From contig CAZJHY010000001.1 of NCBI GenBank assembly GCA_964545975.1, positions 24,094 to 88,093 of the forward strand: a stretch of DNA of 64,000 bases. Direction: 5' to 3'. The translations under genes and the position numbers were made by a program. This DNA comes from an uncultured Clostridia bacterium. Lineage in GTDB: Bacteria; Bacillota; DTU025; MWDF01. The notes under the pieces were generated by a model. It was not told the origin of the DNA. It worked only from the letters and a program-made list of their open reading frames with translations, and did not search any database. How positions within the stretch are numbered: the stretch's first letter is position 1; every line of letters starts with the position of its first letter. Shown here in pieces: positions 1 to 64,000 of the stretch.

Positions 1-328
1 AATCGTTTCCATATTGCGTGCGGCATTACTGATTAATATATTGCCTGCATGTATGGCATATCAATCTTCTTTGTGGCATATAGATGCGAAAATAGATAAT
101 GGAACAATGGGAACGGCTTGTGGTTACAGATTTGTAAAACTTTGTTGTATATCGCATCGCCACATGGCAAAGAACGAATAAAGTGCCATAGTATAAGCCG
201 ATTGCAGAACAATGGGGATTTTTGTGGAGAATGGAAGAGGATTTTCAATAACGATGGGGAATATCAATATTATATGAAATCCTTACCACATATGAGCGCA
301 GGTAAGTCTGTAGAAGGAAGGTGCGGCG

Positions 329-1339
329 ATGGCAACGATATACGAAATTGCCAAAGCGGCGAAGGTGTCACCCTCCACCGTGTCGCGGGCGCTTTCAGGA
401 AACGGTTACGTTAGCAGAGAGAAGAAGGAAAGAATAGAAGCAGTAGCTGCGACGCTATATTACAGGCCGAACGCGCTTGCAAGGGCCTTGGTTACGAAGA
501 GGAGCAATACGATTGCATTCGTTGTAGCTGATATCGGAAATCCTTTCTTCCCGGCGATTGCCCGCGGGGTGGAGGACGAGGCAAGCTCCAGCAACTACAA
601 CGTCATACTATGCAACACAGATTCGAACAGGATAAAAGCCGATGAATACATAAGGGCATTGAGCAGCAGGCAGACTGATGGGGTGATATTCTGCACAGCC
701 AGCGTAAATGACAGGCACGTGAAGGAAGTAATCTCCGGGGGCATCCCTGTAGTGCTCGGCTACCCTAGCAAGACTATCAAGTGCGACACTGTGTCCTGCG
801 ACAATCTGCACGGAGGGATGATCGCAACGGAACACCTCATAGGGTTGGGACATACGACTATCGGCATAATCAGCGCCCTTGTCAAAAGGGTTACAGGAGG
901 AGACAGGCTCAGAGGATATAAGAAGGCGCTTTCAAAACACGGACTGCCGCTTCGCAAGGAACTCATAGTTGAGGGCGATTACAGCATGGAAAGCGGCTAT
1001 GAGAAGGCCAGGCTTCTTCTCAGGCTTAAAGACCGGCCTACGGCGATTTTCGCTACGAACGACCTAATGGCGATAGGCGCCATGAATGCGATAGAGGAGA
1101 TCGGGCTAAGGGTGCCAGATGACATCGCGATTATCGGATACGACGACATACCGATGGCATCCATAGTGAAACCCAAGCTTACCACGGTCGCTCAGCCGAA
1201 ATATGAGATAGGGCAGCTTGCCTGCAAGGCGATCCTTGAAAGGATGGGCAACCCCAATAAACCATGGGAGAATACTGTCCTTAAGCCAAAGCTGATTGTT
1301 AGGAACTCAAGCGTGGTTATGGATACCGGCAGGTCCTAG
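329..1339 (+). CDS. LacI/GalR family transcriptional regulator
   Basis: N-terminal HTH (TIYEIAKAAKVSPSTVSRAL) followed by periplasmic-binding-like sugar-binding fold; RBS GAAGGAAGG upstream of ATG. Confidence 0.85.
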   Translation: MATIYEIAKAAKVSPSTVSRALSGNGYVSREKKERIEAVAATLYYRPNALARALVTKRSNTIAFVVADIGNPFFPAIARGVEDEASSSNYNVILCNTDSNRIKADEYIRALSSRQTDGVIFCTASVNDRHVKEVISGGIPVVLGYPSKTIKCDTVSCDNLHGGMIATEHLIGLGHTTIGIISALVKRVTGGDRLRGYKKALSKHGLPLRKELIVEGDYSMESGYEKARLLLRLKDRPTAIFATNDLMAIGAMNAIEEIGLRVPDDIAIIGYDDIPMASIVKPKLTTVAQPKYEIGQLACKAILERMGNPNKPWENTVLKPKLIVRNSSVVMDTGRS

Positions 1340-1352
1340 GAGCAGGATATGC

Positions 1353-2579
1353 ATGGACACGAAGAATAACAGGAAAGGAATGACCCAGATGTCTGTATTC
1401 GAGCTAAACCCAGCAGAAAGAATGAGGCAGGTTCCGTTCTCCGGGATCCGCCGGATGTTCGAGAAGGCCAAAGCCCTTGAAAGAGAGGGTAAAGACGTAA
1501 TCATGATGGAGACCGGGCGTCCAGACTTCGACACCCCGGCCCACATCAAGCTGGCTGCCATGAAGGCCCTCGAACTGGGTCATGTGCACTACACATCCAA
1601 TTTCGGAATACCGGAGCTAAGGTCCGCCATAGCAGACAAGCTTAGAACTGAAAACGGGCTAAACTATGATTACGAAACGGAAATCATCGTGACCGCCGGA
1701 GCCTCAGAGGCTGTACTTGATGCGTTCCTTGCATTCCTCAACCCGGGCGATGAGGTCCTCTTCCCCGAACCAAGCTGGTTGAACTACGCCGCCGCCGCAA
1801 GATTGACCGGAGCTGTTCCTGTTCCCATGCCTATGAGGGAGAAGGCGAATTTCCAGCTGGACCCCCAAGAGATTGAGAAGCTCATCACGCCAAAGACCAA
1901 GGCTATGGTGCTAGTATCCCCTCATAACCCTACAGGCACAGTCCAGCGTGGAGAAGTGGTGAAAGCGCTTGCTGAAATCGCCGTTAGGCACAACCTTCTT
2001 GTGATATCGGACGAGATATACGAGAGAATCATATTCGGGACAGCCAGACATGTAAGCATTGCATCCTTTCCCGGCTTGAAAGAGAGGACCATTGTCATCA
2101 ATGGTTTCTCCAAGGCCTACTCAATGACAGGCTGGAGGCTCGGATATCTGGCTGCCACGCCTCAACTCATACAGGCGATGAACAGAGTTCACCAGTACAA
2201 TACCGCGTGTGCGAACTCCTTTGCCCAGGAAGGCGCCGTGGCAGCGCTAAGAGGCCCGCAGGACTGCGTAAGGGACATGGTCGCTGAGTTTTCGAGAAGG
2301 CGCGACCTTGTTATAGGAGAGCTTCAGTCCATGAAGGGGATTACCTGCCCTACACCTGAGGGGGCTTTCTATGCGTTCATCAATGTCAGCGGCTTGAACC
2401 TTACCTCAGAGGAGTTCTGCGAAAAGCTTATAGAGGAAACGTACGTATCCTCTGTGCCAGGACCAGTATTCGGGGAGGCGGGGCGCGGCTTTGCCAGATT
2501 TTCCTATGCTACCTCCTACGAGAAGCTCCAGGAGGCAATGCGCAGGATCAGGAAATTCACCGAGAAATATGCCGAATAG
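1353..2579 (+). CDS. PLP-dependent aminotransferase class I/II (aspartate aminotransferase-like)
   Basis: SKAYSMTGWRLGY PLP-lysine motif, NPTG motif; start chosen at ATG 1353 after AGGAGCAGGA (alternative ATG 1380). Confidence 0.8.
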   Translation: MDTKNNRKGMTQMSVFELNPAERMRQVPFSGIRRMFEKAKALEREGKDVIMMETGRPDFDTPAHIKLAAMKALELGHVHYTSNFGIPELRSAIADKLRTENGLNYDYETEIIVTAGASEAVLDAFLAFLNPGDEVLFPEPSWLNYAAAARLTGAVPVPMPMREKANFQLDPQEIEKLITPKTKAMVLVSPHNPTGTVQRGEVVKALAEIAVRHNLLVISDEIYERIIFGTARHVSIASFPGLKERTIVINGFSKAYSMTGWRLGYLAATPQLIQAMNRVHQYNTACANSFAQEGAVAALRGPQDCVRDMVAEFSRRRDLVIGELQSMKGITCPTPEGAFYAFINVSGLNLTSEEFCEKLIEETYVSSVPGPVFGEAGRGFARFSYATSYEKLQEAMRRIRKFTEKYAE

Positions 2580-2605
2580 ATCGGAAGAGGCATCAATCAA
2601 GAACT

Positions 2606-4324
2606 ATGAGAAGCGAGGTGTATCGATTGGCATTTCTGCATTCTAAGGAGGAAAGCGTAGAAAGGTTGTCAGGGCTAAGCCTTAAAGGAACCATGCTCAC
2701 CACGACCCAGTATCACGACAGAAGGCATGTGCTGCCTTTTGTCCTTGAGAAGGGCGGCAAGAGCTATTTCCTGGTAAGGGAGATGGATAGCGGCAATGTA
2801 CAGGGGGCTGGATTCAATGCTCTTCCGCAGGTTCATTTCATGCCGTATTTCCTGCCTGGCGTGAAATCGGAGATTCCGGGCAATATGGCCAAGGTTGTCC
2901 TTTCCATGCTCGGGAAGGAACCTCTTGTTGTTGACGTCGAAATGCCCGTATCGGTATATAGGGAGCTCAAGGCATCAGCCGATGTCTCCATTGAGAAGCT
3001 TCCGACAAAACCGGTAGAGGCTTTCCGGATGACTGCCAAGCAAGTCCTATCAAAGTTCAACCATCACAGGGCGGACGTTGTAAGGGCTGCCAACGAGATT
3101 ACGGCGGGGCACCCGCAGTACAAGAGGCTTAATGCGCTATACAACCAGAAGGGAGATCCTTTCGGGATATTGGATGCCAAGGGCAAAGCAGCAGGGATAG
3201 GGGCTTTTCTTGGCACATGGGTTACTGACTTCCAGGAGCTCAGCGGACTTAAGGGCACCCTTTCAGAGTGCTGCGGTTATGCTGCGCTTTATCTTGCAGA
3301 GAAGGCCGAAACATGGATAATTGTCCCGGCTGGAGATGCCAAGGGGTATTCGAGCTCCTTCAGGTCGTTCGGAAGCTTCGCAGAGGCAGTGAGGGAACTT
3401 TCTGCAGGCGCAGTAGTCGGCATAGAGGAGGACACTCTGGGAGCGGAGCGCTTCGAGACCATGGCAAGACAGGGCGTGGCGATGAAGGACGCAGGGGCGA
3501 TGCTGAAAGAATGGCGCGACGAGAAAGTCAAATTCGACGTGCCATACTTCGTGCTTGCGGCGATGGCGACAAGATATGCAATGGAGGGAGCCTACGACTT
3601 CGCCGACCTTGCCATCAGGGCGAATGTGGCTGTGACTGAAAGGGAAGTGGACAGCGTATACCGCTCAAGGCTGGACGAATTTGCCAAGAAGTACAAGCTG
3701 CAGGTAGAGCTCAAGTTCTTCTTCGTGAACACACACGCAGGTTCACGGACCATCTTCCCTTCAAGGCCGACTGACTACGTAATCCATAAGGGAATCAACT
3801 CACTCAAGCTTGATTCGGGCATATTCGTGTTCGATGACGGCTTGTTCCATGCCTCGAGCGACATAGCTCGGACAGTCACGACAACGGAAGCTGCCGACGA
3901 AGTCGCGGACATCATGGAGAGGGTGCTCGTAGAGCAGACAATACCCGGTATCAAACCGGGAATGACAGGCGATGAGATACATCGTATGGGAGTAAACCAG
4001 ATGGCTGAGCAGGCAGAAGTGTTCCAGAGGAACGGATACATGCCTAGCTCATTCTCATGGAGGGATGGCTATCCCAGGGACATCGGACACTCCATGGATC
4101 GCCAGGAGACTACGCATTTCCATTTCAAACCAGGCGCTGCACTTAAAGTTCTCTCCGGAATGGTCGGTTGCATAGAGTACCATTGCGCTTACGACAATCA
4201 TGCGATAGCGGCAGAGGACACTTTCGTGCTGGATGATCAGGGCGCAATCATAATCAGCAGGGGTGCCGAGGAGTTCGGCCCCGACGGAAAAGTAACGAAG
4301 AGGCGCCGCTTGACTCGTATCTAG
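2606..4324 (+). CDS. M24 family metallohydrolase (creatinase/Xaa-Pro peptidase/ectoine-hydrolase-like)
   Basis: C-terminal pita-bread fold motifs (GHSMDRQE...; MVGCIEYHCAYDNHAIAAEDTFVLDD resembles M24 E-x-E metal ligands); start uncertain (2606 lacks a clear RBS). Confidence 0.55.
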   Translation: MRSEVYRLAFLHSKEESVERLSGLSLKGTMLTTTQYHDRRHVLPFVLEKGGKSYFLVREMDSGNVQGAGFNALPQVHFMPYFLPGVKSEIPGNMAKVVLSMLGKEPLVVDVEMPVSVYRELKASADVSIEKLPTKPVEAFRMTAKQVLSKFNHHRADVVRAANEITAGHPQYKRLNALYNQKGDPFGILDAKGKAAGIGAFLGTWVTDFQELSGLKGTLSECCGYAALYLAEKAETWIIVPAGDAKGYSSSFRSFGSFAEAVRELSAGAVVGIEEDTLGAERFETMARQGVAMKDAGAMLKEWRDEKVKFDVPYFVLAAMATRYAMEGAYDFADLAIRANVAVTEREVDSVYRSRLDEFAKKYKLQVELKFFFVNTHAGSRTIFPSRPTDYVIHKGINSLKLDSGIFVFDDGLFHASSDIARTVTTTEAADEVADIMERVLVEQTIPGIKPGMTGDEIHRMGVNQMAEQAEVFQRNGYMPSSFSWRDGYPRDIGHSMDRQETTHFHFKPGAALKVLSGMVGCIEYHCAYDNHAIAAEDTFVLDDQGAIIISRGAEEFGPDGKVTKRRRLTRI

Positions 4325-4355
4325 TGGACCAAGCCAAATTAAGGAGGACAGAACA

Positions 4356-5480
4356 ATGAAGCGTCTAATGGCAATGATGACACTAATGCTTGCGCTGCTC
4401 ATGGTTTCGGCGATGGTCGGGGCTGCCGCAGTGCCGTTCAAGGTCGGTTGCATAGTGCCCCTGACCGGCGGATCTGCAGCAAACGGCATGTACATCAAGA
4501 GGGGTTCTGAACTGGCGATTGCGGAAATCAACGCAAACGGTGGATTGGGCGGACGTCCCATAGAGCTCATAATGGCCGACGACGCAGGTGTACCGGCGAC
4601 TTCGGTCTCTGCCATGAACAAGCTCGTCTACCAGGACAAGGTCGACTTCCTCATCGGCGGCAACATCAGCTCGACAGTGCTTGCTCACATGCAAATCTCC
4701 GAGAAGGAAGGAATACCTTACATAGTGACCACAGCTTCCAATGCACAGATCACCACCAAAGCAAACAAATGGACAGTAAGGCTTCACCAGAATGACCTTA
4801 CTCAGGCAGTCCAACTTGCCGACTTCGTCGTGAACGTAATCAAGAAGACGAAGGTCGCTGTGATGTTTGACACAGGAGACTATGGCACCGGATGCAAGAA
4901 CGCCTTCAACGAGCAGCTCATTAAGCTGGGCTACCAGCCTCTTATCACAGTAGGCTTCAATACCGGCGACAAAGACTTCATGTCGCAGGTAATCCAGGTC
5001 AAGGGCAAGAACCCTGACGCGGTGATGGTGTTCGCAGTTCAGGCGGAGGCTGCCATAGTGACCAACCAGCTCAGGCAGATGGGCGTCAATGGAACCATCT
5101 GTGGCACCGGCGGCTACATTGTGCCTAAGTATATCGAGCTTGCTCCCGGATCCTCAGAAGGCGCGGTCGGAATGACAACCTACAGCCCGTTCGATCTGAC
5201 TCCCGAAATAAAGAAGTTCACTGATGCTTATCAGAAGACTTACGGCGAAGTTGCCACGCATCATGCCTGGAATACCTACGAGGCGTACATGTACCTGCTC
5301 AAGCCCATAACCGACAAGGTAGGGACTTCCGACAAGGCTGCTATTATGAACGCCTTGAAGTCATGGAAGTGGACAGTGGGAAGCAACTCCAAGTATTTCG
5401 ACGAGACTGGTCAGGTGATAATGCCCTCGATATTCATCTCGGTGCAGAATGGTCAGTGGAGACCCTTCAAGGCGCAGTAG
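4356..5480 (+). CDS. ABC transporter substrate-binding protein, LivJ/LivK (branched-chain amino acid/amide/hydroxy-acid) family
   Basis: signal peptide MKRLMAMMTLMLALLMVSAMVGAAA; type I PBP; RBS AAGGAGGA. Confidence 0.85.
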   Translation: MKRLMAMMTLMLALLMVSAMVGAAAVPFKVGCIVPLTGGSAANGMYIKRGSELAIAEINANGGLGGRPIELIMADDAGVPATSVSAMNKLVYQDKVDFLIGGNISSTVLAHMQISEKEGIPYIVTTASNAQITTKANKWTVRLHQNDLTQAVQLADFVVNVIKKTKVAVMFDTGDYGTGCKNAFNEQLIKLGYQPLITVGFNTGDKDFMSQVIQVKGKNPDAVMVFAVQAEAAIVTNQLRQMGVNGTICGTGGYIVPKYIELAPGSSEGAVGMTTYSPFDLTPEIKKFTDAYQKTYGEVATHHAWNTYEAYMYLLKPITDKVGTSDKAAIMNALKSWKWTVGSNSKYFDETGQVIMPSIFISVQNGQWRPFKAQ

Positions 5481-5491
5481 AGATTTTCCAA

Positions 5492-5524
5492 GGGCCGGGC
5501 CGCAGAATACCCGCGGTTCGGCCC
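5492..5524 (+). other. GC-rich intercistronic hairpin after SBP gene
   Basis: GGGCCGGGCCGC (loop 9) GCGGTTCGGCCC with 2-nt internal bulge. Confidence 0.45.
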
Positions 5525-5548
5525 ATCTCATGAATCGGGGGGATACGC

Positions 5549-6466
5549 TTGAGTTTTCTTACTCTTATACAGTACATCATTAGCGGACTTGCGATAGGCA
5601 GCATATATGCGTTGATAGCCGTCGGTTATGCTATGATTTGGAAAGCCATGGGTGTCCTGAATTTCTCGCAGGGCCAGGTCTTCATGCTGGGCGGGTTCTT
5701 CGGCCTAACATCCCTCAGGCTTATGGGAACTCCTAGTGCAGGAACCCTTCCGGTAATAATCGGAGTCGCCGTTTTCGTGGGAGGGCTGGCAATCTTGCTT
5801 GCGCTCTTCACTCAGACATTCGTGTTCGCTCCGATACAGAGAAGAACCCCGCCCGAGAGGCTTAAGGTGAATATGCTGGTCTCAACAATGGCCGTGGGCA
5901 TAATACTGGAAAATGCCGCAAGGCTCATATGGGGTACGGAGCCGATATTCTTTCCCAGGATATTCGGTTCAAGGGTATTCATGTTCGCAGACATATTCAT
6001 ACCTGAGCACTATATAAGGATCATCGGGCTTGCCGTGGTGCTGGTCGTGTTTCTTCAGGTACTCCTTTACAAGACAAAAATGGGCCGCGCTATGAGGGCC
6101 ATCGCACAGGACAGAGATACGGCTGCATTAATGGGTGTGAACGTGAAACAGGGTATCTATATAACGCTGTGCGTGACTTATGTCCTAGGAGCCCTGGCAG
6201 GCATGCTGGTTGCACCCCTGCTATATGTATCGTTTGACTACGGTGGGCTATTCGGCCTTAAAGGCTTCACTGCCGCTGTCATCGGCGGCATAGGCACTGT
6301 ACCGGGGGCAATTATAGGAGGGCTTGTCTTGGGCGTTGTAGAGAATGTGGGAGCTGGTCTCATAGATGCCACATACAAAAGCGCAATCGCATTCCTAATC
6401 TTGATCCTTGTGCTGCTGATTAAGCCATCCGGCCTGCTCGGCAAGCGCACGGTTCAGAAAGTGTAG
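5549..6466 (+). CDS. ABC transporter permease, LivH family
   Basis: multi-TM protein, LivH-like N-terminus and GGhGs motifs; TTG start. Confidence 0.8.
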   Translation: MSFLTLIQYIISGLAIGSIYALIAVGYAMIWKAMGVLNFSQGQVFMLGGFFGLTSLRLMGTPSAGTLPVIIGVAVFVGGLAILLALFTQTFVFAPIQRRTPPERLKVNMLVSTMAVGIILENAARLIWGTEPIFFPRIFGSRVFMFADIFIPEHYIRIIGLAVVLVVFLQVLLYKTKMGRAMRAIAQDRDTAALMGVNVKQGIYITLCVTYVLGALAGMLVAPLLYVSFDYGGLFGLKGFTAAVIGGIGTVPGAIIGGLVLGVVENVGAGLIDATYKSAIAFLILILVLLIKPSGLLGKRTVQKV

Positions 6467-6473
6467 GGCTGCG

Positions 6474-7451
6474 ATGAGGAAAAAACTGCCTAAGGTGACA
6501 ATCTGGATAGCGGTTGCACTTGCAGCACTCCTTCTGCCGACCGTATCACAGCAGTATACAGTCCATATAATGGTTCTAGCCGGGATATATCTTGTGATGG
6601 CCGTAGGCTTGAGCCTTGTAAGCGGGTTTGCCGGACAGCTGTCGCTGGGGCAGGCTGCCTTCTATGCGGTTGGGGCTTACATATCGGGCCTGCTTGCGGT
6701 CAATACAGGGCTCTCATTCTGGCTTGCGCTTATTGTCGGGACAGCCGCAGCCGGCCTTCTGGGGATAATACTCGGATTGCCGACGCTAAGGCTTTCGGGC
6801 GTCTATCTTACTGTGGCGACGGTAGGCTTCGGCGAGATAGTAAGGCTTGTCCTCCTTAACTGGACACCGGTCACCAGAGGGGCGATGGGAGTGCGCGGAG
6901 TGCCACCTCCATCACTTTTCGGGTTTCTGATAGACGATCCTTACAAATACTACTACCTCGTTCTTGCAGCAGTCGTCGTGAGCCTCTTCATTGCTTCGAG
7001 GATCGTCAACTCAAGGATAGGAAGGGCGTTCATCTCCGTTGCCGACAAAGAGGTGGCGGCAAAATCGGTAGGCATAAACCCTACTTACTATAAGACCTTA
7101 GCCTTTGTGATGGGAGCATGCTTCGCAGGAGCGGCGGGAAGCCTCTATGCGCACTATATTGGCTATATCCACCCTGATGCCTTCACTCAGGCTGAATCGA
7201 TAATGGTGGTCACGATAATGGCAGTGGGCGGTGTCAGGAGTTTTCTGGGTATAACGGTCTCAGCGCTGGTGCTTGTGACGGCCATGGAATACCTGAGGGC
7301 ATTCTCTGAGTTCAGGCTGATAATGTATGCTCTTATGCTGGTGCTTAGCCTGATATTCATGCCTAATGGGGTCGGTGGTTATGTTTCGGCGCTCATGTCC
7401 AAGTCGAGCAGGAAAAAAGCTAAAGCGACCGGAGAAGGGAGGGCATCCTGA
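6474..7451 (+). CDS. ABC transporter permease, LivM family
   Basis: multi-TM protein, LivM-like; follows LivH. Confidence 0.8.
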   Translation: MRKKLPKVTIWIAVALAALLLPTVSQQYTVHIMVLAGIYLVMAVGLSLVSGFAGQLSLGQAAFYAVGAYISGLLAVNTGLSFWLALIVGTAAAGLLGIILGLPTLRLSGVYLTVATVGFGEIVRLVLLNWTPVTRGAMGVRGVPPPSLFGFLIDDPYKYYYLVLAAVVVSLFIASRIVNSRIGRAFISVADKEVAAKSVGINPTYYKTLAFVMGACFAGAAGSLYAHYIGYIHPDAFTQAESIMVVTIMAVGGVRSFLGITVSALVLVTAMEYLRAFSEFRLIMYALMLVLSLIFMPNGVGGYVSALMSKSSRKKAKATGEGRAS

Positions 7452-8227
7452 TGGCTGACATGCTAAGAGTGGACAACCTCACAATGATGTTCGGCGGACT
7501 TGCTGCCCTTAAGGATGTGTCGCTGAATGTAGAGCAGGGAGAGCTCCTCTCAGTAATCGGGCCCAACGGTTCGGGAAAGACAACCCTGTTCAATGTGATT
7601 ACCGGAATCTATGTACCAACATCCGGGAAAGTAGGCTTTGACGGGCAGGACATCACGCGCTTGAGTGCATATGGTATATCAGCGCGGGGATTGGCGAGGA
7701 CCTTTCAGAACATCAACCTCTTTGATTCAATGACAGTCCTGGATAACGTTAAGGTGGGGCAGCACAGCTCTACCAAATCTGGTGTTGTCGATGCTGTACT
7801 GCGCAGCAGGCGCTACAAGCAGGAGGAGATGGAAACTGAAGCAAGGGCTAAGGAGCTCGTGGATTTCGTGGGCCTCTCGAAAGTATCCGGCGAGCTTGCC
7901 AAGAACCTTCCTTACGGAGAACAAAAAAGGCTGGAGATAGCAAGATCGCTTGCATCGAGCCCTAAGATGCTTCTTCTGGACGAACCTACCGCAGGTTTGA
8001 ACACGAGCGAGAAGGCAATGGTCGCGGACCTGATAAAAGCCGTACATGCTAAGGGGATAACCATAGTTCTCATAGAGCATGATATGCGCGTTGTTATGGG
8101 TATTTCCAGGAGGATCATAGTGCTTGACCATGGTGAGAAGATCGCTTCGGGCAACCCGATGGAGGTCAAGACCGACAAGAGGGTTATTGAGGCATACTTG
8201 GGAAAGCAGACAGCTGCAAATTGCTGA
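7451..8227 (+). CDS. ABC transporter ATP-binding protein, LivG family
   Basis: Walker A GPNGSGKTT, signature LSGGEQ-like (PYGEQKRLEI), Walker B LLLDEP; overlaps upstream stop (ATGA). Confidence 0.9.
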   Translation: MADMLRVDNLTMMFGGLAALKDVSLNVEQGELLSVIGPNGSGKTTLFNVITGIYVPTSGKVGFDGQDITRLSAYGISARGLARTFQNINLFDSMTVLDNVKVGQHSSTKSGVVDAVLRSRRYKQEEMETEARAKELVDFVGLSKVSGELAKNLPYGEQKRLEIARSLASSPKMLLLDEPTAGLNTSEKAMVADLIKAVHAKGITIVLIEHDMRVVMGISRRIIVLDHGEKIASGNPMEVKTDKRVIEAYLGKQTAANC

Positions 8228-8952
8228 GTCTGGAGGGAACGCCGTTGCTTAGAATTAAGGGACTGAATGTATATTATGGTGCCATCCACGCCCTTAAGGG
8301 CATATCCCTTGAAGTCAACGAGGGCGAGATAGTAACCCTGATAGGATCGAACGGAGCAGGGAAAAGCACCACGATTAAAACCATAAGCGGGCTGATCGCT
8401 CCACACTCAGGAAGCGTGGAATTCCTTAACAAGCAGATAGGTGGCTTCCCTGCCCATCAGATCAATGCAATGGGTATCATCCAGATCCCCGAGGGAAGGA
8501 GGGTATTCCCTGAGATGACCGTCGGGGAGAACCTTCTGATAGGGGCATTCCTAAGAAAGGACACGAAAGGAATCAAGGATGATCTTGATAAGGTCTACGA
8601 CAGGTTTCCAAGGATGAAGGAAAGAGAAAGACAGGTAGCAGCAACTCTCAGCGGAGGAGAGCAGCAGATGCTGGCCGTCGGTAGGGCGCTAATGGCGCGC
8701 CCGAAGCTCCTGCTCCTAGATGAGCCGTCGATGGGCTTGGCTCCGATACTCGTAGACGAAGTGTTCGAGATAGTACAGGAGATCAACAGGCAGGGAACGA
8801 CGATACTTCTCGTCGAGCAGAACGCCAAGATGGCTTTAAGCGTTGCCAACAGGGGTTATGTGCTGCAGACGGGTGAGGTTGCGCTTTCGGGCACCGCCTG
8901 TGAACTGCTTCAGACTGAGGAGGTTAGAAAAGTATACCTAGGAGAGAGCTAG
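8221..8952 (+). CDS. ABC transporter ATP-binding protein, LivF family
   Basis: Walker A GSNGAGKST, LSGGEQQM, LLLDEPS. Confidence 0.9.
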   Translation: MLSLEGTPLLRIKGLNVYYGAIHALKGISLEVNEGEIVTLIGSNGAGKSTTIKTISGLIAPHSGSVEFLNKQIGGFPAHQINAMGIIQIPEGRRVFPEMTVGENLLIGAFLRKDTKGIKDDLDKVYDRFPRMKERERQVAATLSGGEQQMLAVGRALMARPKLLLLDEPSMGLAPILVDEVFEIVQEINRQGTTILLVEQNAKMALSVANRGYVLQTGEVALSGTACELLQTEEVRKVYLGES

Positions 8953-8980
8953 CGACATAACATTAACGGAGGTGCAACCA

Positions 8981-9868
8981 ATGTCTCTTAAGGTCAGAGG
9001 AATCATCCCTGCAATGGTCACGCCATTCGACAAAGACGGCAAGTTAAATCTGCCAGCGCTAAGGAAGCTTACGGATCACCTGATAGATGCAGGAGTCCAT
9101 GGGCTCTTCGCAGTAGGAGGCCAGGGCGAGTTCTGGGCTTTGGATGCTGAGGAGAAGAAGAAGGTAATTGAGACCGTCGTCGATGAGACCCGTGGCCGTG
9201 TGCCGGTATATGCAGGCACGGGAGCTGAGACCACCTGGGAAACCATCAAGCTGACCCAGATGGCCGAAGCGGCAGGCGCTGATGCCGTGTCGATAATAAC
9301 CCCTTACTATGTTGCCCCATCACAGGACGAGATGCTAGAGCACTACAAGATGGTGGCCAAGGCTACAAAGCTGCCAGTACTCATATATAACAATCCTCCA
9401 AGAACTGGGAATAACGTTTCGCCTGCCACCATGGAGAAGGCTTCCAAAGTGGAGAATATTGTTGGGGTGAAGGATTCGGGTGGCGACATGACGCAGGCTT
9501 GTGAATACATCAGGCGTACAAACAAGGATTTTGCAGTCCTGATGGGTCGCGATACGATGATTTTCGCCGGGCTATGTGTCGGCGCTAAGGGATCGATAAC
9601 CGCAACAGCAAACGTTGCTCCGAGGCTCGTCGTGGAGATTTTTGAAGCCTTCGTTGCCGGAGATATGGCAAGGGCGATTAAGGGCCAAGAGCAGCTAGCT
9701 CCTTTACGCTTAGCTTTTGAGCTAGGAACATTCCCTGTGGTAATCAAGGAAGGCCTTGAGCTGATAGGAATCGAGGCAGGGCCAACAAGAATGCCGGTGG
9801 GACCTATGAAGCCTGACAAGCGGGAAGAGCTGAAGAAGGTCCTCATAGATATGGGTCTTGTCAATTAA
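8981..9868 (+). CDS. DapA/NAL family pyruvate-dependent class I aldolase (dihydrodipicolinate synthase family)
   Basis: GxxGE and Schiff-base lysine motif IVGVKDSGGD; RBS AACGGAGG then ATG 8981. Confidence 0.8.
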   Translation: MSLKVRGIIPAMVTPFDKDGKLNLPALRKLTDHLIDAGVHGLFAVGGQGEFWALDAEEKKKVIETVVDETRGRVPVYAGTGAETTWETIKLTQMAEAAGADAVSIITPYYVAPSQDEMLEHYKMVAKATKLPVLIYNNPPRTGNNVSPATMEKASKVENIVGVKDSGGDMTQACEYIRRTNKDFAVLMGRDTMIFAGLCVGAKGSITATANVAPRLVVEIFEAFVAGDMARAIKGQEQLAPLRLAFELGTFPVVIKEGLELIGIEAGPTRMPVGPMKPDKREELKKVLIDMGLVN

Positions 9869-9901
9869 CCGGGCAATAGAAACAGGCAGACAGTCAATAA
9901 T

Positions 9902-9945
9902 AGCCCCCTTGCCAGAGAGTTTATGGTAGGGGGCTTCTTGATATT
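9902..9945. terminator. candidate bidirectional rho-independent terminator between convergent genes
   Basis: AGCCCCCT (18-nt loop) AGGGGGCT followed by TCTTGATATT; lies between + DapA-like and - MarR. Confidence 0.45.
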
Positions 9946-9991
9946 ATGAGTATGCTCTGTAGCATGGATATCGAGTTTCTGGCAAAGGTCA

Positions 9992-10414
9992 TTACATTCG
10001 CAATATCCTATAGGCACCTTTATAAAGTGCTGAGAACTCCTCTTCAGTCAAATTCAGGCACTCTGCCATCTTGTCGGGAATGCCCTTGGCCTTGGCCTTC
10101 AAATCCTTGCCTTCCTTCGTAAGGTTGATTATGACGCTTCTCTCATCCCTGGGATCTCTCGCCCTGGTTATAAGCCTCTGCCCTTCAAGCGATTTAAGAA
10201 GGGGAGTGAGAGTCCCCGAGTCGAGGAAGAGCCTCTCTCCGATGTCCTTGAGCCCTATCCCGTCCTCCTCCCACAGCACAAGCATCACGATGTATTTTGT
10301 ATAAGTGAGTTGTAAAGGCTCAAGGAAGGGCCTGTATCTTTTTATTATCTCCCTGGAGCAAGCATATAGAGGGAAACACAACTGAGCGTCCAGCTTCAAT
10401 AGGTCCTTTTCCAT
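9992..10414 (-). CDS. MarR family transcriptional regulator
   Basis: winged-helix MarR pattern (TYTKYIVMLVLWEEDGIGLKDIGERLFLDSGTLTPLLKSLEGQRLITRARDPRDERSV). Confidence 0.8.
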   Translation of the reverse strand: MEKDLLKLDAQLCFPLYACSREIIKRYRPFLEPLQLTYTKYIVMLVLWEEDGIGLKDIGERLFLDSGTLTPLLKSLEGQRLITRARDPRDERSVIINLTKEGKDLKAKAKGIPDKMAECLNLTEEEFSALYKGAYRILRM

Positions 10415-10437
10415 ACGCAGCCCTCCCTGTATGCTGC

Positions 10438-10971
10438 CTATAGCAGCTCCGCTATCTTACCGTCAAGGTCTTCGGGCTTTACCGTGGGTGAGAACCTTCC
10501 AACGACCTTGCCGTTTCTATCCACGAGGAATTTCGTGAAGTTCCATCGGATGTCGTCTCCCAGCACTGTCTGCTTGAGCTCCTCTAGCCGTTTTTTGAAC
10601 CTAGGCATATCCTCGTTCTCAAGTTCCGCCCTCGCCTCTTTCTTGAGGAAGGTTATCAATGGTTCGGCATTTTGCCCGTTAACATCTATCTTGGAGAAAG
10701 TCCTGAACTTGGTGCCGAAATTGAGCTGGCAGAACTCAACTATCTCGTCATTTGTCCCCGGAGCCTGGTTCAGGAATTGGTTGCTGGGGAAGTCGAGCAC
10801 CTCAAAGCCCCTGTCGCGGTATTTCTCATACAGGGCTTCAAGCCCCTTATATTGAGGTGTGAAGCCGCATTTGGTTGCGGTGTTAACTATTAGAAGAACT
10901 TTTCCCTTGTAATCGGACATGGACAAATCGTTGTACTTTGCGTCCTTGACCTTGAAATCATATATCGTCAT
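10438..10971 (-). CDS. glutathione peroxidase family protein
   Basis: GPx motifs NTATKCGFT, FPSNQF, WNFTKFLV. Confidence 0.85.
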   Translation of the reverse strand: MTIYDFKVKDAKYNDLSMSDYKGKVLLIVNTATKCGFTPQYKGLEALYEKYRDRGFEVLDFPSNQFLNQAPGTNDEIVEFCQLNFGTKFRTFSKIDVNGQNAEPLITFLKKEARAELENEDMPRFKKRLEELKQTVLGDDIRWNFTKFLVDRNGKVVGRFSPTVKPEDLDGKIAELL

Positions 10972-11065
10972 GGGATAACCTCCTCGATGTTAACATGTTA
11001 GACGATTAAATTGTATCAAATACAAACGGCATGTCAACATCATCCAAGGGGCTCTCCTTGATTTT

Positions 11066-11713
11066 CTACTTGTTCTGCCCGTAAGTCCTGCCGAGGGTGG
11101 AGACCAATGCCTTCACCTGTTCGTCAGTTAGTGAGGATGCCCTGCCTATTTGCGAGGCGTGTATATAGCACGAGCACATCTTCTCCAGAAGCTCGCACCT
11201 TTCAAGGGCCTTCTCAGGCGTGTCAGCGACGCAGACTGACCCGTGATTGGACATTATTGCTGCATTCTTGCTTCCTAGCGCCTTCGCGACGTTCTTTGCT
11301 AGGTCGTCGCTTCCAGACATAGCATAATCCGCTACCTCTACAGCGCCTCCGAAGCTGAAAGCGCATATATCAGTTATGACCGGAAGAGGCATCCTTGCTA
11401 CGCCAAGGGCTATCGCCATGGGTGAATGAACATGAACGACGGCTTTAACCTCAGGCCTGGCAATGTAGATCTCCCTGTGCAGCATGCTTTCTACCGAGGG
11501 CTTAAGCTTTGATGAGGAATACAGTGTCGCCAGATCCAGCTCTACTATCTGCTCAGGGGAAAGCGCCTCATAAGGTATGCCGCTGGGGGTTATCAGCATC
11601 CCGGTTCCTGATTCATTCCTGCAGCTGACATTCCCTCCGGTGCCTATAGTAAGCCCCATTTCCATCATCTTGATGCCGGTCTGGATAATTCTTCTGTTAA
11701 GCTGCTCGTTCAT
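11066..11713 (-). CDS. class II aldolase/adducin family protein (L-fuculose-1-P aldolase / L-ribulose-5-P 4-epimerase-like)
   Basis: TGIKMMEMGLTIGTGGNVSCR N-terminal motif, HVHSPMAIA metal-His motif. Confidence 0.8.
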   Translation of the reverse strand: MNEQLNRRIIQTGIKMMEMGLTIGTGGNVSCRNESGTGMLITPSGIPYEALSPEQIVELDLATLYSSSKLKPSVESMLHREIYIARPEVKAVVHVHSPMAIALGVARMPLPVITDICAFSFGGAVEVADYAMSGSDDLAKNVAKALGSKNAAIMSNHGSVCVADTPEKALERCELLEKMCSCYIHASQIGRASSLTDEQVKALVSTLGRTYGQNK

Positions 11714-12151
11714 CTTTCTCCTCCATCTGTGGCTGTTGTATTGCCAGTACGAAATTATACAGTCAATTGCATATTAATATAGCACAATAACCTAACCAGG
11801 TGCGAAGGAGCACGCTGTTTTTAATGTGAGTCAAATACATTGCAAAAGCACAGCATAAAAGCGGTATTGCTTGCATCAGCAGGACACTGCTTCCTGAATA
11901 CTGGATTCAGCTTCCTGACGCTTGTCTAGGCAGTTTGATGTATATTTTCCTCCACATAAATGATATTCTATATTAAAGCGTTTCCGGATAGTTGTATATT
12001 ATTGGTACAATCTCCATTAGTATACAATCCAGAAAGGGGTGTTCGGCAGGCAGCTAACCACGGTAGTACCAAAATTACTAGCGACCAATCGCAAGTGGGA
12101 CAAGAAATCAATCTCCAGCGAGAAGTATAAGCAATTAGGGGAGGGAATCTT

Positions 12152-13162
12152 GTGAAGAGAACATTGTTAATCGCGGTTGTACTAGTCATGGCACTAACCA
12201 TCGTAACCGGCACTTTCGCAGCGACTACGCCTCTGTTGGTATCGGGCGGCGGTCTTAAGACGACCACTACCGTCAAGGCCAACTCGAAGTATCTCATCGC
12301 TTGCATCGTTAAGAACTCCACCAATCCTTACATGATCAAGCAGCTTGACGGCTTCAAAGCCGCCGGCGCATTCATGGGCTTCGACGCCGTCGCACTGGCT
12401 CCCGCCAAGGCCGACAACATCGAAGAGCAGGTCAAGATAATCGAAGACCTCATCCAGAAGGGCGTCAAGGGCCTCGTCATCCATCCTTCCGACTCCAACG
12501 GCATAGTCCCGATAGTCGAGAAGGCCATGTCGCTCGGCATCCCCGTGGTCGTAATAGGTACCCCGGCGAATACCGACAAGATATTCTTCCGCACCGGCAT
12601 GGACTATACCGACTCTGGCCGCAAGATCACCGAAGCTGCCATCCAGAAGATGGGCGGCAAGGGCAACGTCATAATACTTGAGGGCCCGCCCCAGGCGATC
12701 AACGCCAAGGAAAGGCTCAACGGCATGCTCGAAACTATAGCCAAGTACCCCGGCGTAAAGGTGCTTGACTCCCAGACCGCAAACTTCAACAGGCTCAACG
12801 CCCTCCAGGTCATGGAGAACCTCCTTCAGAAGCACAAGGACGTGCAGGGAGTCTTCGCGGCCAACGACGAGATGGCCCTCGGCGCGATCCAGGCTCTTGA
12901 AGCCGCCGGCAGGAAGAACGTGGTAGTCTCCGGCGTCGACGGAAGCAAGGACGCCTCGCAGGCGGTCCTCGAAGGCAGGCTCACAGTGACCTCGAATGCA
13001 GACCCCTATTCCAGCTCCTGGTGCGCCGCAGCATACATCGTGAAGTACTTGAACGACGGCACCATGCCGCCCTCCAAGTTCATCCCGTATCCCGCTGAAG
13101 TCGCCATCATCGACAAGAGCAACGTTCAGAACTACATCAACAACGACGCGTGGTGGAAGTAG
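12152..13162 (+). CDS. sugar ABC transporter substrate-binding protein (RbsB/ribose-type PBP family)
   Basis: signal peptide, type I PBP with FAANDEMALGA motif; GTG start after GGGGAGGGAA. Confidence 0.85.
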   Translation: MKRTLLIAVVLVMALTIVTGTFAATTPLLVSGGGLKTTTTVKANSKYLIACIVKNSTNPYMIKQLDGFKAAGAFMGFDAVALAPAKADNIEEQVKIIEDLIQKGVKGLVIHPSDSNGIVPIVEKAMSLGIPVVVIGTPANTDKIFFRTGMDYTDSGRKITEAAIQKMGGKGNVIILEGPPQAINAKERLNGMLETIAKYPGVKVLDSQTANFNRLNALQVMENLLQKHKDVQGVFAANDEMALGAIQALEAAGRKNVVVSGVDGSKDASQAVLEGRLTVTSNADPYSSSWCAAAYIVKYLNDGTMPPSKFIPYPAEVAIIDKSNVQNYINNDAWWK

Positions 13163-13180
13163 TCTCATAGAAGTCCTGCT

Positions 13181-13210
13181 ATGGAGCCCTGTCGCAAGAC
13201 GGGGCTCCAT
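13181..13210 (+). other. GC-rich intercistronic hairpin after SBP gene
   Basis: ATGGAGCCC (loop 12) GGGCTCCAT, 9 bp perfect stem. Confidence 0.5.
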
Positions 13211-13231
13211 GCACCCAAGGGGGCGTTATTT

Positions 13232-14752
13232 TTGGAGATAGTACCTATCCTCGAAGCGAGGAACATCAGCAAGGAGTTCCCGGGCGTAAAGGCGTTGGAT
13301 GAAGTATCCATACAGGTAAGGCCCGGCGAGGTCCATGTACTGATAGGAGAGAACGGGGCCGGAAAGAGCACGCTGTCCAAGATACTCATGGGAGTGTATA
13401 CCAGCGACAAGGGCGAGATCCTGTTCGATGGTAAGCCCGCCCACATTAGGAACCCTCATGACGCAAGGGCATTAGGCATATGCGGTGTCCATCAGGAGTT
13501 CATGCTTGTACCCTGGATGAACGTCGCACAGAACATCTTCATCAACAGAGAGCCCAGGATTTGGCCGGGGCTTCCCTTCATAGACCACAAGAAGATGCAC
13601 GAGGACAGCAGGAAGCTGCTTTCCTCCTTCAACGTGAACATCAACACCAAGCAGCCGGTGAAATACCTGGACACCGCGCTCCAGCAGATGGTGGAGATAG
13701 TAAAGGCGCTATCTACGAACCCCAAGGTCCTGATACTTGACGAACCGACTGCAGTCCTCACGGACAGGGAGGTCAACAGCCTCTTCGCCCATATAGAGGA
13801 GCTGAGAAGCCGAGGGGTTGCGATCATATACATATCGCACAGGCTTCCTGAGATCAGAAGGATAGGCGACAGGGTCACGGTCCTAAGAGACGGGAAGTAT
13901 GTAGCAACGGTTGACATCAAGGACACCCCCGACGAGGAGCTCATCAAGATGATGGTGGGCAGGAGCGTTTCGCAGCTTTATACCAGAAACCGCCAGGTTC
14001 CCGGGAAAGAGGCCCTGAGGCTTGAGAATTTCAGCGTGAAGGGCGGACCGCAGAATGTCGACCTGGTGCTGCACTACGGAGAGATCATTGGGCTTGCGGG
14101 CCTGATTGGTTCAGGGCGCACCGAGCTTGTCAGGGGCATCATGGGAATTGACCAGCAGACAGGCGGTTCCCTTTACATCGATGGCAACAAAGTCACGGTC
14201 GGAAGCCCTGACAAGGCGATAGGACTGGGGCTGGGGCTTCTGCCTGAGGACCGCAAGAGGTATGGCCTCGCCCTTAAGACGAACATCGCCTGGAATACCA
14301 TAATGGCGAGCCTCAAGCGGGAGTTCCCCAAGGGAGTAGTAAGGGAGCGCAAGGTGCGCGACATCGCCCAGGGCTATGTTAAGCAGCTGAAAATCGCCAC
14401 AGACTCGGTATCTAAGGTGGTGGGCTTCCTAAGCGGAGGCAACCAGCAGAAGGTTGTCGTCGCCAAGTGGATCAACACCAAGGCCAAGATCCTCATCTTC
14501 GACGAACCTACAAGGGGCATCGACGTGGGGGCCAAGGCAGAGGTGCACGCCCTCATGGACAAACTGGTGGCCGAAGGAAACGCGATCATAATGATTTCCT
14601 CCGACCTGCCGGAAGTCCTCGGGATGAGCGACCGCGTCTACACGATATTCCAGTGCCGTTCCATGGGGGACTGCTGCTTCCAGGAGGCGAACCAGCAGAG
14701 AATCGGCTCCCTTATGCTGGGAGTGGGGGTGAAGACAGATGCAAACCAGTAA
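13232..14752 (+). CDS. sugar ABC transporter ATP-binding protein with two NBDs (RbsA/MglA-like)
   Basis: two Walker A/signature sets (GENGAGKST; LSGGNQQK); TTG start at 13232 after AAGGGGG; the longer ORF from 13181 is rejected because it overlaps the hairpin. Confidence 0.8.
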   Translation: MEIVPILEARNISKEFPGVKALDEVSIQVRPGEVHVLIGENGAGKSTLSKILMGVYTSDKGEILFDGKPAHIRNPHDARALGICGVHQEFMLVPWMNVAQNIFINREPRIWPGLPFIDHKKMHEDSRKLLSSFNVNINTKQPVKYLDTALQQMVEIVKALSTNPKVLILDEPTAVLTDREVNSLFAHIEELRSRGVAIIYISHRLPEIRRIGDRVTVLRDGKYVATVDIKDTPDEELIKMMVGRSVSQLYTRNRQVPGKEALRLENFSVKGGPQNVDLVLHYGEIIGLAGLIGSGRTELVRGIMGIDQQTGGSLYIDGNKVTVGSPDKAIGLGLGLLPEDRKRYGLALKTNIAWNTIMASLKREFPKGVVRERKVRDIAQGYVKQLKIATDSVSKVVGFLSGGNQQKVVVAKWINTKAKILIFDEPTRGIDVGAKAEVHALMDKLVAEGNAIIMISSDLPEVLGMSDRVYTIFQCRSMGDCCFQEANQQRIGSLMLGVGVKTDANQ

Positions 14753-15704
14753 GCTCATGGGCTTTTTGAGGAAGGTCCCGCCGGCGACATACATCATACT
14801 GCTCATGATAGCCATATACGGCATCGCCGCGCCCGGCTTCTTCACCCTTGGAAACCTCGAGAACGTCGGAAACCAGGCGGCCCCCCTTCTCATCGTCGCC
14901 ATAGGTGTGACCATGGTCATCATGACGGAGGGTACAGACCTTTCGATCGGTTATGTGATGGGCATGGTCGGAGTCGTTGTATCGATTATGCTTAGGGCGA
15001 AAATCTGGATAGGCTGGGCGTTCCTTGCCGGCATCGCGGTAGGGGTGTTCTGCGGCTTCATAAACGGCGTCGCAGTCGCAAAGCTCAAGCTTCCTCCGTT
15101 CATTGCTACGCTTGGTACCGGAAACGTCATATTCGGAATAGGCCTCGTCATAACCGAAGGATACTCCATACAGGCACTTGATCCTGCGCTGCTTTTTCTG
15201 GCAAGCGGCAAGGTGTTCGGAATAAGCATGCCGATACTGATTGCCACGGTGGTCTTCGGGTTATGCTGGGTACTCATGAACTACACGCCGTTCGGGCGCA
15301 ACATAGTCTCTCTCGGAGGCAACTCCGAGGCGCTTAGAGGCGTTGGCCTTAACGTCGGGAAAGCCTCCATATCGGTATACATGATGTGTGGCTTCCTTGC
15401 GGCAATAGGAGGCCTCATAGTGGCGTCAAGGACAGGCTCAGGCTATTCGGCGGCTGCCATGGGATGGGAGTTCGACGCCATCGGAGCCAGTATAATCGGC
15501 GGTACATCCTTCGAGGAGGGCAATGGATCCATAAGCAGGACCGTAATTGGTGTCGCGCTCATATCGATACTCAGAAACGGCCTTAATGTCGTGGGCGTGC
15601 CGAACATGTACCAGTACGCGCTCATCGGCGCCATAGTGCTGACGGCCATAATCCTGGACGTTCGCTTCAGGCAGGCCGCGAAGGGAGGCGTCAAGAGAGT
15701 ATGA
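14739..15704 (+). CDS. sugar ABC transporter permease (RbsC family)
   Basis: multi-TM; overlaps ATPase stop. Confidence 0.8.
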   Translation: MQTSKLMGFLRKVPPATYIILLMIAIYGIAAPGFFTLGNLENVGNQAAPLLIVAIGVTMVIMTEGTDLSIGYVMGMVGVVVSIMLRAKIWIGWAFLAGIAVGVFCGFINGVAVAKLKLPPFIATLGTGNVIFGIGLVITEGYSIQALDPALLFLASGKVFGISMPILIATVVFGLCWVLMNYTPFGRNIVSLGGNSEALRGVGLNVGKASISVYMMCGFLAAIGGLIVASRTGSGYSAAAMGWEFDAIGASIIGGTSFEEGNGSISRTVIGVALISILRNGLNVVGVPNMYQYALIGAIVLTAIILDVRFRQAAKGGVKRV

Positions 15705-16696
15705 ACGAAGGTTCAAGGATGAAGGACACCCCCAAGGCGGTCGCAATCGTAAACGACAGGCTCAAGGCAAGGGAGGCCATAGCTCCCCTCTTCAGGCTCA
15801 CGTTCCTGATAGTCCTCATGATCGCACTTTCCATACTCAGCGAGGACTTCTTCACATGGAGCAACCTAATTAACGTTCTCAGGCAGTCGACTTTCCTGAT
15901 AGTAATCGGCCTCGGGCTCACAGGGGTGCTGCTTACCGGAGGCATCGACCTGTCCGTAGGCGGTGTGCTCGCATTCGTGGGCTGCGCGACTGGACAGATG
16001 ATGAGATCCGGCGTTCCGCTTTATCTTGCAGTGCCAATCGGTCTTCTAATCGGAGCGGGAGTCGGATGCTTCAACGGTTTCATGGTGGGGTACATCAAGC
16101 TTCCTCCGTTTGTGGCCACTTACGGTTCCAAGTGGATATCCGAGGGCATGGCGCTGCTTCTTATGCAGGGGCAGGTCATCTACGGCTTCCCGAGGGTGTA
16201 CCGCTGGATCGGCATCGGCTACATAGGACCCATACCAGTGCCCATCATAATTGCTGCCATCCTTGCGGTAATAATGAACTTCCTGTTCGTGAAGACCGTA
16301 TTCGGCAGGCAGGTATATGCACTGGGCGCCAACAAGGAAGCAGCATTCTACTCGGGCATCAAAGTCAAGAAGAACATCATGGTGGTATACACCCTTGCTG
16401 GCCTCATGGCGGGCATTGCCGGCCTTCTGATGCTTGCAAGGCTTGACGCCGCCGAGGTGAACATGGGAGAGGCCCTGCAGCTGCAGTCCCTCGCCGCGGT
16501 CATCATCGGGGGTGCATCCCTTCGCGGAGGCGAGGGCAGCATATTCGGCACGATAATTGGCGCCATAACCCTTACGCTGGTCGTAAACGGGCTTAACCTG
16601 CTTGGCGTGCGCTCTTTGTGGCACTCAGTGGTGCTCGGCGGCGTCATCCTGGCATCCGTGATAATGGACCTGCGCATGAAGAAGCTGGCGCAATAA
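15701..16696 (+). CDS. sugar ABC transporter permease (RbsC family, second copy)
   Basis: multi-TM paralog of preceding gene, ATGA overlap. Confidence 0.8.
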   Translation: MNEGSRMKDTPKAVAIVNDRLKAREAIAPLFRLTFLIVLMIALSILSEDFFTWSNLINVLRQSTFLIVIGLGLTGVLLTGGIDLSVGGVLAFVGCATGQMMRSGVPLYLAVPIGLLIGAGVGCFNGFMVGYIKLPPFVATYGSKWISEGMALLLMQGQVIYGFPRVYRWIGIGYIGPIPVPIIIAAILAVIMNFLFVKTVFGRQVYALGANKEAAFYSGIKVKKNIMVVYTLAGLMAGIAGLLMLARLDAAEVNMGEALQLQSLAAVIIGGASLRGGEGSIFGTIIGAITLTLVVNGLNLLGVRSLWHSVVLGGVILASVIMDLRMKKLAQ

Positions 16697-16727
16697 GGAT
16701 TAGCAGAAAGAAAAAGGAGGAACACCA

Positions 16728-17537
16728 ATGGCCAACCTTACGATCAGACCCATAAACACCGGTTACGCGGAAACCTACAAGAAGCAGTACCAGTACCATC
16801 ATTCTACCCACAAGTACCACAACGTCGACGACGGAAAGCTTCTTCTGCCCTGCATGGCATTCCTTATCGAGGGCGGAGACAAGCTCGTGCTGGTAGACAC
16901 CGGCATGTCCAACACCGAGATAGCCAACAAGTATCATCATCCGGGTTCGTACCAGCCTGACGGCTTTGCGATACATGAGCAGCTGGCGAAGCTGGGCATC
17001 AAGTGCGAGGACATCGACATTGTCATCTTCACGCACATGCACTGGGACCACATGCACAACATGGAGAAGTTCGTAAACGCCAGGTTCATCGCCCACAAGA
17101 AGGAATGGGAGTTCTGCCAGAACCCCATCCCGCTGTACTACAAATCATACGAGCATCCCAAGCTCGGCATAAAGGCTCCCTTCACTGGCCTTAAGATCGA
17201 GACCGTAGAGGGCGAGCAGGAGATAGTCCCCGGCATAAGGGTGTTCGAGAGCTTCGGGCATTCGCCGGGCCACATGTCCGTGGAAGTCGACTGCGAGGAC
17301 GGATCCTACATCCTCTGCGGCGATGCGGTATTCATCTACGACAACCTTAAGCCCGTGCCGGACATGTTCTATGAGATTACTCCCCCGGCCAGGTATGCCA
17401 ACATCGTCGAGTGCTGGAACAGCATAGTCGAGATGAAGCATAGGGCCAAGGAGCAGCGCTTCATACTGCCCTCCCATGAGCCTGAGATAGAGGAGCTCGC
17501 GAAGAAGTACGGAACTTTCCCGATACCCAAGAAGTAA
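16728..17537 (+). CDS. MBL-fold metallo-hydrolase (AiiA-like lactonase family)
   Basis: HxHxDH zinc motif in FTHMHWDHMHN; RBS AAAAGGAGG. Confidence 0.75.
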   Translation: MANLTIRPINTGYAETYKKQYQYHHSTHKYHNVDDGKLLLPCMAFLIEGGDKLVLVDTGMSNTEIANKYHHPGSYQPDGFAIHEQLAKLGIKCEDIDIVIFTHMHWDHMHNMEKFVNARFIAHKKEWEFCQNPIPLYYKSYEHPKLGIKAPFTGLKIETVEGEQEIVPGIRVFESFGHSPGHMSVEVDCEDGSYILCGDAVFIYDNLKPVPDMFYEITPPARYANIVECWNSIVEMKHRAKEQRFILPSHEPEIEELAKKYGTFPIPKK

Positions 17538-17619
17538 CATCACACCGATTGGGGGTGCGGCCGGGAGGCAGGTCCAAGGGGGCGCGGGCCTCCGAAGACA
17601 GCCAACCCGGCCTTGTCAT

Positions 17620-18843
17620 ATGAAGACTATCGCAGTGATAACCTCGCTGGACACGAAGGGGAAAGAGACCCTCTATATAAAGGATGCGATCGAGAGGTTC
17701 GGCTCGAAGGCTCTCATCATAGACGTAGGGGTCAAGGAGCCGCCATATTTCACGCCTGATATCGCAAGGCACGAGGTGGCCGCCGCCGCCGGCATCGACT
17801 GGGATACGGTGAAGGACAAGGAGAAAAGGGTGAGGATAAGCACCATGACCTCAGGCCTTGAGGTGCTTATACCCAAGCTATATGCCGAGGGGAAGCTTTC
17901 GGCCGTGTTCTCGATGGGAGGCCTTCAGAACACAACGATGGGAACATCGGCGATGAAGACCCTGCCGCTCGGGGTGCCTAAGCTCATGCTTTCCACGATG
18001 GCGTCCAGCAACAGGCCTTTCGGTCCGTTCGTGGGAACCAAGGACATGACCCTCATGCACTCGGTGGGCGACATCCTAGGGGTAAACCCCGTCACCAAGG
18101 CCGTGATGGATAACGCCGTCGGAGCCATCGTGGGGATGGCGGAGCACGCCGGAAACAGGGTGCAGAAAACTGACAGGATCCTTGTGGGTGCCACTATGCT
18201 CGGCGTAACGAACGACGGAGTGAGCCGCGCGGTATCCTACCTCGAGGAGGCAGGCTACGACGTGGTCACCTTCCATGCGAACGGTGCGGGAGGACCGGCC
18301 ATGGAGGAGCTCATAGGACAGGACACGATAGACGCCGCGATGGATCTTACGCTGCATGAGATAGACGCTGAATTCTTCGGGGGGCACTGTTCGGGGGCGA
18401 CCAACAGGCTCCTTATGGCCGCCGAGAAGGGGATACCCCAGGTTGTTTCGCTTGGTGCCTCCGACGTCATAGACTATGAGGTCGTGGACCTCGACAAGGT
18501 AAGGGAGTATGGAAGGCGCAAGTTCGTCTATCAGCACCCCACCATCCAGCACATAAAGCTCATAGAGGAAGAGGCGCACAAGGTCGGGACGGTAATCGGG
18601 GAGAGGCTCTCAAAGGCCAAGGGTCCCCTAACCCTCGTCATACCTAGGGGAGGCTTCCACCAGAGCAGCTACAAAGGCGGTCCCATATGGGATCCTGCCA
18701 TCGACGAGATAATCATAGGACACATACTAAGCAGGATTGCGCCTTCCACAAGGGTGGTAGAGACCGCAGCCCATATCAACGAGCCCGCCTTCAGCAGGGT
18801 GGCGGCCGATGAGATGATTAAGCTTCTGAAGGCCATGCGCTAA
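17620..18843 (+). CDS. UPF0261 (Tm-1-like N-terminal domain) family protein
   Basis: N-terminal MKTIAVITSLDTKGKE pattern and ~400 aa length typical of UPF0261; product by recollection of family only. Confidence 0.5.
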   Translation: MKTIAVITSLDTKGKETLYIKDAIERFGSKALIIDVGVKEPPYFTPDIARHEVAAAAGIDWDTVKDKEKRVRISTMTSGLEVLIPKLYAEGKLSAVFSMGGLQNTTMGTSAMKTLPLGVPKLMLSTMASSNRPFGPFVGTKDMTLMHSVGDILGVNPVTKAVMDNAVGAIVGMAEHAGNRVQKTDRILVGATMLGVTNDGVSRAVSYLEEAGYDVVTFHANGAGGPAMEELIGQDTIDAAMDLTLHEIDAEFFGGHCSGATNRLLMAAEKGIPQVVSLGASDVIDYEVVDLDKVREYGRRKFVYQHPTIQHIKLIEEEAHKVGTVIGERLSKAKGPLTLVIPRGGFHQSSYKGGPIWDPAIDEIIIGHILSRIAPSTRVVETAAHINEPAFSRVAADEMIKLLKAMR

Positions 18844-18875
18844 GCAGGGCCAGAAGCCTCACAAGGAGGATTCCG

Positions 18876-20132
18876 ATGTTCTACGGACTGCCTTTCGACA
18901 ACCCCGAGTCCATTTATGGCAGGGATTACGTTCTGGGCACCTATTTCGTGACCGGCGTCACAGGAGACGATGCGCTTAATAAGCTGGGCATGTTTGCAGT
19001 CGGCCAGTCCACCGGCACGTGGATGCCGGTGCCCGGCATAACCAGGCAGATGGTGGAGGATCATCAGGGAAGAGTCGTCGGATGCTATCCGGTGCCCGCC
19101 CAGGAGCCCGGCGCCTACGTTCTTAGGGTGGCGTTTCCCTACAGCAACATAGGCGGGTCCATCTCGATGCTGCTTACCACGCTTGCGGGAAACGACGCTT
19201 CGACTGCGCTGTGCGCGAAGCTCATAGACGTGGAGCTTGTCGGCAAGGCGAAGTCGGCCTTCCACGGTCCGCACTTCGGAATAGACGGGGTGAGGAAGCT
19301 CACGGGAGTCTACGACAGGCCCATAGTCATGAATATGATCAAGCCTTGCACGGGCTTTCCGGCTACGGCAGGGGCGGAGTTCTTCTACGCGTCCGGATCA
19401 GGCGGCGTAGACATAATAAAAGATGACGAGCTTATGGGCAACACCAGCTTCAATTCCGTCGCCGACAGGGTGAGGGAGTATGGTAAGGCTCAAGCGAGAA
19501 TCGGAGGAGAGAGGGGCAAGGCCCCTATATACCTTCCCAATGTGACCGACAGGCACGATAAAATGCGCGACAACATCAAGGCGGCGATAGACGGCGGAGC
19601 GAAGGGCGTCATGGTCAACTTCGTCTTCACCGGACTCGACAGCCTTGCCGCGCTTACATCGGAGTTCGGCGACAAGGTGATGTTCCTCGCTCATGCGGCA
19701 GGAGTTGGCGTCATGACCGGTTATCCGCAGGGCTTAAGCACCTCGCTTCTTCTAGGAAGGCTCGGAAGGCTGGCAGGCGCGGACGCGGTGGTCACCCTTT
19801 ATCCTCTCGGCATGGGAGGAGACGGCTTCCAGGAGCTTCAGATGACGGTGCAGAAGCACAGGCTGCCTCTGGGAGATGTCAAGCAAGCCTTGACCGTGGT
19901 CGGAGGAGGCGTCACGCCGCTTACCGTACCGTTTGCGGTGAAGAGCTTCGGCAAGGACATAATCATCGCCGTTGGCGGTGGCATCCAGGGCCACCCGGAC
20001 GGGGCGACGGCAGGCGCAAAGGCCATGATGGCTGCGGTGGATGCGACCATGAAGGGCGTAAGCCTGGAAGACGCGGTTAAGGACAGCCCGGAGCTCGGAA
20101 GGGCGATAACCAGATGGGGCAAGAAGGCTTAA
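18876..20132 (+). CDS. RuBisCO-like protein (form IV RuBisCO large-subunit homolog)
   Basis: GGVDIIKDDE aligns with RuBisCO GGLDFTKDDE (carbamylated Lys and Mg ligands retained); IKP (K175 equivalent) present; no small subunit or PRK nearby; RBS AAGGAGGA. Confidence 0.8.
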   Translation: MFYGLPFDNPESIYGRDYVLGTYFVTGVTGDDALNKLGMFAVGQSTGTWMPVPGITRQMVEDHQGRVVGCYPVPAQEPGAYVLRVAFPYSNIGGSISMLLTTLAGNDASTALCAKLIDVELVGKAKSAFHGPHFGIDGVRKLTGVYDRPIVMNMIKPCTGFPATAGAEFFYASGSGGVDIIKDDELMGNTSFNSVADRVREYGKAQARIGGERGKAPIYLPNVTDRHDKMRDNIKAAIDGGAKGVMVNFVFTGLDSLAALTSEFGDKVMFLAHAAGVGVMTGYPQGLSTSLLLGRLGRLAGADAVVTLYPLGMGGDGFQELQMTVQKHRLPLGDVKQALTVVGGGVTPLTVPFAVKSFGKDIIIAVGGGIQGHPDGATAGAKAMMAAVDATMKGVSLEDAVKDSPELGRAITRWGKKA

Positions 20133-20169
20133 GGGCCGCCCGAATGATGACCGTATGGAGGTAAAGCAG

Positions 20170-20793
20170 ATGGAAGATCTTATCATGAGCATAAAAAGGG
20201 ACGTGGAGCTCGCCTGCAGGAGGGCGTACACGAGGGGAATACAGACCGGAAGCGGCGGAAACGTCAGCGCAAGGATACCGGGCACGGACCATATGATAGT
20301 GAAGCCAAGCAAGGTGTCGCTCATCGAATGCGACCCCGAGACGCTTATCATAACCGACTTCGACGGAAACTTGGTGCAGGGCTCTCTTCCTCCTACGAGG
20401 GAGGCGGTGCTTCACGGCTGGCTGTATAAGAAGTTCGGCAAGATCGGAGCGGTGGTTCACACCCATTCGCCCTGGGCTATATCCTGGTCCTTCACCAGGA
20501 GGGACCTTCCCAATATTACCATGCATACTCAGCTTAAGCTGGGATGCCCCATCCCGGTCAGGTTCTTCTCCAGCCCCAAGGGGGTTCTGAAGGAGGAGAT
20601 GCCAGAAGTCTACGGCCTTTTCGAGAAGGAACCGAACCTCGCCGCCTTCATACTCGGTGCGCACGGTGTGGTCGCAGTCGGCGACAATATCATAGAGGCC
20701 GAGCACACGGCGGAGCTCATAGAGGAGACGGCACAGATAGCATACCTGCACGAGATGGGATTGAAGCTCGGGATGTTCCCCGAGGGCAGATAA
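20170..20793 (+). CDS. class II aldolase/adducin family protein
   Basis: GIQTGSGGNVSAR, HTHSPWAI motifs; start at ATG 20170 after GGAGGT. Confidence 0.8.
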   Translation: MEDLIMSIKRDVELACRRAYTRGIQTGSGGNVSARIPGTDHMIVKPSKVSLIECDPETLIITDFDGNLVQGSLPPTREAVLHGWLYKKFGKIGAVVHTHSPWAISWSFTRRDLPNITMHTQLKLGCPIPVRFFSSPKGVLKEEMPEVYGLFEKEPNLAAFILGAHGVVAVGDNIIEAEHTAELIEETAQIAYLHEMGLKLGMFPEGR

Positions 20794-20822
20794 GACGAAG
20801 ACAATCCGAACGGAGTGATCAT

Positions 20823-21284
20823 ATGTACAGGAAGATGGTAATAGGCTGCGACGAGGCGGCCTGTGAGCTGAAAAACGCCCTTATCGAGGTCCTTAAGAAG
20901 AAGGGAATTGAGTATGAGGACGTCGGAGTGCCGGATGCAAGCGACAAGACCTATTATCCCCTGGTGGCAGAGAAGGTGGCCGAGGCGATAATAGAAAGCG
21001 GCTATGAGAAGCACGGGATGCTCCTCTGCGGAACGGGCATCGGCATGGCCATATCCGCGAACAAGCACCCCGGGGTATTTGCCGCTGTATGCCACGACCA
21101 GTATTCTACCGAGAGGGCGAAGCTGAGCAACAACTGCAACGTCATCTGCATGGGGGCAAGGGTCATAGGGCCAGAGCTTGCCAAGAAGAACCTGGAGCAA
21201 TGGCTTGAGCTGACGTTCAAGGACGGCTCCTCGACCCCTAAGGTGGAGGCTGTGAAGGATATCGAGAAGAGGCATATGAAATGA
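20823..21284 (+). CDS. RpiB/LacA/LacB family sugar-phosphate isomerase (ribose-5-P isomerase B-like; possible tetrose-P isomerase)
   Basis: MVIGCDEAA...LLCGTGIGMAISANK with catalytic Cys-region; ~153 aa. Confidence 0.8.
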   Translation: MYRKMVIGCDEAACELKNALIEVLKKKGIEYEDVGVPDASDKTYYPLVAEKVAEAIIESGYEKHGMLLCGTGIGMAISANKHPGVFAAVCHDQYSTERAKLSNNCNVICMGARVIGPELAKKNLEQWLELTFKDGSSTPKVEAVKDIEKRHMK

Positions 21285-22075
21285 GGAGCCCGCTTCTTGT
21301 CGGCACGAACCTCAAGATGTACAAGGGCGTGAAGGAGACGCTGGAGTTCCTTTCGCGCCTTGCGGGAAACGTCAGCCACATAGGCAGCGAAGACATGACG
21401 CTCTTCGTCATACCCTCCTACCTTGCCCTTCATGCGGCATGCGGGTCTGATGCGCACAGCAGGATACTCCTTGGCGCGCAGAATCTGCACTGGGAGGACT
21501 CCGGGCAGTTCACCGGTGAGATATCCCCCATGATGCTCAAGGAGATAGGCATAGATATCGCTGAGATCGGCCACTCGGAACGAAGGCAGCTTTTCGGTGA
21601 GACGGACGTGACAGTGGGGCTTAAGGCCAAGGCAGCGCTCAGGCACGGCATGAGGGCCCTGGTATGCATAGGGGAGACCGCAGACGACAAGGCGTCGGGC
21701 ATTACCTATGAGAAGCTGAGGATGCAGGTGAAGGTGGCCTTAAAGGGGATTTCTGCGGATGAGCTCGAGGGGCTTTGGGTAGCATACGAGCCGGTATGGG
21801 CCATCGGGATCCACGGGGTCCCGGCTGAGCCCGGATACGCCGAGAAGAGCCACAGGATGATAAAAGACGTGCTGGAAGAGCTTTACCCTAATAAGGGCGC
21901 AGGCGTTCCCGTGCTGTACGGCGGAAGCGTCAACATGGAAAACGCCATGGAGCTCATCGTCCAGCCGAGCATAGACGGCTTGTTCATAGGAAGGACCGCT
22001 TGGGACGCGGACAGGTTCGCGTCGCTGATCAAGGATGTCCTCCCCTTGTGGAAGGCCAAGGCTGAGAGAGAATAG
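21281..22075 (+). CDS. triose-phosphate isomerase family protein (TpiA-like, divergent N-terminus)
   Basis: GHSERR, AYEPVWAIG (catalytic Glu), YGGSV; N-terminal GTNLKMYKG instead of canonical GNWKMNK. Confidence 0.8.
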   Translation: MRSPLLVGTNLKMYKGVKETLEFLSRLAGNVSHIGSEDMTLFVIPSYLALHAACGSDAHSRILLGAQNLHWEDSGQFTGEISPMMLKEIGIDIAEIGHSERRQLFGETDVTVGLKAKAALRHGMRALVCIGETADDKASGITYEKLRMQVKVALKGISADELEGLWVAYEPVWAIGIHGVPAEPGYAEKSHRMIKDVLEELYPNKGAGVPVLYGGSVNMENAMELIVQPSIDGLFIGRTAWDADRFASLIKDVLPLWKAKAERE

Positions 22076-22104
22076 GGCAAGGCTTACGAAGGCGGTGTGA
22101 TGCA

Positions 22105-22776
22105 ATGGCGGACATGGTCATGGAGGCGAAAAGGCAGTTAATAGAGATCGGAAGGCAGATAGCTGCCAAGGGACTTGTGATAGGACCCGGCGGAAATACC
22201 AGCTTAAGGGCAGGCGCCCTCATGGTGATATCCGCCAGCGGCTCTTCATTCGAGTGCTCCGACGAGAGCGACTACGTCGCGATAGACATAGAGACAGGAA
22301 AACAGGCCGACGGCGGCAAGAGGCCGTCTTCCGAAGTGCTGATGCACCTTGAGTGCTACAGGAGGCGCCCGGATGTAAACGCTGTAGTCCATACCCATCC
22401 GACGTGGTCGACATCTGTAGCAAGCTCGGGCACCAAGATGCCCCCGATGTTCCCGGATTACGTCGTGTTCGTGGGCAAGCCCGCGACCCTGGATTACGTG
22501 ATACCGACGACGAAGCTTCTGGCCGATGCCGTGGCCGAAGTCATAGGGGAGCATAATGTGGTGCTCATGAGCAATCACGGGGTGCTTGCCGTCGCAGGCG
22601 ACCTCAAGATGGCGCTATTAAGGGTGGAGCTGGCAGAGGAGAACGCAAGGATGCTCGTGATAGCAAACTCCCTCGGCAAGCCGCGATCCCTTACGGATGC
22701 CGAAGTCCAGGCGATATTTGACCTGGAGAGCGAGAAGTACAGGCAGAGGCTTCTGAAAAACGAGGGCGGGAAGTAG
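22105..22776 (+). CDS. class II aldolase/adducin family protein
   Basis: GLVIGPGGNTSLR, HTHPTWS motifs. Confidence 0.8.
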   Translation: MADMVMEAKRQLIEIGRQIAAKGLVIGPGGNTSLRAGALMVISASGSSFECSDESDYVAIDIETGKQADGGKRPSSEVLMHLECYRRRPDVNAVVHTHPTWSTSVASSGTKMPPMFPDYVVFVGKPATLDYVIPTTKLLADAVAEVIGEHNVVLMSNHGVLAVAGDLKMALLRVELAEENARMLVIANSLGKPRSLTDAEVQAIFDLESEKYRQRLLKNEGGK

Positions 22777-22798
22777 TCCTAAAAAGGAGGACGCACCA

Positions 22799-24271
22799 TT
22801 GTCCGACAGGCTTTTCATGGGGATAGACGTGGGCACGGGCGGAGCCAGGGTCATAGTCTGCGACGAGTACGGGTTGCCCCTGGCGGAAAGCTCGAGGCCG
22901 TTTGCCGCAGGTGCCGGCGCATCTGACATGCCCCAGGGCTGGCATCAGCAGTCGCCCGCAGCCTGGTGGGACGCGACTTCCGCATGTATAAGGCAGGTCA
23001 TGGGCTCACCCGGACTCGGCGGAAATCCTGGCAGGGTGTTCTCTGTTTCCGTCACATCCACATCAGGTACTGTGATCCCGCTTAGGGAGGATTGCGAACC
23101 GCTCTGGGATGCGGTCATGTACAACGACAGCAGGTCGTCCGCGCAGGCGGAAAGGGCGAACGAGGCGCTTAAGGAATTATGCGGGAAGCTCGCCTACAGG
23201 TTCGACACATCCTTCGGGCTTCCGAAGATGCTATGGTTCATGGACAGCAAGCCTGAGCTGTTCAGAAGGACCAGATTCTTCGTCCACGCTGGCGATTATA
23301 TTATCGGGAAGCTCTGCGGCTGCTTCGGTTTCACCGACTATTCCAACTCGCTGAAGTCTGGATACGACATCGATGAGCTGATATGGCCGAAGGAGATAGA
23401 GGAGAAACTGGGCGTCCCGGCGTCCAAACTGCCGGAAGTGCTCGCCCCGGGCACGGTAGTCGGGAAGGTCTGCGCCGCCTGCTCCGCAGAGACGGGCCTT
23501 CCGGAAAGCACCAACGTCGCGCTGGGCATGACGGACGGCTGCGCCTCGCAGATTGCATCGGGTGCCGCGTCCTTAGGCGACTGGAACACCACGATCGGCA
23601 CAACGCTTGTAATCAAGGGGGTCACCGAGAGGCTCCTCTTCGACCCGAAGGGAAGGATATACAGCCACAGGCATCCCGACGGGCACTGGATGCCAGGCGG
23701 GGCCAGCAACGTCGGCGGCGACTGCATAAGAAGCAACTTCCGCGACGATGAGCTGGATACGCTGAACGCGTCCGTGCGCCCTGAGAAGCCGACAGGCATG
23801 CTGGTGTACCCTCTGGAGAAGAAGGGCGAGAGGTTCCCGAACAGAGATCCTTTGGCAGAGGGGTTCATAATGGGAAGCCCATCAGGAAGGCCCGAGCTCT
23901 ATCAGGCCTACCTTGAGGGTGTTGCGCTGGTGGAGAAGATGTCATACGAGATGCTTCAGAGCTTGGGGGCGGCAATCGGTGACACGATCTTTGCGGCGGG
24001 AGGCGCCACGAAAAGCGAGCCATGGCTCAAGGTAAGGTCGAATATGCTCGACCGGCGCATTGCAGTCCCGGAGATTGCAGGAGGATTCATGGGAGCCGCC
24101 ATACTAGCAGCTTCCCTCTCCCATTGGGGCTCGCTCGGTGAGGCTGCCAAAAACATGGTAAAAATTTCCAAGACGATATGCCCGGACCCTGCCGCTGTCG
24201 ATGCCTATAAGGATAAGTACGGGCAGTTCATAAGAGAGATGGGAAGCAGGGGATATACCCTGGAGGGATGA
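22799..24271 (+). CDS. FGGY family carbohydrate kinase (xylulo-/ribulo-/erythritol-kinase-like)
   Basis: N-terminal GIDVGTGGARV, ~490 aa two-domain ASKHA kinase; TTG start after AAAGGAGG. Confidence 0.8.
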   Translation: MSDRLFMGIDVGTGGARVIVCDEYGLPLAESSRPFAAGAGASDMPQGWHQQSPAAWWDATSACIRQVMGSPGLGGNPGRVFSVSVTSTSGTVIPLREDCEPLWDAVMYNDSRSSAQAERANEALKELCGKLAYRFDTSFGLPKMLWFMDSKPELFRRTRFFVHAGDYIIGKLCGCFGFTDYSNSLKSGYDIDELIWPKEIEEKLGVPASKLPEVLAPGTVVGKVCAACSAETGLPESTNVALGMTDGCASQIASGAASLGDWNTTIGTTLVIKGVTERLLFDPKGRIYSHRHPDGHWMPGGASNVGGDCIRSNFRDDELDTLNASVRPEKPTGMLVYPLEKKGERFPNRDPLAEGFIMGSPSGRPELYQAYLEGVALVEKMSYEMLQSLGAAIGDTIFAAGGATKSEPWLKVRSNMLDRRIAVPEIAGGFMGAAILAASLSHWGSLGEAAKNMVKISKTICPDPAAVDAYKDKYGQFIREMGSRGYTLEG

Positions 24272-24275
24272 TGAT

Positions 24276-25673
24276 ATGAGCATTTACAAGGCCTGCGACA
24301 TAAGGGGAGTCTACCCTTCGTCGCTCGACGAGAAGACGTCATACGATATAGGAGCGGCTTTGGGGGAGATGCTCGGCCCTGTAAGCATGCTCGTCGCAGG
24401 CGACGTGAGGGTCAGCACGCCGCCTTTGAAGCAAAGCCTTATAAACGGCCTTGTGGACGCCGGATGCGAAGTAGTGGACATCGGCATGGCCCCGACCCCG
24501 GCCTTCTACTACGCGCTTCATAAGCTGGGCACCGAGTCGGGCGTGACGGTGACGGCATCCCATAATCCGGCCAAGTACAACGGCTTCAAGATAGCGCCGC
24601 ACGGGCAGCCCATGACTGAAGACGTGATGGACGACCTGAGGAAGATGGTCGAAGCTGGAGGATTCAAGCCATATGGGCAAGGGAGCGTAAGGAAGGCTGA
24701 GGTCATCGAGGATTACAAGAGATTCGTGCTTGATAAGATAGGAGAGCTAACGGGAACGAAGTGCAGCGCTCATGGTTCGAGTAATGCCCTCAAAGCCGTG
24801 GTGGACTGCGGCAACGGCTGCTACAGCACGATAGCCCCTGAAGTTCTAAGGCAAGCTGGCATCGCGGTTGAGGAGCTCTATTGCTGGGAGGATGGAACTT
24901 TCCCTAACAGGGAGCCAAACCCAGCTGTAGCTGAGAATCTCGAGGCTTTATGCGGCAAGGTCAGAGATACGGGGGCAGACCTTGGCATTGCCTTCGACGG
25001 GGACGGTGACAGGGTGGTCTTCGTGGACGAGCTGGGCAAAGTGGTCCCTAGCGACAATGCGATAGCACTTTTCGCCGGCTTCCTCCTTAAGAATCACCCC
25101 GGCTCGAAGGTGGTTTTCGACATCAAGTGCTCAAGCCTTGTGTCGGATTCGATCAAGGCGGCGGGCGGCATTCCAGTGATGGAGAAGTCAGGCCACGCTT
25201 ACATCAAGAACAACCTGCTGAGAAACGGCGCGGTTTTCGCAGGCGAGATCAGCGGGCACTTCTTCTTCCAGGTGCTCAAGGGGGATGACGGGCTGTTCGC
25301 GGCTCTTCTGATGGCCGAGATCATGATGTCGGAGGGCAGAAGCCTGGGGAAGATGGTGGAGTCGCAGCCGAAGTACTTCACTACAAGAGACTTCAGGATA
25401 CCGTTCTCGGGGAGCACGGCCGAGCTGTTCGGAAGGCTCAAAGCGCGCCTTGAGGCAAGCGGAGGCGCAAACCTGTCGTACCTGGACGGCATAAGGGCGG
25501 AGTTTTCTGAAGGCTGGGGGCTTATAAGGGCATCAGTCACTGAGCCACTGGTTACGCTGAGGTTCGAGGGGAAGTCGTTGGAGAGCCTTGATAGGATAAG
25601 GGATAGCTTCCTTGCTGCAGATGAGGACTTGCTTGATGCCGTAAGGGAGGTTTGGGCAAACCATCTTCCTTAG
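24276..25673 (+). CDS. phosphohexomutase (phosphomannomutase/phosphoglucomutase family)
   Basis: active-site TASHNPAKYNGFK phosphoserine loop. Confidence 0.85.
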   Translation: MSIYKACDIRGVYPSSLDEKTSYDIGAALGEMLGPVSMLVAGDVRVSTPPLKQSLINGLVDAGCEVVDIGMAPTPAFYYALHKLGTESGVTVTASHNPAKYNGFKIAPHGQPMTEDVMDDLRKMVEAGGFKPYGQGSVRKAEVIEDYKRFVLDKIGELTGTKCSAHGSSNALKAVVDCGNGCYSTIAPEVLRQAGIAVEELYCWEDGTFPNREPNPAVAENLEALCGKVRDTGADLGIAFDGDGDRVVFVDELGKVVPSDNAIALFAGFLLKNHPGSKVVFDIKCSSLVSDSIKAAGGIPVMEKSGHAYIKNNLLRNGAVFAGEISGHFFFQVLKGDDGLFAALLMAEIMMSEGRSLGKMVESQPKYFTTRDFRIPFSGSTAELFGRLKARLEASGGANLSYLDGIRAEFSEGWGLIRASVTEPLVTLRFEGKSLESLDRIRDSFLAADEDLLDAVREVWANHLP

Positions 25674-25685
25674 CCGAATGGACGT

Positions 25686-26372
25686 CTACTTCTCGGTGAA
25701 CTCCCTCATATAGCACTCGTATTTGCTGCAGTTCACCTGTATTCTCCTGTTTACGCTCCGGATGAATCCTTCGTTGGCAAGCTCGTTCATTAGCTTGCTT
25801 ACGGTCACCCTTGCAGCTCCTACGATGACTCCCAGCTCATAGTGCGTGTATCTCACCTTGAGCTCATACCAGCCGGGGTCGGCCTCGGCTTCCCTGTCGA
25901 CAGAGGAGCAGAGAAGCCTTGCTATCCTGTCCTTGCATGAGTTGAAGGTCAGGTTTTCAATCTCGAACCTGGTAATCAGGAGCTTCGTCGCCAGGCAACG
26001 GATGAATGCGTCCCTGAAGACAGCGCTGCTGTCCAGAAGCTGCCTCACCTTGTCCGGCGGTATCTTGCAAAGGACGACATCGGTCTCGGCTTGGGAGTAA
26101 AGTCCGGTCTTCCTTCCCAGGTAGAAGCCCATCTCACCGAAGAGCCAGCCCGGAGTGAGAGCATAGAGGACCTTTTCAAGCCCGTCCTCGTTCGCCATGA
26201 AATGCTTGGTCCTGCCCGACTTGATGTACAAGACGCCGCCGAAATCGCTCCCGGGCACAGAGAAGAGCGTCTTGGCAGGATAGGTAACCCTAATCGAGTT
26301 CTGCTCGATTATCTTCTCCAGTGCCTCGTTGTATGCATCGGGCATTAAGAGCCCCGTCTCCTCAAGGCGCAA
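25686..26372 (-). CDS. Crp/Fnr family transcriptional regulator
   Basis: cNMP-binding beta-roll then C-terminal HTH (HYELGVIVGAARVTVSKLMNELANEGFI). Confidence 0.8.
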   Translation of the reverse strand: MRLEETGLLMPDAYNEALEKIIEQNSIRVTYPAKTLFSVPGSDFGGVLYIKSGRTKHFMANEDGLEKVLYALTPGWLFGEMGFYLGRKTGLYSQAETDVVLCKIPPDKVRQLLDSSAVFRDAFIRCLATKLLITRFEIENLTFNSCKDRIARLLCSSVDREAEADPGWYELKVRYTHYELGVIVGAARVTVSKLMNELANEGFIRSVNRRIQVNCSKYECYMREFTEK

Positions 26373-26495
26373 AATGAACCACCTCCTGCAACTTTCATTC
26401 TACCATCACTGGAGATCCTTTTCCCTCTGCCTTGAGTTGAGGTGAAAAAGGTTTCATTAGCAGCAATGATGCAGAGCTGTTCCGTATTGCCGCAA

Positions 26496-26513
26496 TTGTA
26501 ACAAAGTATACAA
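26496..26513. promoter_or_regulatory. candidate palindromic operator TTGTA-N8-TACAA in divergent promoter region
   Basis: inverted repeat in the 226-bp gap between Crp/Fnr regulator and DapA-like/TAXI operon. Confidence 0.3.
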
Positions 26514-26598
26514 ATCCTATTCATATACTGAAATACTTTGAGCTTCGTCCTATATTTGAATCGGAGGCCATTAATCTTCCCGCATAAGGAGGGATATC

Positions 26599-27513
26599 TT
26601 GATAAAACCTACCGGCTCATGGGTGGCGATGCCGACCCCTTTCAATCAGGATGAAACCATCGACTTCGGTGGATTCAAGACGCTCATCGACAGGCAGATA
26701 GAGTACGGGACCTCTTTATTGTTCGTGCTCGGATCGTGCGGAGAGACCACGCTTCTTACGATTGATGAGAAGAAGCAGATAGTCAAGCAGGTCGTAGCGA
26801 TGACCAAGGGGCGCATTCCGGTGTTCTTCAACGCATCCGCCCCCACTACGGCCCAGAGCGTAGAGTTTGCCAAGTTCTGCGAGGCGGAGCACGCCGACGG
26901 TGTGATATTCACCGTGCCGCCATATGTGCTCATACCGCAGAATGCGGTATATGAGCACCTCAACACGTGCATGTCAGCGACCGGCCTTCCCTGCGGAATC
27001 TACAACAACCCTTCCAGGGTGGGCGTGCACATCGAACCTGAGACGATAGCGAAGCTTTCGGCCAACAATCCCAACTTCATAGTGGACAAGGAAGCCATGC
27101 CCAGCGTAAAGCAGCTTGTGGAAGTCAAGCGCAAGTGCGGCGACAACATCAACATACTCTGCTGCGACTTCCCTAACTACTCCATAGTGCTTCCAACACT
27201 AGCAATAGGTGGAAACGGAACCGCGAACATAGGAGGAAACGTCATACCTGAGGAGATGGCCGCAATCTCCAGGCCGTGGGACAGCATCGAGAAGATGTTT
27301 GAGGCGCGCGAGCTGTACTTCAAGTATTTCCCCGTCCTTCAGGGCCTGTATATGTTCTCGAACCCCATCGTGGTCAAGGCGGCCATGAAGATGCTCGGCC
27401 TTCCCGGCGGGCCGCTCAGGAAGCCCTACCTAGAGCTCTCAGGGCAGAAGTACGACGAGTTCGAGGCGCTCCTCAAGGAAATGGGCATAGTCGAGAAATA
27501 TGGCGTCAAGTAA
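26599..27513 (+). CDS. DapA/NAL family pyruvate-dependent class I aldolase (second paralog)
   Basis: GSCGE and lysine motif FIVDKEAMP; TTG start after AAGGAGGG. Confidence 0.75.
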   Translation: MIKPTGSWVAMPTPFNQDETIDFGGFKTLIDRQIEYGTSLLFVLGSCGETTLLTIDEKKQIVKQVVAMTKGRIPVFFNASAPTTAQSVEFAKFCEAEHADGVIFTVPPYVLIPQNAVYEHLNTCMSATGLPCGIYNNPSRVGVHIEPETIAKLSANNPNFIVDKEAMPSVKQLVEVKRKCGDNINILCCDFPNYSIVLPTLAIGGNGTANIGGNVIPEEMAAISRPWDSIEKMFEARELYFKYFPVLQGLYMFSNPIVVKAAMKMLGLPGGPLRKPYLELSGQKYDEFEALLKEMGIVEKYGVK

Positions 27514-27602
27514 GCTCGAAAGACCTGATCGAATAGAATTGGCAAGTTGCTTCGAAGCATAGTGGGAAGCAGATAAAAAGAAACGAAGGAGGAAGACCTG
27601 TC

Positions 27603-28577
27603 ATGAAGAAGACTTCCATGCGCCTGATGCTGGCAGCAGCCCTCGTGATCTCGATCATGTTCTCGTCCGTGGCAGCCGCACCTAAGTTCCTTACCATATC
27701 CACCGGCCCTGTGGGCGGGGAATGGTACATACTTGGCGGAATACTCTCCGAGCTCCTGAAACCGGTGCTTCCTGACACCAAGGTAACCGCAACAACCGGC
27801 GGCGGCGTCGCAAACCTCAGCACAGTGGCCTCCGGCAAGAGCGACATAGGCACCACGCAGGATCAGCTCCTGTATGATGCCCGCAATGGCACGACTGACT
27901 TCACCTCAGGAAAGCTCACCAACGTCGTCGCCATCGGATACCTGGCAGACATCTACATGAGCGTATTCCTCGTGCGCGAGGACTACAACATAACATCTCT
28001 TGATGACCTTGCAGCCAGGAAGATCGGCATGCGCATACTAACCGCCCCCACGGGCTCGACGCCTTCAAGGGCCGCGGTCAGGATGCTTGAGGAATACGGA
28101 GTGACCCCCGATCTCCTTAAGTCATGGGGGGGAAGCTTGAGCTACGTCGCCTATGCGGACGCAAGCTCGATGATCAGGGACGGCCATGCCGACGCCTATG
28201 TGGGCCCCATCATGCCCGCCATCATAGAGCTCACCGTCTCCCGCAAGATGAAGATGCTGCCGGTGAAAGAGACCGTCCTTAAGGCCATGACTGCCAAGTA
28301 CGCATATGGCAGGGCCACAATACCCGCTGGAGCATATGACTTCGTGAAGGCCAACACGCCCGTCATGACCGAGTCGCCCGTCCTCATCGTCAGGGATGAC
28401 GTCGACGAGCAGACCGTATACCTCATAACCAAGGCGATAGCCGAGAACCCTGCGAAGATCCAGGGCGCCGGCGCGACCTATGCAAAGTTCGACCCCAAGA
28501 TGATGCCCAACATATCGGGCGGTCCCATACATCCCGGAGCCCTCAGGTACTATAAGGAGAAGGGCTGGGTCAAGTAG
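27603..28577 (+). CDS. TAXI family TRAP transporter solute-binding protein
   Basis: signal peptide; TAXI-type SBP pattern (ISTGPVGGEWYILGG). Confidence 0.8.
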   Translation: MKKTSMRLMLAAALVISIMFSSVAAAPKFLTISTGPVGGEWYILGGILSELLKPVLPDTKVTATTGGGVANLSTVASGKSDIGTTQDQLLYDARNGTTDFTSGKLTNVVAIGYLADIYMSVFLVREDYNITSLDDLAARKIGMRILTAPTGSTPSRAAVRMLEEYGVTPDLLKSWGGSLSYVAYADASSMIRDGHADAYVGPIMPAIIELTVSRKMKMLPVKETVLKAMTAKYAYGRATIPAGAYDFVKANTPVMTESPVLIVRDDVDEQTVYLITKAIAENPAKIQGAGATYAKFDPKMMPNISGGPIHPGALRYYKEKGWVK

Positions 28578-28594
28578 GCTTCCTTAAAGCAGCA

Positions 28595-28617
28595 GAGGGG
28601 CCGGAAACCGGCCCCTC
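28595..28617 (+). other. GC-rich intercistronic hairpin after SBP gene
   Basis: GAGGGGCCGG AAA CCGGCCCCTC, 10-bp perfect stem, no U-tail. Confidence 0.55.
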
Positions 28618-28640
28618 CAAGACTTATGGGGGTATATGCC

Positions 28641-30506
28641 ATGAAGGACAACAAGATACTTAAGTCGGTCCTGGCGGTGCTTTCGCTCGCCTTTCTGTGC
28701 TTTCATCTCTATACAGCGGTCTACGGCACTTTCATCCCTCAGCTTCAGCGGCCGCTCCACCTGGCGTTCGCCGTCGTAATCGGCTTCCTGGCATATCCCA
28801 TGTTCCAGAAGAGGGACTACAAGTGGCTCGACATAATCCTTGCTCTGATATCGGCAGGGGCTTACGGGTACATTGCCGTGAAAGCCCAGGAGATATCGAT
28901 GAGGCAGACAATGGTGAGCCCCCTTTCGGCTCTTGACCTTATAGTAGGCGCAGTGATCATTGTGCTGCTTCTGGAGCTTACGAGAAGGGCCGTCGGCTGG
29001 ATAATGAGCTTCGTTGCCATAGTATTCCTCATCTATGCCGTGGCGGGCCCTTACTTGCCGGATCTTATCTCCCACAGGGGATTTCCCATCGCGGACCTCA
29101 TCGACTATCAGGTATTCGGCCTGGACGGCATCTATTCCATACCGCTTAGCATCTCTGCGACATACATCGTCCTGTTCATCATCCTGGGCACCTTGATGGA
29201 GTATACCGGGGCGGGCGATGTGATAATGGACATCGGCAAGGCAGTGGCGGGAGGATTCAGAGGCGGCCCCGCAAAGGTCGCGACTATATCCTCAGCCCTG
29301 TTCGGATCGATTTCAGGAAGCGCCGCTGCCAATGTATATGCAACAGGCACCTTCACCATCCCTATGATGAAGAAGATAGGATACAGCCCAGCGTTCTCTG
29401 GGGCCGTCGAGGCTGTCGCATCGACAGGAGGCCAAATAATGCCCCCCGTAATGGGCGCTGCGGCCTTCCTCATGGCTGAGCTTCTGGGAATGCCCTACAT
29501 CGAGATATGCAAAGTGGCCCTCATCCCGGCCATACTCTACTATGTATCCCTGTTCATAGTCCTGGATTTCGAGGCGGCAAGGATAGGAATCAAGGGGCTT
29601 GACAGGAAGGACCTGCCTAAGTGGAAGGACATCCTTCCCAGGCTCTACCTGATGCTTCCCCTGATAGTCCTGGTAGCGATACTTATGATGGGCTATACGC
29701 CGTTCCGCTCCGCTTATTATGCGATAGTGCTCACCTTCGCGCTCAGCTTCTTCAGCAAGAAGACGCGGTTTACAGTAGCGACCTTCATCGACGCAATGGT
29801 AGTGTCGGCGAAGCGCACAGTGATGATAGCGGCAGCCTGCGGGGCGGCGGGCATCGTAATAGGGGTGATAACGCTGACCGGAGTGGGGCTGTCCCTCTCC
29901 AGCGTGATAATCTCCCTGTCAGGCGGAGTGAAGATACTGGCGCTTATCATGGTGATGATATCTGCGATAATCATGGGGATGGGAACCCCCACAACAGTCG
30001 CCTACATCGTTGTATCGACCCTTGCTGTGCCTATCATGAAGGACCTGGGGTACGCAGCCCTTCCCTCGCACCTTTTCGTATTCTACTTTGCTGTGCTCTC
30101 AATGATAACCCCGCCTGTTGCGCTTGCTGCCTATGCGGCGGCTGACATCGCCAAGGAGAGCTCCATGAAAATCGGCTTCACCGCGATGAGGATAGGGGCA
30201 ATCGTGTTCACCATACCGTTCATCTTCCTTCTGGACCCGCCACTTCTCATGCAGGGTTCATGGGGGATGATAGCCTTCAGGTTCGTGATGACGGTGTTCT
30301 CGGCTGTGGCCTTCGCCGGAGCGGCGACAGGATGGTTCGGTAAGAGCATCAATATCATAGGAAGGCTGCTCATGCTAGCGATATTCGGACTGATAATCTC
30401 GCCTGAGACGGTGACTACATTCATCGGTCTGGGCCTTCTCTGTGGGATGTGGTTTCTTAAGGGTCTGTTTGAAGTAAAGCGCGTGGCTAATGCGGGACGC
30501 GCTTAA
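28641..30506 (+). CDS. TRAP transporter fused permease (TAXI-associated DctQM-like)
   Basis: ~620 aa polytopic membrane protein downstream of TAXI SBP; start at ATG 28641 after GGGGGT. Confidence 0.8.
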   Translation: MKDNKILKSVLAVLSLAFLCFHLYTAVYGTFIPQLQRPLHLAFAVVIGFLAYPMFQKRDYKWLDIILALISAGAYGYIAVKAQEISMRQTMVSPLSALDLIVGAVIIVLLLELTRRAVGWIMSFVAIVFLIYAVAGPYLPDLISHRGFPIADLIDYQVFGLDGIYSIPLSISATYIVLFIILGTLMEYTGAGDVIMDIGKAVAGGFRGGPAKVATISSALFGSISGSAAANVYATGTFTIPMMKKIGYSPAFSGAVEAVASTGGQIMPPVMGAAAFLMAELLGMPYIEICKVALIPAILYYVSLFIVLDFEAARIGIKGLDRKDLPKWKDILPRLYLMLPLIVLVAILMMGYTPFRSAYYAIVLTFALSFFSKKTRFTVATFIDAMVVSAKRTVMIAAACGAAGIVIGVITLTGVGLSLSSVIISLSGGVKILALIMVMISAIIMGMGTPTTVAYIVVSTLAVPIMKDLGYAALPSHLFVFYFAVLSMITPPVALAAYAAADIAKESSMKIGFTAMRIGAIVFTIPFIFLLDPPLLMQGSWGMIAFRFVMTVFSAVAFAGAATGWFGKSINIIGRLLMLAIFGLIISPETVTTFIGLGLLCGMWFLKGLFEVKRVANAGRA

Positions 30507-30520
30507 GACGGAGGTTACAT

Positions 30521-30907
30521 ATGCCTGATCTTAGAATGCTTGACGGGGCCATTGCAGGTGTCCTTCATCTGGAGGAGCACTCGGACCTCTTCTCTGAGCT
30601 GAGGGAGTTCCTCACCGAAGGAGGATGGACCGAGGTGGTCATCACAGGATGCGCCGGTTCCCTTGAGAAAGCGGTGGCAAATTACCCCAGGGACATGACG
30701 CTTCCTCCCATAGTGGAGCATGTGGTCATGGAAGGGGCATACGAGGTGTGCACCCTGAACGGGAACGTAACCTGGTACGAGGGGAAACCCAAGGTGCACA
30801 TACACGGATCGTTTGCGGAGAAGGGCACCAAGGTCTACGGAGGGGCCATCGGGGACGGCACCAGGATATTCAAGTCTGCGGACCTGTTCGTCCTCTGCCA
30901 TAAGTAG
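30521..30907 (+). CDS. PPC/DUF296 domain protein
   Basis: ~128 aa; pattern of PPC (plants and prokaryotes conserved) domain; RBS ACGGAGGT. Confidence 0.5.
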   Translation: MPDLRMLDGAIAGVLHLEEHSDLFSELREFLTEGGWTEVVITGCAGSLEKAVANYPRDMTLPPIVEHVVMEGAYEVCTLNGNVTWYEGKPKVHIHGSFAEKGTKVYGGAIGDGTRIFKSADLFVLCHK

Positions 30908-30912
30908 TCGCA

Positions 30913-30941
30913 GCAGCCCGCCTCGACCAGAGGCGGGCTGC
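30913..30941 (+). terminator. stem-loop downstream of PPC gene (weak terminator)
   Basis: GCAGCCCGCCT (loop) AGGCGGGCTGC 11-bp stem; no clear U-tail. Confidence 0.4.
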
Positions 30942-31079
30942 CTCACTGGCAAAACTTTACATAGTGCAATATATATGTTTTAATACTGTTGTCGGTCCGC
31001 CCTCAGGACCGAATTCCATCCTATTGTCATCGATTTGCCGCCAAGGCTTTGTTTACGTAGTTTGAGGGGTGTATACGAA

Positions 31080-31109
31080 ATGACGATTATTACCTGTTGG
31101 CACAGATAA
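31080..31109 (+). other. 9-codon upstream ORF (MTIITCWHR) with its own SD
   Basis: GAGGGGTGTATACGAAATG context repeated at the start of downstream gene 31250. Confidence 0.35.
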
Positions 31110-31249
31110 CTGAATAGGGTTCATGAAGGCGGCGAGGCTCCTGTTCATTCATGTGGGCCTTTCGGTCCTTCGCTTTCCCGCGGAGGGGGCTTAACCTCCC
31201 CGCTTCAAGATAGAACCGGTGCTGTTTACTAAGAAAGGGGTGTCTACAA

Positions 31250-31618
31250 ATGGCTTCAGTAAGGGATCTGACTTCATTCATCAGAAGACCGGGCGCGTTC
31301 GAGAGCATAAGGTGTGGAGTATGCGGAAGCATATGTGATGTGGAGAGGGGCGCGATGGGGCCTACGTGCTTCGTGGAGGCCATGGCCGGCAGGTCAAGAG
31401 AACATGACAGGTTCGAGTGCCCTCACACAGGCGAGGCTTGGCACGACAGGTGCCTCATATTCCACTCTGCATGGAGGCACATCGACGACTGGGAGCTGAC
31501 AGAAGTCGCCCGCGAGGAGCTTCTGGCGGCAGTGAGGGAGAATGCCGGGGGCGACAATGCTGAATGGGTGGAATCCGCCTCCGAATGCGAAGGCGGCGCG
31601 GTCAGGTGGCGGGAATAA
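31250..31618 (+). CDS. hypothetical Cys/His-rich small protein
   Basis: CGVCGSIC...CPH...C motifs; RBS GAAAGGGG; terminator downstream. Confidence 0.5.
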   Translation: MASVRDLTSFIRRPGAFESIRCGVCGSICDVERGAMGPTCFVEAMAGRSREHDRFECPHTGEAWHDRCLIFHSAWRHIDDWELTEVAREELLAAVRENAGGDNAEWVESASECEGGAVRWRE

Positions 31619-31637
31619 GGGTACTGCTTGAACAGTT

Positions 31638-31665
31638 AGGAGGGCGCAAGCCCTCCTTTATTCTT
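31638..31665 (+). terminator. rho-independent terminator
   Basis: AGGAGGGC GCAA GCCCTCCT followed by TTATTCTT. Confidence 0.7.
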
Positions 31666-31772
31666 ATGGTATATTCCTGCGCTTTTTGGTATTAATTATT
31701 TCATATGGATATCGGGAAAAGGTAGCGTCCTTCGGCAGGAACTAGCCTCGGTTATCTTCAGGGAGGGAACAT

Positions 31773-32711
31773 ATGCCGTTCAGCAGGAACGAAAAGATGG
31801 GATATGCAGCGTTTTTAGGAGCCTCGCTCATCTGGGGCTTCTCTTTCATGTTCACCAAGAGGGCGCTTGACCACTTGGACGGGAGGCTGTTCGACCTTCT
31901 GACATACAGGTTTGTAATCAGCTCCGCAGTCATGCTAATCCTGTGGGCGGCAAAGGCAATAAAGATAGACTTCAGGGGCAAGGACATGAAGGGCCTAATG
32001 GTGATGGCTATACTTCAACCCGGCGCCTACTTCATCTTCGAGACCATGGGCATCGACAGGGTGGCGACCTCTGAAGTGGGCCTCATCCTAGCGATGTTCC
32101 CCATAGTCACGACCGTCTTCGGCGTAGCCTTCCTGAAAGAGAAGGTCACGTCGAAGCACTGGGGATTCATCATCTTCTCCGTGATAGGCGTGGTAATAAT
32201 AAACGGGTTCGGATACAAACCGGGAAGCAGCACCAACCTGGGAAGGCTACTTCTGATGATGGCGGTGCTAATCGGCACTATTTACAACATGCTTTCAAGG
32301 AAGCTGTCCACTCAGTTCACAGCCGAGGAGAGGACGCTTGCGATGATGGTCCTCGGTGCGGTATTCTTCGGGGCCATCTCCCTGACAAACCACATCAAGG
32401 CGGGAACGCTTGGCATGCTAGTGACCAGCCTCATTGATCCAAGCTTCACTTTCTCTATCGCCTACCTATCTATAGGCTGCTCGCTGTTGGCCTTCTTCTT
32501 CGTCAGCTTTTCGGCAACGCACCTTGAGCTTTCCAGGGCTTCCGTGCTGGGTAACACCAACACGCTTGTGTCGGTTCTGGCCGGAGTTCTGATTCTGAAG
32601 GAGCCCTTCTATTGGTACCACGTCCTGGGGGGCCTGGTGATAGTATCAGGCGTCATAGGTGCGGCGCTTGCATCAAGGGCTATGGTGAGCGATACAAGGA
32701 AGCTGACCTAA
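31773..32711 (+). CDS. DMT superfamily (EamA) transporter
   Basis: 10-TM duplicated EamA pattern. Confidence 0.75.
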   Translation: MPFSRNEKMGYAAFLGASLIWGFSFMFTKRALDHLDGRLFDLLTYRFVISSAVMLILWAAKAIKIDFRGKDMKGLMVMAILQPGAYFIFETMGIDRVATSEVGLILAMFPIVTTVFGVAFLKEKVTSKHWGFIIFSVIGVVIINGFGYKPGSSTNLGRLLLMMAVLIGTIYNMLSRKLSTQFTAEERTLAMMVLGAVFFGAISLTNHIKAGTLGMLVTSLIDPSFTFSIAYLSIGCSLLAFFFVSFSATHLELSRASVLGNTNTLVSVLAGVLILKEPFYWYHVLGGLVIVSGVIGAALASRAMVSDTRKLT

Positions 32712-32895
32712 GGTCGGTAAGGCTGACATTGCCGTCCGCCTGATGCATCATTTTGCCTGGGGAAACCTGCACCCCTGGCGTTCTATCTTTCTGCGCCAGA
32801 TTCATAATATTATAAGGTTATCAGGGGAAATGTAAACAAGTGCTTCAGTAGTAAGGTCCAGTTGCAAGCCTTGAAGAAGGAAAGCGGTGGAGACG

Positions 32896-34758
32896 ATGAG
32901 AGAAACCATTGTTATCGGTGCAGGGCTGTCGGGTCTGGCAGCAGCAAGCCTTTTAGCCAAAAGGGGACTTAAGGTTACCGTCGTGGAGCACGCATTCAAG
33001 CCGGGCGGCTCATGCGGCATCTTCAAAAGGGACGGAGCGATATTCGACCAAGGCGCCGCGATGATGTACGGTTTCGGCAAAAGGGGCTTCAACTCCCATC
33101 GCTTCATATTCAACTGCCTTGAAGAACCTATAGACGTGATTAGAAACGAAGCGCTCTACGACGTCCATTACCAAGGGCACAGGATCAGGTTCCATAGGGA
33201 CATCGACAGGTACATCGATGAGCTGACAAAGGTGTTTCCGAACGAGAAGGAGAACCTCAGGCGCTTCTACGCAGACATGAAGGTGCTCTACAATGACGTT
33301 ATAGCAAACGAACCCAACTTCACGACTCCGGACAGGACCGACCGTATAGGGGCTATAAAGCAGGTGCTTAAGCACCCGGTCTCCTTCATCAAGTTCCTTA
33401 CATACCTGAACAGGAGCACTGAGAGCGTCCTCAGGAGCTACTTCAAGGATGGGGCGATACTGGCCTACTTCAACAAGCTCACTTCGACATACTGCTATAC
33501 TGATGTATCCGAGACACCTGCTGTAATGGCCGCTGTGATGTTCGTTGACAACCATATGGGCGGAAGCTTCTACCCCAAAGGCTCCACCATATTCGTTCCA
33601 GGTAAGCTAGAGAAGTCGATAGAGGAGCATGGGGGCACCATGCTTTACGAGAAGACTGTAGAGAGGATATTGGTGGAGAACAACAGGGCTACGGGCGTCC
33701 TGCTTGATGACGGCACCCGGCTAATGGCCGACGCAGTCATTTACTCAGGCACTGTATGGAACCTCTATGGCAAGCTTCTTGAGGATGCGCCGGTACCTGA
33801 TACCAGGAGGAAGTGGGCGCAGGGCCTCAAAGCCTCTTATCCGAGCGTTCTTCTGTACACCATCGTGAAAAAGGATGCCATCCCGGAAGGCACCGGCCCC
33901 ATCACTCTTTTCTCGAACGACTCGGACCGCCTCGACGATAACGAGGTCACTACCTATATCTTCAGCATCGACGACCCTTCCATATGCCCTCCGGACTGCC
34001 ATGCGGTGACTGTCATAGGGCCTACCTACAAGAAGTGGCCCGAATTCACCGAGCGCTATCAGTCCTCAGAAGAGTACAGGAGGCTCAAGTCCGAGGAGGA
34101 AGAAAGGCTTCTTGCCCTTCTTGAAAGCAAGTTCCCCGGCTTCAGCTCGAAGGTGGTGCACAAGGAGGTGGCAACGCCCCTTAGCATAGAAAGGTATACC
34201 ATGAAGAACCGCGGAAGCGTGGCAGGCCCGCTGCAGTCCATGGGGCAGCACATGTTCAGGAGGCTTCATATCAATTCTGAGTTCACAGGGCTGTACTATT
34301 GCGGGGAATCGACGATCATGGGCACCGGGACTCCGACTGTCACAGTCTCTGGGATCAGCGCGGCGAACGCCCTTCTTAAGGAGCTTGGCATGGAGGAGTT
34401 CAAATATCGCGAGGGGATGAAGGATTACGTGCGCGAGCATGCTCCCGGAGCAGTCGTCGTACAGGACGAAGAGCCGAAGGGCGATATAACCGAGCTGGCT
34501 AGGCTTGCGTGGAGATGCGAATTCTGCGAGCATCCGGCCTGTATGGCTGGCATCGGGCTTGATATCCGCGGCATCAACAGGAGGCTTGCTGTAGGCAACG
34601 TCTGCGGAGCAAACAAGCTGGCAAAAGCCTCCCCGCAAGCAGATGACGCCCTTGAAGCTGCCGAGAGAAGGTGCGTGCTCGGCAGGAGGGGCGAGCCGGT
34701 CGCAATCAAGAGGATCATAGGCATGCTTACGAGAACAGAAGACCCGGATTGTATGTGA
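32896..34758 (+). CDS. FAD-dependent oxidoreductase, phytoene desaturase (CrtI)/amine-oxidase-like, with Cys-rich C-terminal extension
   Basis: Rossmann GAGLSGLAAA...VVE; C-terminal CEFCEHPAC...C...C tail. Confidence 0.7.
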   Translation: MRETIVIGAGLSGLAAASLLAKRGLKVTVVEHAFKPGGSCGIFKRDGAIFDQGAAMMYGFGKRGFNSHRFIFNCLEEPIDVIRNEALYDVHYQGHRIRFHRDIDRYIDELTKVFPNEKENLRRFYADMKVLYNDVIANEPNFTTPDRTDRIGAIKQVLKHPVSFIKFLTYLNRSTESVLRSYFKDGAILAYFNKLTSTYCYTDVSETPAVMAAVMFVDNHMGGSFYPKGSTIFVPGKLEKSIEEHGGTMLYEKTVERILVENNRATGVLLDDGTRLMADAVIYSGTVWNLYGKLLEDAPVPDTRRKWAQGLKASYPSVLLYTIVKKDAIPEGTGPITLFSNDSDRLDDNEVTTYIFSIDDPSICPPDCHAVTVIGPTYKKWPEFTERYQSSEEYRRLKSEEEERLLALLESKFPGFSSKVVHKEVATPLSIERYTMKNRGSVAGPLQSMGQHMFRRLHINSEFTGLYYCGESTIMGTGTPTVTVSGISAANALLKELGMEEFKYREGMKDYVREHAPGAVVVQDEEPKGDITELARLAWRCEFCEHPACMAGIGLDIRGINRRLAVGNVCGANKLAKASPQADDALEAAERRCVLGRRGEPVAIKRIIGMLTRTEDPDCM

Positions 34759-35101
34759 AAATATTCACAGCTAAGCGAAGGAATCCGCCCAAGAGCCATA
34801 CAAGCAAATAAGAGTCACAATACTGCCTGAGGCCTTTCCTTAGCTCGAACAAGGACGGAACGGGCATACTACGCTCCGTATATGGCGATTTCACTGCTAC
34901 TGCAACTATCATTGCTAAGTAGACCTGGAAACAGCGGCAACCGGAGAGGCGACCAATCAGTAAGCCATGGCTTACCGGAACCGCCGGAGCCAACTGCCCC
35001 AATTTGAAAATGGTATAATCCTCAGTAATGATGCGACCTGGCGGGATGCCGGGTCGTTCGGGCGCCGAGGGCAGAAAAGCTTCGCGCCCGGGAGGGATAC
35101 C

Positions 35102-35758
35102 ATGGCAGCGGACCCAAGGCAGGAGATAGTTTCGACAGGGCAGTACCTTCTTTCCCATCAGCTCGCATGGGGAAGCACCGGCAACATCAGCGCGCGCTTC
35201 GACGACAGCTCATTTTTCATAAGCGCATCAGGTGCGAGCCTCGGGACCCTTACGACCGAGAGCCTCTCTTTGTGCAAGGTCAACGGCGAGATGGTCACCC
35301 ACAACGTAACCCCGTCGAAAGAGCATAGGGTGCACGCCGCAGTCTATATAAACGATCCGAAGGCGCGGGCCGTGATACACACTTCGCCTCCTTATGTGTC
35401 GCTGATAGCGGCAGCCAGGAATTTCGGGGATTTCACCGTGGAGCATTTCATCGAAGCGGCTGTCATGCTGCAGAAGGTAGCATGGATAACGTTCATGCTG
35501 CCCGGAAGCGCTGAGATAATTGAGGCTGTTGGTAAAGCAGCAAAGGAATCCGATGTGCTCATGATGCAGAACCACGGCATCATGGTGACAGGCGAGAGCA
35601 TGAGGAAGGCGCTCAACAAGGTGGACACTATGGAGTTCCTTTGCCGCATGGTTATAACCGCCAGGTCCGCCGGGATAGACCTCAGGGCGCTTTCTAGGGA
35701 AGAGCTGGAGATGCTTCTAAGCGATTCGCGAGCAAGGAACCTAAACTACGGCTCCTGA
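35102..35758 (+). CDS. class II aldolase/adducin family protein
   Basis: AWGSTGNISAR, HTSPPYV motifs; start at ATG 35102. Confidence 0.7.
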   Translation: MAADPRQEIVSTGQYLLSHQLAWGSTGNISARFDDSSFFISASGASLGTLTTESLSLCKVNGEMVTHNVTPSKEHRVHAAVYINDPKARAVIHTSPPYVSLIAAARNFGDFTVEHFIEAAVMLQKVAWITFMLPGSAEIIEAVGKAAKESDVLMMQNHGIMVTGESMRKALNKVDTMEFLCRMVITARSAGIDLRALSREELEMLLSDSRARNLNYGS

Positions 35759-35856
35759 TTTGTTAGAATCCATAGCAGGGAAAGCCTGTTCCCGACCATC
35801 TAAAGTAGGGATTAACTATCATCACCACTGCACTGGTCTGCTAGAGAGATTCGGCA

Positions 35857-37152
35857 GTGGCGGATTTCTGCTCGGAGGATATGGCAATGAACAAGATGAA
35901 ACAAGAGCATATTAGGGCTGGTAAAGGCGAAGTCCTTTTCTTCATTGTCCTCCTTGCCGCTTATTTTCTTACATACTTTTTCAGAGTGTCAGCCTCTGTG
36001 GTTATGCCCATGATTGCTTCTCAGTGGGGGCTTACTGCCACCATTACAGGGCTTCTTTCATCAATGTACTTCTATACATATGCCTTGATGCAACCGATAA
36101 GTGGCGTGCTTAACGACAGCTTCGGACCCTCCAGGGTAGTGTCGGCAGGACTGCTTGTCGCAGGATCGGGGGCTCTGCTGATGGCTTTCGCAAGAGGGGC
36201 TTTTATAATGGGACTGGGACGCCTTCTGACAGGGCTCGGTCTTGCGCCGATGCTGTCCGGAGCCCTTGTTTTCCAGGGCGCTGCCTTTAACCCGGAAAGG
36301 TATTCGACATATTCAGGACTAATTCTGTTCATCGGAAACTTGGGAGCGGTAAGCTCTGTGGTGCCTCTTCAGAAGGCGTTGGACGCATGGGGAAGAGAGA
36401 GCGTTTTCACTGGCATATTCCTTATCACGTTATTAATCGCAGCCTTGCTCATCATAGGAAGAGGGTTTGACAAGGTTGCAATTCGGAGCACAGGCAGAAA
36501 AACATCATTATTAGTTGCCATCAAAGGCCTTGGTCCAGCTTTTAAGGTAGTTTTCTCTTCGAGGCCACTAATTGCGATTACTTTCATATGGTGCGGTTCG
36601 ATGAGCGCGCTTATGTCCTTGCAAGGCTTATGGGCAGTGACATGGAGCAGGCAGATCTATGGATCGGGAGAAGGAGTTGCCGGTCTATGGGCAACCTTGA
36701 TAGGAGTAGGTGTAATGGCAGGAAGTCTTGCGGGTGCATCGGTTCTTATGAACAGGAAGCGACGCAGAATGGCTGTGGTGCAACTACAGGTTCTACTCCT
36801 GGCTTCATGGGCGGTTCTTCTTGCTGGCATGCACTATGTATTGCCATTCTGGTTCACTGCGGGAGTATGCTTTCTAATCGGAGCGATTGTTGGGTTCTTG
36901 CATACGCATCTTACCGCGGCAGTGAACGAGCTTGCTCCTGTAGGGCAGGGAGGTTCTGTGTTCGGGGCAGCTAACATGCTCATCTTCGGCTCTGTGATAA
37001 TCATGCAGTCATTAACCGGGGTAATCATAACGAGGATATCAGGAGGAAGCGGATACAGCTCTGAAGCATTCCTGGGAGCCTTTGGCATGGTAGGGTTAGT
37101 GTTGCTGCTAGGAATGCTTGCAGTACCAGCATTATTAAGTGAAGATAGATGA
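35857..37152 (+). CDS. MFS transporter
   Basis: 12-TM pattern; start may be ATG 35881. Confidence 0.75.
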   Translation: MADFCSEDMAMNKMKQEHIRAGKGEVLFFIVLLAAYFLTYFFRVSASVVMPMIASQWGLTATITGLLSSMYFYTYALMQPISGVLNDSFGPSRVVSAGLLVAGSGALLMAFARGAFIMGLGRLLTGLGLAPMLSGALVFQGAAFNPERYSTYSGLILFIGNLGAVSSVVPLQKALDAWGRESVFTGIFLITLLIAALLIIGRGFDKVAIRSTGRKTSLLVAIKGLGPAFKVVFSSRPLIAITFIWCGSMSALMSLQGLWAVTWSRQIYGSGEGVAGLWATLIGVGVMAGSLAGASVLMNRKRRRMAVVQLQVLLLASWAVLLAGMHYVLPFWFTAGVCFLIGAIVGFLHTHLTAAVNELAPVGQGGSVFGAANMLIFGSVIIMQSLTGVIITRISGGSGYSSEAFLGAFGMVGLVLLLGMLAVPALLSEDR

Positions 37153-37651
37153 ATCTGCACAAGCGCTCCGCGTAAAGCAGCAACCATGATGCTAGTCAAT
37201 AATAGTGGAGTAATCGGCGATAAAATGGCTATCTGAGGGAGCAGAGACATGAAGAGGAGCATGAACTTCCGTGCTCAAGAAGTTCAGCTGGGTTCACCAG
37301 TCGAGGAAATATTCTAAAAATGCTAACCAGAGAGCATTTCTTAGGCGGAGACTGTGTTCGTAGGGATTCCTCCGGAAGGCATTTGTCCTGAAGTAATATT
37401 AATCAGGAAAACTCTAAGTTCAGGGAGGCACTTGAGGAGCCAGGCATGGATAGGGTCATGTTGCAGGATTCGTAATCCTATCAGAAGAATTCTGTAACCT
37501 ACCCGCCACTGCAAGATAATCCGCATGTATCGCTCTAAGGCAATAGAAGCAAGTGCAGGCTTCCTAGGAAAAAAGGCTAGCAATCACATGCGCATTCGTG
37601 GCGCCATTTAAGAGAAGAGGTCTTTGTGTGGCAGGGGAGAAAGGGAAGATC

Positions 37652-38182
37652 ATGGACAAAAACATTGAAGCTAAGTTAATTAAAAGGGCATTTGAAACAG
37701 GGTTCAATTATGAGAAGACTTATCGCGGGTGCGCACAGTGCACATTGGCAACTTTCTTCGACATTTCCGGGCACACGGATCCTGCACTTTTCAAAGCTGC
37801 AAGCGGTTTATCGGCCGGAATCGGAATCAATGGAGACGGTTCCTGTGGCGGATACACAGGAGGGGTGCTCTTCATGAGTTCGCTCGTTGGGCGCAGGCTT
37901 GATCGCATACCTATCGATAGAGACAGGGCAGCCCAGCTGAAATCCTATGAGATGGCGCAAAAGCTCCATGACAAGTTCATTGAGACTTATGGCAGCGTCA
38001 CTTGTGCTGAGATTCATAAGAGCATCTTCGGTAAGTCCTATTGCTTAAGGGAACCTGGAGTACTGGAAGCATTCGAAGAGGCGGGCGCCCATGTTGATAA
38101 GTGCACAACCGTTGTAGGGAATGCATGTGCCTGGGTGGCGAAAATTCTAATAGACGAAGGATTGCTCAATATCGAAGAATGA
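37652..38182 (+). CDS. C_GCAxxG_C_C family protein
   Basis: YRGCAQCTLATF motif and downstream Cys pair. Confidence 0.65.
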   Translation: MDKNIEAKLIKRAFETGFNYEKTYRGCAQCTLATFFDISGHTDPALFKAASGLSAGIGINGDGSCGGYTGGVLFMSSLVGRRLDRIPIDRDRAAQLKSYEMAQKLHDKFIETYGSVTCAEIHKSIFGKSYCLREPGVLEAFEEAGAHVDKCTTVVGNACAWVAKILIDEGLLNIEE

Positions 38183-38567
38183 TGCCCTGGGTGTTCCAAT
38201 TTACCTCGAGCAATACTGGCTTCGTCATTCTGAATTGCCCTCATGCGAGAATTCCCATTTATGAGGTTTGAGGTGGATTTCCATTTGGTGAGGCTCGGGC
38301 ATATCTTCAGTGGCAGAGTGCAGAAGGCAAAGCGCCTTATTGTTGTTGTCCTGCTAGGCGCGGACGATGACCATCTTTCTGCTGATTGGCCAACTAAAGG
38401 TAAGGGGAACGCAGGTCATATTGTTGAATGCAGAAATGCACGGAAATCTCTGTGCCGTTTAGCTAACAATGGAAACCGGTTCATTAGCAATACCTGTATA
38501 AAGGGAATGGCTATGATGACGTAGAAGATACCCACATATGAAGGATGATAGCTAAGGAGATGTTTAT

Positions 38568-39245
38568 ATGAAGCTTTTGAGAGCGTCTAAGATCCTACTT
38601 GTGATGATAATACTAGTTATGCTTTCCGGGTGTTTAAATGCCAGCTACTATTTCAATTTTGCAGATGAGCAGTCTGTTTCGAATGCCGAGGGCGAATGGT
38701 TGCTGCAGGGGGAGGGCCTCACCGGGTTCAATGCTTTCGGGATTTATGTAAACGGAGTGTGTCTAACATCCCCTTTGAAATTCGCAGGAGACTTCTCGGT
38801 AACAGCCAACTTCTGGCTTGGAGTTACTGCCGAGTATCCGGGTTATGTTGGGGTCGTGCTCTCTGATTTGCCCTTCGAGGGATTACCCGGAAATTGGTTG
38901 GACATCGAATTCTTAGACTTAGCCACAGATAACGAGACGCTCAGGATAACAGACAGCGACGGTACTGAGTTATTCACCCATGCGGATGCATTAGGCGAGA
39001 TAAAGGCATTGAACAAAGGTCATTGGAACAAGCTGGAGGTCAGTAAGAAAGGCAATAGGATCACCCTGAGCGTGAACTCGAGAAGGCTTTCTGCGTTCGA
39101 CATTGTTTATTGCTCGGCTGACTACCTGTACTTAAATATCGTATCTGAGTCAAGTTCCGTAGAGGATCCAACCGACCCATCGCTTGGCTTCATACTAAAA
39201 GATGTGAAGGTCGATTACATGGAAGGACAGGCCGCAACTTTGTAA
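38568..39245 (+). CDS. hypothetical lipoprotein
   Basis: signal peptide with lipobox LSGC; no recognisable domain. Confidence 0.55.
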   Translation: MKLLRASKILLVMIILVMLSGCLNASYYFNFADEQSVSNAEGEWLLQGEGLTGFNAFGIYVNGVCLTSPLKFAGDFSVTANFWLGVTAEYPGYVGVVLSDLPFEGLPGNWLDIEFLDLATDNETLRITDSDGTELFTHADALGEIKALNKGHWNKLEVSKKGNRITLSVNSRRLSAFDIVYCSADYLYLNIVSESSSVEDPTDPSLGFILKDVKVDYMEGQAATL

Positions 39246-39279
39246 GAGCCCCGTTCAAGATACTGAGAACGAAAGCTTA

Positions 39280-39311
39280 CCGGCCCTCCTAAGCAGGGCC
39301 GGTTTCTTGTT
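39280..39311 (+). terminator. rho-independent terminator
   Basis: CCGGCCCT CCTAAGC AGGGCCGG followed by TTTCTTGTT. Confidence 0.75.
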
Positions 39312-39590
39312 AAGATCGCACAAGATTTTCCCTTGGTAGGACCAAGGCGGGAAGCTTTCTGCGATCAAGCAGTCAAATGATTGTTGTAATCGCCAGCGCG
39401 CGGCCTTCAGGCTATTTAAGTGCAGATATATGAAGTTGACTGAAATGAGTCTGGAATAATTGTTTGCTGATATGAGTATGTGAAATAAATATTTATGTTT
39501 GAGAAGCGCGAAATATGGTGTAGGATTTAGTTGGTTGTCATACCATCATACAAAGCAAGCCTAAATGCTAATGAAGGTTATGGTGGAACG

Positions 39591-40286
39591 ATGAGGATAC
39601 AGCCAATAGAACGTAGTACCCTGCCGGATGCCATTATCGAGCGGATTAAAGGAATGATCATCGACGGGAATCTCAAACCCGGCGACAAGCTCCCTCCCGA
39701 AAGGGATCTGGCTGCCAGCATGCAAGTAGGGAGAGCCACTGTAAGGGAGGCTCTAAAGGCGTTATCTTCAATCGGTCTCCTGCAAAGAAGCACCGAAGGG
39801 ACATATATAAAAGAGAAGATCGAGTACTTCCAGCAACCTCTTACATACAGCCTAATAATGGACCACATAACGCTCAAGGAGCTAATCGAGGCTAGAAGGA
39901 TACTTGAAGTCAAGATTTCTGAATTGGCAGCATTAAGGGCTACTGACGAAGAAATCGCTGGCATAGAAGATGCTGTTATGATACAGAAGATGCACCCGAG
40001 AGATACAGATTACCTCTTCTATGAGGCCGACTTGAAGTTTCATCTGACATTAGCAGCTGCTGCAAAGAATAGGGTTCTCAGCGAGACCATTGTCTGTACA
40101 AGGCATTTGTTGTTTAAGGCGCAGCAGGCAGTGGGTAAACTCCCGGGAATGACAGATAAAGCCCTAGTTAGTCATTCAGCCCTCTTGGAAGCAATCAAGA
40201 GCAAAGATGCCGAGAAGGCCAGAAGCGTAATGGAAGATCATATAGATGACGTGGAAGAAGGCTTCAGGAAGCTCAACTTGATTTAG
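39591..40286 (+). CDS. GntR family transcriptional regulator (FadR/FCD subfamily)
   Basis: N-terminal wHTH (ERDLAASMQVGRATVREALKAL) plus C-terminal all-helical FCD-like domain. Confidence 0.8.
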   Translation: MRIQPIERSTLPDAIIERIKGMIIDGNLKPGDKLPPERDLAASMQVGRATVREALKALSSIGLLQRSTEGTYIKEKIEYFQQPLTYSLIMDHITLKELIEARRILEVKISELAALRATDEEIAGIEDAVMIQKMHPRDTDYLFYEADLKFHLTLAAAAKNRVLSETIVCTRHLLFKAQQAVGKLPGMTDKALVSHSALLEAIKSKDAEKARSVMEDHIDDVEEGFRKLNLI

Positions 40287-40482
40287 TTGGCGATTGGCCT
40301 TCTTTTCTATTTGGGTTCATCATTGGTAGGACAATGCGACCATTGGCAATCGCTACAAAAAAGCCATGACTGATGCTGAAGCATAATGAAAATGCTAAGA
40401 CTATTGCGAGTAGCGAGATACCATTAATAGCAATAGATAGGGGCAAGAACCGAACATTCCATCTTGTTAGGAGGAATATCAG

Positions 40483-41451
40483 ATGAGTGGGATCAAGAAA
40501 GTGCTCGTTACAGACTACGTATTCCCCAACTTAGATCCGGAGAAGGCGATCATTGGAGCTGCTGGCGGAGAAGTCATATTCGCCGGAAAAGACGCCGATG
40601 ATGCCAAGATCTTGGAGCTTGCCAAGGACGCGGATGCAATCCTCAACTGCTACAAGAAGATACCTGCCGAGCTTTACTCAACTGCAAGTAAGTGCAAGCT
40701 CATCGTAAGATACGGCATCGGCACAGACACCATAGACATCCCAGAGGCCACGAAGCACCATATTGCGGTGAGCAATATGCCCGACTATTGCATAGACGAG
40801 GTTTCAGACCACGCTTTGACACTCATACTAAGCAGCATAAGGAAGATCACCACTGCCAACAAGCTTATCAAGAGCGGAACTTGGAGCCTCGGTCCTTTGA
40901 AGCCGATAAGAAGACTTAAGACCCTCACGCTTGGTTTGCACGGCTTCGGCCGCATCCCGAGGATGGTAGCTGAGAAGGCGAAGTCATTCGGGTTTAAGAT
41001 CATCGCCTGCGATCCGTACATTAGCAAGGAGTTGGCCGATAAGATGGGAGTCCAGACGGTAAGCTTCGATGAGCTTTGCGCAATGTCGGACGTCATATCG
41101 ATACATGCCCCCCTTACGAAGGAGACCAGCGAGATATTCAACGGAGAAGCTTTTGCAAAGATGAAAGACGGTGTAGTGATAGTTAACACAGCAAGAGGCG
41201 GGCTTATAAAAGAAGCCGACCTGGTTGAGGCACTTAAGTCTGGCAAAGTCGGGGCTGCTGGCTTAGACGTAACCAATCCCGAGCCACCGGCAAAGAACAA
41301 TCCGCTATTCGACTTCGATAATGTGACCTTCACACCGCATGAGGCATGGTATAGCGAGGAAGCGTTGGTAGAGCTACAGAACAAGGCAGCTGGCGAAATT
41401 GCCCGCTCACTTAAGGGAGAACCTCTCAAGTACCAACTCAATAAGCTCTAG
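40483..41451 (+). CDS. D-isomer-specific 2-hydroxyacid dehydrogenase (PGDH/CtBP-like)
   Basis: NAD-binding GLHGFGRIPRM, catalytic R...E...H triad region (TPHEAW). Confidence 0.8.
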   Translation: MSGIKKVLVTDYVFPNLDPEKAIIGAAGGEVIFAGKDADDAKILELAKDADAILNCYKKIPAELYSTASKCKLIVRYGIGTDTIDIPEATKHHIAVSNMPDYCIDEVSDHALTLILSSIRKITTANKLIKSGTWSLGPLKPIRRLKTLTLGLHGFGRIPRMVAEKAKSFGFKIIACDPYISKELADKMGVQTVSFDELCAMSDVISIHAPLTKETSEIFNGEAFAKMKDGVVIVNTARGGLIKEADLVEALKSGKVGAAGLDVTNPEPPAKNNPLFDFDNVTFTPHEAWYSEEALVELQNKAAGEIARSLKGEPLKYQLNKL

Positions 41452-41462
41452 GAAGGGTGCAG

Positions 41463-42677
41463 ATGTATAAGACTGCCTGGAGAATTGCGCCTAGGGAGTA
41501 TCCCGGGGTGCCCAATATTAGAGAGGCCGTCAAAGAAGCTCTAAGGAAGCCTTTGGGGATTGGCCTTGCTGAACTGGTCAAGCCTGGCAACAAAGTAGCG
41601 ATTGCCGTGGATGATCTTACCAGGCCTACACCACAGGCGGAGCTTCTACCCGTCATCCTAGATGAGCTGGCAATGCTGGGCATCGACGAAAAGGACATAA
41701 CAATTATCATCGGGCTCGGTGCGCACAGGCGCATGAGCAAGGCAGAGATCGAGACCCGTTTCGGGGCTGCAGCGCAGAGGGTAGGCGCAATAATCAACCA
41801 CGATGTGGAAGACTGTATAGCGATAGGAAGGACCTCAACGGGTGGCGATATTGCCGTTAATAGGATTTTCTGTGAGGCTGATGCCAAAATTGCGGTTGGT
41901 TGCATTCTGCCCCACATATATGCGGGGTGGAGCGGCGGCGCAAAAATGATTCAACCTGGAATATCCAGCGTGAAGACCACAACGCACGTACACAGAATTG
42001 CCAATTTGCACCTTTACGAGATACTCGGCAATACCGAGAACCTCGTGAGAATTGAAATGGAACAGATAGCAGCACTTGCTGGTCTGAAATTCATTATCAA
42101 TGTCGTGCTCAATGACAAAAACGAAGTTATCGCCGTCGTCGCTGGGGACACAGTGGAGGCTCACAGGAAGGGCGTCGGCAAAGCCGAGAAGGTTTACGGT
42201 TGGAACGGCTTGAAACCCGTGGACGTAGCGGTAGCGTACGCACCTGGTGTAGCAACAGACCTCTGGCAAAGCGCAAAGAGCCTTACGGTCGGTGCGATGG
42301 CAATCAAGCAGGGTGGAACTGTGGTGCTAGTCGCAGCCTGCCCCGAGGGGATTGCGCCTGGGCACCCGATAATAAAGGAATTGGGAACAGCCTCTTTCGA
42401 AGAGGTGCTGTACAAGGTAGATAATGGGCTCTTGGAAGATACGGTAGGGGCGTTGGTCCATATGACCATAGCCAAATGCCGGGAAAAAGGCAGGGTGATA
42501 CTAGTGTCATCCGGCATATCAAAACAAGAGGCAACCTGTCTGGGAATGGAGTCAGCAGCCGATGTGGAAGAGGCATTGAGAATGGCCGTCAGCCGTTACA
42601 ATGTTGCGCCTGAGGTCGGCTTCATAGAGTGCGCTGGCGAGTTGTCTATTTCAATTAAGGAGGAATACTGCAAATGA
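41463..42677 (+). CDS. LarA-like (lactate racemase family, DUF2088) 2-hydroxyacid racemase/epimerase
   Basis: N-terminal DUF2088-like organisation, GLGAHRRM His motif, WSGGAKM lysine region, HVH; ~400 aa. Confidence 0.65.
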   Translation: MYKTAWRIAPREYPGVPNIREAVKEALRKPLGIGLAELVKPGNKVAIAVDDLTRPTPQAELLPVILDELAMLGIDEKDITIIIGLGAHRRMSKAEIETRFGAAAQRVGAIINHDVEDCIAIGRTSTGGDIAVNRIFCEADAKIAVGCILPHIYAGWSGGAKMIQPGISSVKTTTHVHRIANLHLYEILGNTENLVRIEMEQIAALAGLKFIINVVLNDKNEVIAVVAGDTVEAHRKGVGKAEKVYGWNGLKPVDVAVAYAPGVATDLWQSAKSLTVGAMAIKQGGTVVLVAACPEGIAPGHPIIKELGTASFEEVLYKVDNGLLEDTVGALVHMTIAKCREKGRVILVSSGISKQEATCLGMESAADVEEALRMAVSRYNVAPEVGFIECAGELSISIKEEYCK

Positions 42678-43924
42678 GCGAATGGAAAAAGGAAGAGCTA
42701 AACGGCAAACCTTGGTTCGACAATGAGAAATTCTGGGGATCCCCGCATAACTACTCGCCCAGTATCACGAAGCTTCTACCTAAGAGCGTCTATATCCATG
42801 ACGTGACTCTCCGGGACGGCGAGCAGACCCCGGGAGTGGCATTCAAAGCTGACGAAAGAATAGTTATCGCCGAAGCCCTTAACGAATTGGGAGTGGCGAG
42901 AATCGAAGCCGGGATGCCCATAGTCTCCAAGGATATCGCCAACGGCATAAAGAAGCTCGTCAATATGAACCTCAAGTCGCAGGTAGTCGCCTTCGCCAGA
43001 GCACATAAGGACGACATCAATGCCTCTCTCGACTGTGGTGTTAAGGCAATCGTAGTAGAGCATACAGTAAACCCGTACCTTTGCAGATGGGGCTATGACC
43101 TCACAGAGGACAAGGTAATCGAGAGGCTCATCACCAGCGTCAGGATGGCTAAGGACAATGGTCTGCATACAACGTTCATGGGTTGGGACTTCTTCAGAGC
43201 CCCGCTCGATTTCTCCAAGAAGATCTACACAGAAGTAGTCAAGAACGCACATCCCGACGCCCTTACATTAGTAGACACCCTCGGCGTTGCCACACCGGCA
43301 GCAGTCCAGGAGACCTTCGTCGAGTTCAGGAAGATGTTCCCCGATATGGTGCTTGAGTTCCACGTGCATAACGACTATGGTATGGCAGTAGGCGCAGTCC
43401 TCGCAGCAGTGATTGGCGGCGCAAACGGCATCCACACCGCAATGAACGGCATAGGCGAGAGGACCGGCAACGTTGCGACAGAGGAAGTCTGTATGGCCCT
43501 TGAAATGCTCTGGGGCATAAAGACCGGCGTAGACACCACCAAGTTCATGTATGTCAGCAAGATAGTGGAGGAGATCTCCAAGTTCAAGCTCGCCAAGAAC
43601 AAGCCCATAGTCGGCGAACACCTCTTCGATATCGAATCCGGCGTTGTTACCCATATCGTCAACGAGATGAATAAGCAGGGCTTCAAGCCTGTTATGACAC
43701 CGTTCACACCCGAAATGGTTAATCAGAAGCCCGTCCGTTTCGTCCTTGGCAAGGGATCAGGAAAGGTCACCATTCTACAGCATTTGGACAAGCTTGGTAT
43801 CAAGTGCACTGATGAGCAGGCAGACGAGATAACCGAAGAAGTCAAGGCCTACGGAAGAGTCATGAAGGCTCTACTCAGCGATGACGACCTCGTAAGAATA
43901 ACTAAGCGCATCCTGGCAAAGTAA
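42674..43924 (+). CDS. HMGL-like (pyruvate carboxyltransferase/DRE-TIM) family aldolase/synthase
   Basis: DVTLRDGEQ, FHVHNDYGMA, LVDTLG motifs. Confidence 0.75.
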   Translation: MSEWKKEELNGKPWFDNEKFWGSPHNYSPSITKLLPKSVYIHDVTLRDGEQTPGVAFKADERIVIAEALNELGVARIEAGMPIVSKDIANGIKKLVNMNLKSQVVAFARAHKDDINASLDCGVKAIVVEHTVNPYLCRWGYDLTEDKVIERLITSVRMAKDNGLHTTFMGWDFFRAPLDFSKKIYTEVVKNAHPDALTLVDTLGVATPAAVQETFVEFRKMFPDMVLEFHVHNDYGMAVGAVLAAVIGGANGIHTAMNGIGERTGNVATEEVCMALEMLWGIKTGVDTTKFMYVSKIVEEISKFKLAKNKPIVGEHLFDIESGVVTHIVNEMNKQGFKPVMTPFTPEMVNQKPVRFVLGKGSGKVTILQHLDKLGIKCTDEQADEITEEVKAYGRVMKALLSDDDLVRITKRILAK

Positions 43925-43959
43925 GGGTCCAGCTAAAAAAGAAAGGAGTCTAAAAAAGA

Positions 43960-45099
43960 ATGAAGCTGAACAGAATTCTAGTTGCATTCTCAATCCTGGC
44001 GCTAATGATGGTAGCGACAGTAGGAGCAGCAGCTCCGAAGACTTACAAAATCGCCCATCTATCGCCACTGACCGGCTCCGCATCATCCTACGGCTACTAC
44101 ATGGTAAACGCCGCCAAGATGGCCGTTGAGGAAATCAACGCCAAAGGTGGAGTCAACGGAGTAATGCTGGAGTACATGGAAATCGATGAGACTTCCAACT
44201 CGGCTCAAGCCATTGACGCAGCTTACAAGGCAGTCGCATGGGATCCGCTAGTAATACTAGGCCCCAACCGCTCCGGCGGTGTACTTGCCGCAGAGTTCGT
44301 ATGGAAAGAGGCCAAGATCCCCACAATAACCGACGGAACGAGCGCTGAGACAACTAGGAAGGGCAACCCCTATACTTTCAGGATGCAGATCTCCTCTGAG
44401 TATTGGATCCCGTTGCTCGTCCGTACGGCCGTTGAAGTATACAAGTCGAAGAAGATTGCCGTCATGTACGGCCTCAATGACTATTCCAAGGCCAACTGGG
44501 TTGCCACTGAACCCGCGATGAAGAAGTACGGCATCACCCCAGTAACGGTTCAGACGTTCAACGACGGCGACCAGGACTTCACAGCCCAGCTGCTGAAGGT
44601 AAAGGCCTCCGGCGCCGATGCTCTGTTCGTATACTCCTACACGCCTGAAATCGGCATGATCCTCAAGCAGAGGGCCGAGCTTGGTATGCCTAACCTGCTC
44701 GTATTCAGCGAGCGCGCGGCAAGCGTCCCCTCAGTTGAGGACCTCGCTGGCACCAAGAACTATGAGGGTCTCGTCTGCACAACCACCCTGTCCCCCGGAG
44801 ACCCAAGGCCAGGCGTGCAGAAGTTCATTAAGGACTACGAAGCCAAGTATAAGCACATCGTATCCTCGACGCATATCAATCACTACGACTCCGTATACAT
44901 CGTAGCTGACATTATCAAGAGGGTCGGTCCCGACCGTGAGAAGATCAGGCAGGAACTCGCCAAGCTGGATTACGTAGGCGTACTAGGCCACTATGTAGCC
45001 GATAAGGAAGGCAACTTCGTACACACCATGTACACCCAGGTCCGCGAGAACGGCAAGTGGAAGCTGCTCTTGACGGAGGAGTATCCGGTAGTAAGGTAG
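43960..45099 (+). CDS. ABC transporter substrate-binding protein, LivJ/LivK family
   Basis: signal peptide; type I PBP. Confidence 0.8.
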   Translation: MKLNRILVAFSILALMMVATVGAAAPKTYKIAHLSPLTGSASSYGYYMVNAAKMAVEEINAKGGVNGVMLEYMEIDETSNSAQAIDAAYKAVAWDPLVILGPNRSGGVLAAEFVWKEAKIPTITDGTSAETTRKGNPYTFRMQISSEYWIPLLVRTAVEVYKSKKIAVMYGLNDYSKANWVATEPAMKKYGITPVTVQTFNDGDQDFTAQLLKVKASGADALFVYSYTPEIGMILKQRAELGMPNLLVFSERAASVPSVEDLAGTKNYEGLVCTTTLSPGDPRPGVQKFIKDYEAKYKHIVSSTHINHYDSVYIVADIIKRVGPDREKIRQELAKLDYVGVLGHYVADKEGNFVHTMYTQVRENGKWKLLLTEEYPVVR

Positions 45100-45113
45100 T
45101 CTAGTAACAGTCG

Positions 45114-45137
45114 CCCGGCGCGGGTAACCGCGCCGGG
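45114..45137 (+). other. GC-rich intercistronic hairpin after SBP gene
   Basis: CCCGGCGCGG GTAA CCGCGCCGGG 10-bp stem. Confidence 0.55.
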
Positions 45138-45169
45138 TAACCTTGCTTATCGTAAGGAGGCTTAAGCCC

Positions 45170-46057
45170 TTGAACCTCACAACTTTGATTCAATTGGTTA
45201 TCAACGGACTGGCCATGGGCCTTCTCTATGCGCTTCCCGCGCTGGGCATCTCCCTTATCTGGAACGCCTCCGGGCTTTTCAACTTCGCTCAAGGGGACCT
45301 GCTTACATTTGGGGCATACATCATGCTATCGCTCTTCAGCAAAGTGGGCCTGCCTTACGTGCTGTCCTTCCTGCTCACATTTCTGCTTTTGGGTTCGATA
45401 GGCTACATACTCAGCTCAATCTACTTCTACCCGATGTTCCGGGCTAGGATAAACCCCCAGATCATACTAATAGGCACGGTCGCCCTTTCTGTATTCATAA
45501 GGAATGCGATCCTTCTAATCTGGGGCCCCCATGCTCAGTCCTACCAGAACCCGTTCGGCTCGTCCGCCATCCAGTTTGGCGAGGTATATGTCATGCCGCA
45601 CATTTTCGGCATATTCATAATAGTCACCCTGCTGTTGGGCGCTTTACAGCTGTTCCTCAGGGGCACGATCACAGGCATCGGCATGAGGGCGGTCGCCCAA
45701 AGGCCCGTAGCCTCGTCTCTGATGGGAATAAAGAACAACAGGATGGTGGCCCTCACATTCTTCATGTCGACAGGCATAGCTGCTGTGTCAGGCATATTGA
45801 TCGCCCCAATACTTCCTCTGACGCCTGAAACCGGCGGCATGATAGCCATCAAGGCCTTCGCTGCGGTACTTATCGGAGGCCTGGGAAGCTTCTCAGGAGC
45901 GCTCGTAGGAGGCATAGCCGTCGGCATAACCGAGATGGTTTTTGCCACCTTGCTGGCTCCGACCTACAAGGACGTCTTCATATTCATAGTCCTTGCGATA
46001 TTCCTGGTATTAAGGCCCGGCGGCATATTCAGGGCCCAGATATCAGAGAAAGTGTAG
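45170..46057 (+). CDS. ABC transporter permease, LivH family
   Basis: TTG start after AGGAGG; LivH-like N-terminus LVINGLAMGLLYAL. Confidence 0.75.
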   Translation: MNLTTLIQLVINGLAMGLLYALPALGISLIWNASGLFNFAQGDLLTFGAYIMLSLFSKVGLPYVLSFLLTFLLLGSIGYILSSIYFYPMFRARINPQIILIGTVALSVFIRNAILLIWGPHAQSYQNPFGSSAIQFGEVYVMPHIFGIFIIVTLLLGALQLFLRGTITGIGMRAVAQRPVASSLMGIKNNRMVALTFFMSTGIAAVSGILIAPILPLTPETGGMIAIKAFAAVLIGGLGSFSGALVGGIAVGITEMVFATLLAPTYKDVFIFIVLAIFLVLRPGGIFRAQISEKV

Positions 46058-46067
46058 GAGGGGTCAC

Positions 46068-47021
46068 ATGCGTGCAGTGTTAAAGTTTTTGAAGGACAAA
46101 GCATTCTTCGCCCTGGCGCTGTTCCTTGTGATCGCACCTTATGTGATGCAGCGCTACCAGTTCTACATCCTGCAGCGCGGGGTGCAGAACTCGATACATG
46201 TGCTGGGCTTGGTCATACTAGTAGGCTTCACGGGCCTTCTGTCATTGGGTCATGCGGGCTTCGTGGCGCTGGGGGCCTACGCCTACGGGATTGCAATGGT
46301 GAAGCTGGGGCTTCCTGTATGGGCGGCGCTCATTATAGCGCCCCTATTCTCTATGCTCATCAGCATGTTGCTGGCATATCCTTCCTTCAAGCTATCGGGC
46401 CCGTTCCTAGTGGTTATCACGATAGCCTTCGGCGAGATAGTGAGGATATTGATACTTAACCTGCAGGGCATCACAGGAGGTCCTTACGGACTGACGGGGT
46501 ACAAAGTGCTCTTCACAAACTCCAAGGTGCTCTACTACGTCATGCTCGGAACATTGTTCCTGCTTGCCCTGTTTGTTCGGAGGCTCGGCAACTCCAGAAT
46601 CGGACTTGCTTTCAAGGCAATCAAGGAGGACGAGGTCGCAGCAGACGTCATGGGCGTAAACGTCAGGAAGCACAAGCTCATGGCATTCATGCTAAGCTCG
46701 GCGCTGGCCGGCCTTTCAGGCGTGTTCCTTGCGAGCCTTACAAGGTACATCAACCCAGACTCGTTCACGTTCGCGGAGAGCTCGACCTACCTTCTGATGG
46801 TGGTCATGGGCGGTATGCAGAATGTGTTCGGCGCGATAACCTCGACCATAGTCATCACAGCGCTCCCTGAGGTGTTGAGGTTCCTTGCGCGCAGCAGGCT
46901 GCTTATATACTCACTAACGCTTCTGGTATATCTCAGGATGTACGGCAACAAGGGCGGCCTACTGCAGATGTTCGGCATTAAGCCCAAGAAGGCGAATATA
47001 AATACAGGTTCGAGGAGCTGA
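46068..47021 (+). CDS. ABC transporter permease, LivM family
   Basis: multi-TM. Confidence 0.75.
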   Translation: MRAVLKFLKDKAFFALALFLVIAPYVMQRYQFYILQRGVQNSIHVLGLVILVGFTGLLSLGHAGFVALGAYAYGIAMVKLGLPVWAALIIAPLFSMLISMLLAYPSFKLSGPFLVVITIAFGEIVRILILNLQGITGGPYGLTGYKVLFTNSKVLYYVMLGTLFLLALFVRRLGNSRIGLAFKAIKEDEVAADVMGVNVRKHKLMAFMLSSALAGLSGVFLASLTRYINPDSFTFAESSTYLLMVVMGGMQNVFGAITSTIVITALPEVLRFLARSRLLIYSLTLLVYLRMYGNKGGLLQMFGIKPKKANINTGSRS

Positions 47022-47025
47022 GACT

Positions 47026-47808
47026 ATGGAACTACTAAGGACTGAGGGCATAGTCAGGAAGTTCGGCGGCCTTGTGGCTGTCAGCGAACTTTGCGTGAAC
47101 GTCAACGAGGGCGAGATAGTGGCACTTATCGGTCCCAACGGTTCAGGAAAGACCACAGCCCTGAACCTCATCACGGGCATCTACTCATGCGATGAGGGAA
47201 AGATACTGCTGAAGGGCCAGGAGATCCAGAGCGCGGCCCCCTTCTCGATAACGCAGAAGGGAATAGCCAGGACCTTCCAGAACATAAGGATACTCGAGTC
47301 CCTCTCCGTTTTCGACAACGCGAGGCTTGGAACCATATTCTCCACGAAGTCCAACCTGCTGGACATCGCCCTTGAGACGCCAAGGTTCAGAAGGGAGAAG
47401 AAGGCGGTGACAGAGGAGGTCAACAAGGTCCTGGATTTCGTGGGACTTCTGGACCAGGCGAATGAGATTGCCGCCAACTTGCCTTACGGCAAGAAGAGGG
47501 CGCTTGAGATCGCAAGGGCGCTTGTAACGAAGCCCAACCTGCTTCTTCTGGACGAGCCCGCGGCTGGTCTGAATACGCAGGAAGTCTACAACCTAATGGA
47601 GCTCATTAAGAAGATAAGAGGCCTTGGCATCACCATATTCCTGGTAGAGCATAGGATGGAGCTAGTCGGCGGCCTCGCTGACAGGGTCTACGTGCTCAAC
47701 TACGGCAAAAAGATCTGCGAGGGCCCGTTCTGCGACATCAAAGAGGACACCTCCGTCATCGAGGCGTATCTCGGCAAGAGGAGGCAGGTCGATGCTAAAG
47801 GTAGATAA
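47026..47808 (+). CDS. ABC transporter ATP-binding protein, LivG family
   Basis: GPNGSGKTT, LLLDEPAAGL. Confidence 0.85.
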   Translation: MELLRTEGIVRKFGGLVAVSELCVNVNEGEIVALIGPNGSGKTTALNLITGIYSCDEGKILLKGQEIQSAAPFSITQKGIARTFQNIRILESLSVFDNARLGTIFSTKSNLLDIALETPRFRREKKAVTEEVNKVLDFVGLLDQANEIAANLPYGKKRALEIARALVTKPNLLLLDEPAAGLNTQEVYNLMELIKKIRGLGITIFLVEHRMELVGGLADRVYVLNYGKKICEGPFCDIKEDTSVIEAYLGKRRQVDAKGR

Positions 47809-48517
47809 GGTCGTAGTCGCCTACGGCGTAGCCCCGGTAATCCATGAAGTCTCGCTTACCGTCCCCGACGGCAAGATCGTAACGCTCCTCGGTGCCAACG
47901 GCGCCGGCAAGTCTACGATACTGAAGACCATATCCGGCCTCTTGAAGCCCATAAGCGGAGAGGTAACATTCGACGGAGCGGTAATATCAAAGGAGCCGCC
48001 CGAAGCGATAGTAAAAAGAGGTATAGCTCACGTTCCGGAGGGAAGGCTCGTGTTCCCCGGGCTCACTGTGCTTGAGAACCTGAAGATGGGATCCTACGTG
48101 ATAAGGCACAAGCGGAAGAACCTCAAAGAGAACTTAGAAAAGGTGTATGAGCTGTTCCCCAGGCTACTTGAGAGGAAGAACCAGACCGCCGGTACGCTAT
48201 CAGGCGGAGAGCAGCAGATGCTCGCCATCGGCAGGGGCCTCATGAGCGAGCCTAAGCTTCTTATGCTTGACGAGCCGTCGCTGGGGCTTGCTCCCGTAAT
48301 CATCGACAGCATCATCGACAAGATAATCGAGATCAACAAGCAGGGGATGACCATCCTCCTGATAGAGCAGAACGCGCATCTGGCCCTTGAAGTCTGCGAC
48401 TATGGTTACTTGCTTTCTGTCGGCAACATAATGATGCACGGCGAGAAGCAGAAGCTGGTGAGCGAAGAGGGCATGATTAATGCCTATCTGGGCGGAGGCA
48501 AGCAGGAGGCCGTCTGA
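47792..48517 (+). CDS. ABC transporter ATP-binding protein, LivF family
   Basis: GANGAGKST, LSGGEQQML, LMLDEPS. Confidence 0.85.
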   Translation: MLKVDKVVVAYGVAPVIHEVSLTVPDGKIVTLLGANGAGKSTILKTISGLLKPISGEVTFDGAVISKEPPEAIVKRGIAHVPEGRLVFPGLTVLENLKMGSYVIRHKRKNLKENLEKVYELFPRLLERKNQTAGTLSGGEQQMLAIGRGLMSEPKLLMLDEPSLGLAPVIIDSIIDKIIEINKQGMTILLIEQNAHLALEVCDYGYLLSVGNIMMHGEKQKLVSEEGMINAYLGGGKQEAV

Positions 48518-49704
48518 TGAAGATCCTTATATGCAATGTGGGTAGCACTTCATTGAAGTACCGCCTGTTCGAGGACACTGCATGGGAATGCATATCAAAG
48601 GGCAAGGTGGAGAGGATCGGCAGCGATAGCTCCACCTTCCAGTTTTCATTGCTCAATGGGGCAGTCCAAAGCGGCACAGTCGCGATAACGGACTATGAGT
48701 CCGCGATATCCCTGATGCTAGAGCACCTGGTGGGGGCTGCAGCTCCGCTAAAAAGCCTGGAAGAGCTGTCTGCCGTAGGCTTCAAGGTAGTGCACGCTAA
48801 GGGCATAACTGGCGTGCAGCTGCTGGATGAGCGGGTCATAAAGGCCATGGAGGACTACAACTCCATAGCGCCTGCGCATAATCCCCCCTATATAAAGGCC
48901 ATTAAGATATTCTCCAAACTTCTTCCCGGAGTGCCGATGGTGGGAAGCTTCGAGACCGGCTTTCATTCCAGGATGCCGAGATGCGCATATCTCTACGGCA
49001 TACCCTATGAGTGGTATGAGAAGTACGGTATAAGAAGGTACGGATTTCACGGGGCATCGCACCAGTACGTATCGGAGAGGATCACGGCGCTTCTCGGTCA
49101 CAGGCCAAAGAGGCTTATTACATGCCACCTTGGCGGAAGCTCATCGCTTTGCGCCATCAAGGACGGCGTATCTATAGATACTAGCCTTGGCTTCTCTCTT
49201 CAAAGCGGCGTCGAGCACCAATACAGGTGCGGGGACATCGATTCATTTATCATGCCGTTTCTTATGAAAAGCGCAGGTATGAGCGAGGAAGATATCGAGA
49301 TTGGCATGACGAAGAAGGGCGGCTTAGCCGGAATCTCCGGGCTGTCGGGAGACATAAGGGACCTTGAGGAGGCTTCGGGGGCCGGCAACGACCGCGCCCT
49401 TGCGGCGCTCGAAGTGTTCGCCTATGAGGTGAAGAAATACATAGGGGCATATGCCGCGGCTTTAGGAGGCGCCGATGCCATCTGCTTTGCAGGCGGAATC
49501 GGTGAAAACGGTTCAAAGATGCGCGCAAGGATTCTGAAAGGTATGGAATACCTGGGTATCGAGATAGACGAAACAAAAAATTACGAGCTCAAGGGCGAAG
49601 GGGAGATTTCTGCGCCTGAATCCAAAGTGAAGGTCTTCATAATCCCGACCGATGAAGAGCAGATAGTAGCTAAGCTAACAATAAACCTTGTAAAAGGGGC
49701 ATAG
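48517..49704 (+). CDS. acetate/propionate/butyrate kinase family protein
   Basis: N-terminal ILICNVGSTSLKY ASKHA motif; ~395 aa; start overlaps LivF stop (TGATGA). Confidence 0.75.
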   Translation: MKILICNVGSTSLKYRLFEDTAWECISKGKVERIGSDSSTFQFSLLNGAVQSGTVAITDYESAISLMLEHLVGAAAPLKSLEELSAVGFKVVHAKGITGVQLLDERVIKAMEDYNSIAPAHNPPYIKAIKIFSKLLPGVPMVGSFETGFHSRMPRCAYLYGIPYEWYEKYGIRRYGFHGASHQYVSERITALLGHRPKRLITCHLGGSSSLCAIKDGVSIDTSLGFSLQSGVEHQYRCGDIDSFIMPFLMKSAGMSEEDIEIGMTKKGGLAGISGLSGDIRDLEEASGAGNDRALAALEVFAYEVKKYIGAYAAALGGADAICFAGGIGENGSKMRARILKGMEYLGIEIDETKNYELKGEGEISAPESKVKVFIIPTDEEQIVAKLTINLVKGA

Positions 49705-49732
49705 TTGCCGGTTGTCCGGTAGAGGAGCAAAA

Positions 49733-50020
49733 ATGGACAAGCGTACATTGATGATTAATGAGGAAGACAACGTTGCGACTGCTATGCAAAAGATCATGCC
49801 AGGAGACAAGCTGGACGGTTACGTCGCCCTTCAGGTGATACCGTTCGGGCACAAGGTTTCGGTAGTCCCGATTATGAAGGGAGAGCACATTATCAAATAT
49901 GGCGAAGTGATAGGGGTCGCCAGCGTCGATATAAGAGCTGGTGAACACGTGCATATTCACAACATGGATGGGATCAGGGGAAGAGGGGATGTTTACTCAG
50001 AACCGGGTCATAAGGAGTAG
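49733..50020 (+). CDS. SAF-domain small subunit of split UxaA/GarD/SuyA-like dehydratase/lyase
   Basis: ~96 aa SAF-like beta protein immediately upstream of UxaA-C-terminal-domain gene. Confidence 0.6.
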   Translation: MDKRTLMINEEDNVATAMQKIMPGDKLDGYVALQVIPFGHKVSVVPIMKGEHIIKYGEVIGVASVDIRAGEHVHIHNMDGIRGRGDVYSEPGHKE

Positions 50021-50023
50021 ACA

Positions 50024-51196
50024 ATGAATCAAAATACAAACCAGTTCATGGGGTACCTCAGGGAGAACGGCACAGTCGGCGTTAGGAACTACGTTTTAAT
50101 CCTACCTACCGTAGTTTGCGCCAATGCCACTGCAAGATCGATTGCTTCCATGGTGCCGGGCAGCACCGTTGTAACTCACCAGCACGGTTGTGCCCAGCTA
50201 GGAGCGGATTTTGCGCAGACACAAAGGACGCTTATTGGCTTAGGAAAGAACCCTAATGTCAGATCTGTACTTGTTGTGGGGCTCGGCTGCGAGAACATGG
50301 AAGGTGAGGTTGTCGCGGTTTCAATTGCAACAACTGGCAAGAAAGTAGAGCTCATCACCATACAGAAGCTTGGCGGCACATTGAAGGCAACCGAGCTGGG
50401 AGTTCGCATCGCATCTGAGATGATGCGATCAAAGTCAACCGACTTAAGGGTCCCAGTAGGAATAGAGAAGCTTACGCTCGCACTCGAGTGCGGGGCCTCT
50501 GATTCGACTTCGGGAATAACAGCTAACCCCGCAACCGGGATTGCTGTGGATATGCTTGTCGAAAAGGGAGGCTCAGCCATACTCTCAGAGACTCCGGAAA
50601 TGATAGGAGCGGAACACATTCTGGCCAAGAGATGCTTCTCGATAGTAGTTAAAGACGCCTTGTACGGTATTATCGGAGATGCTGAGAGGGGCATAAGTGG
50701 CATGGGCGTAGACGTTAGAGGCTCGAATCCGACACCTGGGAATATTGCAGGTGGCTTAAGCAGCATAGAGGAGAAGTCCCTTGGTTGCATCTACAAGGCT
50801 GGGTCTGGCAAGATAATGCAGGTAGTCAGATATGCCGAGACACCCACCGAGAAGGGTCTTGTTATAATGGACACACCAGGTCATGATGTAGAATCGATGA
50901 CAGGGATGGCTGCAGGTGGTGCTCAGGTTTGCGTTTTCACGACCGGCCTTGGCGCAGTAACAGGATTTCCTATAATGCCTGTCATCAAGGTATGCGGCAA
51001 TCCTAGGACAAGCGCCTTCATAAGCGATAACATTGATATCGACGCGGGCCAAGTGCTAGATGGCAAGGCTAGCCTCCAGCAGGTGGCGGAGCAGATTTTA
51101 TGCGAGGTCATGGAAGTCTCGTCGGGCAAAGCCACCAAGGCTGAGAGCCTCGGATATGCAGACATCGCGATTAACAGAATCGGCCCTACTACATGA
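50024..51196 (+). CDS. large subunit of split UxaA/GarD/SuyB-like (altronate dehydratase family) dehydratase/lyase
   Basis: ~390 aa; GD_AH_C-like pattern; 4-bp gap to small subunit. Confidence 0.6.
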   Translation: MNQNTNQFMGYLRENGTVGVRNYVLILPTVVCANATARSIASMVPGSTVVTHQHGCAQLGADFAQTQRTLIGLGKNPNVRSVLVVGLGCENMEGEVVAVSIATTGKKVELITIQKLGGTLKATELGVRIASEMMRSKSTDLRVPVGIEKLTLALECGASDSTSGITANPATGIAVDMLVEKGGSAILSETPEMIGAEHILAKRCFSIVVKDALYGIIGDAERGISGMGVDVRGSNPTPGNIAGGLSSIEEKSLGCIYKAGSGKIMQVVRYAETPTEKGLVIMDTPGHDVESMTGMAAGGAQVCVFTTGLGAVTGFPIMPVIKVCGNPRTSAFISDNIDIDAGQVLDGKASLQQVAEQILCEVMEVSSGKATKAESLGYADIAINRIGPTT

Positions 51197-52215
51197 TTGT
51201 AGATAAGGAAATGAGGGATTCTTCGGAAAGGTACAGAATGCAGAAGTTCAAGAAATGGGTCGAAGAGAACGGCTTGAGGTTCGCTTTCTTCAGAAGCTGC
51301 GATATCGACATGGCGGTGTCTAGGGTACGCAACCTTGCTCCTGCCATAGACCAGGTGATCTTCAATAGGTATTTCGAAAGCTTCAAGACGTCTGGCGAGC
51401 TTGGGCTTTCAGCGGAAGAGCTGGCTCTCATTATCTACATCCCCAAGGAAGTCCGCACTGTTCAGTTCGAACTCTGCGATAAACGATATGAGGCGAGCAT
51501 CCCACCGCCCATATACTGCGATGAACCTTCCGATATCGATGAGTTCGACAAGGCGGTGAACGATAGGCTCGACGGTAAAGCAAGACCAGTAAGATTGCCC
51601 ATGAAATCATTGAGCGTGCTGCTTGGCATCTCACGCTATGGCAGGAACAACATCACCTATATCGATGGATTAGGAAGCCTTTTCATCATGCGATCTTATG
51701 CGGTGAAGGGGCTTGATGAGAACGATATCGAAATCAGCAAGCCGCTGGGTGGGTTCATCGATGAGGACTTGCAATGCCCGGAGTGCGATGGCTGTTTCGC
51801 ATGTATTGCCTCATGCCCTACAGGCGCTATCTCAAACGATCGTTTCCTATTGCATGCTGAGAGGTGTATGACCTACCATAACAAGAATGACAAGGAATTT
51901 CCAGCATGGATTGACGGAAGCTCTCACAATTGCATCTTCGGATGCCTTCAATGCCAAGTCTGCTGCCCGATGGATTTTGGCAAGCTAATCAAGAAGCCAT
52001 CGGGAGTAGTTTTCGATGAAGATGAGACCAGGTACCTTGTAGGAATCCACGAGACTTCTGAAGTCAAGGCCATCGAGGCAGGAATTGAAAGTAAGCTCGC
52101 AAAACTGGGCATAGCATATCTGAGAGAGTTGATGCCAAGAAACCTAAGAGCCCTCTTCGCAAGCGGGAATCTTATAAACACGGAGCCAAAGTTGGAGGAA
52201 ACTGATGCCAAGTAA
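51193..52215 (+). CDS. QueG-like (epoxyqueuosine reductase/reductive-dehalogenase-like) 4Fe-4S protein
   Basis: LGISRYGRNNITYIDGLGS...CPECDGCFACIASCPTGAI matches QueG cluster region; second CxxCxxCC site. Confidence 0.5.
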   Translation: MIVDKEMRDSSERYRMQKFKKWVEENGLRFAFFRSCDIDMAVSRVRNLAPAIDQVIFNRYFESFKTSGELGLSAEELALIIYIPKEVRTVQFELCDKRYEASIPPPIYCDEPSDIDEFDKAVNDRLDGKARPVRLPMKSLSVLLGISRYGRNNITYIDGLGSLFIMRSYAVKGLDENDIEISKPLGGFIDEDLQCPECDGCFACIASCPTGAISNDRFLLHAERCMTYHNKNDKEFPAWIDGSSHNCIFGCLQCQVCCPMDFGKLIKKPSGVVFDEDETRYLVGIHETSEVKAIEAGIESKLAKLGIAYLRELMPRNLRALFASGNLINTEPKLEETDAK

Positions 52216-53095
52216 AAGAAGTCAACAACTTCTAGGCTACCTTTTCATAATGTTCACTGGGGTGATGTTCGGCTCGTTGGAAGTCGCTTCCAAGCTTGTG
52301 CCCCATATAAACCCATTCCAGATGAACTTCGTTCGTTTTTTGATCGGAGGGCTAGTCATCATACCGTTCGCATTGTACGAAGTTAGATCCAGGAAGCTCA
52401 AAGTAAGCTTCGGAGATATCGTCTATTCAGGGTTCCTGGGGTTGATCTTGGTCGGTTTCTCCATGACGCTCATGCAGGTAGGAATATCGAAAGTGCCTGC
52501 ACCTCAGGTAGCTTTTATATTCGCCTCTAACCCGATAATCATCGCTGTGCTCGCGGCCTTCATATTAAAGGAGAAGCCGGGGTTGTTCACCTTCATATTC
52601 ATAGCACTGGGCATGACAGGCATAGTGTTCATTGTCGACCCCTTCCAGAAATCATTCAACCTGGACGTGTTATACCCTATAGCGGCTGTGACCCTTATGG
52701 GGACCTATATAGTGCTTGCTAGGAAGCTGTCCATGAGGCTTGGAAGCCTATATGTAACTGGTACGGCGATAATCCTGGGAACAATAGGATTAGGCATATT
52801 CAACCTGATTATCGGAAAGGGGTTATTCTCTGACATAAGGCCTGCGGATGTTCCTATCGTTTTCTTCATGGGGGCGTTCATCTCAGGGCTTGCGTACGTT
52901 ACCTATTTCAAGGGTATGGAGTTCATTAACACGAGCACGGGCAGCATTACATTCTTTTTAAAGGCCATAACTGCGACTGTACTATCCATATTGGTACTGA
53001 AGGATACCCCTGCGTTGTCCACGTACATAGGTGCAGCTTTCATCTTGGCCGGTACCGTGGTCCTAATAATCTCAAACAACCGTGCAGTTCGGTAA
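52205..53095 (+). CDS. DMT superfamily (EamA) transporter
   Basis: 10-TM EamA pattern; overlaps upstream gene. Confidence 0.75.
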   Translation: MPSKRSQQLLGYLFIMFTGVMFGSLEVASKLVPHINPFQMNFVRFLIGGLVIIPFALYEVRSRKLKVSFGDIVYSGFLGLILVGFSMTLMQVGISKVPAPQVAFIFASNPIIIAVLAAFILKEKPGLFTFIFIALGMTGIVFIVDPFQKSFNLDVLYPIAAVTLMGTYIVLARKLSMRLGSLYVTGTAIILGTIGLGIFNLIIGKGLFSDIRPADVPIVFFMGAFISGLAYVTYFKGMEFINTSTGSITFFLKAITATVLSILVLKDTPALSTYIGAAFILAGTVVLIISNNRAVR

Positions 53096-53145
53096 AGAAG
53101 TAGCGTAAAGACGTCACTACAATACTAAGAATGGAGGTAATCTGA

Positions 53146-53331
53146 ATGCCAATCATCGAGGTTAAGGTGCTTGAAGGTAAGTCCATCGAGCAGAAGCGCA
53201 AGGTGGCGGAAGGAATTACTCAGGTGTGCATAAACGAGTTCGGTGTAGCTCCAGATGCGGTAAGGGTAATCTTCACGATTATGAGGAAGGAAGACTTTGC
53301 GGTCGCTGGAAAGCTTAGAAGCGACAGCTAG
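53146..53331 (+). CDS. 4-oxalocrotonate tautomerase family protein
   Basis: 61 aa starting MPIIEVK (Pro1 catalytic base). Confidence 0.75.
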   Translation: MPIIEVKVLEGKSIEQKRKVAEGITQVCINEFGVAPDAVRVIFTIMRKEDFAVAGKLRSDS

Positions 53332-53483
53332 TAGCATCAAATAGCTGGGAGCAAGAGAAGGTGCGACCCCAAAGCCCTCTTTTTCATACTATATGCTTCA
53401 CATCTTGAGAGGCAGTCGGAGAGAGGGTTGCTTATGGTGGTTCTTGGACCTTAGAACGTACGAGGGAGAATTCTCCATAATGG

Positions 53484-53525
53484 TGACCTGCCCCCGAAGC
53501 TAGTGGCATCCAAGGGGGAAGGTCA
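53484..53525. terminator. long imperfect hairpin in convergent intergenic gap
   Basis: TGACCTGCCCCC (18-nt loop) GGGGGAAGGTCA, 11/12 pairs. Confidence 0.3.
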
Positions 53526-53608
53526 CTTCGCTTATGCAGACGCTGCCTCCTTTGCATATTCTGAGTGCGCCTCTATGTCCACTTAGGGGGGATCATATCA
53601 ACCCGCCC

Positions 53609-54487
53609 CTACCTTTCCTGTTTTACTTGTTCATAACGCACTTCCACCTGATAATAGGACCTTATGTGCCGAAAGCCGCAGGCGATTGCGGTCCTGAAAG
53701 AAGGGGTGTTATCGGAGTAGCAGTTCCAGCCAACTTTCTGCATGCCATGGTCGCTGCACTCCACGAGGAACCTGTCTGTAAGGGCTTTGGCTATGCCGCG
53801 CCCTCTGTGATCTTCCAGGACTTCTATCCCTATCTCGCATCCGACCGAACACATATACTCGCTCAGGCACCATCCGGCCAGAGCGTTTCCGTGAATCGCA
53901 GCAACTCCCAGGAAACCGTCGGATTTCTTTGTCATGCTGTCGAAGCGGTAAGCGCATTCAGATCTGAGAAGGTCAATATCCGATATCGTGTCGTCTCTCA
54001 ATAGGTCATTTTCGACATCTGCGAAGCGGTAGCCCTCGATTAGAGGGTGAGGCATCGATTCGAAAGGCAGGGAAGCCTCAAGATACTCCCTGCCCCGTGC
54101 AGTATGCGCAATTCCCTTCAGCATCCCCGACAGGGCGTCACCGATGGTTCGGTCGAATGCCCGCACGATCGCCCTGTCATGGGCGTGCCCCTCGAGCTTT
54201 CGCAAGGACACCTCTTTTCTGACGAACTTTCCGAGGAAATCTGCGTCCTGCTGTGTGTTTATTGATCCGGCCAGGTAGAGCTTGTTCTCAAACCTTATCG
54301 CCCCGAAACGAGGGTTCTCTTCGTCGTCCACCCAGGCATCGCAATCTTTTATCCCCTCAAGCACCGCAACAAGGCGGACTATCCGGGAGCTGTCCCCGAG
54401 CAGTTCGATTACCTGCCTTATAGTTTTCCTTCGGAAATGCATCTTCTGCCTCCGCGCCTGAAAAGGGCTTTGGCAACCACGCCCCAT
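53609..54487 (-). CDS. GNAT family N-acetyltransferase with N-terminal extra domain
   Basis: C-terminal GNAT motif RGRGIAKAL and acetyl-CoA site. Confidence 0.65.
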   Translation of the reverse strand: MGRGCQSPFQARRQKMHFRRKTIRQVIELLGDSSRIVRLVAVLEGIKDCDAWVDDEENPRFGAIRFENKLYLAGSINTQQDADFLGKFVRKEVSLRKLEGHAHDRAIVRAFDRTIGDALSGMLKGIAHTARGREYLEASLPFESMPHPLIEGYRFADVENDLLRDDTISDIDLLRSECAYRFDSMTKKSDGFLGVAAIHGNALAGWCLSEYMCSVGCEIGIEVLEDHRGRGIAKALTDRFLVECSDHGMQKVGWNCYSDNTPSFRTAIACGFRHIRSYYQVEVRYEQVKQER

Positions 54488-54590
54488 AGGCGCTTTTTGC
54501 CATTATGAACCGGACTGGGGCTTTTTTCAACTGCCAGACAGGGCGACGGGCTGCGTTAATTGCAGCCCGTCACTGCATTTACCCTTCTTG

Positions 54591-55016
54591 CTACTTGGCA
54601 GGCATATCGGGCCTCTCAAGCTCACCATAGGCCTTAAGAAGGATGCCTATCTGACCTGAGAGCCTCTCCATGCGCCTCATCCAGGAAGCTAGCTGGACCA
54701 TGCCCTCTTCGCTAAGCATGTAGACCCGCCTTGCCGGACCTGTGCCGCTTGTGTCCCACTCGGAGTAGGTGAAACCCATCATGTCCATCCTTCTGAGGGT
54801 GCGATAGACAGCTGCCTGATCCATCTCAGTGTCTGCAACAGATAGCCTGGATGCCTCCTGGGCTATCTGGTACCCGTGCGCCTTTCCCAGCTTTGCAAGG
54901 GCTATGGCGACTACAGGCACCATGAACCTGAACATCTTGCCGAGCCCGTGTCCCTCCATGCCCCCCTCAATGCCGCGCATCCTGCCCAACCCGAAACCGC
55001 CTCTTGCTCCGTGCAT
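54591..55016 (-). CDS. PadR family transcriptional regulator
   Basis: GYQIAQ...YRTLRRM...RRVYMLSEEG wHTH; Gly-rich N-terminus; true start may be Met at 54935. Confidence 0.7.
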   Translation of the reverse strand: MHGARGGFGLGRMRGIEGGMEGHGLGKMFRFMVPVVAIALAKLGKAHGYQIAQEASRLSVADTEMDQAAVYRTLRRMDMMGFTYSEWDTSGTGPARRVYMLSEEGMVQLASWMRRMERLSGQIGILLKAYGELERPDMPAK

Positions 55017-55143
55017 GATATCACTCCTTTAAGTGTCATTAACATCTATATACATTAAGCATAATGATGTGTCAATAGAGAAAGTAAAGCGATGGCGTTG
55101 ACACGGAAGCTTTGCTGTGCGATTTTCATATTGAGGTGATCGA

Positions 55144-55362
55144 ATGATTGAGATAAGGGGCAGGGTTCCCCTCGAGAAGTACTCCGGTTTCTTACCAGTC
55201 TCTTCTGACACAAAGGTAAGGCAGCTCTTCGACATCCTCGGCATCCCCGAGGATCTCAGAGGTTACATACTTGCCATAAGAAACGGCAAGATAATCCAGC
55301 ACAGCGACATTGTTGCGGACGGAAGCGCAATCGATCTGATTATTATCCCCGAGGGCGGTTGA
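55144..55362 (+). CDS. ThiS/MoaD-like ubiquitin-fold small protein ending in Gly-Gly
   Basis: 72 aa, C-terminal IRNGKII...ADGSAIDLIIIPEGG. Confidence 0.65.
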   Translation: MIEIRGRVPLEKYSGFLPVSSDTKVRQLFDILGIPEDLRGYILAIRNGKIIQHSDIVADGSAIDLIIIPEGG

Positions 55363-55496
55363 TCCTCGAAGGCATCCGAAAAACATGTGAAATGTGCCGC
55401 TGAAAAGGCGGCACATCTCTTATACCTGAAGGAATATGTCAACAGATGAAGAAACATACTCCGACGGGCCGACAGCCCGTAAAAGGAGTGAGGCAT

Positions 55497-57107
55497 ATGG
55501 CAATGAGGATGATCAAATTCCTCGCGGCGGCTATCCTTCTATCAATGCTAACCGGCGCAGCCGCCGGAGCGCCTGTTCCTGTGACGCCCCTGATAAACCT
55601 TCCGCCTTCTGTCCTTACTACGAAGATAACCAGCCTTGCCCTCTCAAACCTCATAACCATGGGCGATGTCGAGGGGACCACCTTCGGGGCATCAAGAAAC
55701 CAGATGGTGGCTCTTGACGCTGAGGGCAAGGTGACAAGGACCATAGCGATACCGATAGAGCAGCCCGCAGGCATATCGGCATATACGGCGGGCAAGGCGA
55801 TAGTGGGCGACGCTGGGACCGGCTCGGTTTTCTCGGTGGACGTCAGGTCAGGCCAGGCGATTAAGCTGCTGGACTTAAGGTCCACCCAAGCCGGAAGCCT
55901 GATTGCAGGCGATATCCTGAAAAGCGGCAGGCTTTCGAGCGTGGCATTCGACGGCAAATATGTATACGTGGCGATATCGGCAGGATACTCAAGCTCCATT
56001 TTCGCGGTCGACCCTGCGACCAACAGGGCGCTCATGCAGGCATGGTCGCCTGGAGACGAACCGACCGCCATGCAGTTCACGGCAGGAAACCTCTATGTGC
56101 TGGACGGGGCGAACGGACAGCTGAGGCTCTATGATTCCGCGTTCAAGCTAAGCATGCAGTCCATCGACCTTGCAGTACCCGATGCGAAAGGCATAGTCAT
56201 AAGGGGCAACGAAGTAAGGGTGCTCTCGCCTACGGAAAGGAGCATCACCCTTCTTAAGCCGGACCTGAACCTTCTCAAGATACAGCTGATAGAACCGGTC
56301 TGGCGGCCGATAGATGTGGTGATCGGCCCCATACTCACACTTGCGAGGCACTATGCCCTCCTTATCTGCGGCGATGTCGCCGAGAGCGGGTACGATGAGT
56401 TCTGGAACGACACCGTATGGATGTACAAGACGCTTCTTGACGCAGGGTACAAGGAGGACAATATTTATGTCCTCTATGGCTGGGGAAACGATTACATCTC
56501 AGCCAATCCAAACTACAAGCACGCCAGCAAGGTCACCGACTTCCCGGCTACAGTCGCATGGGTGAACAAAGTCCTGAACGGCTTGAAGAACGGAGACTCC
56601 TCCATAGGGGTCAACAAGCTGACGGCGAATGACAGCCTGTTCATTTGGGTGTTCGACCATGGAGGAGGGGGAAACCCCGCATACTTCTGCCTTAGAGACG
56701 GAGTGTATTACGATTCGGATTTCGCCAACAGCCTGAACCCCCTTCCTTACAGCAAGAGGGCGATTTTCATGCAGCAGTGCAGAAGCGGAGGCTTCCTGGA
56801 CAACATGCAGAATGACAGGAGCTTCGTGTCTACAGCCTGCCTTTGGAGCGAGAATGCGCACAGGTCAGATTCGGAGAATGAAACCTACGGAGGGAAAATA
56901 TACCATCACGGCGAGTACAATTACTATGTAATAAGCGCTTTGGCAGGCAAGACCGCGACTGGCGCCTCCGTGAACGCGGACAGCAACGGAGACGGCAAGA
57001 TAAGCGCCAGGGAGATGCACCAGTTCATGAGCGCCAGGGAGAATCAGCCCGAGACCCCGCAGATATGGGACAGCTTCGGAATAGGTAGCAGCTTCGCGGT
57101 GAAGTAA
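55497..57107 (+). CDS. secreted beta-propeller plus C13 (legumain-like) cysteine peptidase domain protein
   Basis: signal peptide; C-terminal LFIWVFDHGGGG (His motif) and AIFMQQCRSGGF (Cys motif) as in legumain/GPI8. Confidence 0.65.
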   Translation: MAMRMIKFLAAAILLSMLTGAAAGAPVPVTPLINLPPSVLTTKITSLALSNLITMGDVEGTTFGASRNQMVALDAEGKVTRTIAIPIEQPAGISAYTAGKAIVGDAGTGSVFSVDVRSGQAIKLLDLRSTQAGSLIAGDILKSGRLSSVAFDGKYVYVAISAGYSSSIFAVDPATNRALMQAWSPGDEPTAMQFTAGNLYVLDGANGQLRLYDSAFKLSMQSIDLAVPDAKGIVIRGNEVRVLSPTERSITLLKPDLNLLKIQLIEPVWRPIDVVIGPILTLARHYALLICGDVAESGYDEFWNDTVWMYKTLLDAGYKEDNIYVLYGWGNDYISANPNYKHASKVTDFPATVAWVNKVLNGLKNGDSSIGVNKLTANDSLFIWVFDHGGGGNPAYFCLRDGVYYDSDFANSLNPLPYSKRAIFMQQCRSGGFLDNMQNDRSFVSTACLWSENAHRSDSENETYGGKIYHHGEYNYYVISALAGKTATGASVNADSNGDGKISAREMHQFMSARENQPETPQIWDSFGIGSSFAVK

Positions 57108-57160
57108 TGCAACAGAAAACCGAGCCACAGGAACCCGGCTGAGCATCAGGAAGCGGCAGG

Positions 57161-58297
57161 TCAGGACCTGCCGCTTTCCTTCTTGTTCTTGTACATAAGC
57201 TCGTCAATCCTTCTTAGGAACTGCTCCGCCGTCATCTTCGACTCCGGCATGTATATCGACCAGCCGTAGCTAAGGACCAGAGGGAAAGGAAACCTTTCAA
57301 GCCTGTTGAAGTCGTTGAAGCTCTCCCTTATCCTTTCAACGGTCCTTGTCAGGGCCTCATCCGAGCTCATCTTGGGAGCTATGACCAGGAATTCATCGCC
57401 GCCGTACCTGGCGATGAAGTCGTCTGACCTGAGGCTTCTTTTCAGTATGTCCGCGGTGACTCTAAGCGCCTCATCGCCGGTGCTGTGGCCGTACTTGTCA
57501 TTTATCTCCTTGAAACCGTCTATATCCATGAATATTCCGCTGAAGCCTCCATCCTTGGAGGCGGATCTGATCTGGGAGTTGAGGAAGGAATCTATGTCCC
57601 GCCTGTTAGACACCCCCGTCAGATAATCGGAACCCAGCTCAGTCTCCTGAAGGTTCATATAGGTGAATAGGAGCATAAGCGTCACTCCTGCCCACATCGA
57701 CGGCATGCCGTAAAGGAAAGCCTGCAGTATGCCGCCTGCAGTTGGAGGAACATTGAAAAGCAGGAGGGTATAAAAAGCCCTTTTAGAAAATCTCCGCCTG
57801 TTCAGATAGGTTATGCAAAGTGAGTAGAAGATATAAAGGGTATACATGGCGGCAATCAGCGCGAAACCAGGCCCTCTTTCATATACATTTGCGCTGTCTA
57901 CGCTGAACATGAAACCCGTGTAAGCCGTAGCGAGAGTCGGGATCACCTGCACAAGCCCCGGGATGATGAGGATTGCATTGAGAGTTCTGTTCCATACCGT
58001 GTCCCCGAATATCTTGGAATGCAGGTAGACTATCCATAGATAGAAGGCCAGAGCCCCCGATGTATAATAAGCGATGTTGAAAGCGTAGTTCAGAAGGATG
58101 CAATAAGGATGTGGCCTCTTGTCTACCGCCCAGGCAAGGGCTTCGAAGGCGATGACAAGGATGGTGGCATAGATAAGCCGTATAAATGGCCTCTGCTTAT
58201 GCGACCTCAGCTCGTTCTGATTCCTTATGCCGGTGAGTATAGCCCCCAGAATCATCATTGAGAAGAGGCTCATGCTCACCTGAAGAATCGTATACAT
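57161..58297 (-). CDS. membrane-anchored GGDEF diguanylate cyclase
   Basis: 6-7 TM N-terminus; RYGGDEF motif. Confidence 0.85.
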   Translation of the reverse strand: MYTILQVSMSLFSMMILGAILTGIRNQNELRSHKQRPFIRLIYATILVIAFEALAWAVDKRPHPYCILLNYAFNIAYYTSGALAFYLWIVYLHSKIFGDTVWNRTLNAILIIPGLVQVIPTLATAYTGFMFSVDSANVYERGPGFALIAAMYTLYIFYSLCITYLNRRRFSKRAFYTLLLFNVPPTAGGILQAFLYGMPSMWAGVTLMLLFTYMNLQETELGSDYLTGVSNRRDIDSFLNSQIRSASKDGGFSGIFMDIDGFKEINDKYGHSTGDEALRVTADILKRSLRSDDFIARYGGDEFLVIAPKMSSDEALTRTVERIRESFNDFNRLERFPFPLVLSYGWSIYMPESKMTAEQFLRRIDELMYKNKKESGRS

Positions 58298-58421
58298 GGG
58301 ATCCTCCGGTGATACGATTGTTTGACTTTACAAATACTTTACTACATCCTGCGTTTGAATACCTGCACATACTGATGCTGCCCATGGATTATAATACGAG
58401 TATCGTCAGTGAGGTGATCTG

Positions 58422-60044
58422 ATGGAAAACCCGGCGAGGGATGCTTCGAAGGCGAAGCTATTCAAAGGAGCTGCCATACTTGCGGCTGCCAGCCTGTTTG
58501 CAAGGGTCCTGGGGGCAGTGTACCGCATACCTCTGGCCAACATGCTTGGAGACGAGGGCATGGGTCTGTTCGAGATGGCAAACCCCATATACTTCTTCCT
58601 GCTTTCGATATCCGTATCGGGCATACCACTTGCCATATCGAAGCTCATAGCTGAGAAGAAGGCAAAAGAGGACGGCCTGGGGGCAAGCAGGGTAGTGAAG
58701 GTCGCAGTGGCAATGATGGCAGCGGCAGGGCTTGCCGCGAGCCTCTCGCTTTTCATCCTTGCTCCCTATATTGCAGAGAGGGTCTTCCACGATCCAAGGT
58801 CGGTTCTTCCCCTGCGGGCGATTTCACCTGCGCTTGCGTTCATGACGGTCATGTCTGCGATGAGGGGCTACTTCCAGGGGATGCAAAGAATGGGTCCATC
58901 GGCTGTCTCCCAGATGATCGAGCAGGTGGCTAGGGTGGCCTTCATGCTGCTTATGGCGATGCTGCTTCTCCCGAAGGGCATCGAATACGGCGCGGCTGGC
59001 GCTGCAAGCGGTGCTGCAGTTGGCGCCTTCATGGGGATGGGCTTCCTGCTTATGGCCTACTACCTTCTCAGGAAAAGGACTGACTACCACATACCACGCG
59101 GGAATGCCGCTCAAGAATCCGGCAAGGGCATAGCCTACAGGATACTGAGGCTTGCCGTGCCGGTGTCGATAACAGGATCCCTGGCATCGATAAAAAGCGT
59201 CATAGATGCGGCTATCGTGCCTGGAAGGCTCGCTCGCGCCGGGTTTGCCCAAAGCGAGGCCACCGCGCTCTACGGCCAGTTCAACGGCATGGCCTATCCT
59301 ATAGTGTACTTCCCCACTTCAATAACAGCCGGCATAGCATCTGCCGCCGTGCCTTCAATTGCGGAATGCCACGCCAGGGGGGATGCAGCAGGAATCCGCG
59401 AAAGGTCGATATATGTCCTGAAGCTGACCAGCATAATCGCCATACCGGCAACAGCGGGGCTGCTGGTCCTGGCCTCCCCTATTACCTCCCTGCTGTACGG
59501 AAGGCCGGATGTAGGCCCGATTCTCGCAACGCTTTCGGCGGCGAGCGCCCTTCTGTGCCTGCAGCAGACCAGCGCGTCCATATTAAGCGGAATGGGGTTC
59601 GTTGCAGACCCTCTAATAAGCGCGCTCATAGGGGTGCTGGCGAAAATCGCCCTTGAGTTCTGGCTGACGTCCATGCCCGGGCTCAATGTGAAGGGGGCTG
59701 CCATCAGCACGGTGGTCGGATCGCTTATTACAGTTGTGATTAACCTCATGAGGGTTGAGAAGAGGCTTGGCATAAAGGTGGGCTATGCCAAAGCATTCTC
59801 GGGTCCGATGGTAGCCTCACTGATCATGGGTGCCGCAGTATTCGCGTTCAGGGCGCTTGCTTTGCGGCTCTTGCCCGAAGGCAGGCTCATAACAGTTGCA
59901 GCGGTGGGAGTAGGAGGCGCGGTCTATGCCGCAGCAGTGCTTCTCATGGGCATAATGACTGCAGAGGAGCTGGAGGCTATACCGCTTATGGGAAGGCATG
60001 CGGCAAGGCTTTCGTCCAAATTGGGGGCAAGGAGGGGCAGATGA
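58422..60044 (+). CDS. MOP superfamily flippase (SpoVB/MurJ-like polysaccharide biosynthesis protein)
   Basis: ~540 aa, 14-TM pattern typical of SpoVB/MurJ. Confidence 0.7.
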   Translation: MENPARDASKAKLFKGAAILAAASLFARVLGAVYRIPLANMLGDEGMGLFEMANPIYFFLLSISVSGIPLAISKLIAEKKAKEDGLGASRVVKVAVAMMAAAGLAASLSLFILAPYIAERVFHDPRSVLPLRAISPALAFMTVMSAMRGYFQGMQRMGPSAVSQMIEQVARVAFMLLMAMLLLPKGIEYGAAGAASGAAVGAFMGMGFLLMAYYLLRKRTDYHIPRGNAAQESGKGIAYRILRLAVPVSITGSLASIKSVIDAAIVPGRLARAGFAQSEATALYGQFNGMAYPIVYFPTSITAGIASAAVPSIAECHARGDAAGIRERSIYVLKLTSIIAIPATAGLLVLASPITSLLYGRPDVGPILATLSAASALLCLQQTSASILSGMGFVADPLISALIGVLAKIALEFWLTSMPGLNVKGAAISTVVGSLITVVINLMRVEKRLGIKVGYAKAFSGPMVASLIMGAAVFAFRALALRLLPEGRLITVAAVGVGGAVYAAAVLLMGIMTAEELEAIPLMGRHAARLSSKLGARRGR

Positions 60045-60367
60045 TGCTAAACGAGCTGGCAGCAAGGCTCAATGACACCGCCGTAAGGCACGGATGGTGG
60101 GATGAGGACAAGCCTTTTCCGGAGGTGATAGCCCTTTGCCATAGCGAGCTGTCTGAAGCCCTGGAGGAGTACCGGGCGCACAGAAGGCTGGATGAGGTCT
60201 ATTTGAACGGCGGCAAACCGGAGGGGATACCGGTAGAGCTGGCTGACTGCATGATAAGGATACTTGATTTCTGCGGAAGGCATGGCATCGACATAGATGC
60301 AGCCCTGGAGGCTAAGGCTGCCTATAACGAATCAAGGCCATTCAGGCACGGCGGAAAGAGGATCTGA
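60041..60367 (+). CDS. MazG-like nucleotide pyrophosphohydrolase domain protein
   Basis: EAxE-type motifs HSELSEALEE and ELADCMIRILD; overlaps upstream stop. Confidence 0.6.
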   Translation: MMLNELAARLNDTAVRHGWWDEDKPFPEVIALCHSELSEALEEYRAHRRLDEVYLNGGKPEGIPVELADCMIRILDFCGRHGIDIDAALEAKAAYNESRPFRHGGKRI

Positions 60368-60434
60368 TAGGCAAGGCATAATGGCGAAGGACTCATTAAG
60401 GCGCTGCGGCGTAGGATGGGTTGCCTGCGGCGCC

Positions 60435-61646
60435 TTAAAGCTGCTTGAAACCCCTGACCTTAAGAAGAAACAGCGAGGCTGACATTATTAGAAGCCCTGT
60501 CACGGCGGGGAAGTAGAACACGAGGTCCATATTCGCACGCGCCACAAGGCTGAAAAGTGCAAGGCTTATTGGAGACAGAAGCGATGTAATGAAATGTGTG
60601 AAAGCGGTCATCTTTCCCCTCATGTTGTCAGGGGTATGCGAAAGCAGGAGCACACCGGCGTTTATCGTTATGATGACCATCATGAAGCCAGAGACCACGC
60701 TAATAGCGTAGAACCACCAAAGTGTGGGGATCATTATCCAGGAGATAAGCGCTAATCCTATGCCTATGCCCGCAAGGACTATCATGGGCGAGCGCCTTCT
60801 GGGGTTCTTCATCGTACCCATCATCACAGACCCGGTAATGCTCCCGATGCTAAGAAACGTCATCACGAGCCCAAGCTCGGTAGCCGTCTTTCCCAGCCTG
60901 TCCTTAATGATGTACGGGACGGTCACGCTTGAAAGCGGCGCGAGGGCGAAGTTCATCAGGCCGAACACGAGCAGAATCCCGATTATGGTGGGAGTGCCGA
61001 AAGTGAAGTCCACGGCTTTCTTGAGGGCCTTCCAGCCATCTGCCTCGTTGTCTAAGGGCATGTATCCGCACCTTATGAACACCTCGGAGATTCCTGACAG
61101 CATCAGGGCGATAGCGTTCACCAGGAAAGCCGTCGCATAACCGAAGCTTGATACAAGCAGGCCACCGATGACAGGACCGAAGATGCCGACCATGCCGCCG
61201 AAGGCCTGCGTAACGCTTTGGGCTCTTTGCAGGTTCTCCACCCCGACGAGCTGGGGTATCAAGGCCGAGCATGCGGGGCTGAAGAAAGAGGAGATTATCC
61301 CGATCAGCACGCTTGACAGGACGACGTGCCAAATCCGAAGCCTGCCGTAAAAGGCGAGAAGGGCTATGGCTCCTATCACCGCCGCCCGGCAGAAGTCCAT
61401 GCTGTATACTATCCTCCTCCTGTCCAGCCTGTCGGCAAGCACTCCAAGGTAAGGGCCGAGCACGAGGGCGGGTATCATCGCCGCCATTGTCAGCAGCCCT
61501 GTGGTTCCGGGGGAGCCCGTTACGTTATAAAGCCACCAGATGAGGGCAACCTGGTGTATGCTGTCTCCGCAAAGCGAAGTGAAGTAACCTATGGCTAGCA
61601 GAGCGAAGTTCCTGTTGATAAGCGGATTGAAGCGCAAAGCATCCAC
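60435..61646 (-). CDS. MFS transporter (EntS/YbdA-like)
   Basis: 12-TM; N-terminus nearly identical in pattern to next gene. Confidence 0.75.
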   Translation of the reverse strand: MDALRFNPLINRNFALLAIGYFTSLCGDSIHQVALIWWLYNVTGSPGTTGLLTMAAMIPALVLGPYLGVLADRLDRRRIVYSMDFCRAAVIGAIALLAFYGRLRIWHVVLSSVLIGIISSFFSPACSALIPQLVGVENLQRAQSVTQAFGGMVGIFGPVIGGLLVSSFGYATAFLVNAIALMLSGISEVFIRCGYMPLDNEADGWKALKKAVDFTFGTPTIIGILLVFGLMNFALAPLSSVTVPYIIKDRLGKTATELGLVMTFLSIGSITGSVMMGTMKNPRRRSPMIVLAGIGIGLALISWIMIPTLWWFYAISVVSGFMMVIITINAGVLLLSHTPDNMRGKMTAFTHFITSLLSPISLALFSLVARANMDLVFYFPAVTGLLIMSASLFLLKVRGFKQL

Positions 61647-61726
61647 TCCTTAATAAAGACTGACAGGCCGGCGCCTCCATAAGCTTGCCAGTTATGGCCT
61701 CGATTATTCCTTACTGCATAATTCTA

Positions 61727-62929
61727 TCAAAGCTCCCTGTATCCCTTTATGGCGAGCATGCCCAATGTTATCGATAATATGAGAATCCCGCTTACGACCG
61801 GGTAGTAGAAGATCAGCCCTTCATTGGACTTGGCCGCAAGGCTGAAGAGCGACAGGCCTATTGGTGCCATGAACTGGGTTAACGAGTTCATGAAGGCGCT
61901 AAGTTTTCCCATCATCCGGTCCGGTGTGACCTGCACGAAGATTACTCCGGCGTTGATGTTTATGAGAGATGCGGCGAAACCCACAGCCGCGTTGATTACA
62001 TACAGCCACATGAGCTGCGGAAGAATCACCCATGAGGCTAAGAATCCGCCCATTACGACAGCGCCGGCTGTAATCAGGTTTGAGCGCCTCTTCGGGTTCT
62101 TGAGCACCCCCATAAGAAGCGAGCCTGCGATACCACCGACGCTTATCGCCGTCATTGAGAAGCCCAGCTCCGCTGATCCTGCTGCAAGTCTTGCCTTGAT
62201 GAGATATGGGAGAGTGAGCGAGCCGAGGTGCGAGACAGAGAAGTTCATCATTGCGAAAACGAGGAGGATTCCCATTATAGTGGGCATTCCAAGTGCGAAG
62301 CGCATCGCCTCGGCCATCTCTGCGAAATGGCCCCGCTTGGAAGCATGCACAGCCTGCTTATACTTTATGAACATCTCCGATACGGCAGACAGGACGAAGG
62401 AGATTGCGTTCATAAGGAACACCGCCGAATAGCCTATGGCCGCAACAAGCGCGCCGCCCAGAGCCGGGCCGATTATCCCGACCATACCCATCATCATCTG
62501 AAGCATGCCCTGCGCCTTCTGCAGCTTGTCCATGCCTACCAGGCCCGGGATCATAGCACTCACGGCGGGATTGAACAATGAGGAGCATGCGCTCACAAGC
62601 ACGCTTGATGCCACGAGGTGCCAAGTCCTCAGGCTCCCTGTGAAGGACAGGACCGCTACTGCCGCGATGACAGCCCCTCTTGCATAGTCCATCATGTACA
62701 CTATCTTGCGCCTGTCCCACCTGTCGGCAAGCACCCCCATGTAAGGGGAGAGAAGTATCGATGGTATCATGGATGCAAGGGACAGGAGTCCGGTGGTGGA
62801 GGGCGAACCGGTCACATTGTAGATCCACCAGATAAGGGCCACCCTATGGATGCCGTCGCCGATTGCGGAGACGAACTGCCCTATGGAAAGCAGGGCGAAA
62901 TCCCTATTGATTAGAGGGTTGACCGCCAT
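61727..62929 (-). CDS. MFS transporter (tandem paralog)
   Basis: 12-TM; ~60% identity by eye to 60435..61646. Confidence 0.75.
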   Translation of the reverse strand: MAVNPLINRDFALLSIGQFVSAIGDGIHRVALIWWIYNVTGSPSTTGLLSLASMIPSILLSPYMGVLADRWDRRKIVYMMDYARGAVIAAVAVLSFTGSLRTWHLVASSVLVSACSSLFNPAVSAMIPGLVGMDKLQKAQGMLQMMMGMVGIIGPALGGALVAAIGYSAVFLMNAISFVLSAVSEMFIKYKQAVHASKRGHFAEMAEAMRFALGMPTIMGILLVFAMMNFSVSHLGSLTLPYLIKARLAAGSAELGFSMTAISVGGIAGSLLMGVLKNPKRRSNLITAGAVVMGGFLASWVILPQLMWLYVINAAVGFAASLININAGVIFVQVTPDRMMGKLSAFMNSLTQFMAPIGLSLFSLAAKSNEGLIFYYPVVSGILILSITLGMLAIKGYREL

Positions 62930-62953
62930 GGTTATCCTCCTTTGCAGGTATCT

Positions 62954-63754
62954 CTACAGTTTTATTAAGCTTCGTTTCCTTTCGCTGAACGTAGCCGCAC
63001 AGGTGAAACCGGCCGACTTCGCATATTCGGCCAGATCTCCGAAACCATAGGCTACATGCTCCGGGTAGTGCGCATCTGAGGCGAGGCTTATATGGCATCC
63101 GGCTTTGAAGGCGGCTTTCAGGAGCATCCTGCCGGGATAGTATTCGCCCACCGGCTTTCTCAACCCTGCCGAGGAGACCTCAAGGCAGGTATCCGATCCC
63201 GCAGCAGCTTCAGCAAGCGCCCTGTGCCATCCAGCAAGCTCCTCATCGAAGCCTGGTCCGGGCCTAATGCCGAAGACCTTGATAACGTCCGGGTGGGCGA
63301 AGATGTCGAACATCCCGGAAGAGACCGCCTTCACCGCCGTCTTGAAATATGACCTCCAGACATCCTCGACGGACATGCCCTCCCATGCCTCCGATTTCCA
63401 ATCGAAGACCCAGCCTTCCAGCCAGTGCACAGAACCAATGCAGTAGTCGAACGGGTTAGACTCAAGATATGCCCTCAGCTCGTTTTCGGTCTCGGGTATG
63501 TAGTCGGCTTCGATTCCAACCTTTGCGCCGGATGCCTTCACGGCATCTATGTAGGAGGAGGTGGACCAGCCGAGAAGAGGGATTCCTTCCGGCAGAGGCC
63601 TACCTAAAAGCGCGGGCCCCATGTCAAGGTTGTGAAGATGCTCTGATATGCCGTAGTCGCTCAAACCGGCCTTCCTTGCCGCCTCCGCATAAAGCCTAAG
63701 GTATCCGGGTTCTGGAGAACCGTTCTCAATGTGCATGTGATAGTCCGCTGCCAA
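62954..63754 (-). CDS. PHP-domain phosphoesterase (histidinol-phosphatase HisK-like)
   Basis: N-terminal YHMHIE metal motif, PHP fold length. Confidence 0.7.
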   Translation of the reverse strand: MAADYHMHIENGSPEPGYLRLYAEAARKAGLSDYGISEHLHNLDMGPALLGRPLPEGIPLLGWSTSSYIDAVKASGAKVGIEADYIPETENELRAYLESNPFDYCIGSVHWLEGWVFDWKSEAWEGMSVEDVWRSYFKTAVKAVSSGMFDIFAHPDVIKVFGIRPGPGFDEELAGWHRALAEAAAGSDTCLEVSSAGLRKPVGEYYPGRMLLKAAFKAGCHISLASDAHYPEHVAYGFGDLAEYAKSAGFTCAATFSERKRSLIKL

Positions 63755-64000
63755 AACAATGCCCCCTATCGGAGTAGAATCGCCGTCATGCTTCGTTTCA
63801 TATTATGATTAAGATATCATAGCTTGGAGGAGCGCGCCTCCCCGGCACCTTGTTATTTCCCACGGGAGGCGCTTCGCTGGTGATTATTGATTGGCCGAGC
63901 CTCTTAAGGGATTATCCTGTCACCTGCATCTGGCCTTGGGAAACCAAAGGGTCGGGAGAAGGCGGTATGGCAGGAAGGAAGGCGCCGGTAAGCGCAATGG

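Follow-up and report, generated by a model that had tools for sequence, protein, structure and literature searches.

What reaction is catalysed by two adjacent genes that together make up a dehydratase? The pair lies in the window (the whole 64,000-nucleotide stretch of DNA analysed here, from an uncultured Clostridia bacterium). A sequence-only reading had described a SAF-domain small subunit and a dehydratase-family large subunit, likened the two-subunit architecture to (2R)-sulfolactate sulfo-lyase (SuyAB) and offered a split UxaA- or GarD-type sugar-acid dehydratase as the other option. The two genes are as follows.

49733 to 50020, plus strand: small-subunit gene, ATG start, 95 aa, 10.5 kDa, SAF (beta-clip) domain
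50024 to 51196, plus strand: large, catalytic-subunit gene, 390 aa, 40.4 kDa, GD_AH_second and GD_AH_C domains

Both genes were confirmed, as was their spacing of exactly 3 bp. A Shine-Dalgarno sequence (AGAGGAG) lies 6 nt 5' of the small ORF, and that of the large ORF (AAGGAG) overlaps the small-ORF stop codon. An NCBI contig record carries the same 95-aa product. Pfam identified SAF in the small ORF (E 6.9e-8), and GD_AH_second (E 1.9e-39) and GD_AH_C (E 1.9e-90) in the large ORF, giving the three domains in GarD order and placing the pair in the UxaA/GarD superfamily (COG2721). The small protein covered positions 2-78 of the GarD model and the large protein positions 106-493, indicating that the pair corresponds to a GarD/UxaA protein divided at its linker. 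The small subunit is the counterpart of the N-terminal domain in the fused enzymes. The earlier reading was therefore right about the family and about the SuyAB-like form with two subunits.

The split form was repeated in relatives of 95% (L002), 91% (L018), 63% (L001) and 61% (L019) identity, with the small subunit 93% identical in L002 and 47% in L001. All 120 of the 120 best database relatives were also split, nearly all at 382-394 aa with the two large-subunit domains only. As the split is seen across relatives, a sequencing artefact is excluded as its cause. The pair falls within a radiation of split 'UxaA family hydrolases' (~55% identity) that is very large and uncharacterised. Because thousands of relatives that are not SuyB are split too, separate SAF and large subunits are not specific to SuyAB. 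The earlier view that architecture alone cannot settle the function thus holds, split UxaA-family pairs being common.

We consider it probable that the two proteins assemble into a heteromeric UxaA/GarD-superfamily hydro-lyase that depends on iron, with the SAF protein as its small subunit and its partner as the large, catalytic one, and that it works in a 2,3-dihydroxy-carboxylate catabolic operon. The large subunit keeps all four superfamily cysteines (C32, C56, C89 and C156, aligned to E. coli UxaA and GarD). The equivalent conserved cysteines of the D-arabinonate dehydratase C785_RS13685 of Herbaspirillum huttiense, C134/C173/C208/C276, are proposed iron ligands (Watanabe 2019, PMC6336799). 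This enzyme and a Paracoccus D-idonate dehydratase belong to the same superfamily as the window pair and share the cysteine set, which is proposed to form a rubredoxin-like iron site (Watanabe 2019), making them the mechanistic model for the pair. They are however fused proteins from non-phosphorylative pentose or L-glucose pathways of aerobic proteobacteria, whereas the window pair is split. By analogy with characterised superfamily members, the enzyme would abstract the proton alpha to the carboxylate and then eliminate the beta-carbon hydroxyl, yielding a 2-oxo-3-deoxy acid.

This reaction would belong to a catabolic operon of 13 genes under GntR control, with the following further genes.

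39531 to 40286, plus strand: GntR/FCD-family regulator at the cluster head (Pfam GntR and FCD)
40483 to 41451, plus strand: D-isomer-specific 2-hydroxyacid dehydrogenase family protein (Pfam 2-Hacid_dh and 2-Hacid_dh_C)
41457 to 42677, plus strand: homologue of LarA-like nickel-pincer 2-hydroxyacid racemases/epimerases (Pfam Lar_N and LarA_C)
42674 to 43924, plus strand: DRE-TIM metallolyase annotated 'isopropylmalate/homocitrate synthase-like', without Claisen catalytic residues
43960 to 48517, plus strand: Liv/HAAT-type ABC importer of five genes, namely a binding protein with Peripla_BP_6 (43960-45099), permeases (45143-46057, 46068-47021) and ATPases (47026-47808, 47792-48517)
48517 to 49704, plus strand: acetate/propionate-kinase family protein with altered substrate-site motifs (Pfam and TIGR00016)
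51193 to 52215, plus strand: Fe-S protein of 340 aa (Pfam Fer4_16), its start overlapping the large-subunit stop (ATGA)
52205 to 53095, plus strand: EamA/DMT-family membrane transporter (Pfam EamA, 2 repeats), the last operon gene, with an 11-nt overlap with the preceding gene

The 13 genes after the regulator gene are spaced by -17 to +43 nt. Operon gene order is kept in L002, L018 and L019, and the regulator is conserved in the latter two. The Fe-S gene, whose product has a double [4Fe-4S] motif resembling that of epoxyqueuosine reductase (the match to QueG structure 5d08 being limited to residues 197-264), is present in L002 and L018; L019 has an AAT-family gene instead. Relative locus L018 comes from an uncultured Firmicutes MAG and is 91-96% identical. 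Promoter and terminator scans gave no excess over shuffled sequence except for one good terminator-like hairpin (39279-39303) 5' of the regulator gene, and the Rfam scan of the window returned no riboswitch or other RNA.

The domain architecture, the kept cysteine set, the position outside the SuyB clade and the conservation of the operon are results of this analysis; the reaction type, the order of the steps and the class of substrate we infer. The compound imported by the ABC system would be a 2,3-dihydroxy-carboxylate and could be a small sugar acid, for instance an aldaric acid. In L002 the same four genes after the binding protein carry BPD_transp_2 and ABC_tran. The binding protein argues against sugar-acid import, as it resembles amino-acid binders and not sugar-acid binders, its closest solved structures being branched-chain amino-acid binding proteins. 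The LarA-like enzyme may then interconvert the C2 epimers of the substrate, both of which would feed a stereospecific dehydratase. LarA homologues are reported to epimerise glycerate, 2,3-dihydroxybutyrates, 2,3-dihydroxyisovalerate and arabinarate (PMC11770544). The window homologue scored under every NCBIfam LarAH cut-off. Its closest structure is the malate racemase Mar2, but malate racemase activity was rejected as its function, the residues aligned to the His-Lys of Mar2 (the His/Gln-Lys specificity pair) being Leu-Val (in a stretch aligned with only moderate confidence).

The DRE-TIM protein would act on the 2-oxo acid, the most plausible step being C3-C4 cleavage to pyruvate, and the 2-hydroxyacid dehydrogenase and acyl kinase may serve redox balance and ATP formation. 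With the NCBIfam models for PGDH and glyoxylate reductase, the dehydrogenase scored below threshold. In the kinase, for which PDB matches were also found, GFKVVHAKG stands for GHRxxHGG and LQSG..YRCG for PLEG..TRSG (aligned with E. coli TdcD and DRE-TIM-linked kinases). This altered pocket is not accounted for by a simple acetate-forming end step.

We examined the DRE-TIM protein for the catalytic residues of synthases. In MAMS, Glu227, His388 and Tyr399 serve acetyl-CoA enolisation and are conserved in IPMS, and mutagenesis of these residues has been described (PMC11532901). In the window protein the site for the metal and the 2-oxoacid is retained, but an invariant Trp171 replaces the catalytic Glu, the His388 column holds Val with nearby H/D not conserved, and the Tyr is not conserved either. 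Every NCBIfam synthase model scored it below cut-off. A true synthase was thus rejected on the catalytic residues and the absence of LeuB/C/D neighbours.

The same DRE-TIM type is linked to dehydratases elsewhere. The window protein is 79% identical to the product of the L001 gene that stands immediately 5' of the SAF and large-subunit genes, a position that the DRE-TIM gene also takes in L041 and L043. Among 44 loci with the Trp-type DRE-TIM protein (duplicates kept), a split UxaA pair occurred in 11 and an ILVD/EDD dehydratase in 9; LarA homologues were present in 12, acyl kinases in 15 and LeuB/C/D in none (0/44). A dehydratase was present in 9 of the 12 LarA-bearing loci. Occurrence of ILVD/EDD in place of the UxaA pair indicates that an unrelated sugar-acid dehydratase fold can fill the same slot, and this interchange points to a step from a 2,3-dihydroxy acid to a 2-oxo acid. 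The subclade of the pair is consistently linked to three partners: the LarA-like epimerase, the DRE-TIM protein without Claisen residues and the divergent acetate-kinase homologue. The pair itself is ordinary but the surrounding pathway appears undescribed. These loci flag a probably misannotated gene module that is widespread in anaerobes: a LarA-like epimerase, a divergent acyl kinase, a dehydratase (split UxaA or ILVD) and a DRE-TIM protein without the Claisen residues.

A bolder form of this proposal, which we put forward tentatively and regard as unlikely, makes the pair the dehydratase of a hitherto undescribed pathway by which anaerobes would use 2,3-dihydroxy or aldaric acids. Its core would be the Trp-type DRE-TIM protein and the divergent acetokinase, and in some lineages may also include a Ptb-type phosphotransacylase. 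The dehydratase product, a 2-oxo acid, or its 4-oxo derivative would be cleaved by the DRE-TIM enzyme to an acyl-CoA or acyl-phosphate, from which the dedicated kinase would harvest ATP. If true, this route would parallel the hydrolytic 2,4-diketo-3-deoxy-acid pathway of aerobes but would conserve energy.

It is very improbable that the pair instead replaces LeuCD or aconitase, dehydrating a 2-alkylmalate that the IPMS-like enzyme would form from acetyl-CoA and a 2-oxo acid. The synthase-like gene does closely adjoin the SAF and large-subunit genes in several lineages, and a DHO_dh-like gene, perhaps for an enoate reductase, is recurrent nearby. However, the IPMS-like protein is without the Glu-His-Tyr arrangement needed for acetyl-CoA condensation, and LarA homologues follow the dehydratase and not the dehydrogenase. 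The substrates of both dehydratase folds also argue against a 2-alkylmalate. To our knowledge, the known substrates of ILVD/EDD enzymes are all 2-hydroxy acids bearing a leaving group on C3. The same is true of all known UxaA/GarD substrates (PMC6336799).

The split could also be the only unusual feature of the pair, which would then serve hexuronate or hexarate catabolism as an altronate dehydratase (KEGG 'uxaA1/uxaA2') or a galactarate dehydratase. GarD is its top model match and top structure match, E. coli GarD (PDB 6u7l) being the only solved structure to match the large subunit and the sole hit of the PDB search (E 2e-45). E. coli GarD and UxaA are collinear with the pair over all three domains and have the four cysteines that it keeps. 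In addition, 'altronate dehydratase large subunit' is the JGI and NCBI name of relatives. GarD and UxaA are however single polypeptides of 495-523 aa, to which the split pair is 32-35% identical over the shared part: the large subunit shows 35% identity to E. coli UxaA and 32% to GarD, with 42% to an Azospirillum UxaA encoded beside uxaC. Against the curated equivalog cut-off of 730.85 bits for the NCBIfam GarD model TIGR03248, the large subunit scored 194.6 bits and the small subunit 42.5 bits. In the tree, the large subunit branched apart from both the E. coli and the Azospirillum UxaA. None of uxaB, uxaC, exuT, kdgK, kdgA, garL, garR or garK was found among the scanned window genes, and none of these stands next to the pair in the loci of relatives either. 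Our literature search returned no biochemical study or assay of a split UxaA-family enzyme or of the large/small-subunit form of altronate dehydratase, and the literature on the GarD superfamily and on DRE-TIM proteins yielded no specific addition. The 'altronate' names of relatives look like homology-transferred labels. With orthology to UxaA or GarD thus unsupported by identity, model score or window neighbours, this option of the sequence-only reading is very improbable.

SuyAB (EC 4.4.1.24; Paracoccus pantotrophus, Cupriavidus pinatubonensis, Desulfovibrio sp. DF1) shares with the window pair the superfamily and the two-gene SAF and GD_AH form; the subunits are alike in size, and in both cases a short gap separates the two genes. 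The beta-leaving-group elimination of SuyAB is the same chemistry, and alpha-proton abstraction followed by beta-elimination and a requirement for Fe2+ are very probably common to both. SuyAB candidates do occur in Firmicutes (PMC6278857). SuyB references for the tree were fetched by tblastn, the bait being the SuyB row of the Watanabe alignment (from an OCR copy that was corrupted, with several rows duplicated), and were chosen by locus context: suyAB-suyZ (P. versutus), hpsN-hpsO-suyAB (C. pinatubonensis) and a Rhodococcus locus beside an Ldh-family (ComC-type) gene. The SuyB set thus consisted of these context-matched loci, not of the assayed SuyB of Desulfovibrio DF1 and Bilophila. BLAST matches of the assayed Desulfovibrio SuyB at >70% identity are reported to be mostly proteobacterial (PMC6278857), suggesting that it probably falls in the same tight clade as the set.

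The SuyB clade had 100% bootstrap support and left out the window protein, whose identity to SuyB is 36-40% and which sits in a clade of its own (86-88% support). At the four cysteine columns SuyB has I/L, R, a gap and C, whereas the window protein has C in each: the I/L, R and gap of SuyB align with C32, C56 and C89, so that SuyB has lost three of four, in agreement with Watanabe 2019 (PMC6336799). Sulfonate or sulfite genes neighbour the pair at reference loci L008, L009 and L015, but the scanned window genes include no suyZ/tauE exporter, comC/slcC, hpsN/slaB, xsc or dsr. A pathway in which the LarA-like protein and the 2-hydroxyacid dehydrogenase supply (2R)-sulfolactate to SuyAB and the EamA protein exports sulfite or sulfonate, the other option offered earlier, would leave the conserved DRE-TIM and kinase partners unexplained and, failing on phylogeny, cysteine signature and window neighbours alike, is rejected as scarcely credible. 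The signature C-C-C-C versus I/L-R-gap-C is a simple separator of true SuyB from the far larger set of split dehydratases. The result as a whole removes a tempting mis-annotation: 'sulfolactate sulfo-lyase' and 'altronate dehydratase' are frequent labels for split SAF and UxaA pairs, and both enter the sulfur-cycle and pectin-degradation inventories of metagenomes.

A split hydro-lyase of the UxaA/GarD superfamily acting on a sugar acid has its nearest precedent in the heteromeric L-fuconate dehydratase predicted from gene context in Paraburkholderia mimosarum (A19U_RS0100650/55). Like the window pair, it consists of separate SAF and large subunits with the cysteines kept. It stands in a sugar-acid context, indicating that a split need not mean SuyAB. 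A similar cluster is found on a plasmid of Bacillus sp. S3, where a split pair (46% identity) lies inside an L-fucose cluster. The window, by contrast, is without the GH95, FucU, lactonase and SDR genes of these clusters. On a Priestia plasmid, a split pair of 51% identity adjoins KGSADH, FAH-family and DHDPS-family genes and an MFS transporter. The nearest split pairs with informative neighbours thus lie in sugar-acid and not in sulfonate clusters. The contexts of other relatives are mixed, including stand-alone pairs, pairs with KdgT and a sigma-54 regulator and pairs with PLP enzymes and amidohydrolases, indicating that specificity is clearly not uniform across the split family.

A SAF-domain gene of about 96 codons and an altronate-dehydratase-family gene of about 390, lying 3 bp apart and encoding subunits of about 10 and 42 kDa, had been proposed by the sequence-only reading. 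Two matching frames were recovered:

49733-50020, + strand: SAF small subunit; ATG start, 95 codons, AGAGGAG upstream, SAF domain (E 6.9e-8)
50024-51196, + strand: large subunit; ATG start, 390 codons, GD_AH_second (1.9e-39) and GD_AH_C (1.9e-90) domains

The frames are spaced by 3 bases, the large-subunit ribosome site (AAGGAG) overlaps the small-subunit stop and the calculated masses are 10.5 and 40.4 kDa, confirming the described arrangement. Aligned to the NCBIfam galactarate dehydratase model, the small protein accounts for positions 2-78 and the large one for 106-493, indicating a GarD/UxaA-type protein divided in its inter-domain linker. Together with the domain matches, this coverage upholds the proposed family. 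E. coli GarD (6u7l, E 2e-45) is the only solved structure related to the large subunit. The same split was found in relatives at 95, 91, 63 and 61% identity, in each of the top 120 database relatives the two large-subunit domains are the only ones (length nearly always 382-394 aa), and the 95-aa small-subunit product is also recorded on a 123-kb NCBI contig. The split is genuine, and the two genes make up a full, conserved UxaA/GarD-superfamily enzyme in which the family cysteines are retained.

The family was thus correctly named, but neither function offered with it applies: altronate (UxaA) or galactarate (GarD) dehydratase in split form, or (2R)-sulfolactate sulfo-lyase (SuyAB). The large subunit shares 35% identity with E. 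coli UxaA, 42% with an Azospirillum UxaA whose gene adjoins uxaC and 32% with GarD, and it scored 194.6 bits against the GarD equivalog model, for which the cut-off is 730.85. No uxaB, uxaC, exuT, kdgK, kdgA, garL, garR or garK was present among the window genes scanned. On this identity, score and gene context, UxaA or GarD function was set aside. The 'altronate dehydratase large subunit' names on relatives appear to be homology-transferred labels, and a literature search turned up no assay of such a split enzyme.

For SuyAB, the P. pantotrophus SuyB row in the supplementary alignment of Watanabe et al. 2019 (PMC6336799), of which the OCR copy was unreliable, served solely as tblastn bait against annotated plasmids. 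Three SuyB reference loci were obtained:

Paracoccus versutus: GntR, small subunit, large subunit and 'putative sulfate exporter', the published suyAB-suyZ arrangement
Cupriavidus pinatubonensis: hpsN-hpsO, MFS transporter, dehydrogenase and suyAB
Rhodococcus: SuyB with an aldehyde dehydrogenase and an Ldh-family (ComC-type) gene

Four cysteines, a proposed rubredoxin-like iron site, are conserved across the superfamily 'except for sulfolactate sulfo-lyase' (Watanabe et al., PMC6336799). At these columns the three SuyB proteins aligned with I/L, R, a gap and C, whereas the window large subunit has C32, C56, C89 and C156. All four also occur in E. coli UxaA, GarD and every other split protein examined, bar two divergent Halarchaeum paralogues. 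The signature is therefore a practical means of telling true SuyB from look-alikes. In neighbour-joining trees (200 bootstraps) the SuyB proteins formed a long-branched clade with 100% support; the window large subunit, 36-40% identical to them, clustered with its 95% and 61-63% relatives (support 86-88%). The assayed, anaerobic SuyB of Desulfovibrio sp. DF1 reportedly gave 397 BLAST hits at >70% identity, mostly in proteobacteria (PMC6278857), which probably places it in this tight clade as well. No SuyZ/TauE-type sulfite/sulfate exporter, sulfolactate or DHPS dehydrogenase, Xsc or Dsr was found among the scanned window genes. SuyAB identity is rejected, since phylogeny, cysteines and gene content all speak against it and only the non-specific two-subunit architecture is shared.

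The Halarchaeum paralogues lie on a plasmid (L012, 7989-10608) in the order large, small, large; the first three of the conserved cysteines are missing from one large protein, the fourth from the other. Two extra cysteines, C303 and C324, are conserved only in the window protein's own subclade (with relatives P0001, P0002 and L019), and had no equivalent in any other superfamily member in the alignment.

By itself the pair is unremarkable: split dehydratases of this uncharacterised group are very common. This very large radiation of 'UxaA family hydrolases' spans Bacillota, Synergistota, haloarchaea and others, typically at 52-57% identity to the window large subunit. A Priestia megaterium plasmid pair (51%) sits among genes for alpha-ketoglutaric semialdehyde dehydrogenase, FAH-family and DHDPS-family proteins and an MFS transporter. 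The Bacillus sp. S3 pair (46%) is part of an L-fucose cluster that also has GH95, FucU, amidohydrolase, SDR and FAH-family genes, matching the heteromeric L-fuconate dehydratase predicted from gene context by Watanabe et al. (PMC6336799). Further relatives stand alone, accompany a KdgT permease and sigma-54 regulator (C. difficile, E. albertii) or lie beside PLP enzymes and amidohydrolases. Such mixed contexts, sugar-acid clusters included, mean that the split architecture is no sign of SuyAB, and substrate specificity is evidently diverse. In one related cluster (L035, 17283-18434) the SAF subunit and a xylose-isomerase-like TIM-barrel (AP_endonuc_2) domain form a single protein; in L037, L041 and L058 a neighbouring gene of its own encodes this domain, suggesting that this enzyme and the dehydratase are functionally linked.

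Of modest interest, besides the SuyB-separating signature, is the conserved and probably mis-annotated pathway around the pair. A regulator gene (39531), with a good-quality terminator-like hairpin 5' of it, is followed by a 196-nt gap and 13 + strand genes (40483-53095) spaced by -17 to +43 nt. The order, all on the + strand, is GntR/FCD regulator, D-2-hydroxyacid dehydrogenase, LarA-like epimerase, DRE-TIM 'IPMS-like' protein, five-gene Liv-type ABC importer, acetate-kinase family protein, SAF subunit, large subunit, QueG-like Fe-S protein and EamA transporter. Three of the products have these features:

42674-43924, + strand: DRE-TIM protein; RDGEQ, DTxG and HxHN(D/E) kept, the metal and 2-oxo-acid site
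48517-49704, + strand: acetate-kinase homologue; full-length acetokinase, closest to Methanosarcina acetate kinase
51193-52215, + strand: Fe-S protein, 340 aa; double [4Fe-4S] motif, likeness to epoxyqueuosine reductase over residues 197-264 only

The entire gene order is conserved in L002 and in L018, an uncultured Firmicutes relative at 91-96% identity. It is also kept in the more distant L019 (dehydratase 61%, DRE-TIM protein 78%), with the exception of the Fe-S gene, which is replaced by another. L001 has its DRE-TIM gene (79%) immediately 5' of the genes for the SAF and large subunits, and the three adjoin TctABC and TAXI-TRAP carboxylate transporters. The pair is thus embedded in a conserved import-and-catabolism operon. 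The Fe-S gene is translationally coupled to the large-subunit gene, its start overlapping the large-subunit stop; the N-terminal 190 residues of the Fe-S protein gave no match.

The structure closest to the DRE-TIM protein is an archaeal homocitrate synthase. In methylthioalkylmalate synthase (MAMS), the E227A/D and H388A/D/E/Q substitutions abolish activity, and isopropylmalate synthase shares the Glu-Tyr-His arrangement (PMC11532901). The DRE-TIM protein has an invariant Trp ('GWD') in place of Glu227 and Val at the column of His388, the general base, where an H/D that is not conserved follows two residues later; nor is Tyr399 conserved. Acetyl-CoA Claisen activity is thus unlikely. Across 91 loci of this branch (L019-L105; metagenome scan and local tblastn), none has Glu at the Glu227 position, which is Trp, Ile or Val, and no conserved His occupies the general-base position. 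Among the 44 Trp-type loci, which were not de-replicated, a split UxaA pair occurs in 11, an ILVD/EDD dehydratase in nine, a LarA homologue in 12, an acyl kinase in 15, a Ptb-type phosphotransacylase in six and LeuB/C/D in none. Over the whole branch, leuBCD adjoins no locus, and many loci adjoin sugar-acid dehydratases, LarA homologues, acyl kinases or Ptb. Branch members annotated 'isopropylmalate/homocitrate synthase' are probably not synthases. The adjoining dehydratases belong to at least three separate clades, with the four cysteines kept in all. The pair's lineage is linked to a LarA-like epimerase and a DRE-TIM protein without Claisen residues.

The first motif of the kinase reads GFKVVHAKG, against GHRIAHGG in E. 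coli TdcD (canonical GHRxxHGG), whose Arg would correspond to the catalytic Arg91 of the Methanosarcina enzyme. The second reads SLQSGVEHQYRCGD against TPLEGLMMGTRSGD in TdcD (LQSG..YRCG versus PLEG..TRSG). Because this remodelling of the pocket recurs, in part or in full, in kinases linked to the DRE-TIM family elsewhere (L019, L021, L078), it suggests a subfamily of dedicated acyl kinases that do not use acetate. For the LarA homologue the nearest match is malate racemase Mar2. It has Leu-Val where a His/Gln-Lys pair marks malate racemases (PMC11770544), in a stretch aligned with only moderate confidence. LarA homologues act on glycerate, 2,3-dihydroxybutyrates, 2,3-dihydroxyisovalerate and arabinarate (PMC11770544).

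The pair probably dehydrates a 2,3-dihydroxy-carboxylate to a 2-oxo-3-deoxy acid, presumably by alpha-proton abstraction and beta-elimination as described for D-arabinonate dehydratase; the LarA homologue would equilibrate the C2 epimers so that both are consumed. ILVD/EDD dehydratases, of unrelated fold but with the same net reaction, hold the same place in sister clusters, the strongest argument for a dehydration and for placing it before the DRE-TIM protein. Most plausibly, the latter would cleave the dehydratase product at C3-C4 via a metal-bound pyruvate enolate; this could be oxaloacetate decarboxylation, should tartrate be the substrate, or retro-aldol cleavage in the case of a longer sugar or aldaric acid. 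Handling of the second fragment would fall to the dehydrogenase, and ATP formation to the kinase. On a further reading, the DRE-TIM enzyme may produce an acyl-CoA or acyl-phosphate from which the dedicated kinase makes ATP, which fits the recurrent kinase and Ptb linkage. An aldaric acid is a guess at the substrate class, hinted at by the di-/tricarboxylate transporters of L001 and the Mar2-like epimerase; the Liv-type binding protein, amino-acid-like by structure comparison, and the hydrophobic LarA pocket count against it.

Elsewhere in the window, a + strand sugar/sugar-acid cluster (13181-25673) contains a form-IV RuBisCO-like protein (18876-20132) adjoining a UPF0261/Tm-1-like protein, with an ABC transporter, metallo-beta-lactamase, RpiB, TIM, class II aldolase, FGGY kinase and phosphomutase. 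Positions 1-39300 are crowded with more units for uptake and catabolism, among them a second Liv-type ABC system accompanied by an aminotransferase and a DHDPS-family gene, a TAXI-TRAP system that likewise has a DHDPS-family gene, and an amine-oxidase-like flavoprotein grouped with a class II aldolase and an MFS transporter; the flavoprotein unit is kept in L018.

Follow-up and report, generated by a model that had tools for sequence, protein, structure and literature searches.

The locus lies within a 64-kb stretch of DNA that was analysed as a whole (the window) and consists of two co-directional genes: a small gene for a 72-aa protein that ends in Gly-Gly and is predicted to have a β-grasp fold, and a larger gene for a protein that combines a β-propeller with a C13 peptidase domain and is predicted to be secreted (Table 1). 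The distance of 134 bp between them, as given in an initial annotation of the same DNA, holds when the second gene is read from its probable start, M18 of the ORF spanning 55446–57107. A Shine–Dalgarno sequence, AAGGAG (55483–55488), lies 9 nt upstream of the M18 codon, the homologues begin at the equivalent Met, and gene callers give the same 536 aa in loci L001 and L002. Both products are new members of known families.

Table 1 Features of the ThiS-like and C13 gene locus (coordinates are those of the window)
Feature	Coordinates	Strand	Basis
Divergent PadR-family regulator (context only)	54591..55016	-	Pfam PadR, 47 bits
Shine–Dalgarno GAGGTGA of the small gene	55133..55139	+	Read from sequence
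Small gene, ThiS/MoaD/SAMP2-like putative β-grasp protein, 72 aa	55144..55362	+	ORF translation, Pfam, PDB profile
GC-rich hairpin between the two genes, 12 pairs	55389..55419	+	Terminator-like scan
Propeller–C13 peptidase gene, 536 aa from probable start M18	55497..57107	+	Start, Shine–Dalgarno, homologues
Sec-type signal peptide MAMRMIKFLAAAILLSMLTGAAAGA, then P	55497..55571	+	Read from sequence; putative cleavage site
β-propeller, ~5 blades, residues ~59–270	55620..56255	+	AF2 pLDDT >90, ~20 strands
Peptidase C13 (legumain/GPI8-like) catalytic domain	56343..56960	+	Pfam PF01650, Foldseek, alignment
His405 codon	56658-56660	+	DHGGGG motif
Cys445 codon	56778-56780	+	QQCRSGG motif
EF-hand/dockerin-like Ca-binding loop NADSNGDGKISAREM, near the C-terminus	56964..57032	+	Weak Pfam EF-hand matches
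Strong terminator-like hairpin 3' of the C13 gene, 13 pairs	57149..57178	+	Terminator-like scan

The 72-aa protein terminates in IIPEGG, and both glycines (G71 and G72, directly before the stop codon) are invariant in all nine aligned family sequences. Its match to Pfam ThiS (PF02597; E = 1e-3, 20 bits) falls just under the cut-off of 22.5 bits, which the orthologues in L009 and L010 exceed (23 and 24.2 bits). Searched against the PDB, a profile of the family finds SAMP2 (5lda_B, 2.7e-7), PF1061 (4e-7), 1ryj (6e-6) and TtuB (9e-3). The AF2 model, computed from the single sequence (pLDDT 67), has the β-β-α-β-β-β order of a β-grasp-like fold, and the top Foldseek matches of this low-confidence model are all TtuB, ubiquitin, SUMO, SAMP2, ThiS or MoaD, at non-significant scores (E > 0.1). 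The initial description of a ThiS/MoaD-like protein with a Gly-Gly end stands. A dN/dS of 0.05–0.09 against close relatives indicates strong purifying selection and excludes a chance ORF. The protein has no signal peptide and is predicted to be a cytoplasmic sulfur carrier.

A profile search of 5.8 billion proteins shows the family to be rare, its members forming about 15 clusters at 90% identity. A word-indexed homology search with the single 72-aa protein returned two near-identical matches only; the wider set came from an exhaustive phmmer search followed by the profile search. One member, P0109, encoded on a 123-kb NCBI contig, is 100% identical to the window protein. Four phmmer matches (P0112, P0114, P0116 and P0119) were rejected as spurious, being long eukaryote-like repeat proteins matched only through short repeated 'LxDILGxPDEL' or 'DG..ELIYV' motifs. 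Upstream of the ThiS-like gene, an Rfam search found no riboswitch of the TPP or Moco/Wco type, either in the window or at L009, L069, L074 and L072.

The signal peptide of the second protein has a basic n-region, a hydrophobic core and a c-region of small residues, without a Cys lipobox, and an equivalent hydrophobic N-terminus is found in 36 of 36 homologues. In the AF2 model (pLDDT 87.9), an N-terminal hydrophobic helix (residues 16–39) is followed by a low-confidence linker. From its sequence, the protein is predicted to be exported and to act outside the cytoplasm. Foldseek matches the propeller to that of glutaminyl cyclase (3mbr, with E = 1.3e-10 and TMt 0.69) and to NHL domains; the profile of the protein further matches the designed Pizza6 propellers. 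No Pfam match of the propeller to Glu_cyclase_2 or NHL was found at E < 0.01, and one truncated homologue is named 'YncE family protein' by NCBI. The fold is like that of bacterial/plant-type glutaminyl cyclases and NHL/YncE-like propellers, except that here it is fused to a protease domain.

The C13 domain matches Pfam PF01650 over residues 302–487 (36 bits against a cut-off of 22.8 bits), and most homologues carry a precomputed match to the same family. Its model has a caspase-like α/β/α fold, with Foldseek matches to human legumain (TMt 0.70–0.73; 4n6o, E = 5e-10, TMt 0.70) and GPI8 (7wld_K, E = 2.5e-10). The DHGGGG and QQCRSGG motifs, which correspond in an alignment to NHGA and EACESG of legumain, contain His405 and Cys445, both invariant across 36 homologues; the signal peptide, propeller and catalytic motifs read in the initial annotation are all present. 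In the EF-hand/dockerin-like loop close to the C-terminus, which also weakly matches a dockerin half-repeat, E523 is invariant, and N510, A511 and D512 nearly so. The protein shares the fold and the His–Cys dyad, in the same motifs, with legumain/asparaginyl endopeptidase and GPI8 (family C13, clan CD), but at only ~16–18% sequence identity, and it is prokaryotic and has a predicted Sec signal. Compared with legumain, an N-terminal five-bladed propeller takes the place of the C-terminal LSAM prodomain, and the EF-hand/dockerin-like loop is added. This propeller–C13 family is common to anaerobic-digester Bacillota, Armatimonadota and Methanothrix archaea, at 44–48% identity.

The hairpin between the two genes has a T-run on its minus-strand side only. 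It is kept in L001, L004 and L005, and a single change in L005 leaves the affected pair as G–U. It may be a weak or bidirectional terminator, or an mRNA-stabilizing stem; because there is no good U-tract on the plus-strand side, transcription probably continues through it into the C13 gene. The hairpin 3' of the C13 gene overlaps the 3' end of a convergent GGDEF gene. Upstream, a P-type ATPase gene controlled by a NiCo riboswitch sits between the PadR and ThiS-like genes in relatives, where the spacer of about 300 bp corresponds to the NiCo riboswitch of this divergent ATPase.

As the initial annotation had stated, no thi, moa or E1 genes lie nearby: neither Pfam, across the 60 ORFs of the window, nor tblastn detects ThiF/MoeB, MoaE, ThiG/H, AOR or molybdopterin-enzyme genes. 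E1, MoaE, AOR and other pterin enzymes are likewise missing from the fetched flanks of same-lineage loci, so that no partner or client of the putative sulfur carrier is found in either place. Neither the window nor any related locus has an E1, E2 or JAMM domain, and the ubiquitin-like (Ubl) gene is thus not clustered with an E1 gene accompanied by an E2 or JAMM/DUB gene. PADLOC returned no match to any defence system.

The ThiS-like and C13 genes are adjacent only within one syntenic block, which spans ~12 kb in one lineage of Bacillota MAGs and has the order EamA–tautomerase–GNAT–PadR–[ATPase]–ThiS-like–[VanZ]–[C13]–GGDEF–flippase–p108–MFS–MFS–PHP (brackets mark genes that vary). The whole block is kept in L001–L005, L009, L010, L013, L015, L069–L071, L074–L076 and L086–L089; adjacency of the two genes is therefore no better kept than the background gene order. 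A metagenome scan with a narrower alignment, A3, gave four loci, all from this block. Within the lineage, the ThiS-like, (VanZ) and C13 genes remain co-directional and together across ThiS-like identities of 46–100%, an order compatible with an operon but not evidence for one. Most members of the lineage have VanZ between the ThiS-like and C13 genes. ThiS-like and VanZ genes are co-directional and 42–130 bp apart in every clade of the block other than that of the window (L009, L010, L069–L071, L074–L076, L082 and L086–L089), and VanZ precedes C13 in L015. The window clade (L001–L005) has lost VanZ and kept the ThiS-like gene under strong purifying selection.

The two genes are separable in both directions. 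L074–L076 and L082 have the ThiS-like, VanZ and GGDEF genes and lack C13. Conversely, the ThiS-like gene is absent from over 45 C13 loci elsewhere (in other Bacillota, Armatimonadota, Methanothrix and Bacteroidota). In L006–L008, a C13 protein 72–74% identical to that of the window is encoded downstream of a LarA-like gene, and no ThiS-like gene is present; L011 and every Methanothrix, Armatimonadota, Acidobacteriota and Bacteroidota locus likewise lack one. Among 65 genome loci, neither a small ORF ending in GG nor a weak ThiS-like HMM match was found near C13 outside the block, and no gene is seen repeatedly beside C13 in different phyla. The co-occurrence in other genomes that the initial annotation had proposed to check does not extend beyond shared synteny in this one Bacillota block.

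The more distant relatives of the 72-aa protein point to another context. P0117, P0120, P0121, P0126 and P0128, which are only 28–35% identical to it and may differ from it in function, are encoded in an operon of the form GntR–ThiS-like–RraA–Ldh_2–AOR–cupin–TRAP or directly before an AFOR_N gene; every distant relative with readable context is linked in this way to a tungsten aldehyde:ferredoxin oxidoreductase (AOR). MoaD-like genes in AOR operons (aorD/aorE) are proposed tungsten-cofactor maturation factors (PMC6365974), and in Thermococcus an AOR-family enzyme depends on small Ubl sulfur carriers for its tungsten cofactor (PMC11323500). Like the window protein, UblB of Thermococcus kodakarensis (PMC11323500) and AorD/AorE of Aromatoleum aromaticum (PMC6365974) have ~70 aa and end in Gly-Gly; they are β-grasp proteins, the fold also predicted for the window protein. 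The window lineage differs from these systems in having no AOR or pterin-cofactor gene nearby. With ThiS/MoaD, archaeal SAMP2/PF1061 and Thermus TtuB, the window protein shares a similar length, a DG-x-I/V-x-(I/L) motif, the terminal GG and HMM and profile similarity, but its gene stands outside the thiSGH/thiF, moaDE and ttuABC contexts.

We consider it likely that the ThiS-like and C13 genes are functionally unrelated and neighbours by descent, the one encoding a cytoplasmic sulfur carrier without an operon and the other an unrelated secreted cysteine protease. The initial annotation had instead read a Gly-Gly tail beside a C13 transpeptidase as a hint of protein tagging. A pair of this kind, in which a legumain/GPI8-like enzyme would attach, remove or mature the ubiquitin-like protein, would fit the co-directional adjacency in the window clade (the genes are two apart in L009, L010, L069–L071 and L087–L089), the transamidases and ligases among C13 enzymes, with Foldseek matches here to GPI8 and asparaginyl ligases, and the fact that SAMP2 and TtuB are conjugable to proteins. 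However, the distribution largely refutes it: either gene can be present where the other is missing, their adjacency is confined to a fully syntenic block in which VanZ commonly intervenes, C13 has no conserved partner across phyla, and the distant ThiS-like relatives are AOR-linked. The two products are also predicted to occupy different compartments, since all C13 homologues carry a signal peptide and the small protein carries none, and a conserved hairpin separates their genes. The 72-aa protein already ends at Gly-Gly, so no processing protease is needed, and its tail reads IIPEGG, whereas characterized legumains of family C13 cleave after Asn or Asp. With no E1 or JAMM gene nearby either, we find the tagging pair scarcely credible.

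Joint action of the ThiS-like protein and the membrane protein encoded by VanZ, perhaps within an envelope module that responds to PadR or to metal and gained C13 later, would account for the close, co-directional pairing of these genes throughout the block outside the window clade and for VanZ preceding C13 in L015. It is nonetheless very unlikely, as the window clade maintains the ThiS-like gene under strong selection without VanZ, every example belongs to a single syntenic lineage, the AOR-linked relatives have no VanZ, and we know of no mechanism linking β-grasp GG proteins with VanZ. To a more elaborate version, in which the ThiS-like protein, detached from its AOR/tungsten context, was recruited with VanZ and the secreted propeller–C13 protein into a co-transcribed envelope module and serves as covalent tag or transpeptidation substrate in legumain-type catalysis, we attach next to no weight. 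The ThiS-like protein might also be a dual-function modifier of the SAMP2/TtuB/Urm1 type, unrelated to C13 and acting in tRNA thiolation, lysine conjugation or both rather than in cofactor synthesis. Its best PDB profile matches are SAMP2, PF1061 and TtuB and not canonical MoaD or ThiS, its gene lies apart from any thi or moa genes, and Ubl sulfur carriers can stand in for one another functionally and can also be conjugated (PMC11323500). Set against this are the AOR linkage of the distant relatives and the absence of a TtuA/NcsA, E1 or JAMM gene adjoining any family member examined, and we judge this reading unlikely.

Under the preferred reading of two unrelated neighbours, and by analogy with known sulfur carriers, an E1-like enzyme of the MoeB/ThiF/UbaA type encoded elsewhere would adenylate the C-terminal Gly-Gly of the 72-aa protein and turn it into a thiocarboxylate, which would then donate its sulfur. 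The most likely acceptor would be the synthesis of a pterin (tungsten or molybdenum) cofactor, given that the nearest distant relatives are encoded at the head of AOR operons or immediately before them; in the Bacillota lineage of the window, the ThiS-like gene would have left this context and now stand alone. The downstream gene, which stands alone in many phyla, would encode a Sec-exported cysteine endopeptidase of family C13 acting outside the cytoplasm. The probable role of its five-bladed propeller is either to bind substrate or to control the active site.

Were tagging true, a ubiquitin-like protein would be attached by a new route, with a legumain-type transpeptidase in place of the E1–E2 cascade; given the evidence against it, the practical value is modest. 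The analysis places a rare family of 72-aa MoaD/ThiS-like proteins, the deeper members of which are encoded in AOR operons and are probably sulfur carriers for the tungsten cofactor. It also describes an uncharacterized family of propeller–legumain proteases, predicted to be secreted, that may be of interest when prokaryotic asparaginyl endopeptidases or ligases are sought.

The best-supported reading of the locus is that of two independent genes, whose features are collected in the table below. Both ORFs exist as the initial annotation described them, a Gly-Gly protein being encoded 134 bp upstream of a peptidase C13 gene. The small gene is a real gene: compared with its close relatives in L001, L004 and L005 (fetched loci of the window's own clade), it shows dS of 0.37–0.68, dN of 0.034 and dN/dS of 0.05–0.09. 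The Pfam ThiS match of its product (E=1e-3, 20 bits) lies just below the 22.5-bit cut-off, which the orthologues of the related loci L009 and L010 exceed (23 and 24.2 bits). Only ~7 genuine clusters, each of 72–73 aa, came out of an exhaustive phmmer comparison with 1.8 billion representatives, and profile searching in 5.8 billion proteins gave a family of 15 clusters, one member of which is named 'MoaD/ThiS family protein' by NCBI. Residues M1, Y13, P35, D59, G60, G71 and G72 are invariant in an alignment of nine sequences. Against solved structures, the family profile matched SAMP2 (5lda_B, 2.7e-7), PF1061 (4.2e-7), 1ryj (6e-6) and TtuB (9e-3). A single-sequence AF2 model has the beta-grasp order of elements at moderate confidence (pLDDT 67); all its Foldseek matches are ubiquitin-like or sulfur-carrier proteins, none of them significant. 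We conclude that the small protein is a ThiS/MoaD/SAMP2-type Gly-Gly protein.

Features of the locus, of related loci and of other parts of the window
Feature	Position	Strand	Remarks
Shine-Dalgarno of small gene	55133-55139	+	GAGGTGA, rated good
ThiS-like ORF	55144-55362	+	72 aa, ending IIPEGG, then stop
Hairpin	55389-55419		GC-rich, 12 bp, between the two genes; T-run on minus-strand side only
C13 ORF	55446-57107	+	likely start M18 at 55497
Signal peptide	N-terminus of C13 protein		MAMRMIKFLAAAILLSMLTGAAAGA; hydrophobic helix (AF2 model)
Linker	after signal peptide		low confidence (AF2 model)
Beta-propeller	residues ~59-270		~20 strands, giving ~5 blades (AF2 model)
Alpha/beta domain	residues ~300-553		AF2 model
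EF-hand/dockerin-like loop	56964-57032 (residues 507-529)		NADSNGDGKISAREM; C-terminus of C13 domain
NiCo riboswitch RF02683	L009:4879-4967, L069:5428-5515, L074:5760-5855	-	35-41 bits; gathering score 37
p108 gene	60041-60367	+	108 aa; no Pfam match; overlaps upstream flippase gene by 4 bp
UPF0261 gene, then RuBisCO-large-chain-like gene (PF00016)	17620-20132	+	flanking genes: sugar ABC transporter, isomerase, aldolase, kinase
338-aa ORF	12194-13210	-	no Pfam match; odd composition; perhaps an antisense artefact opposite a plus-strand gene that was not called
ORF	30515-30952	-	no Pfam match
ORF	31250-31618	+	no Pfam match
225-aa ORF	38568-39245	+	no Pfam match; lipoprotein-like N-terminus

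M18 is the most likely start of the large protein; it lies 9 nt after AAGGAG, and the starts of homologues and the 536-aa gene calls in relatives agree with it. The protein matches Peptidase_C13 (36 bits; Pfam cut-off 22.8) and contains the DHGGGG and QQCRSGG motifs noted initially, in which H405 and C445 correspond in alignment to the His and Cys motifs of legumain and are invariant across 36 homologues. An alignment-based AF2 model (pLDDT 87.9, pTM 0.84) comprises four elements. Its propeller is similar to that of bacterial and plant glutaminyl cyclases (Foldseek 3mbr, E=1.3e-10, TMt 0.69), with NHL domains also matching, and its C-terminal domain is similar to human and plant legumains (TMt 0.70–0.73) and to GPI8 of the human GPI-transamidase (7wld_K, E=2.5e-10). 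The loop at the end of this domain, with a near-invariant NAD...E, is reminiscent of the calcium site of an EF-hand or a dockerin, a hint that the protein may depend on calcium or dock in a cohesin-like manner; Pfam EF-hand matches are weak.

The C13 family has more than 100 members, many already named 'C13 family peptidase' in public records. About 90 have the ~540-aa propeller–C13 layout of the window protein, and more distant members match in the C13 half only. Hosts are Bacillota, Armatimonadota, Acidobacteriota and Methanothrix/Methanotrichaceae, mostly from anaerobic-digester and sediment metagenomes. Full-length proteins share 44–48% identity among these bacterial phyla and methanogenic archaea, in similar anaerobic habitats, and comparison of the archaeal loci (L014, L016, L017 and L023) with the window gene suggests horizontal transfer between domains. 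In the archaeal copies the C-terminus is extended by ~40–60 aa.

Conservation of the pair was assessed in 65 genome loci with C13 homologues, using tblastn, the small-family HMM and a listing of all GG-ending small ORFs. Of these loci, only L004 and L005 (both of the window's clade), L009 and L010 contain a ThiS-like gene. All genes around the pair in the window were mapped onto the loci, which revealed a syntenic block, EamA, tautomerase, GNAT(-), PadR(-), [P-type ATPase(-)], ThiS-like, [VanZ], [C13], GGDEF(-), flippase, p108, MFS, MFS and PHP, common to L004, L005, L009, L010, L013, L015, L069–L071, L074–L076 and L086–L089 (bracketed genes are variable). Because the block is shared whole, the ThiS-like/C13 adjacency is conserved no better than the surrounding gene order. 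ThiS-like, VanZ and C13 genes occur together in L009, L010, L069–L071 and L087–L089; in the clade of family member P0115 (L074–L076), GGDEF follows ThiS-like and VanZ and there is no C13 gene, and on the short P0127 contigs (L082, L083) VanZ follows ThiS-like. In the fetched loci, no C13 gene outside the block has a ThiS-like neighbour, including those of L006–L008, which encode proteins 72–74% identical to the window's downstream of a LarA-like gene, and no C13 neighbour recurring across phyla was found. The juxtaposition is best read as a lineage-specific accident of gene order. The p108 protein is 73–95% identical throughout the block.

The P-type ATPase and VanZ genes are both absent from the window clade. 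In relatives, a ~300-bp spacer upstream of the ThiS-like gene holds the opposite-strand NiCo (nickel/cobalt) riboswitch, located in the 5' leader of the ATPase gene between PadR and ThiS-like and lost from the window clade together with the ATPase. The hairpin between the two window genes is kept in L001, L004 and L005; the one change seen, in L005, leaves a G-U pair. Given the side on which its T-run lies, it is at best a weak plus-strand terminator, and transcription may pass through it; a weak terminator, an RNA stabiliser and a remnant of the VanZ region that was deleted are candidates. No minus-strand gene reads into it. Elsewhere in the window, the genes flanking the UPF0261 and PF00016 genes suggest that this is a cluster of the RuBisCO-like-protein sugar or sulfur-salvage type.

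The ThiS-like gene was correctly called orphaned for the 64-kb window: no thiamine, pterin-cofactor, E1 or AOR genes were found by Pfam analysis of 60 ORFs or by tblastn with AOR, RraA, Ldh_2, a molybdopterin oxidoreductase, VanZ and ATPase queries. No Rfam family, TPP and Moco/Wco riboswitches included, reached threshold near the gene, and PADLOC gave no match. Distant members of the small family (28–35% identity) are P0121 (Tepidanaerobacteraceae), P0126 (Thermovorax subterraneus), P0117, P0120 and P0128. From genomic context, P0121, P0126 and P0128 each head an operon read as GntR, ThiS-like, RraA-like, Ldh_2, AOR (AFOR_N/AFOR_C), cupin and TRAP transporter (DctQMP; L072/L073/L077–L080, ~5270–12200), conserved in Thermovorax and Tepidanaerobacteraceae-like genomes. 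The short P0120 contig ends after ThiS-like, RraA-like and Ldh_2, and an AFOR_N gene directly follows P0117. The operon seems to encode an uncharacterised pathway for the catabolism of an organic acid or aldehyde, and it carries a MoaD-like gene of its own. Canonical ThiS and MoaD proteins, although far more numerous, gave no phmmer match to the window protein at E<1e-3, and the AOR-linked members that do match it are therefore its nearest outgroup.

Tungsten-cofactor maturation is the proposed role of the MoaD-like genes known from AOR operons (aorD/aorE; PMC6365974). In Thermococcus, an AOR-family enzyme depends on small Ubl sulfur carriers for its tungsten cofactor, and these carriers also become conjugated to proteins (PMC11323500). 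The main alternative to cofactor synthesis is tRNA thiolation or SAMP-like conjugation. SAMP2 and TtuB are among the profile matches, but the nearest relatives are AOR-linked, and a SAMP2/TtuB-like modifier or tRNA-thiolation factor acting independently of C13 seems rather unlikely. A functional pairing with VanZ draws on the tight ThiS-like–VanZ spacing (42–130 bp) in every clade of the block other than the window's, yet the window clade has lost VanZ while its small gene remains under strong purifying selection, and we consider such a pairing very unlikely. The initial description of the two proteins is correct; the protein-tagging chemistry initially proposed for them is unsupported and extremely improbable. 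The adjacency occurs inside a single block and the genes are evolutionarily separable, the two products are assigned to separate compartments by prediction, the small protein is made with its Gly-Gly end and so requires no processing, and legumain-type enzymes recognise Asn/Asp, not a Pro-Glu-Gly-Gly tail; a direct interaction is therefore unlikely.

As two independent genes, the 72-aa protein would be a cytoplasmic sulfur carrier, its terminal Gly adenylated by an E1 encoded elsewhere and converted to a thiocarboxylate that would then donate sulfur, most plausibly to pterin cofactor synthesis, since the nearest relatives are AOR-linked. The C13 protein would be exported by Sec and act as an extracytoplasmic cysteine endopeptidase, with the propeller probably a substrate-binding or regulatory module. 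The MoaD/ThiS and C13 annotations of these proteins are already in public records, and both proteins are new, uncharacterised members of these known families.
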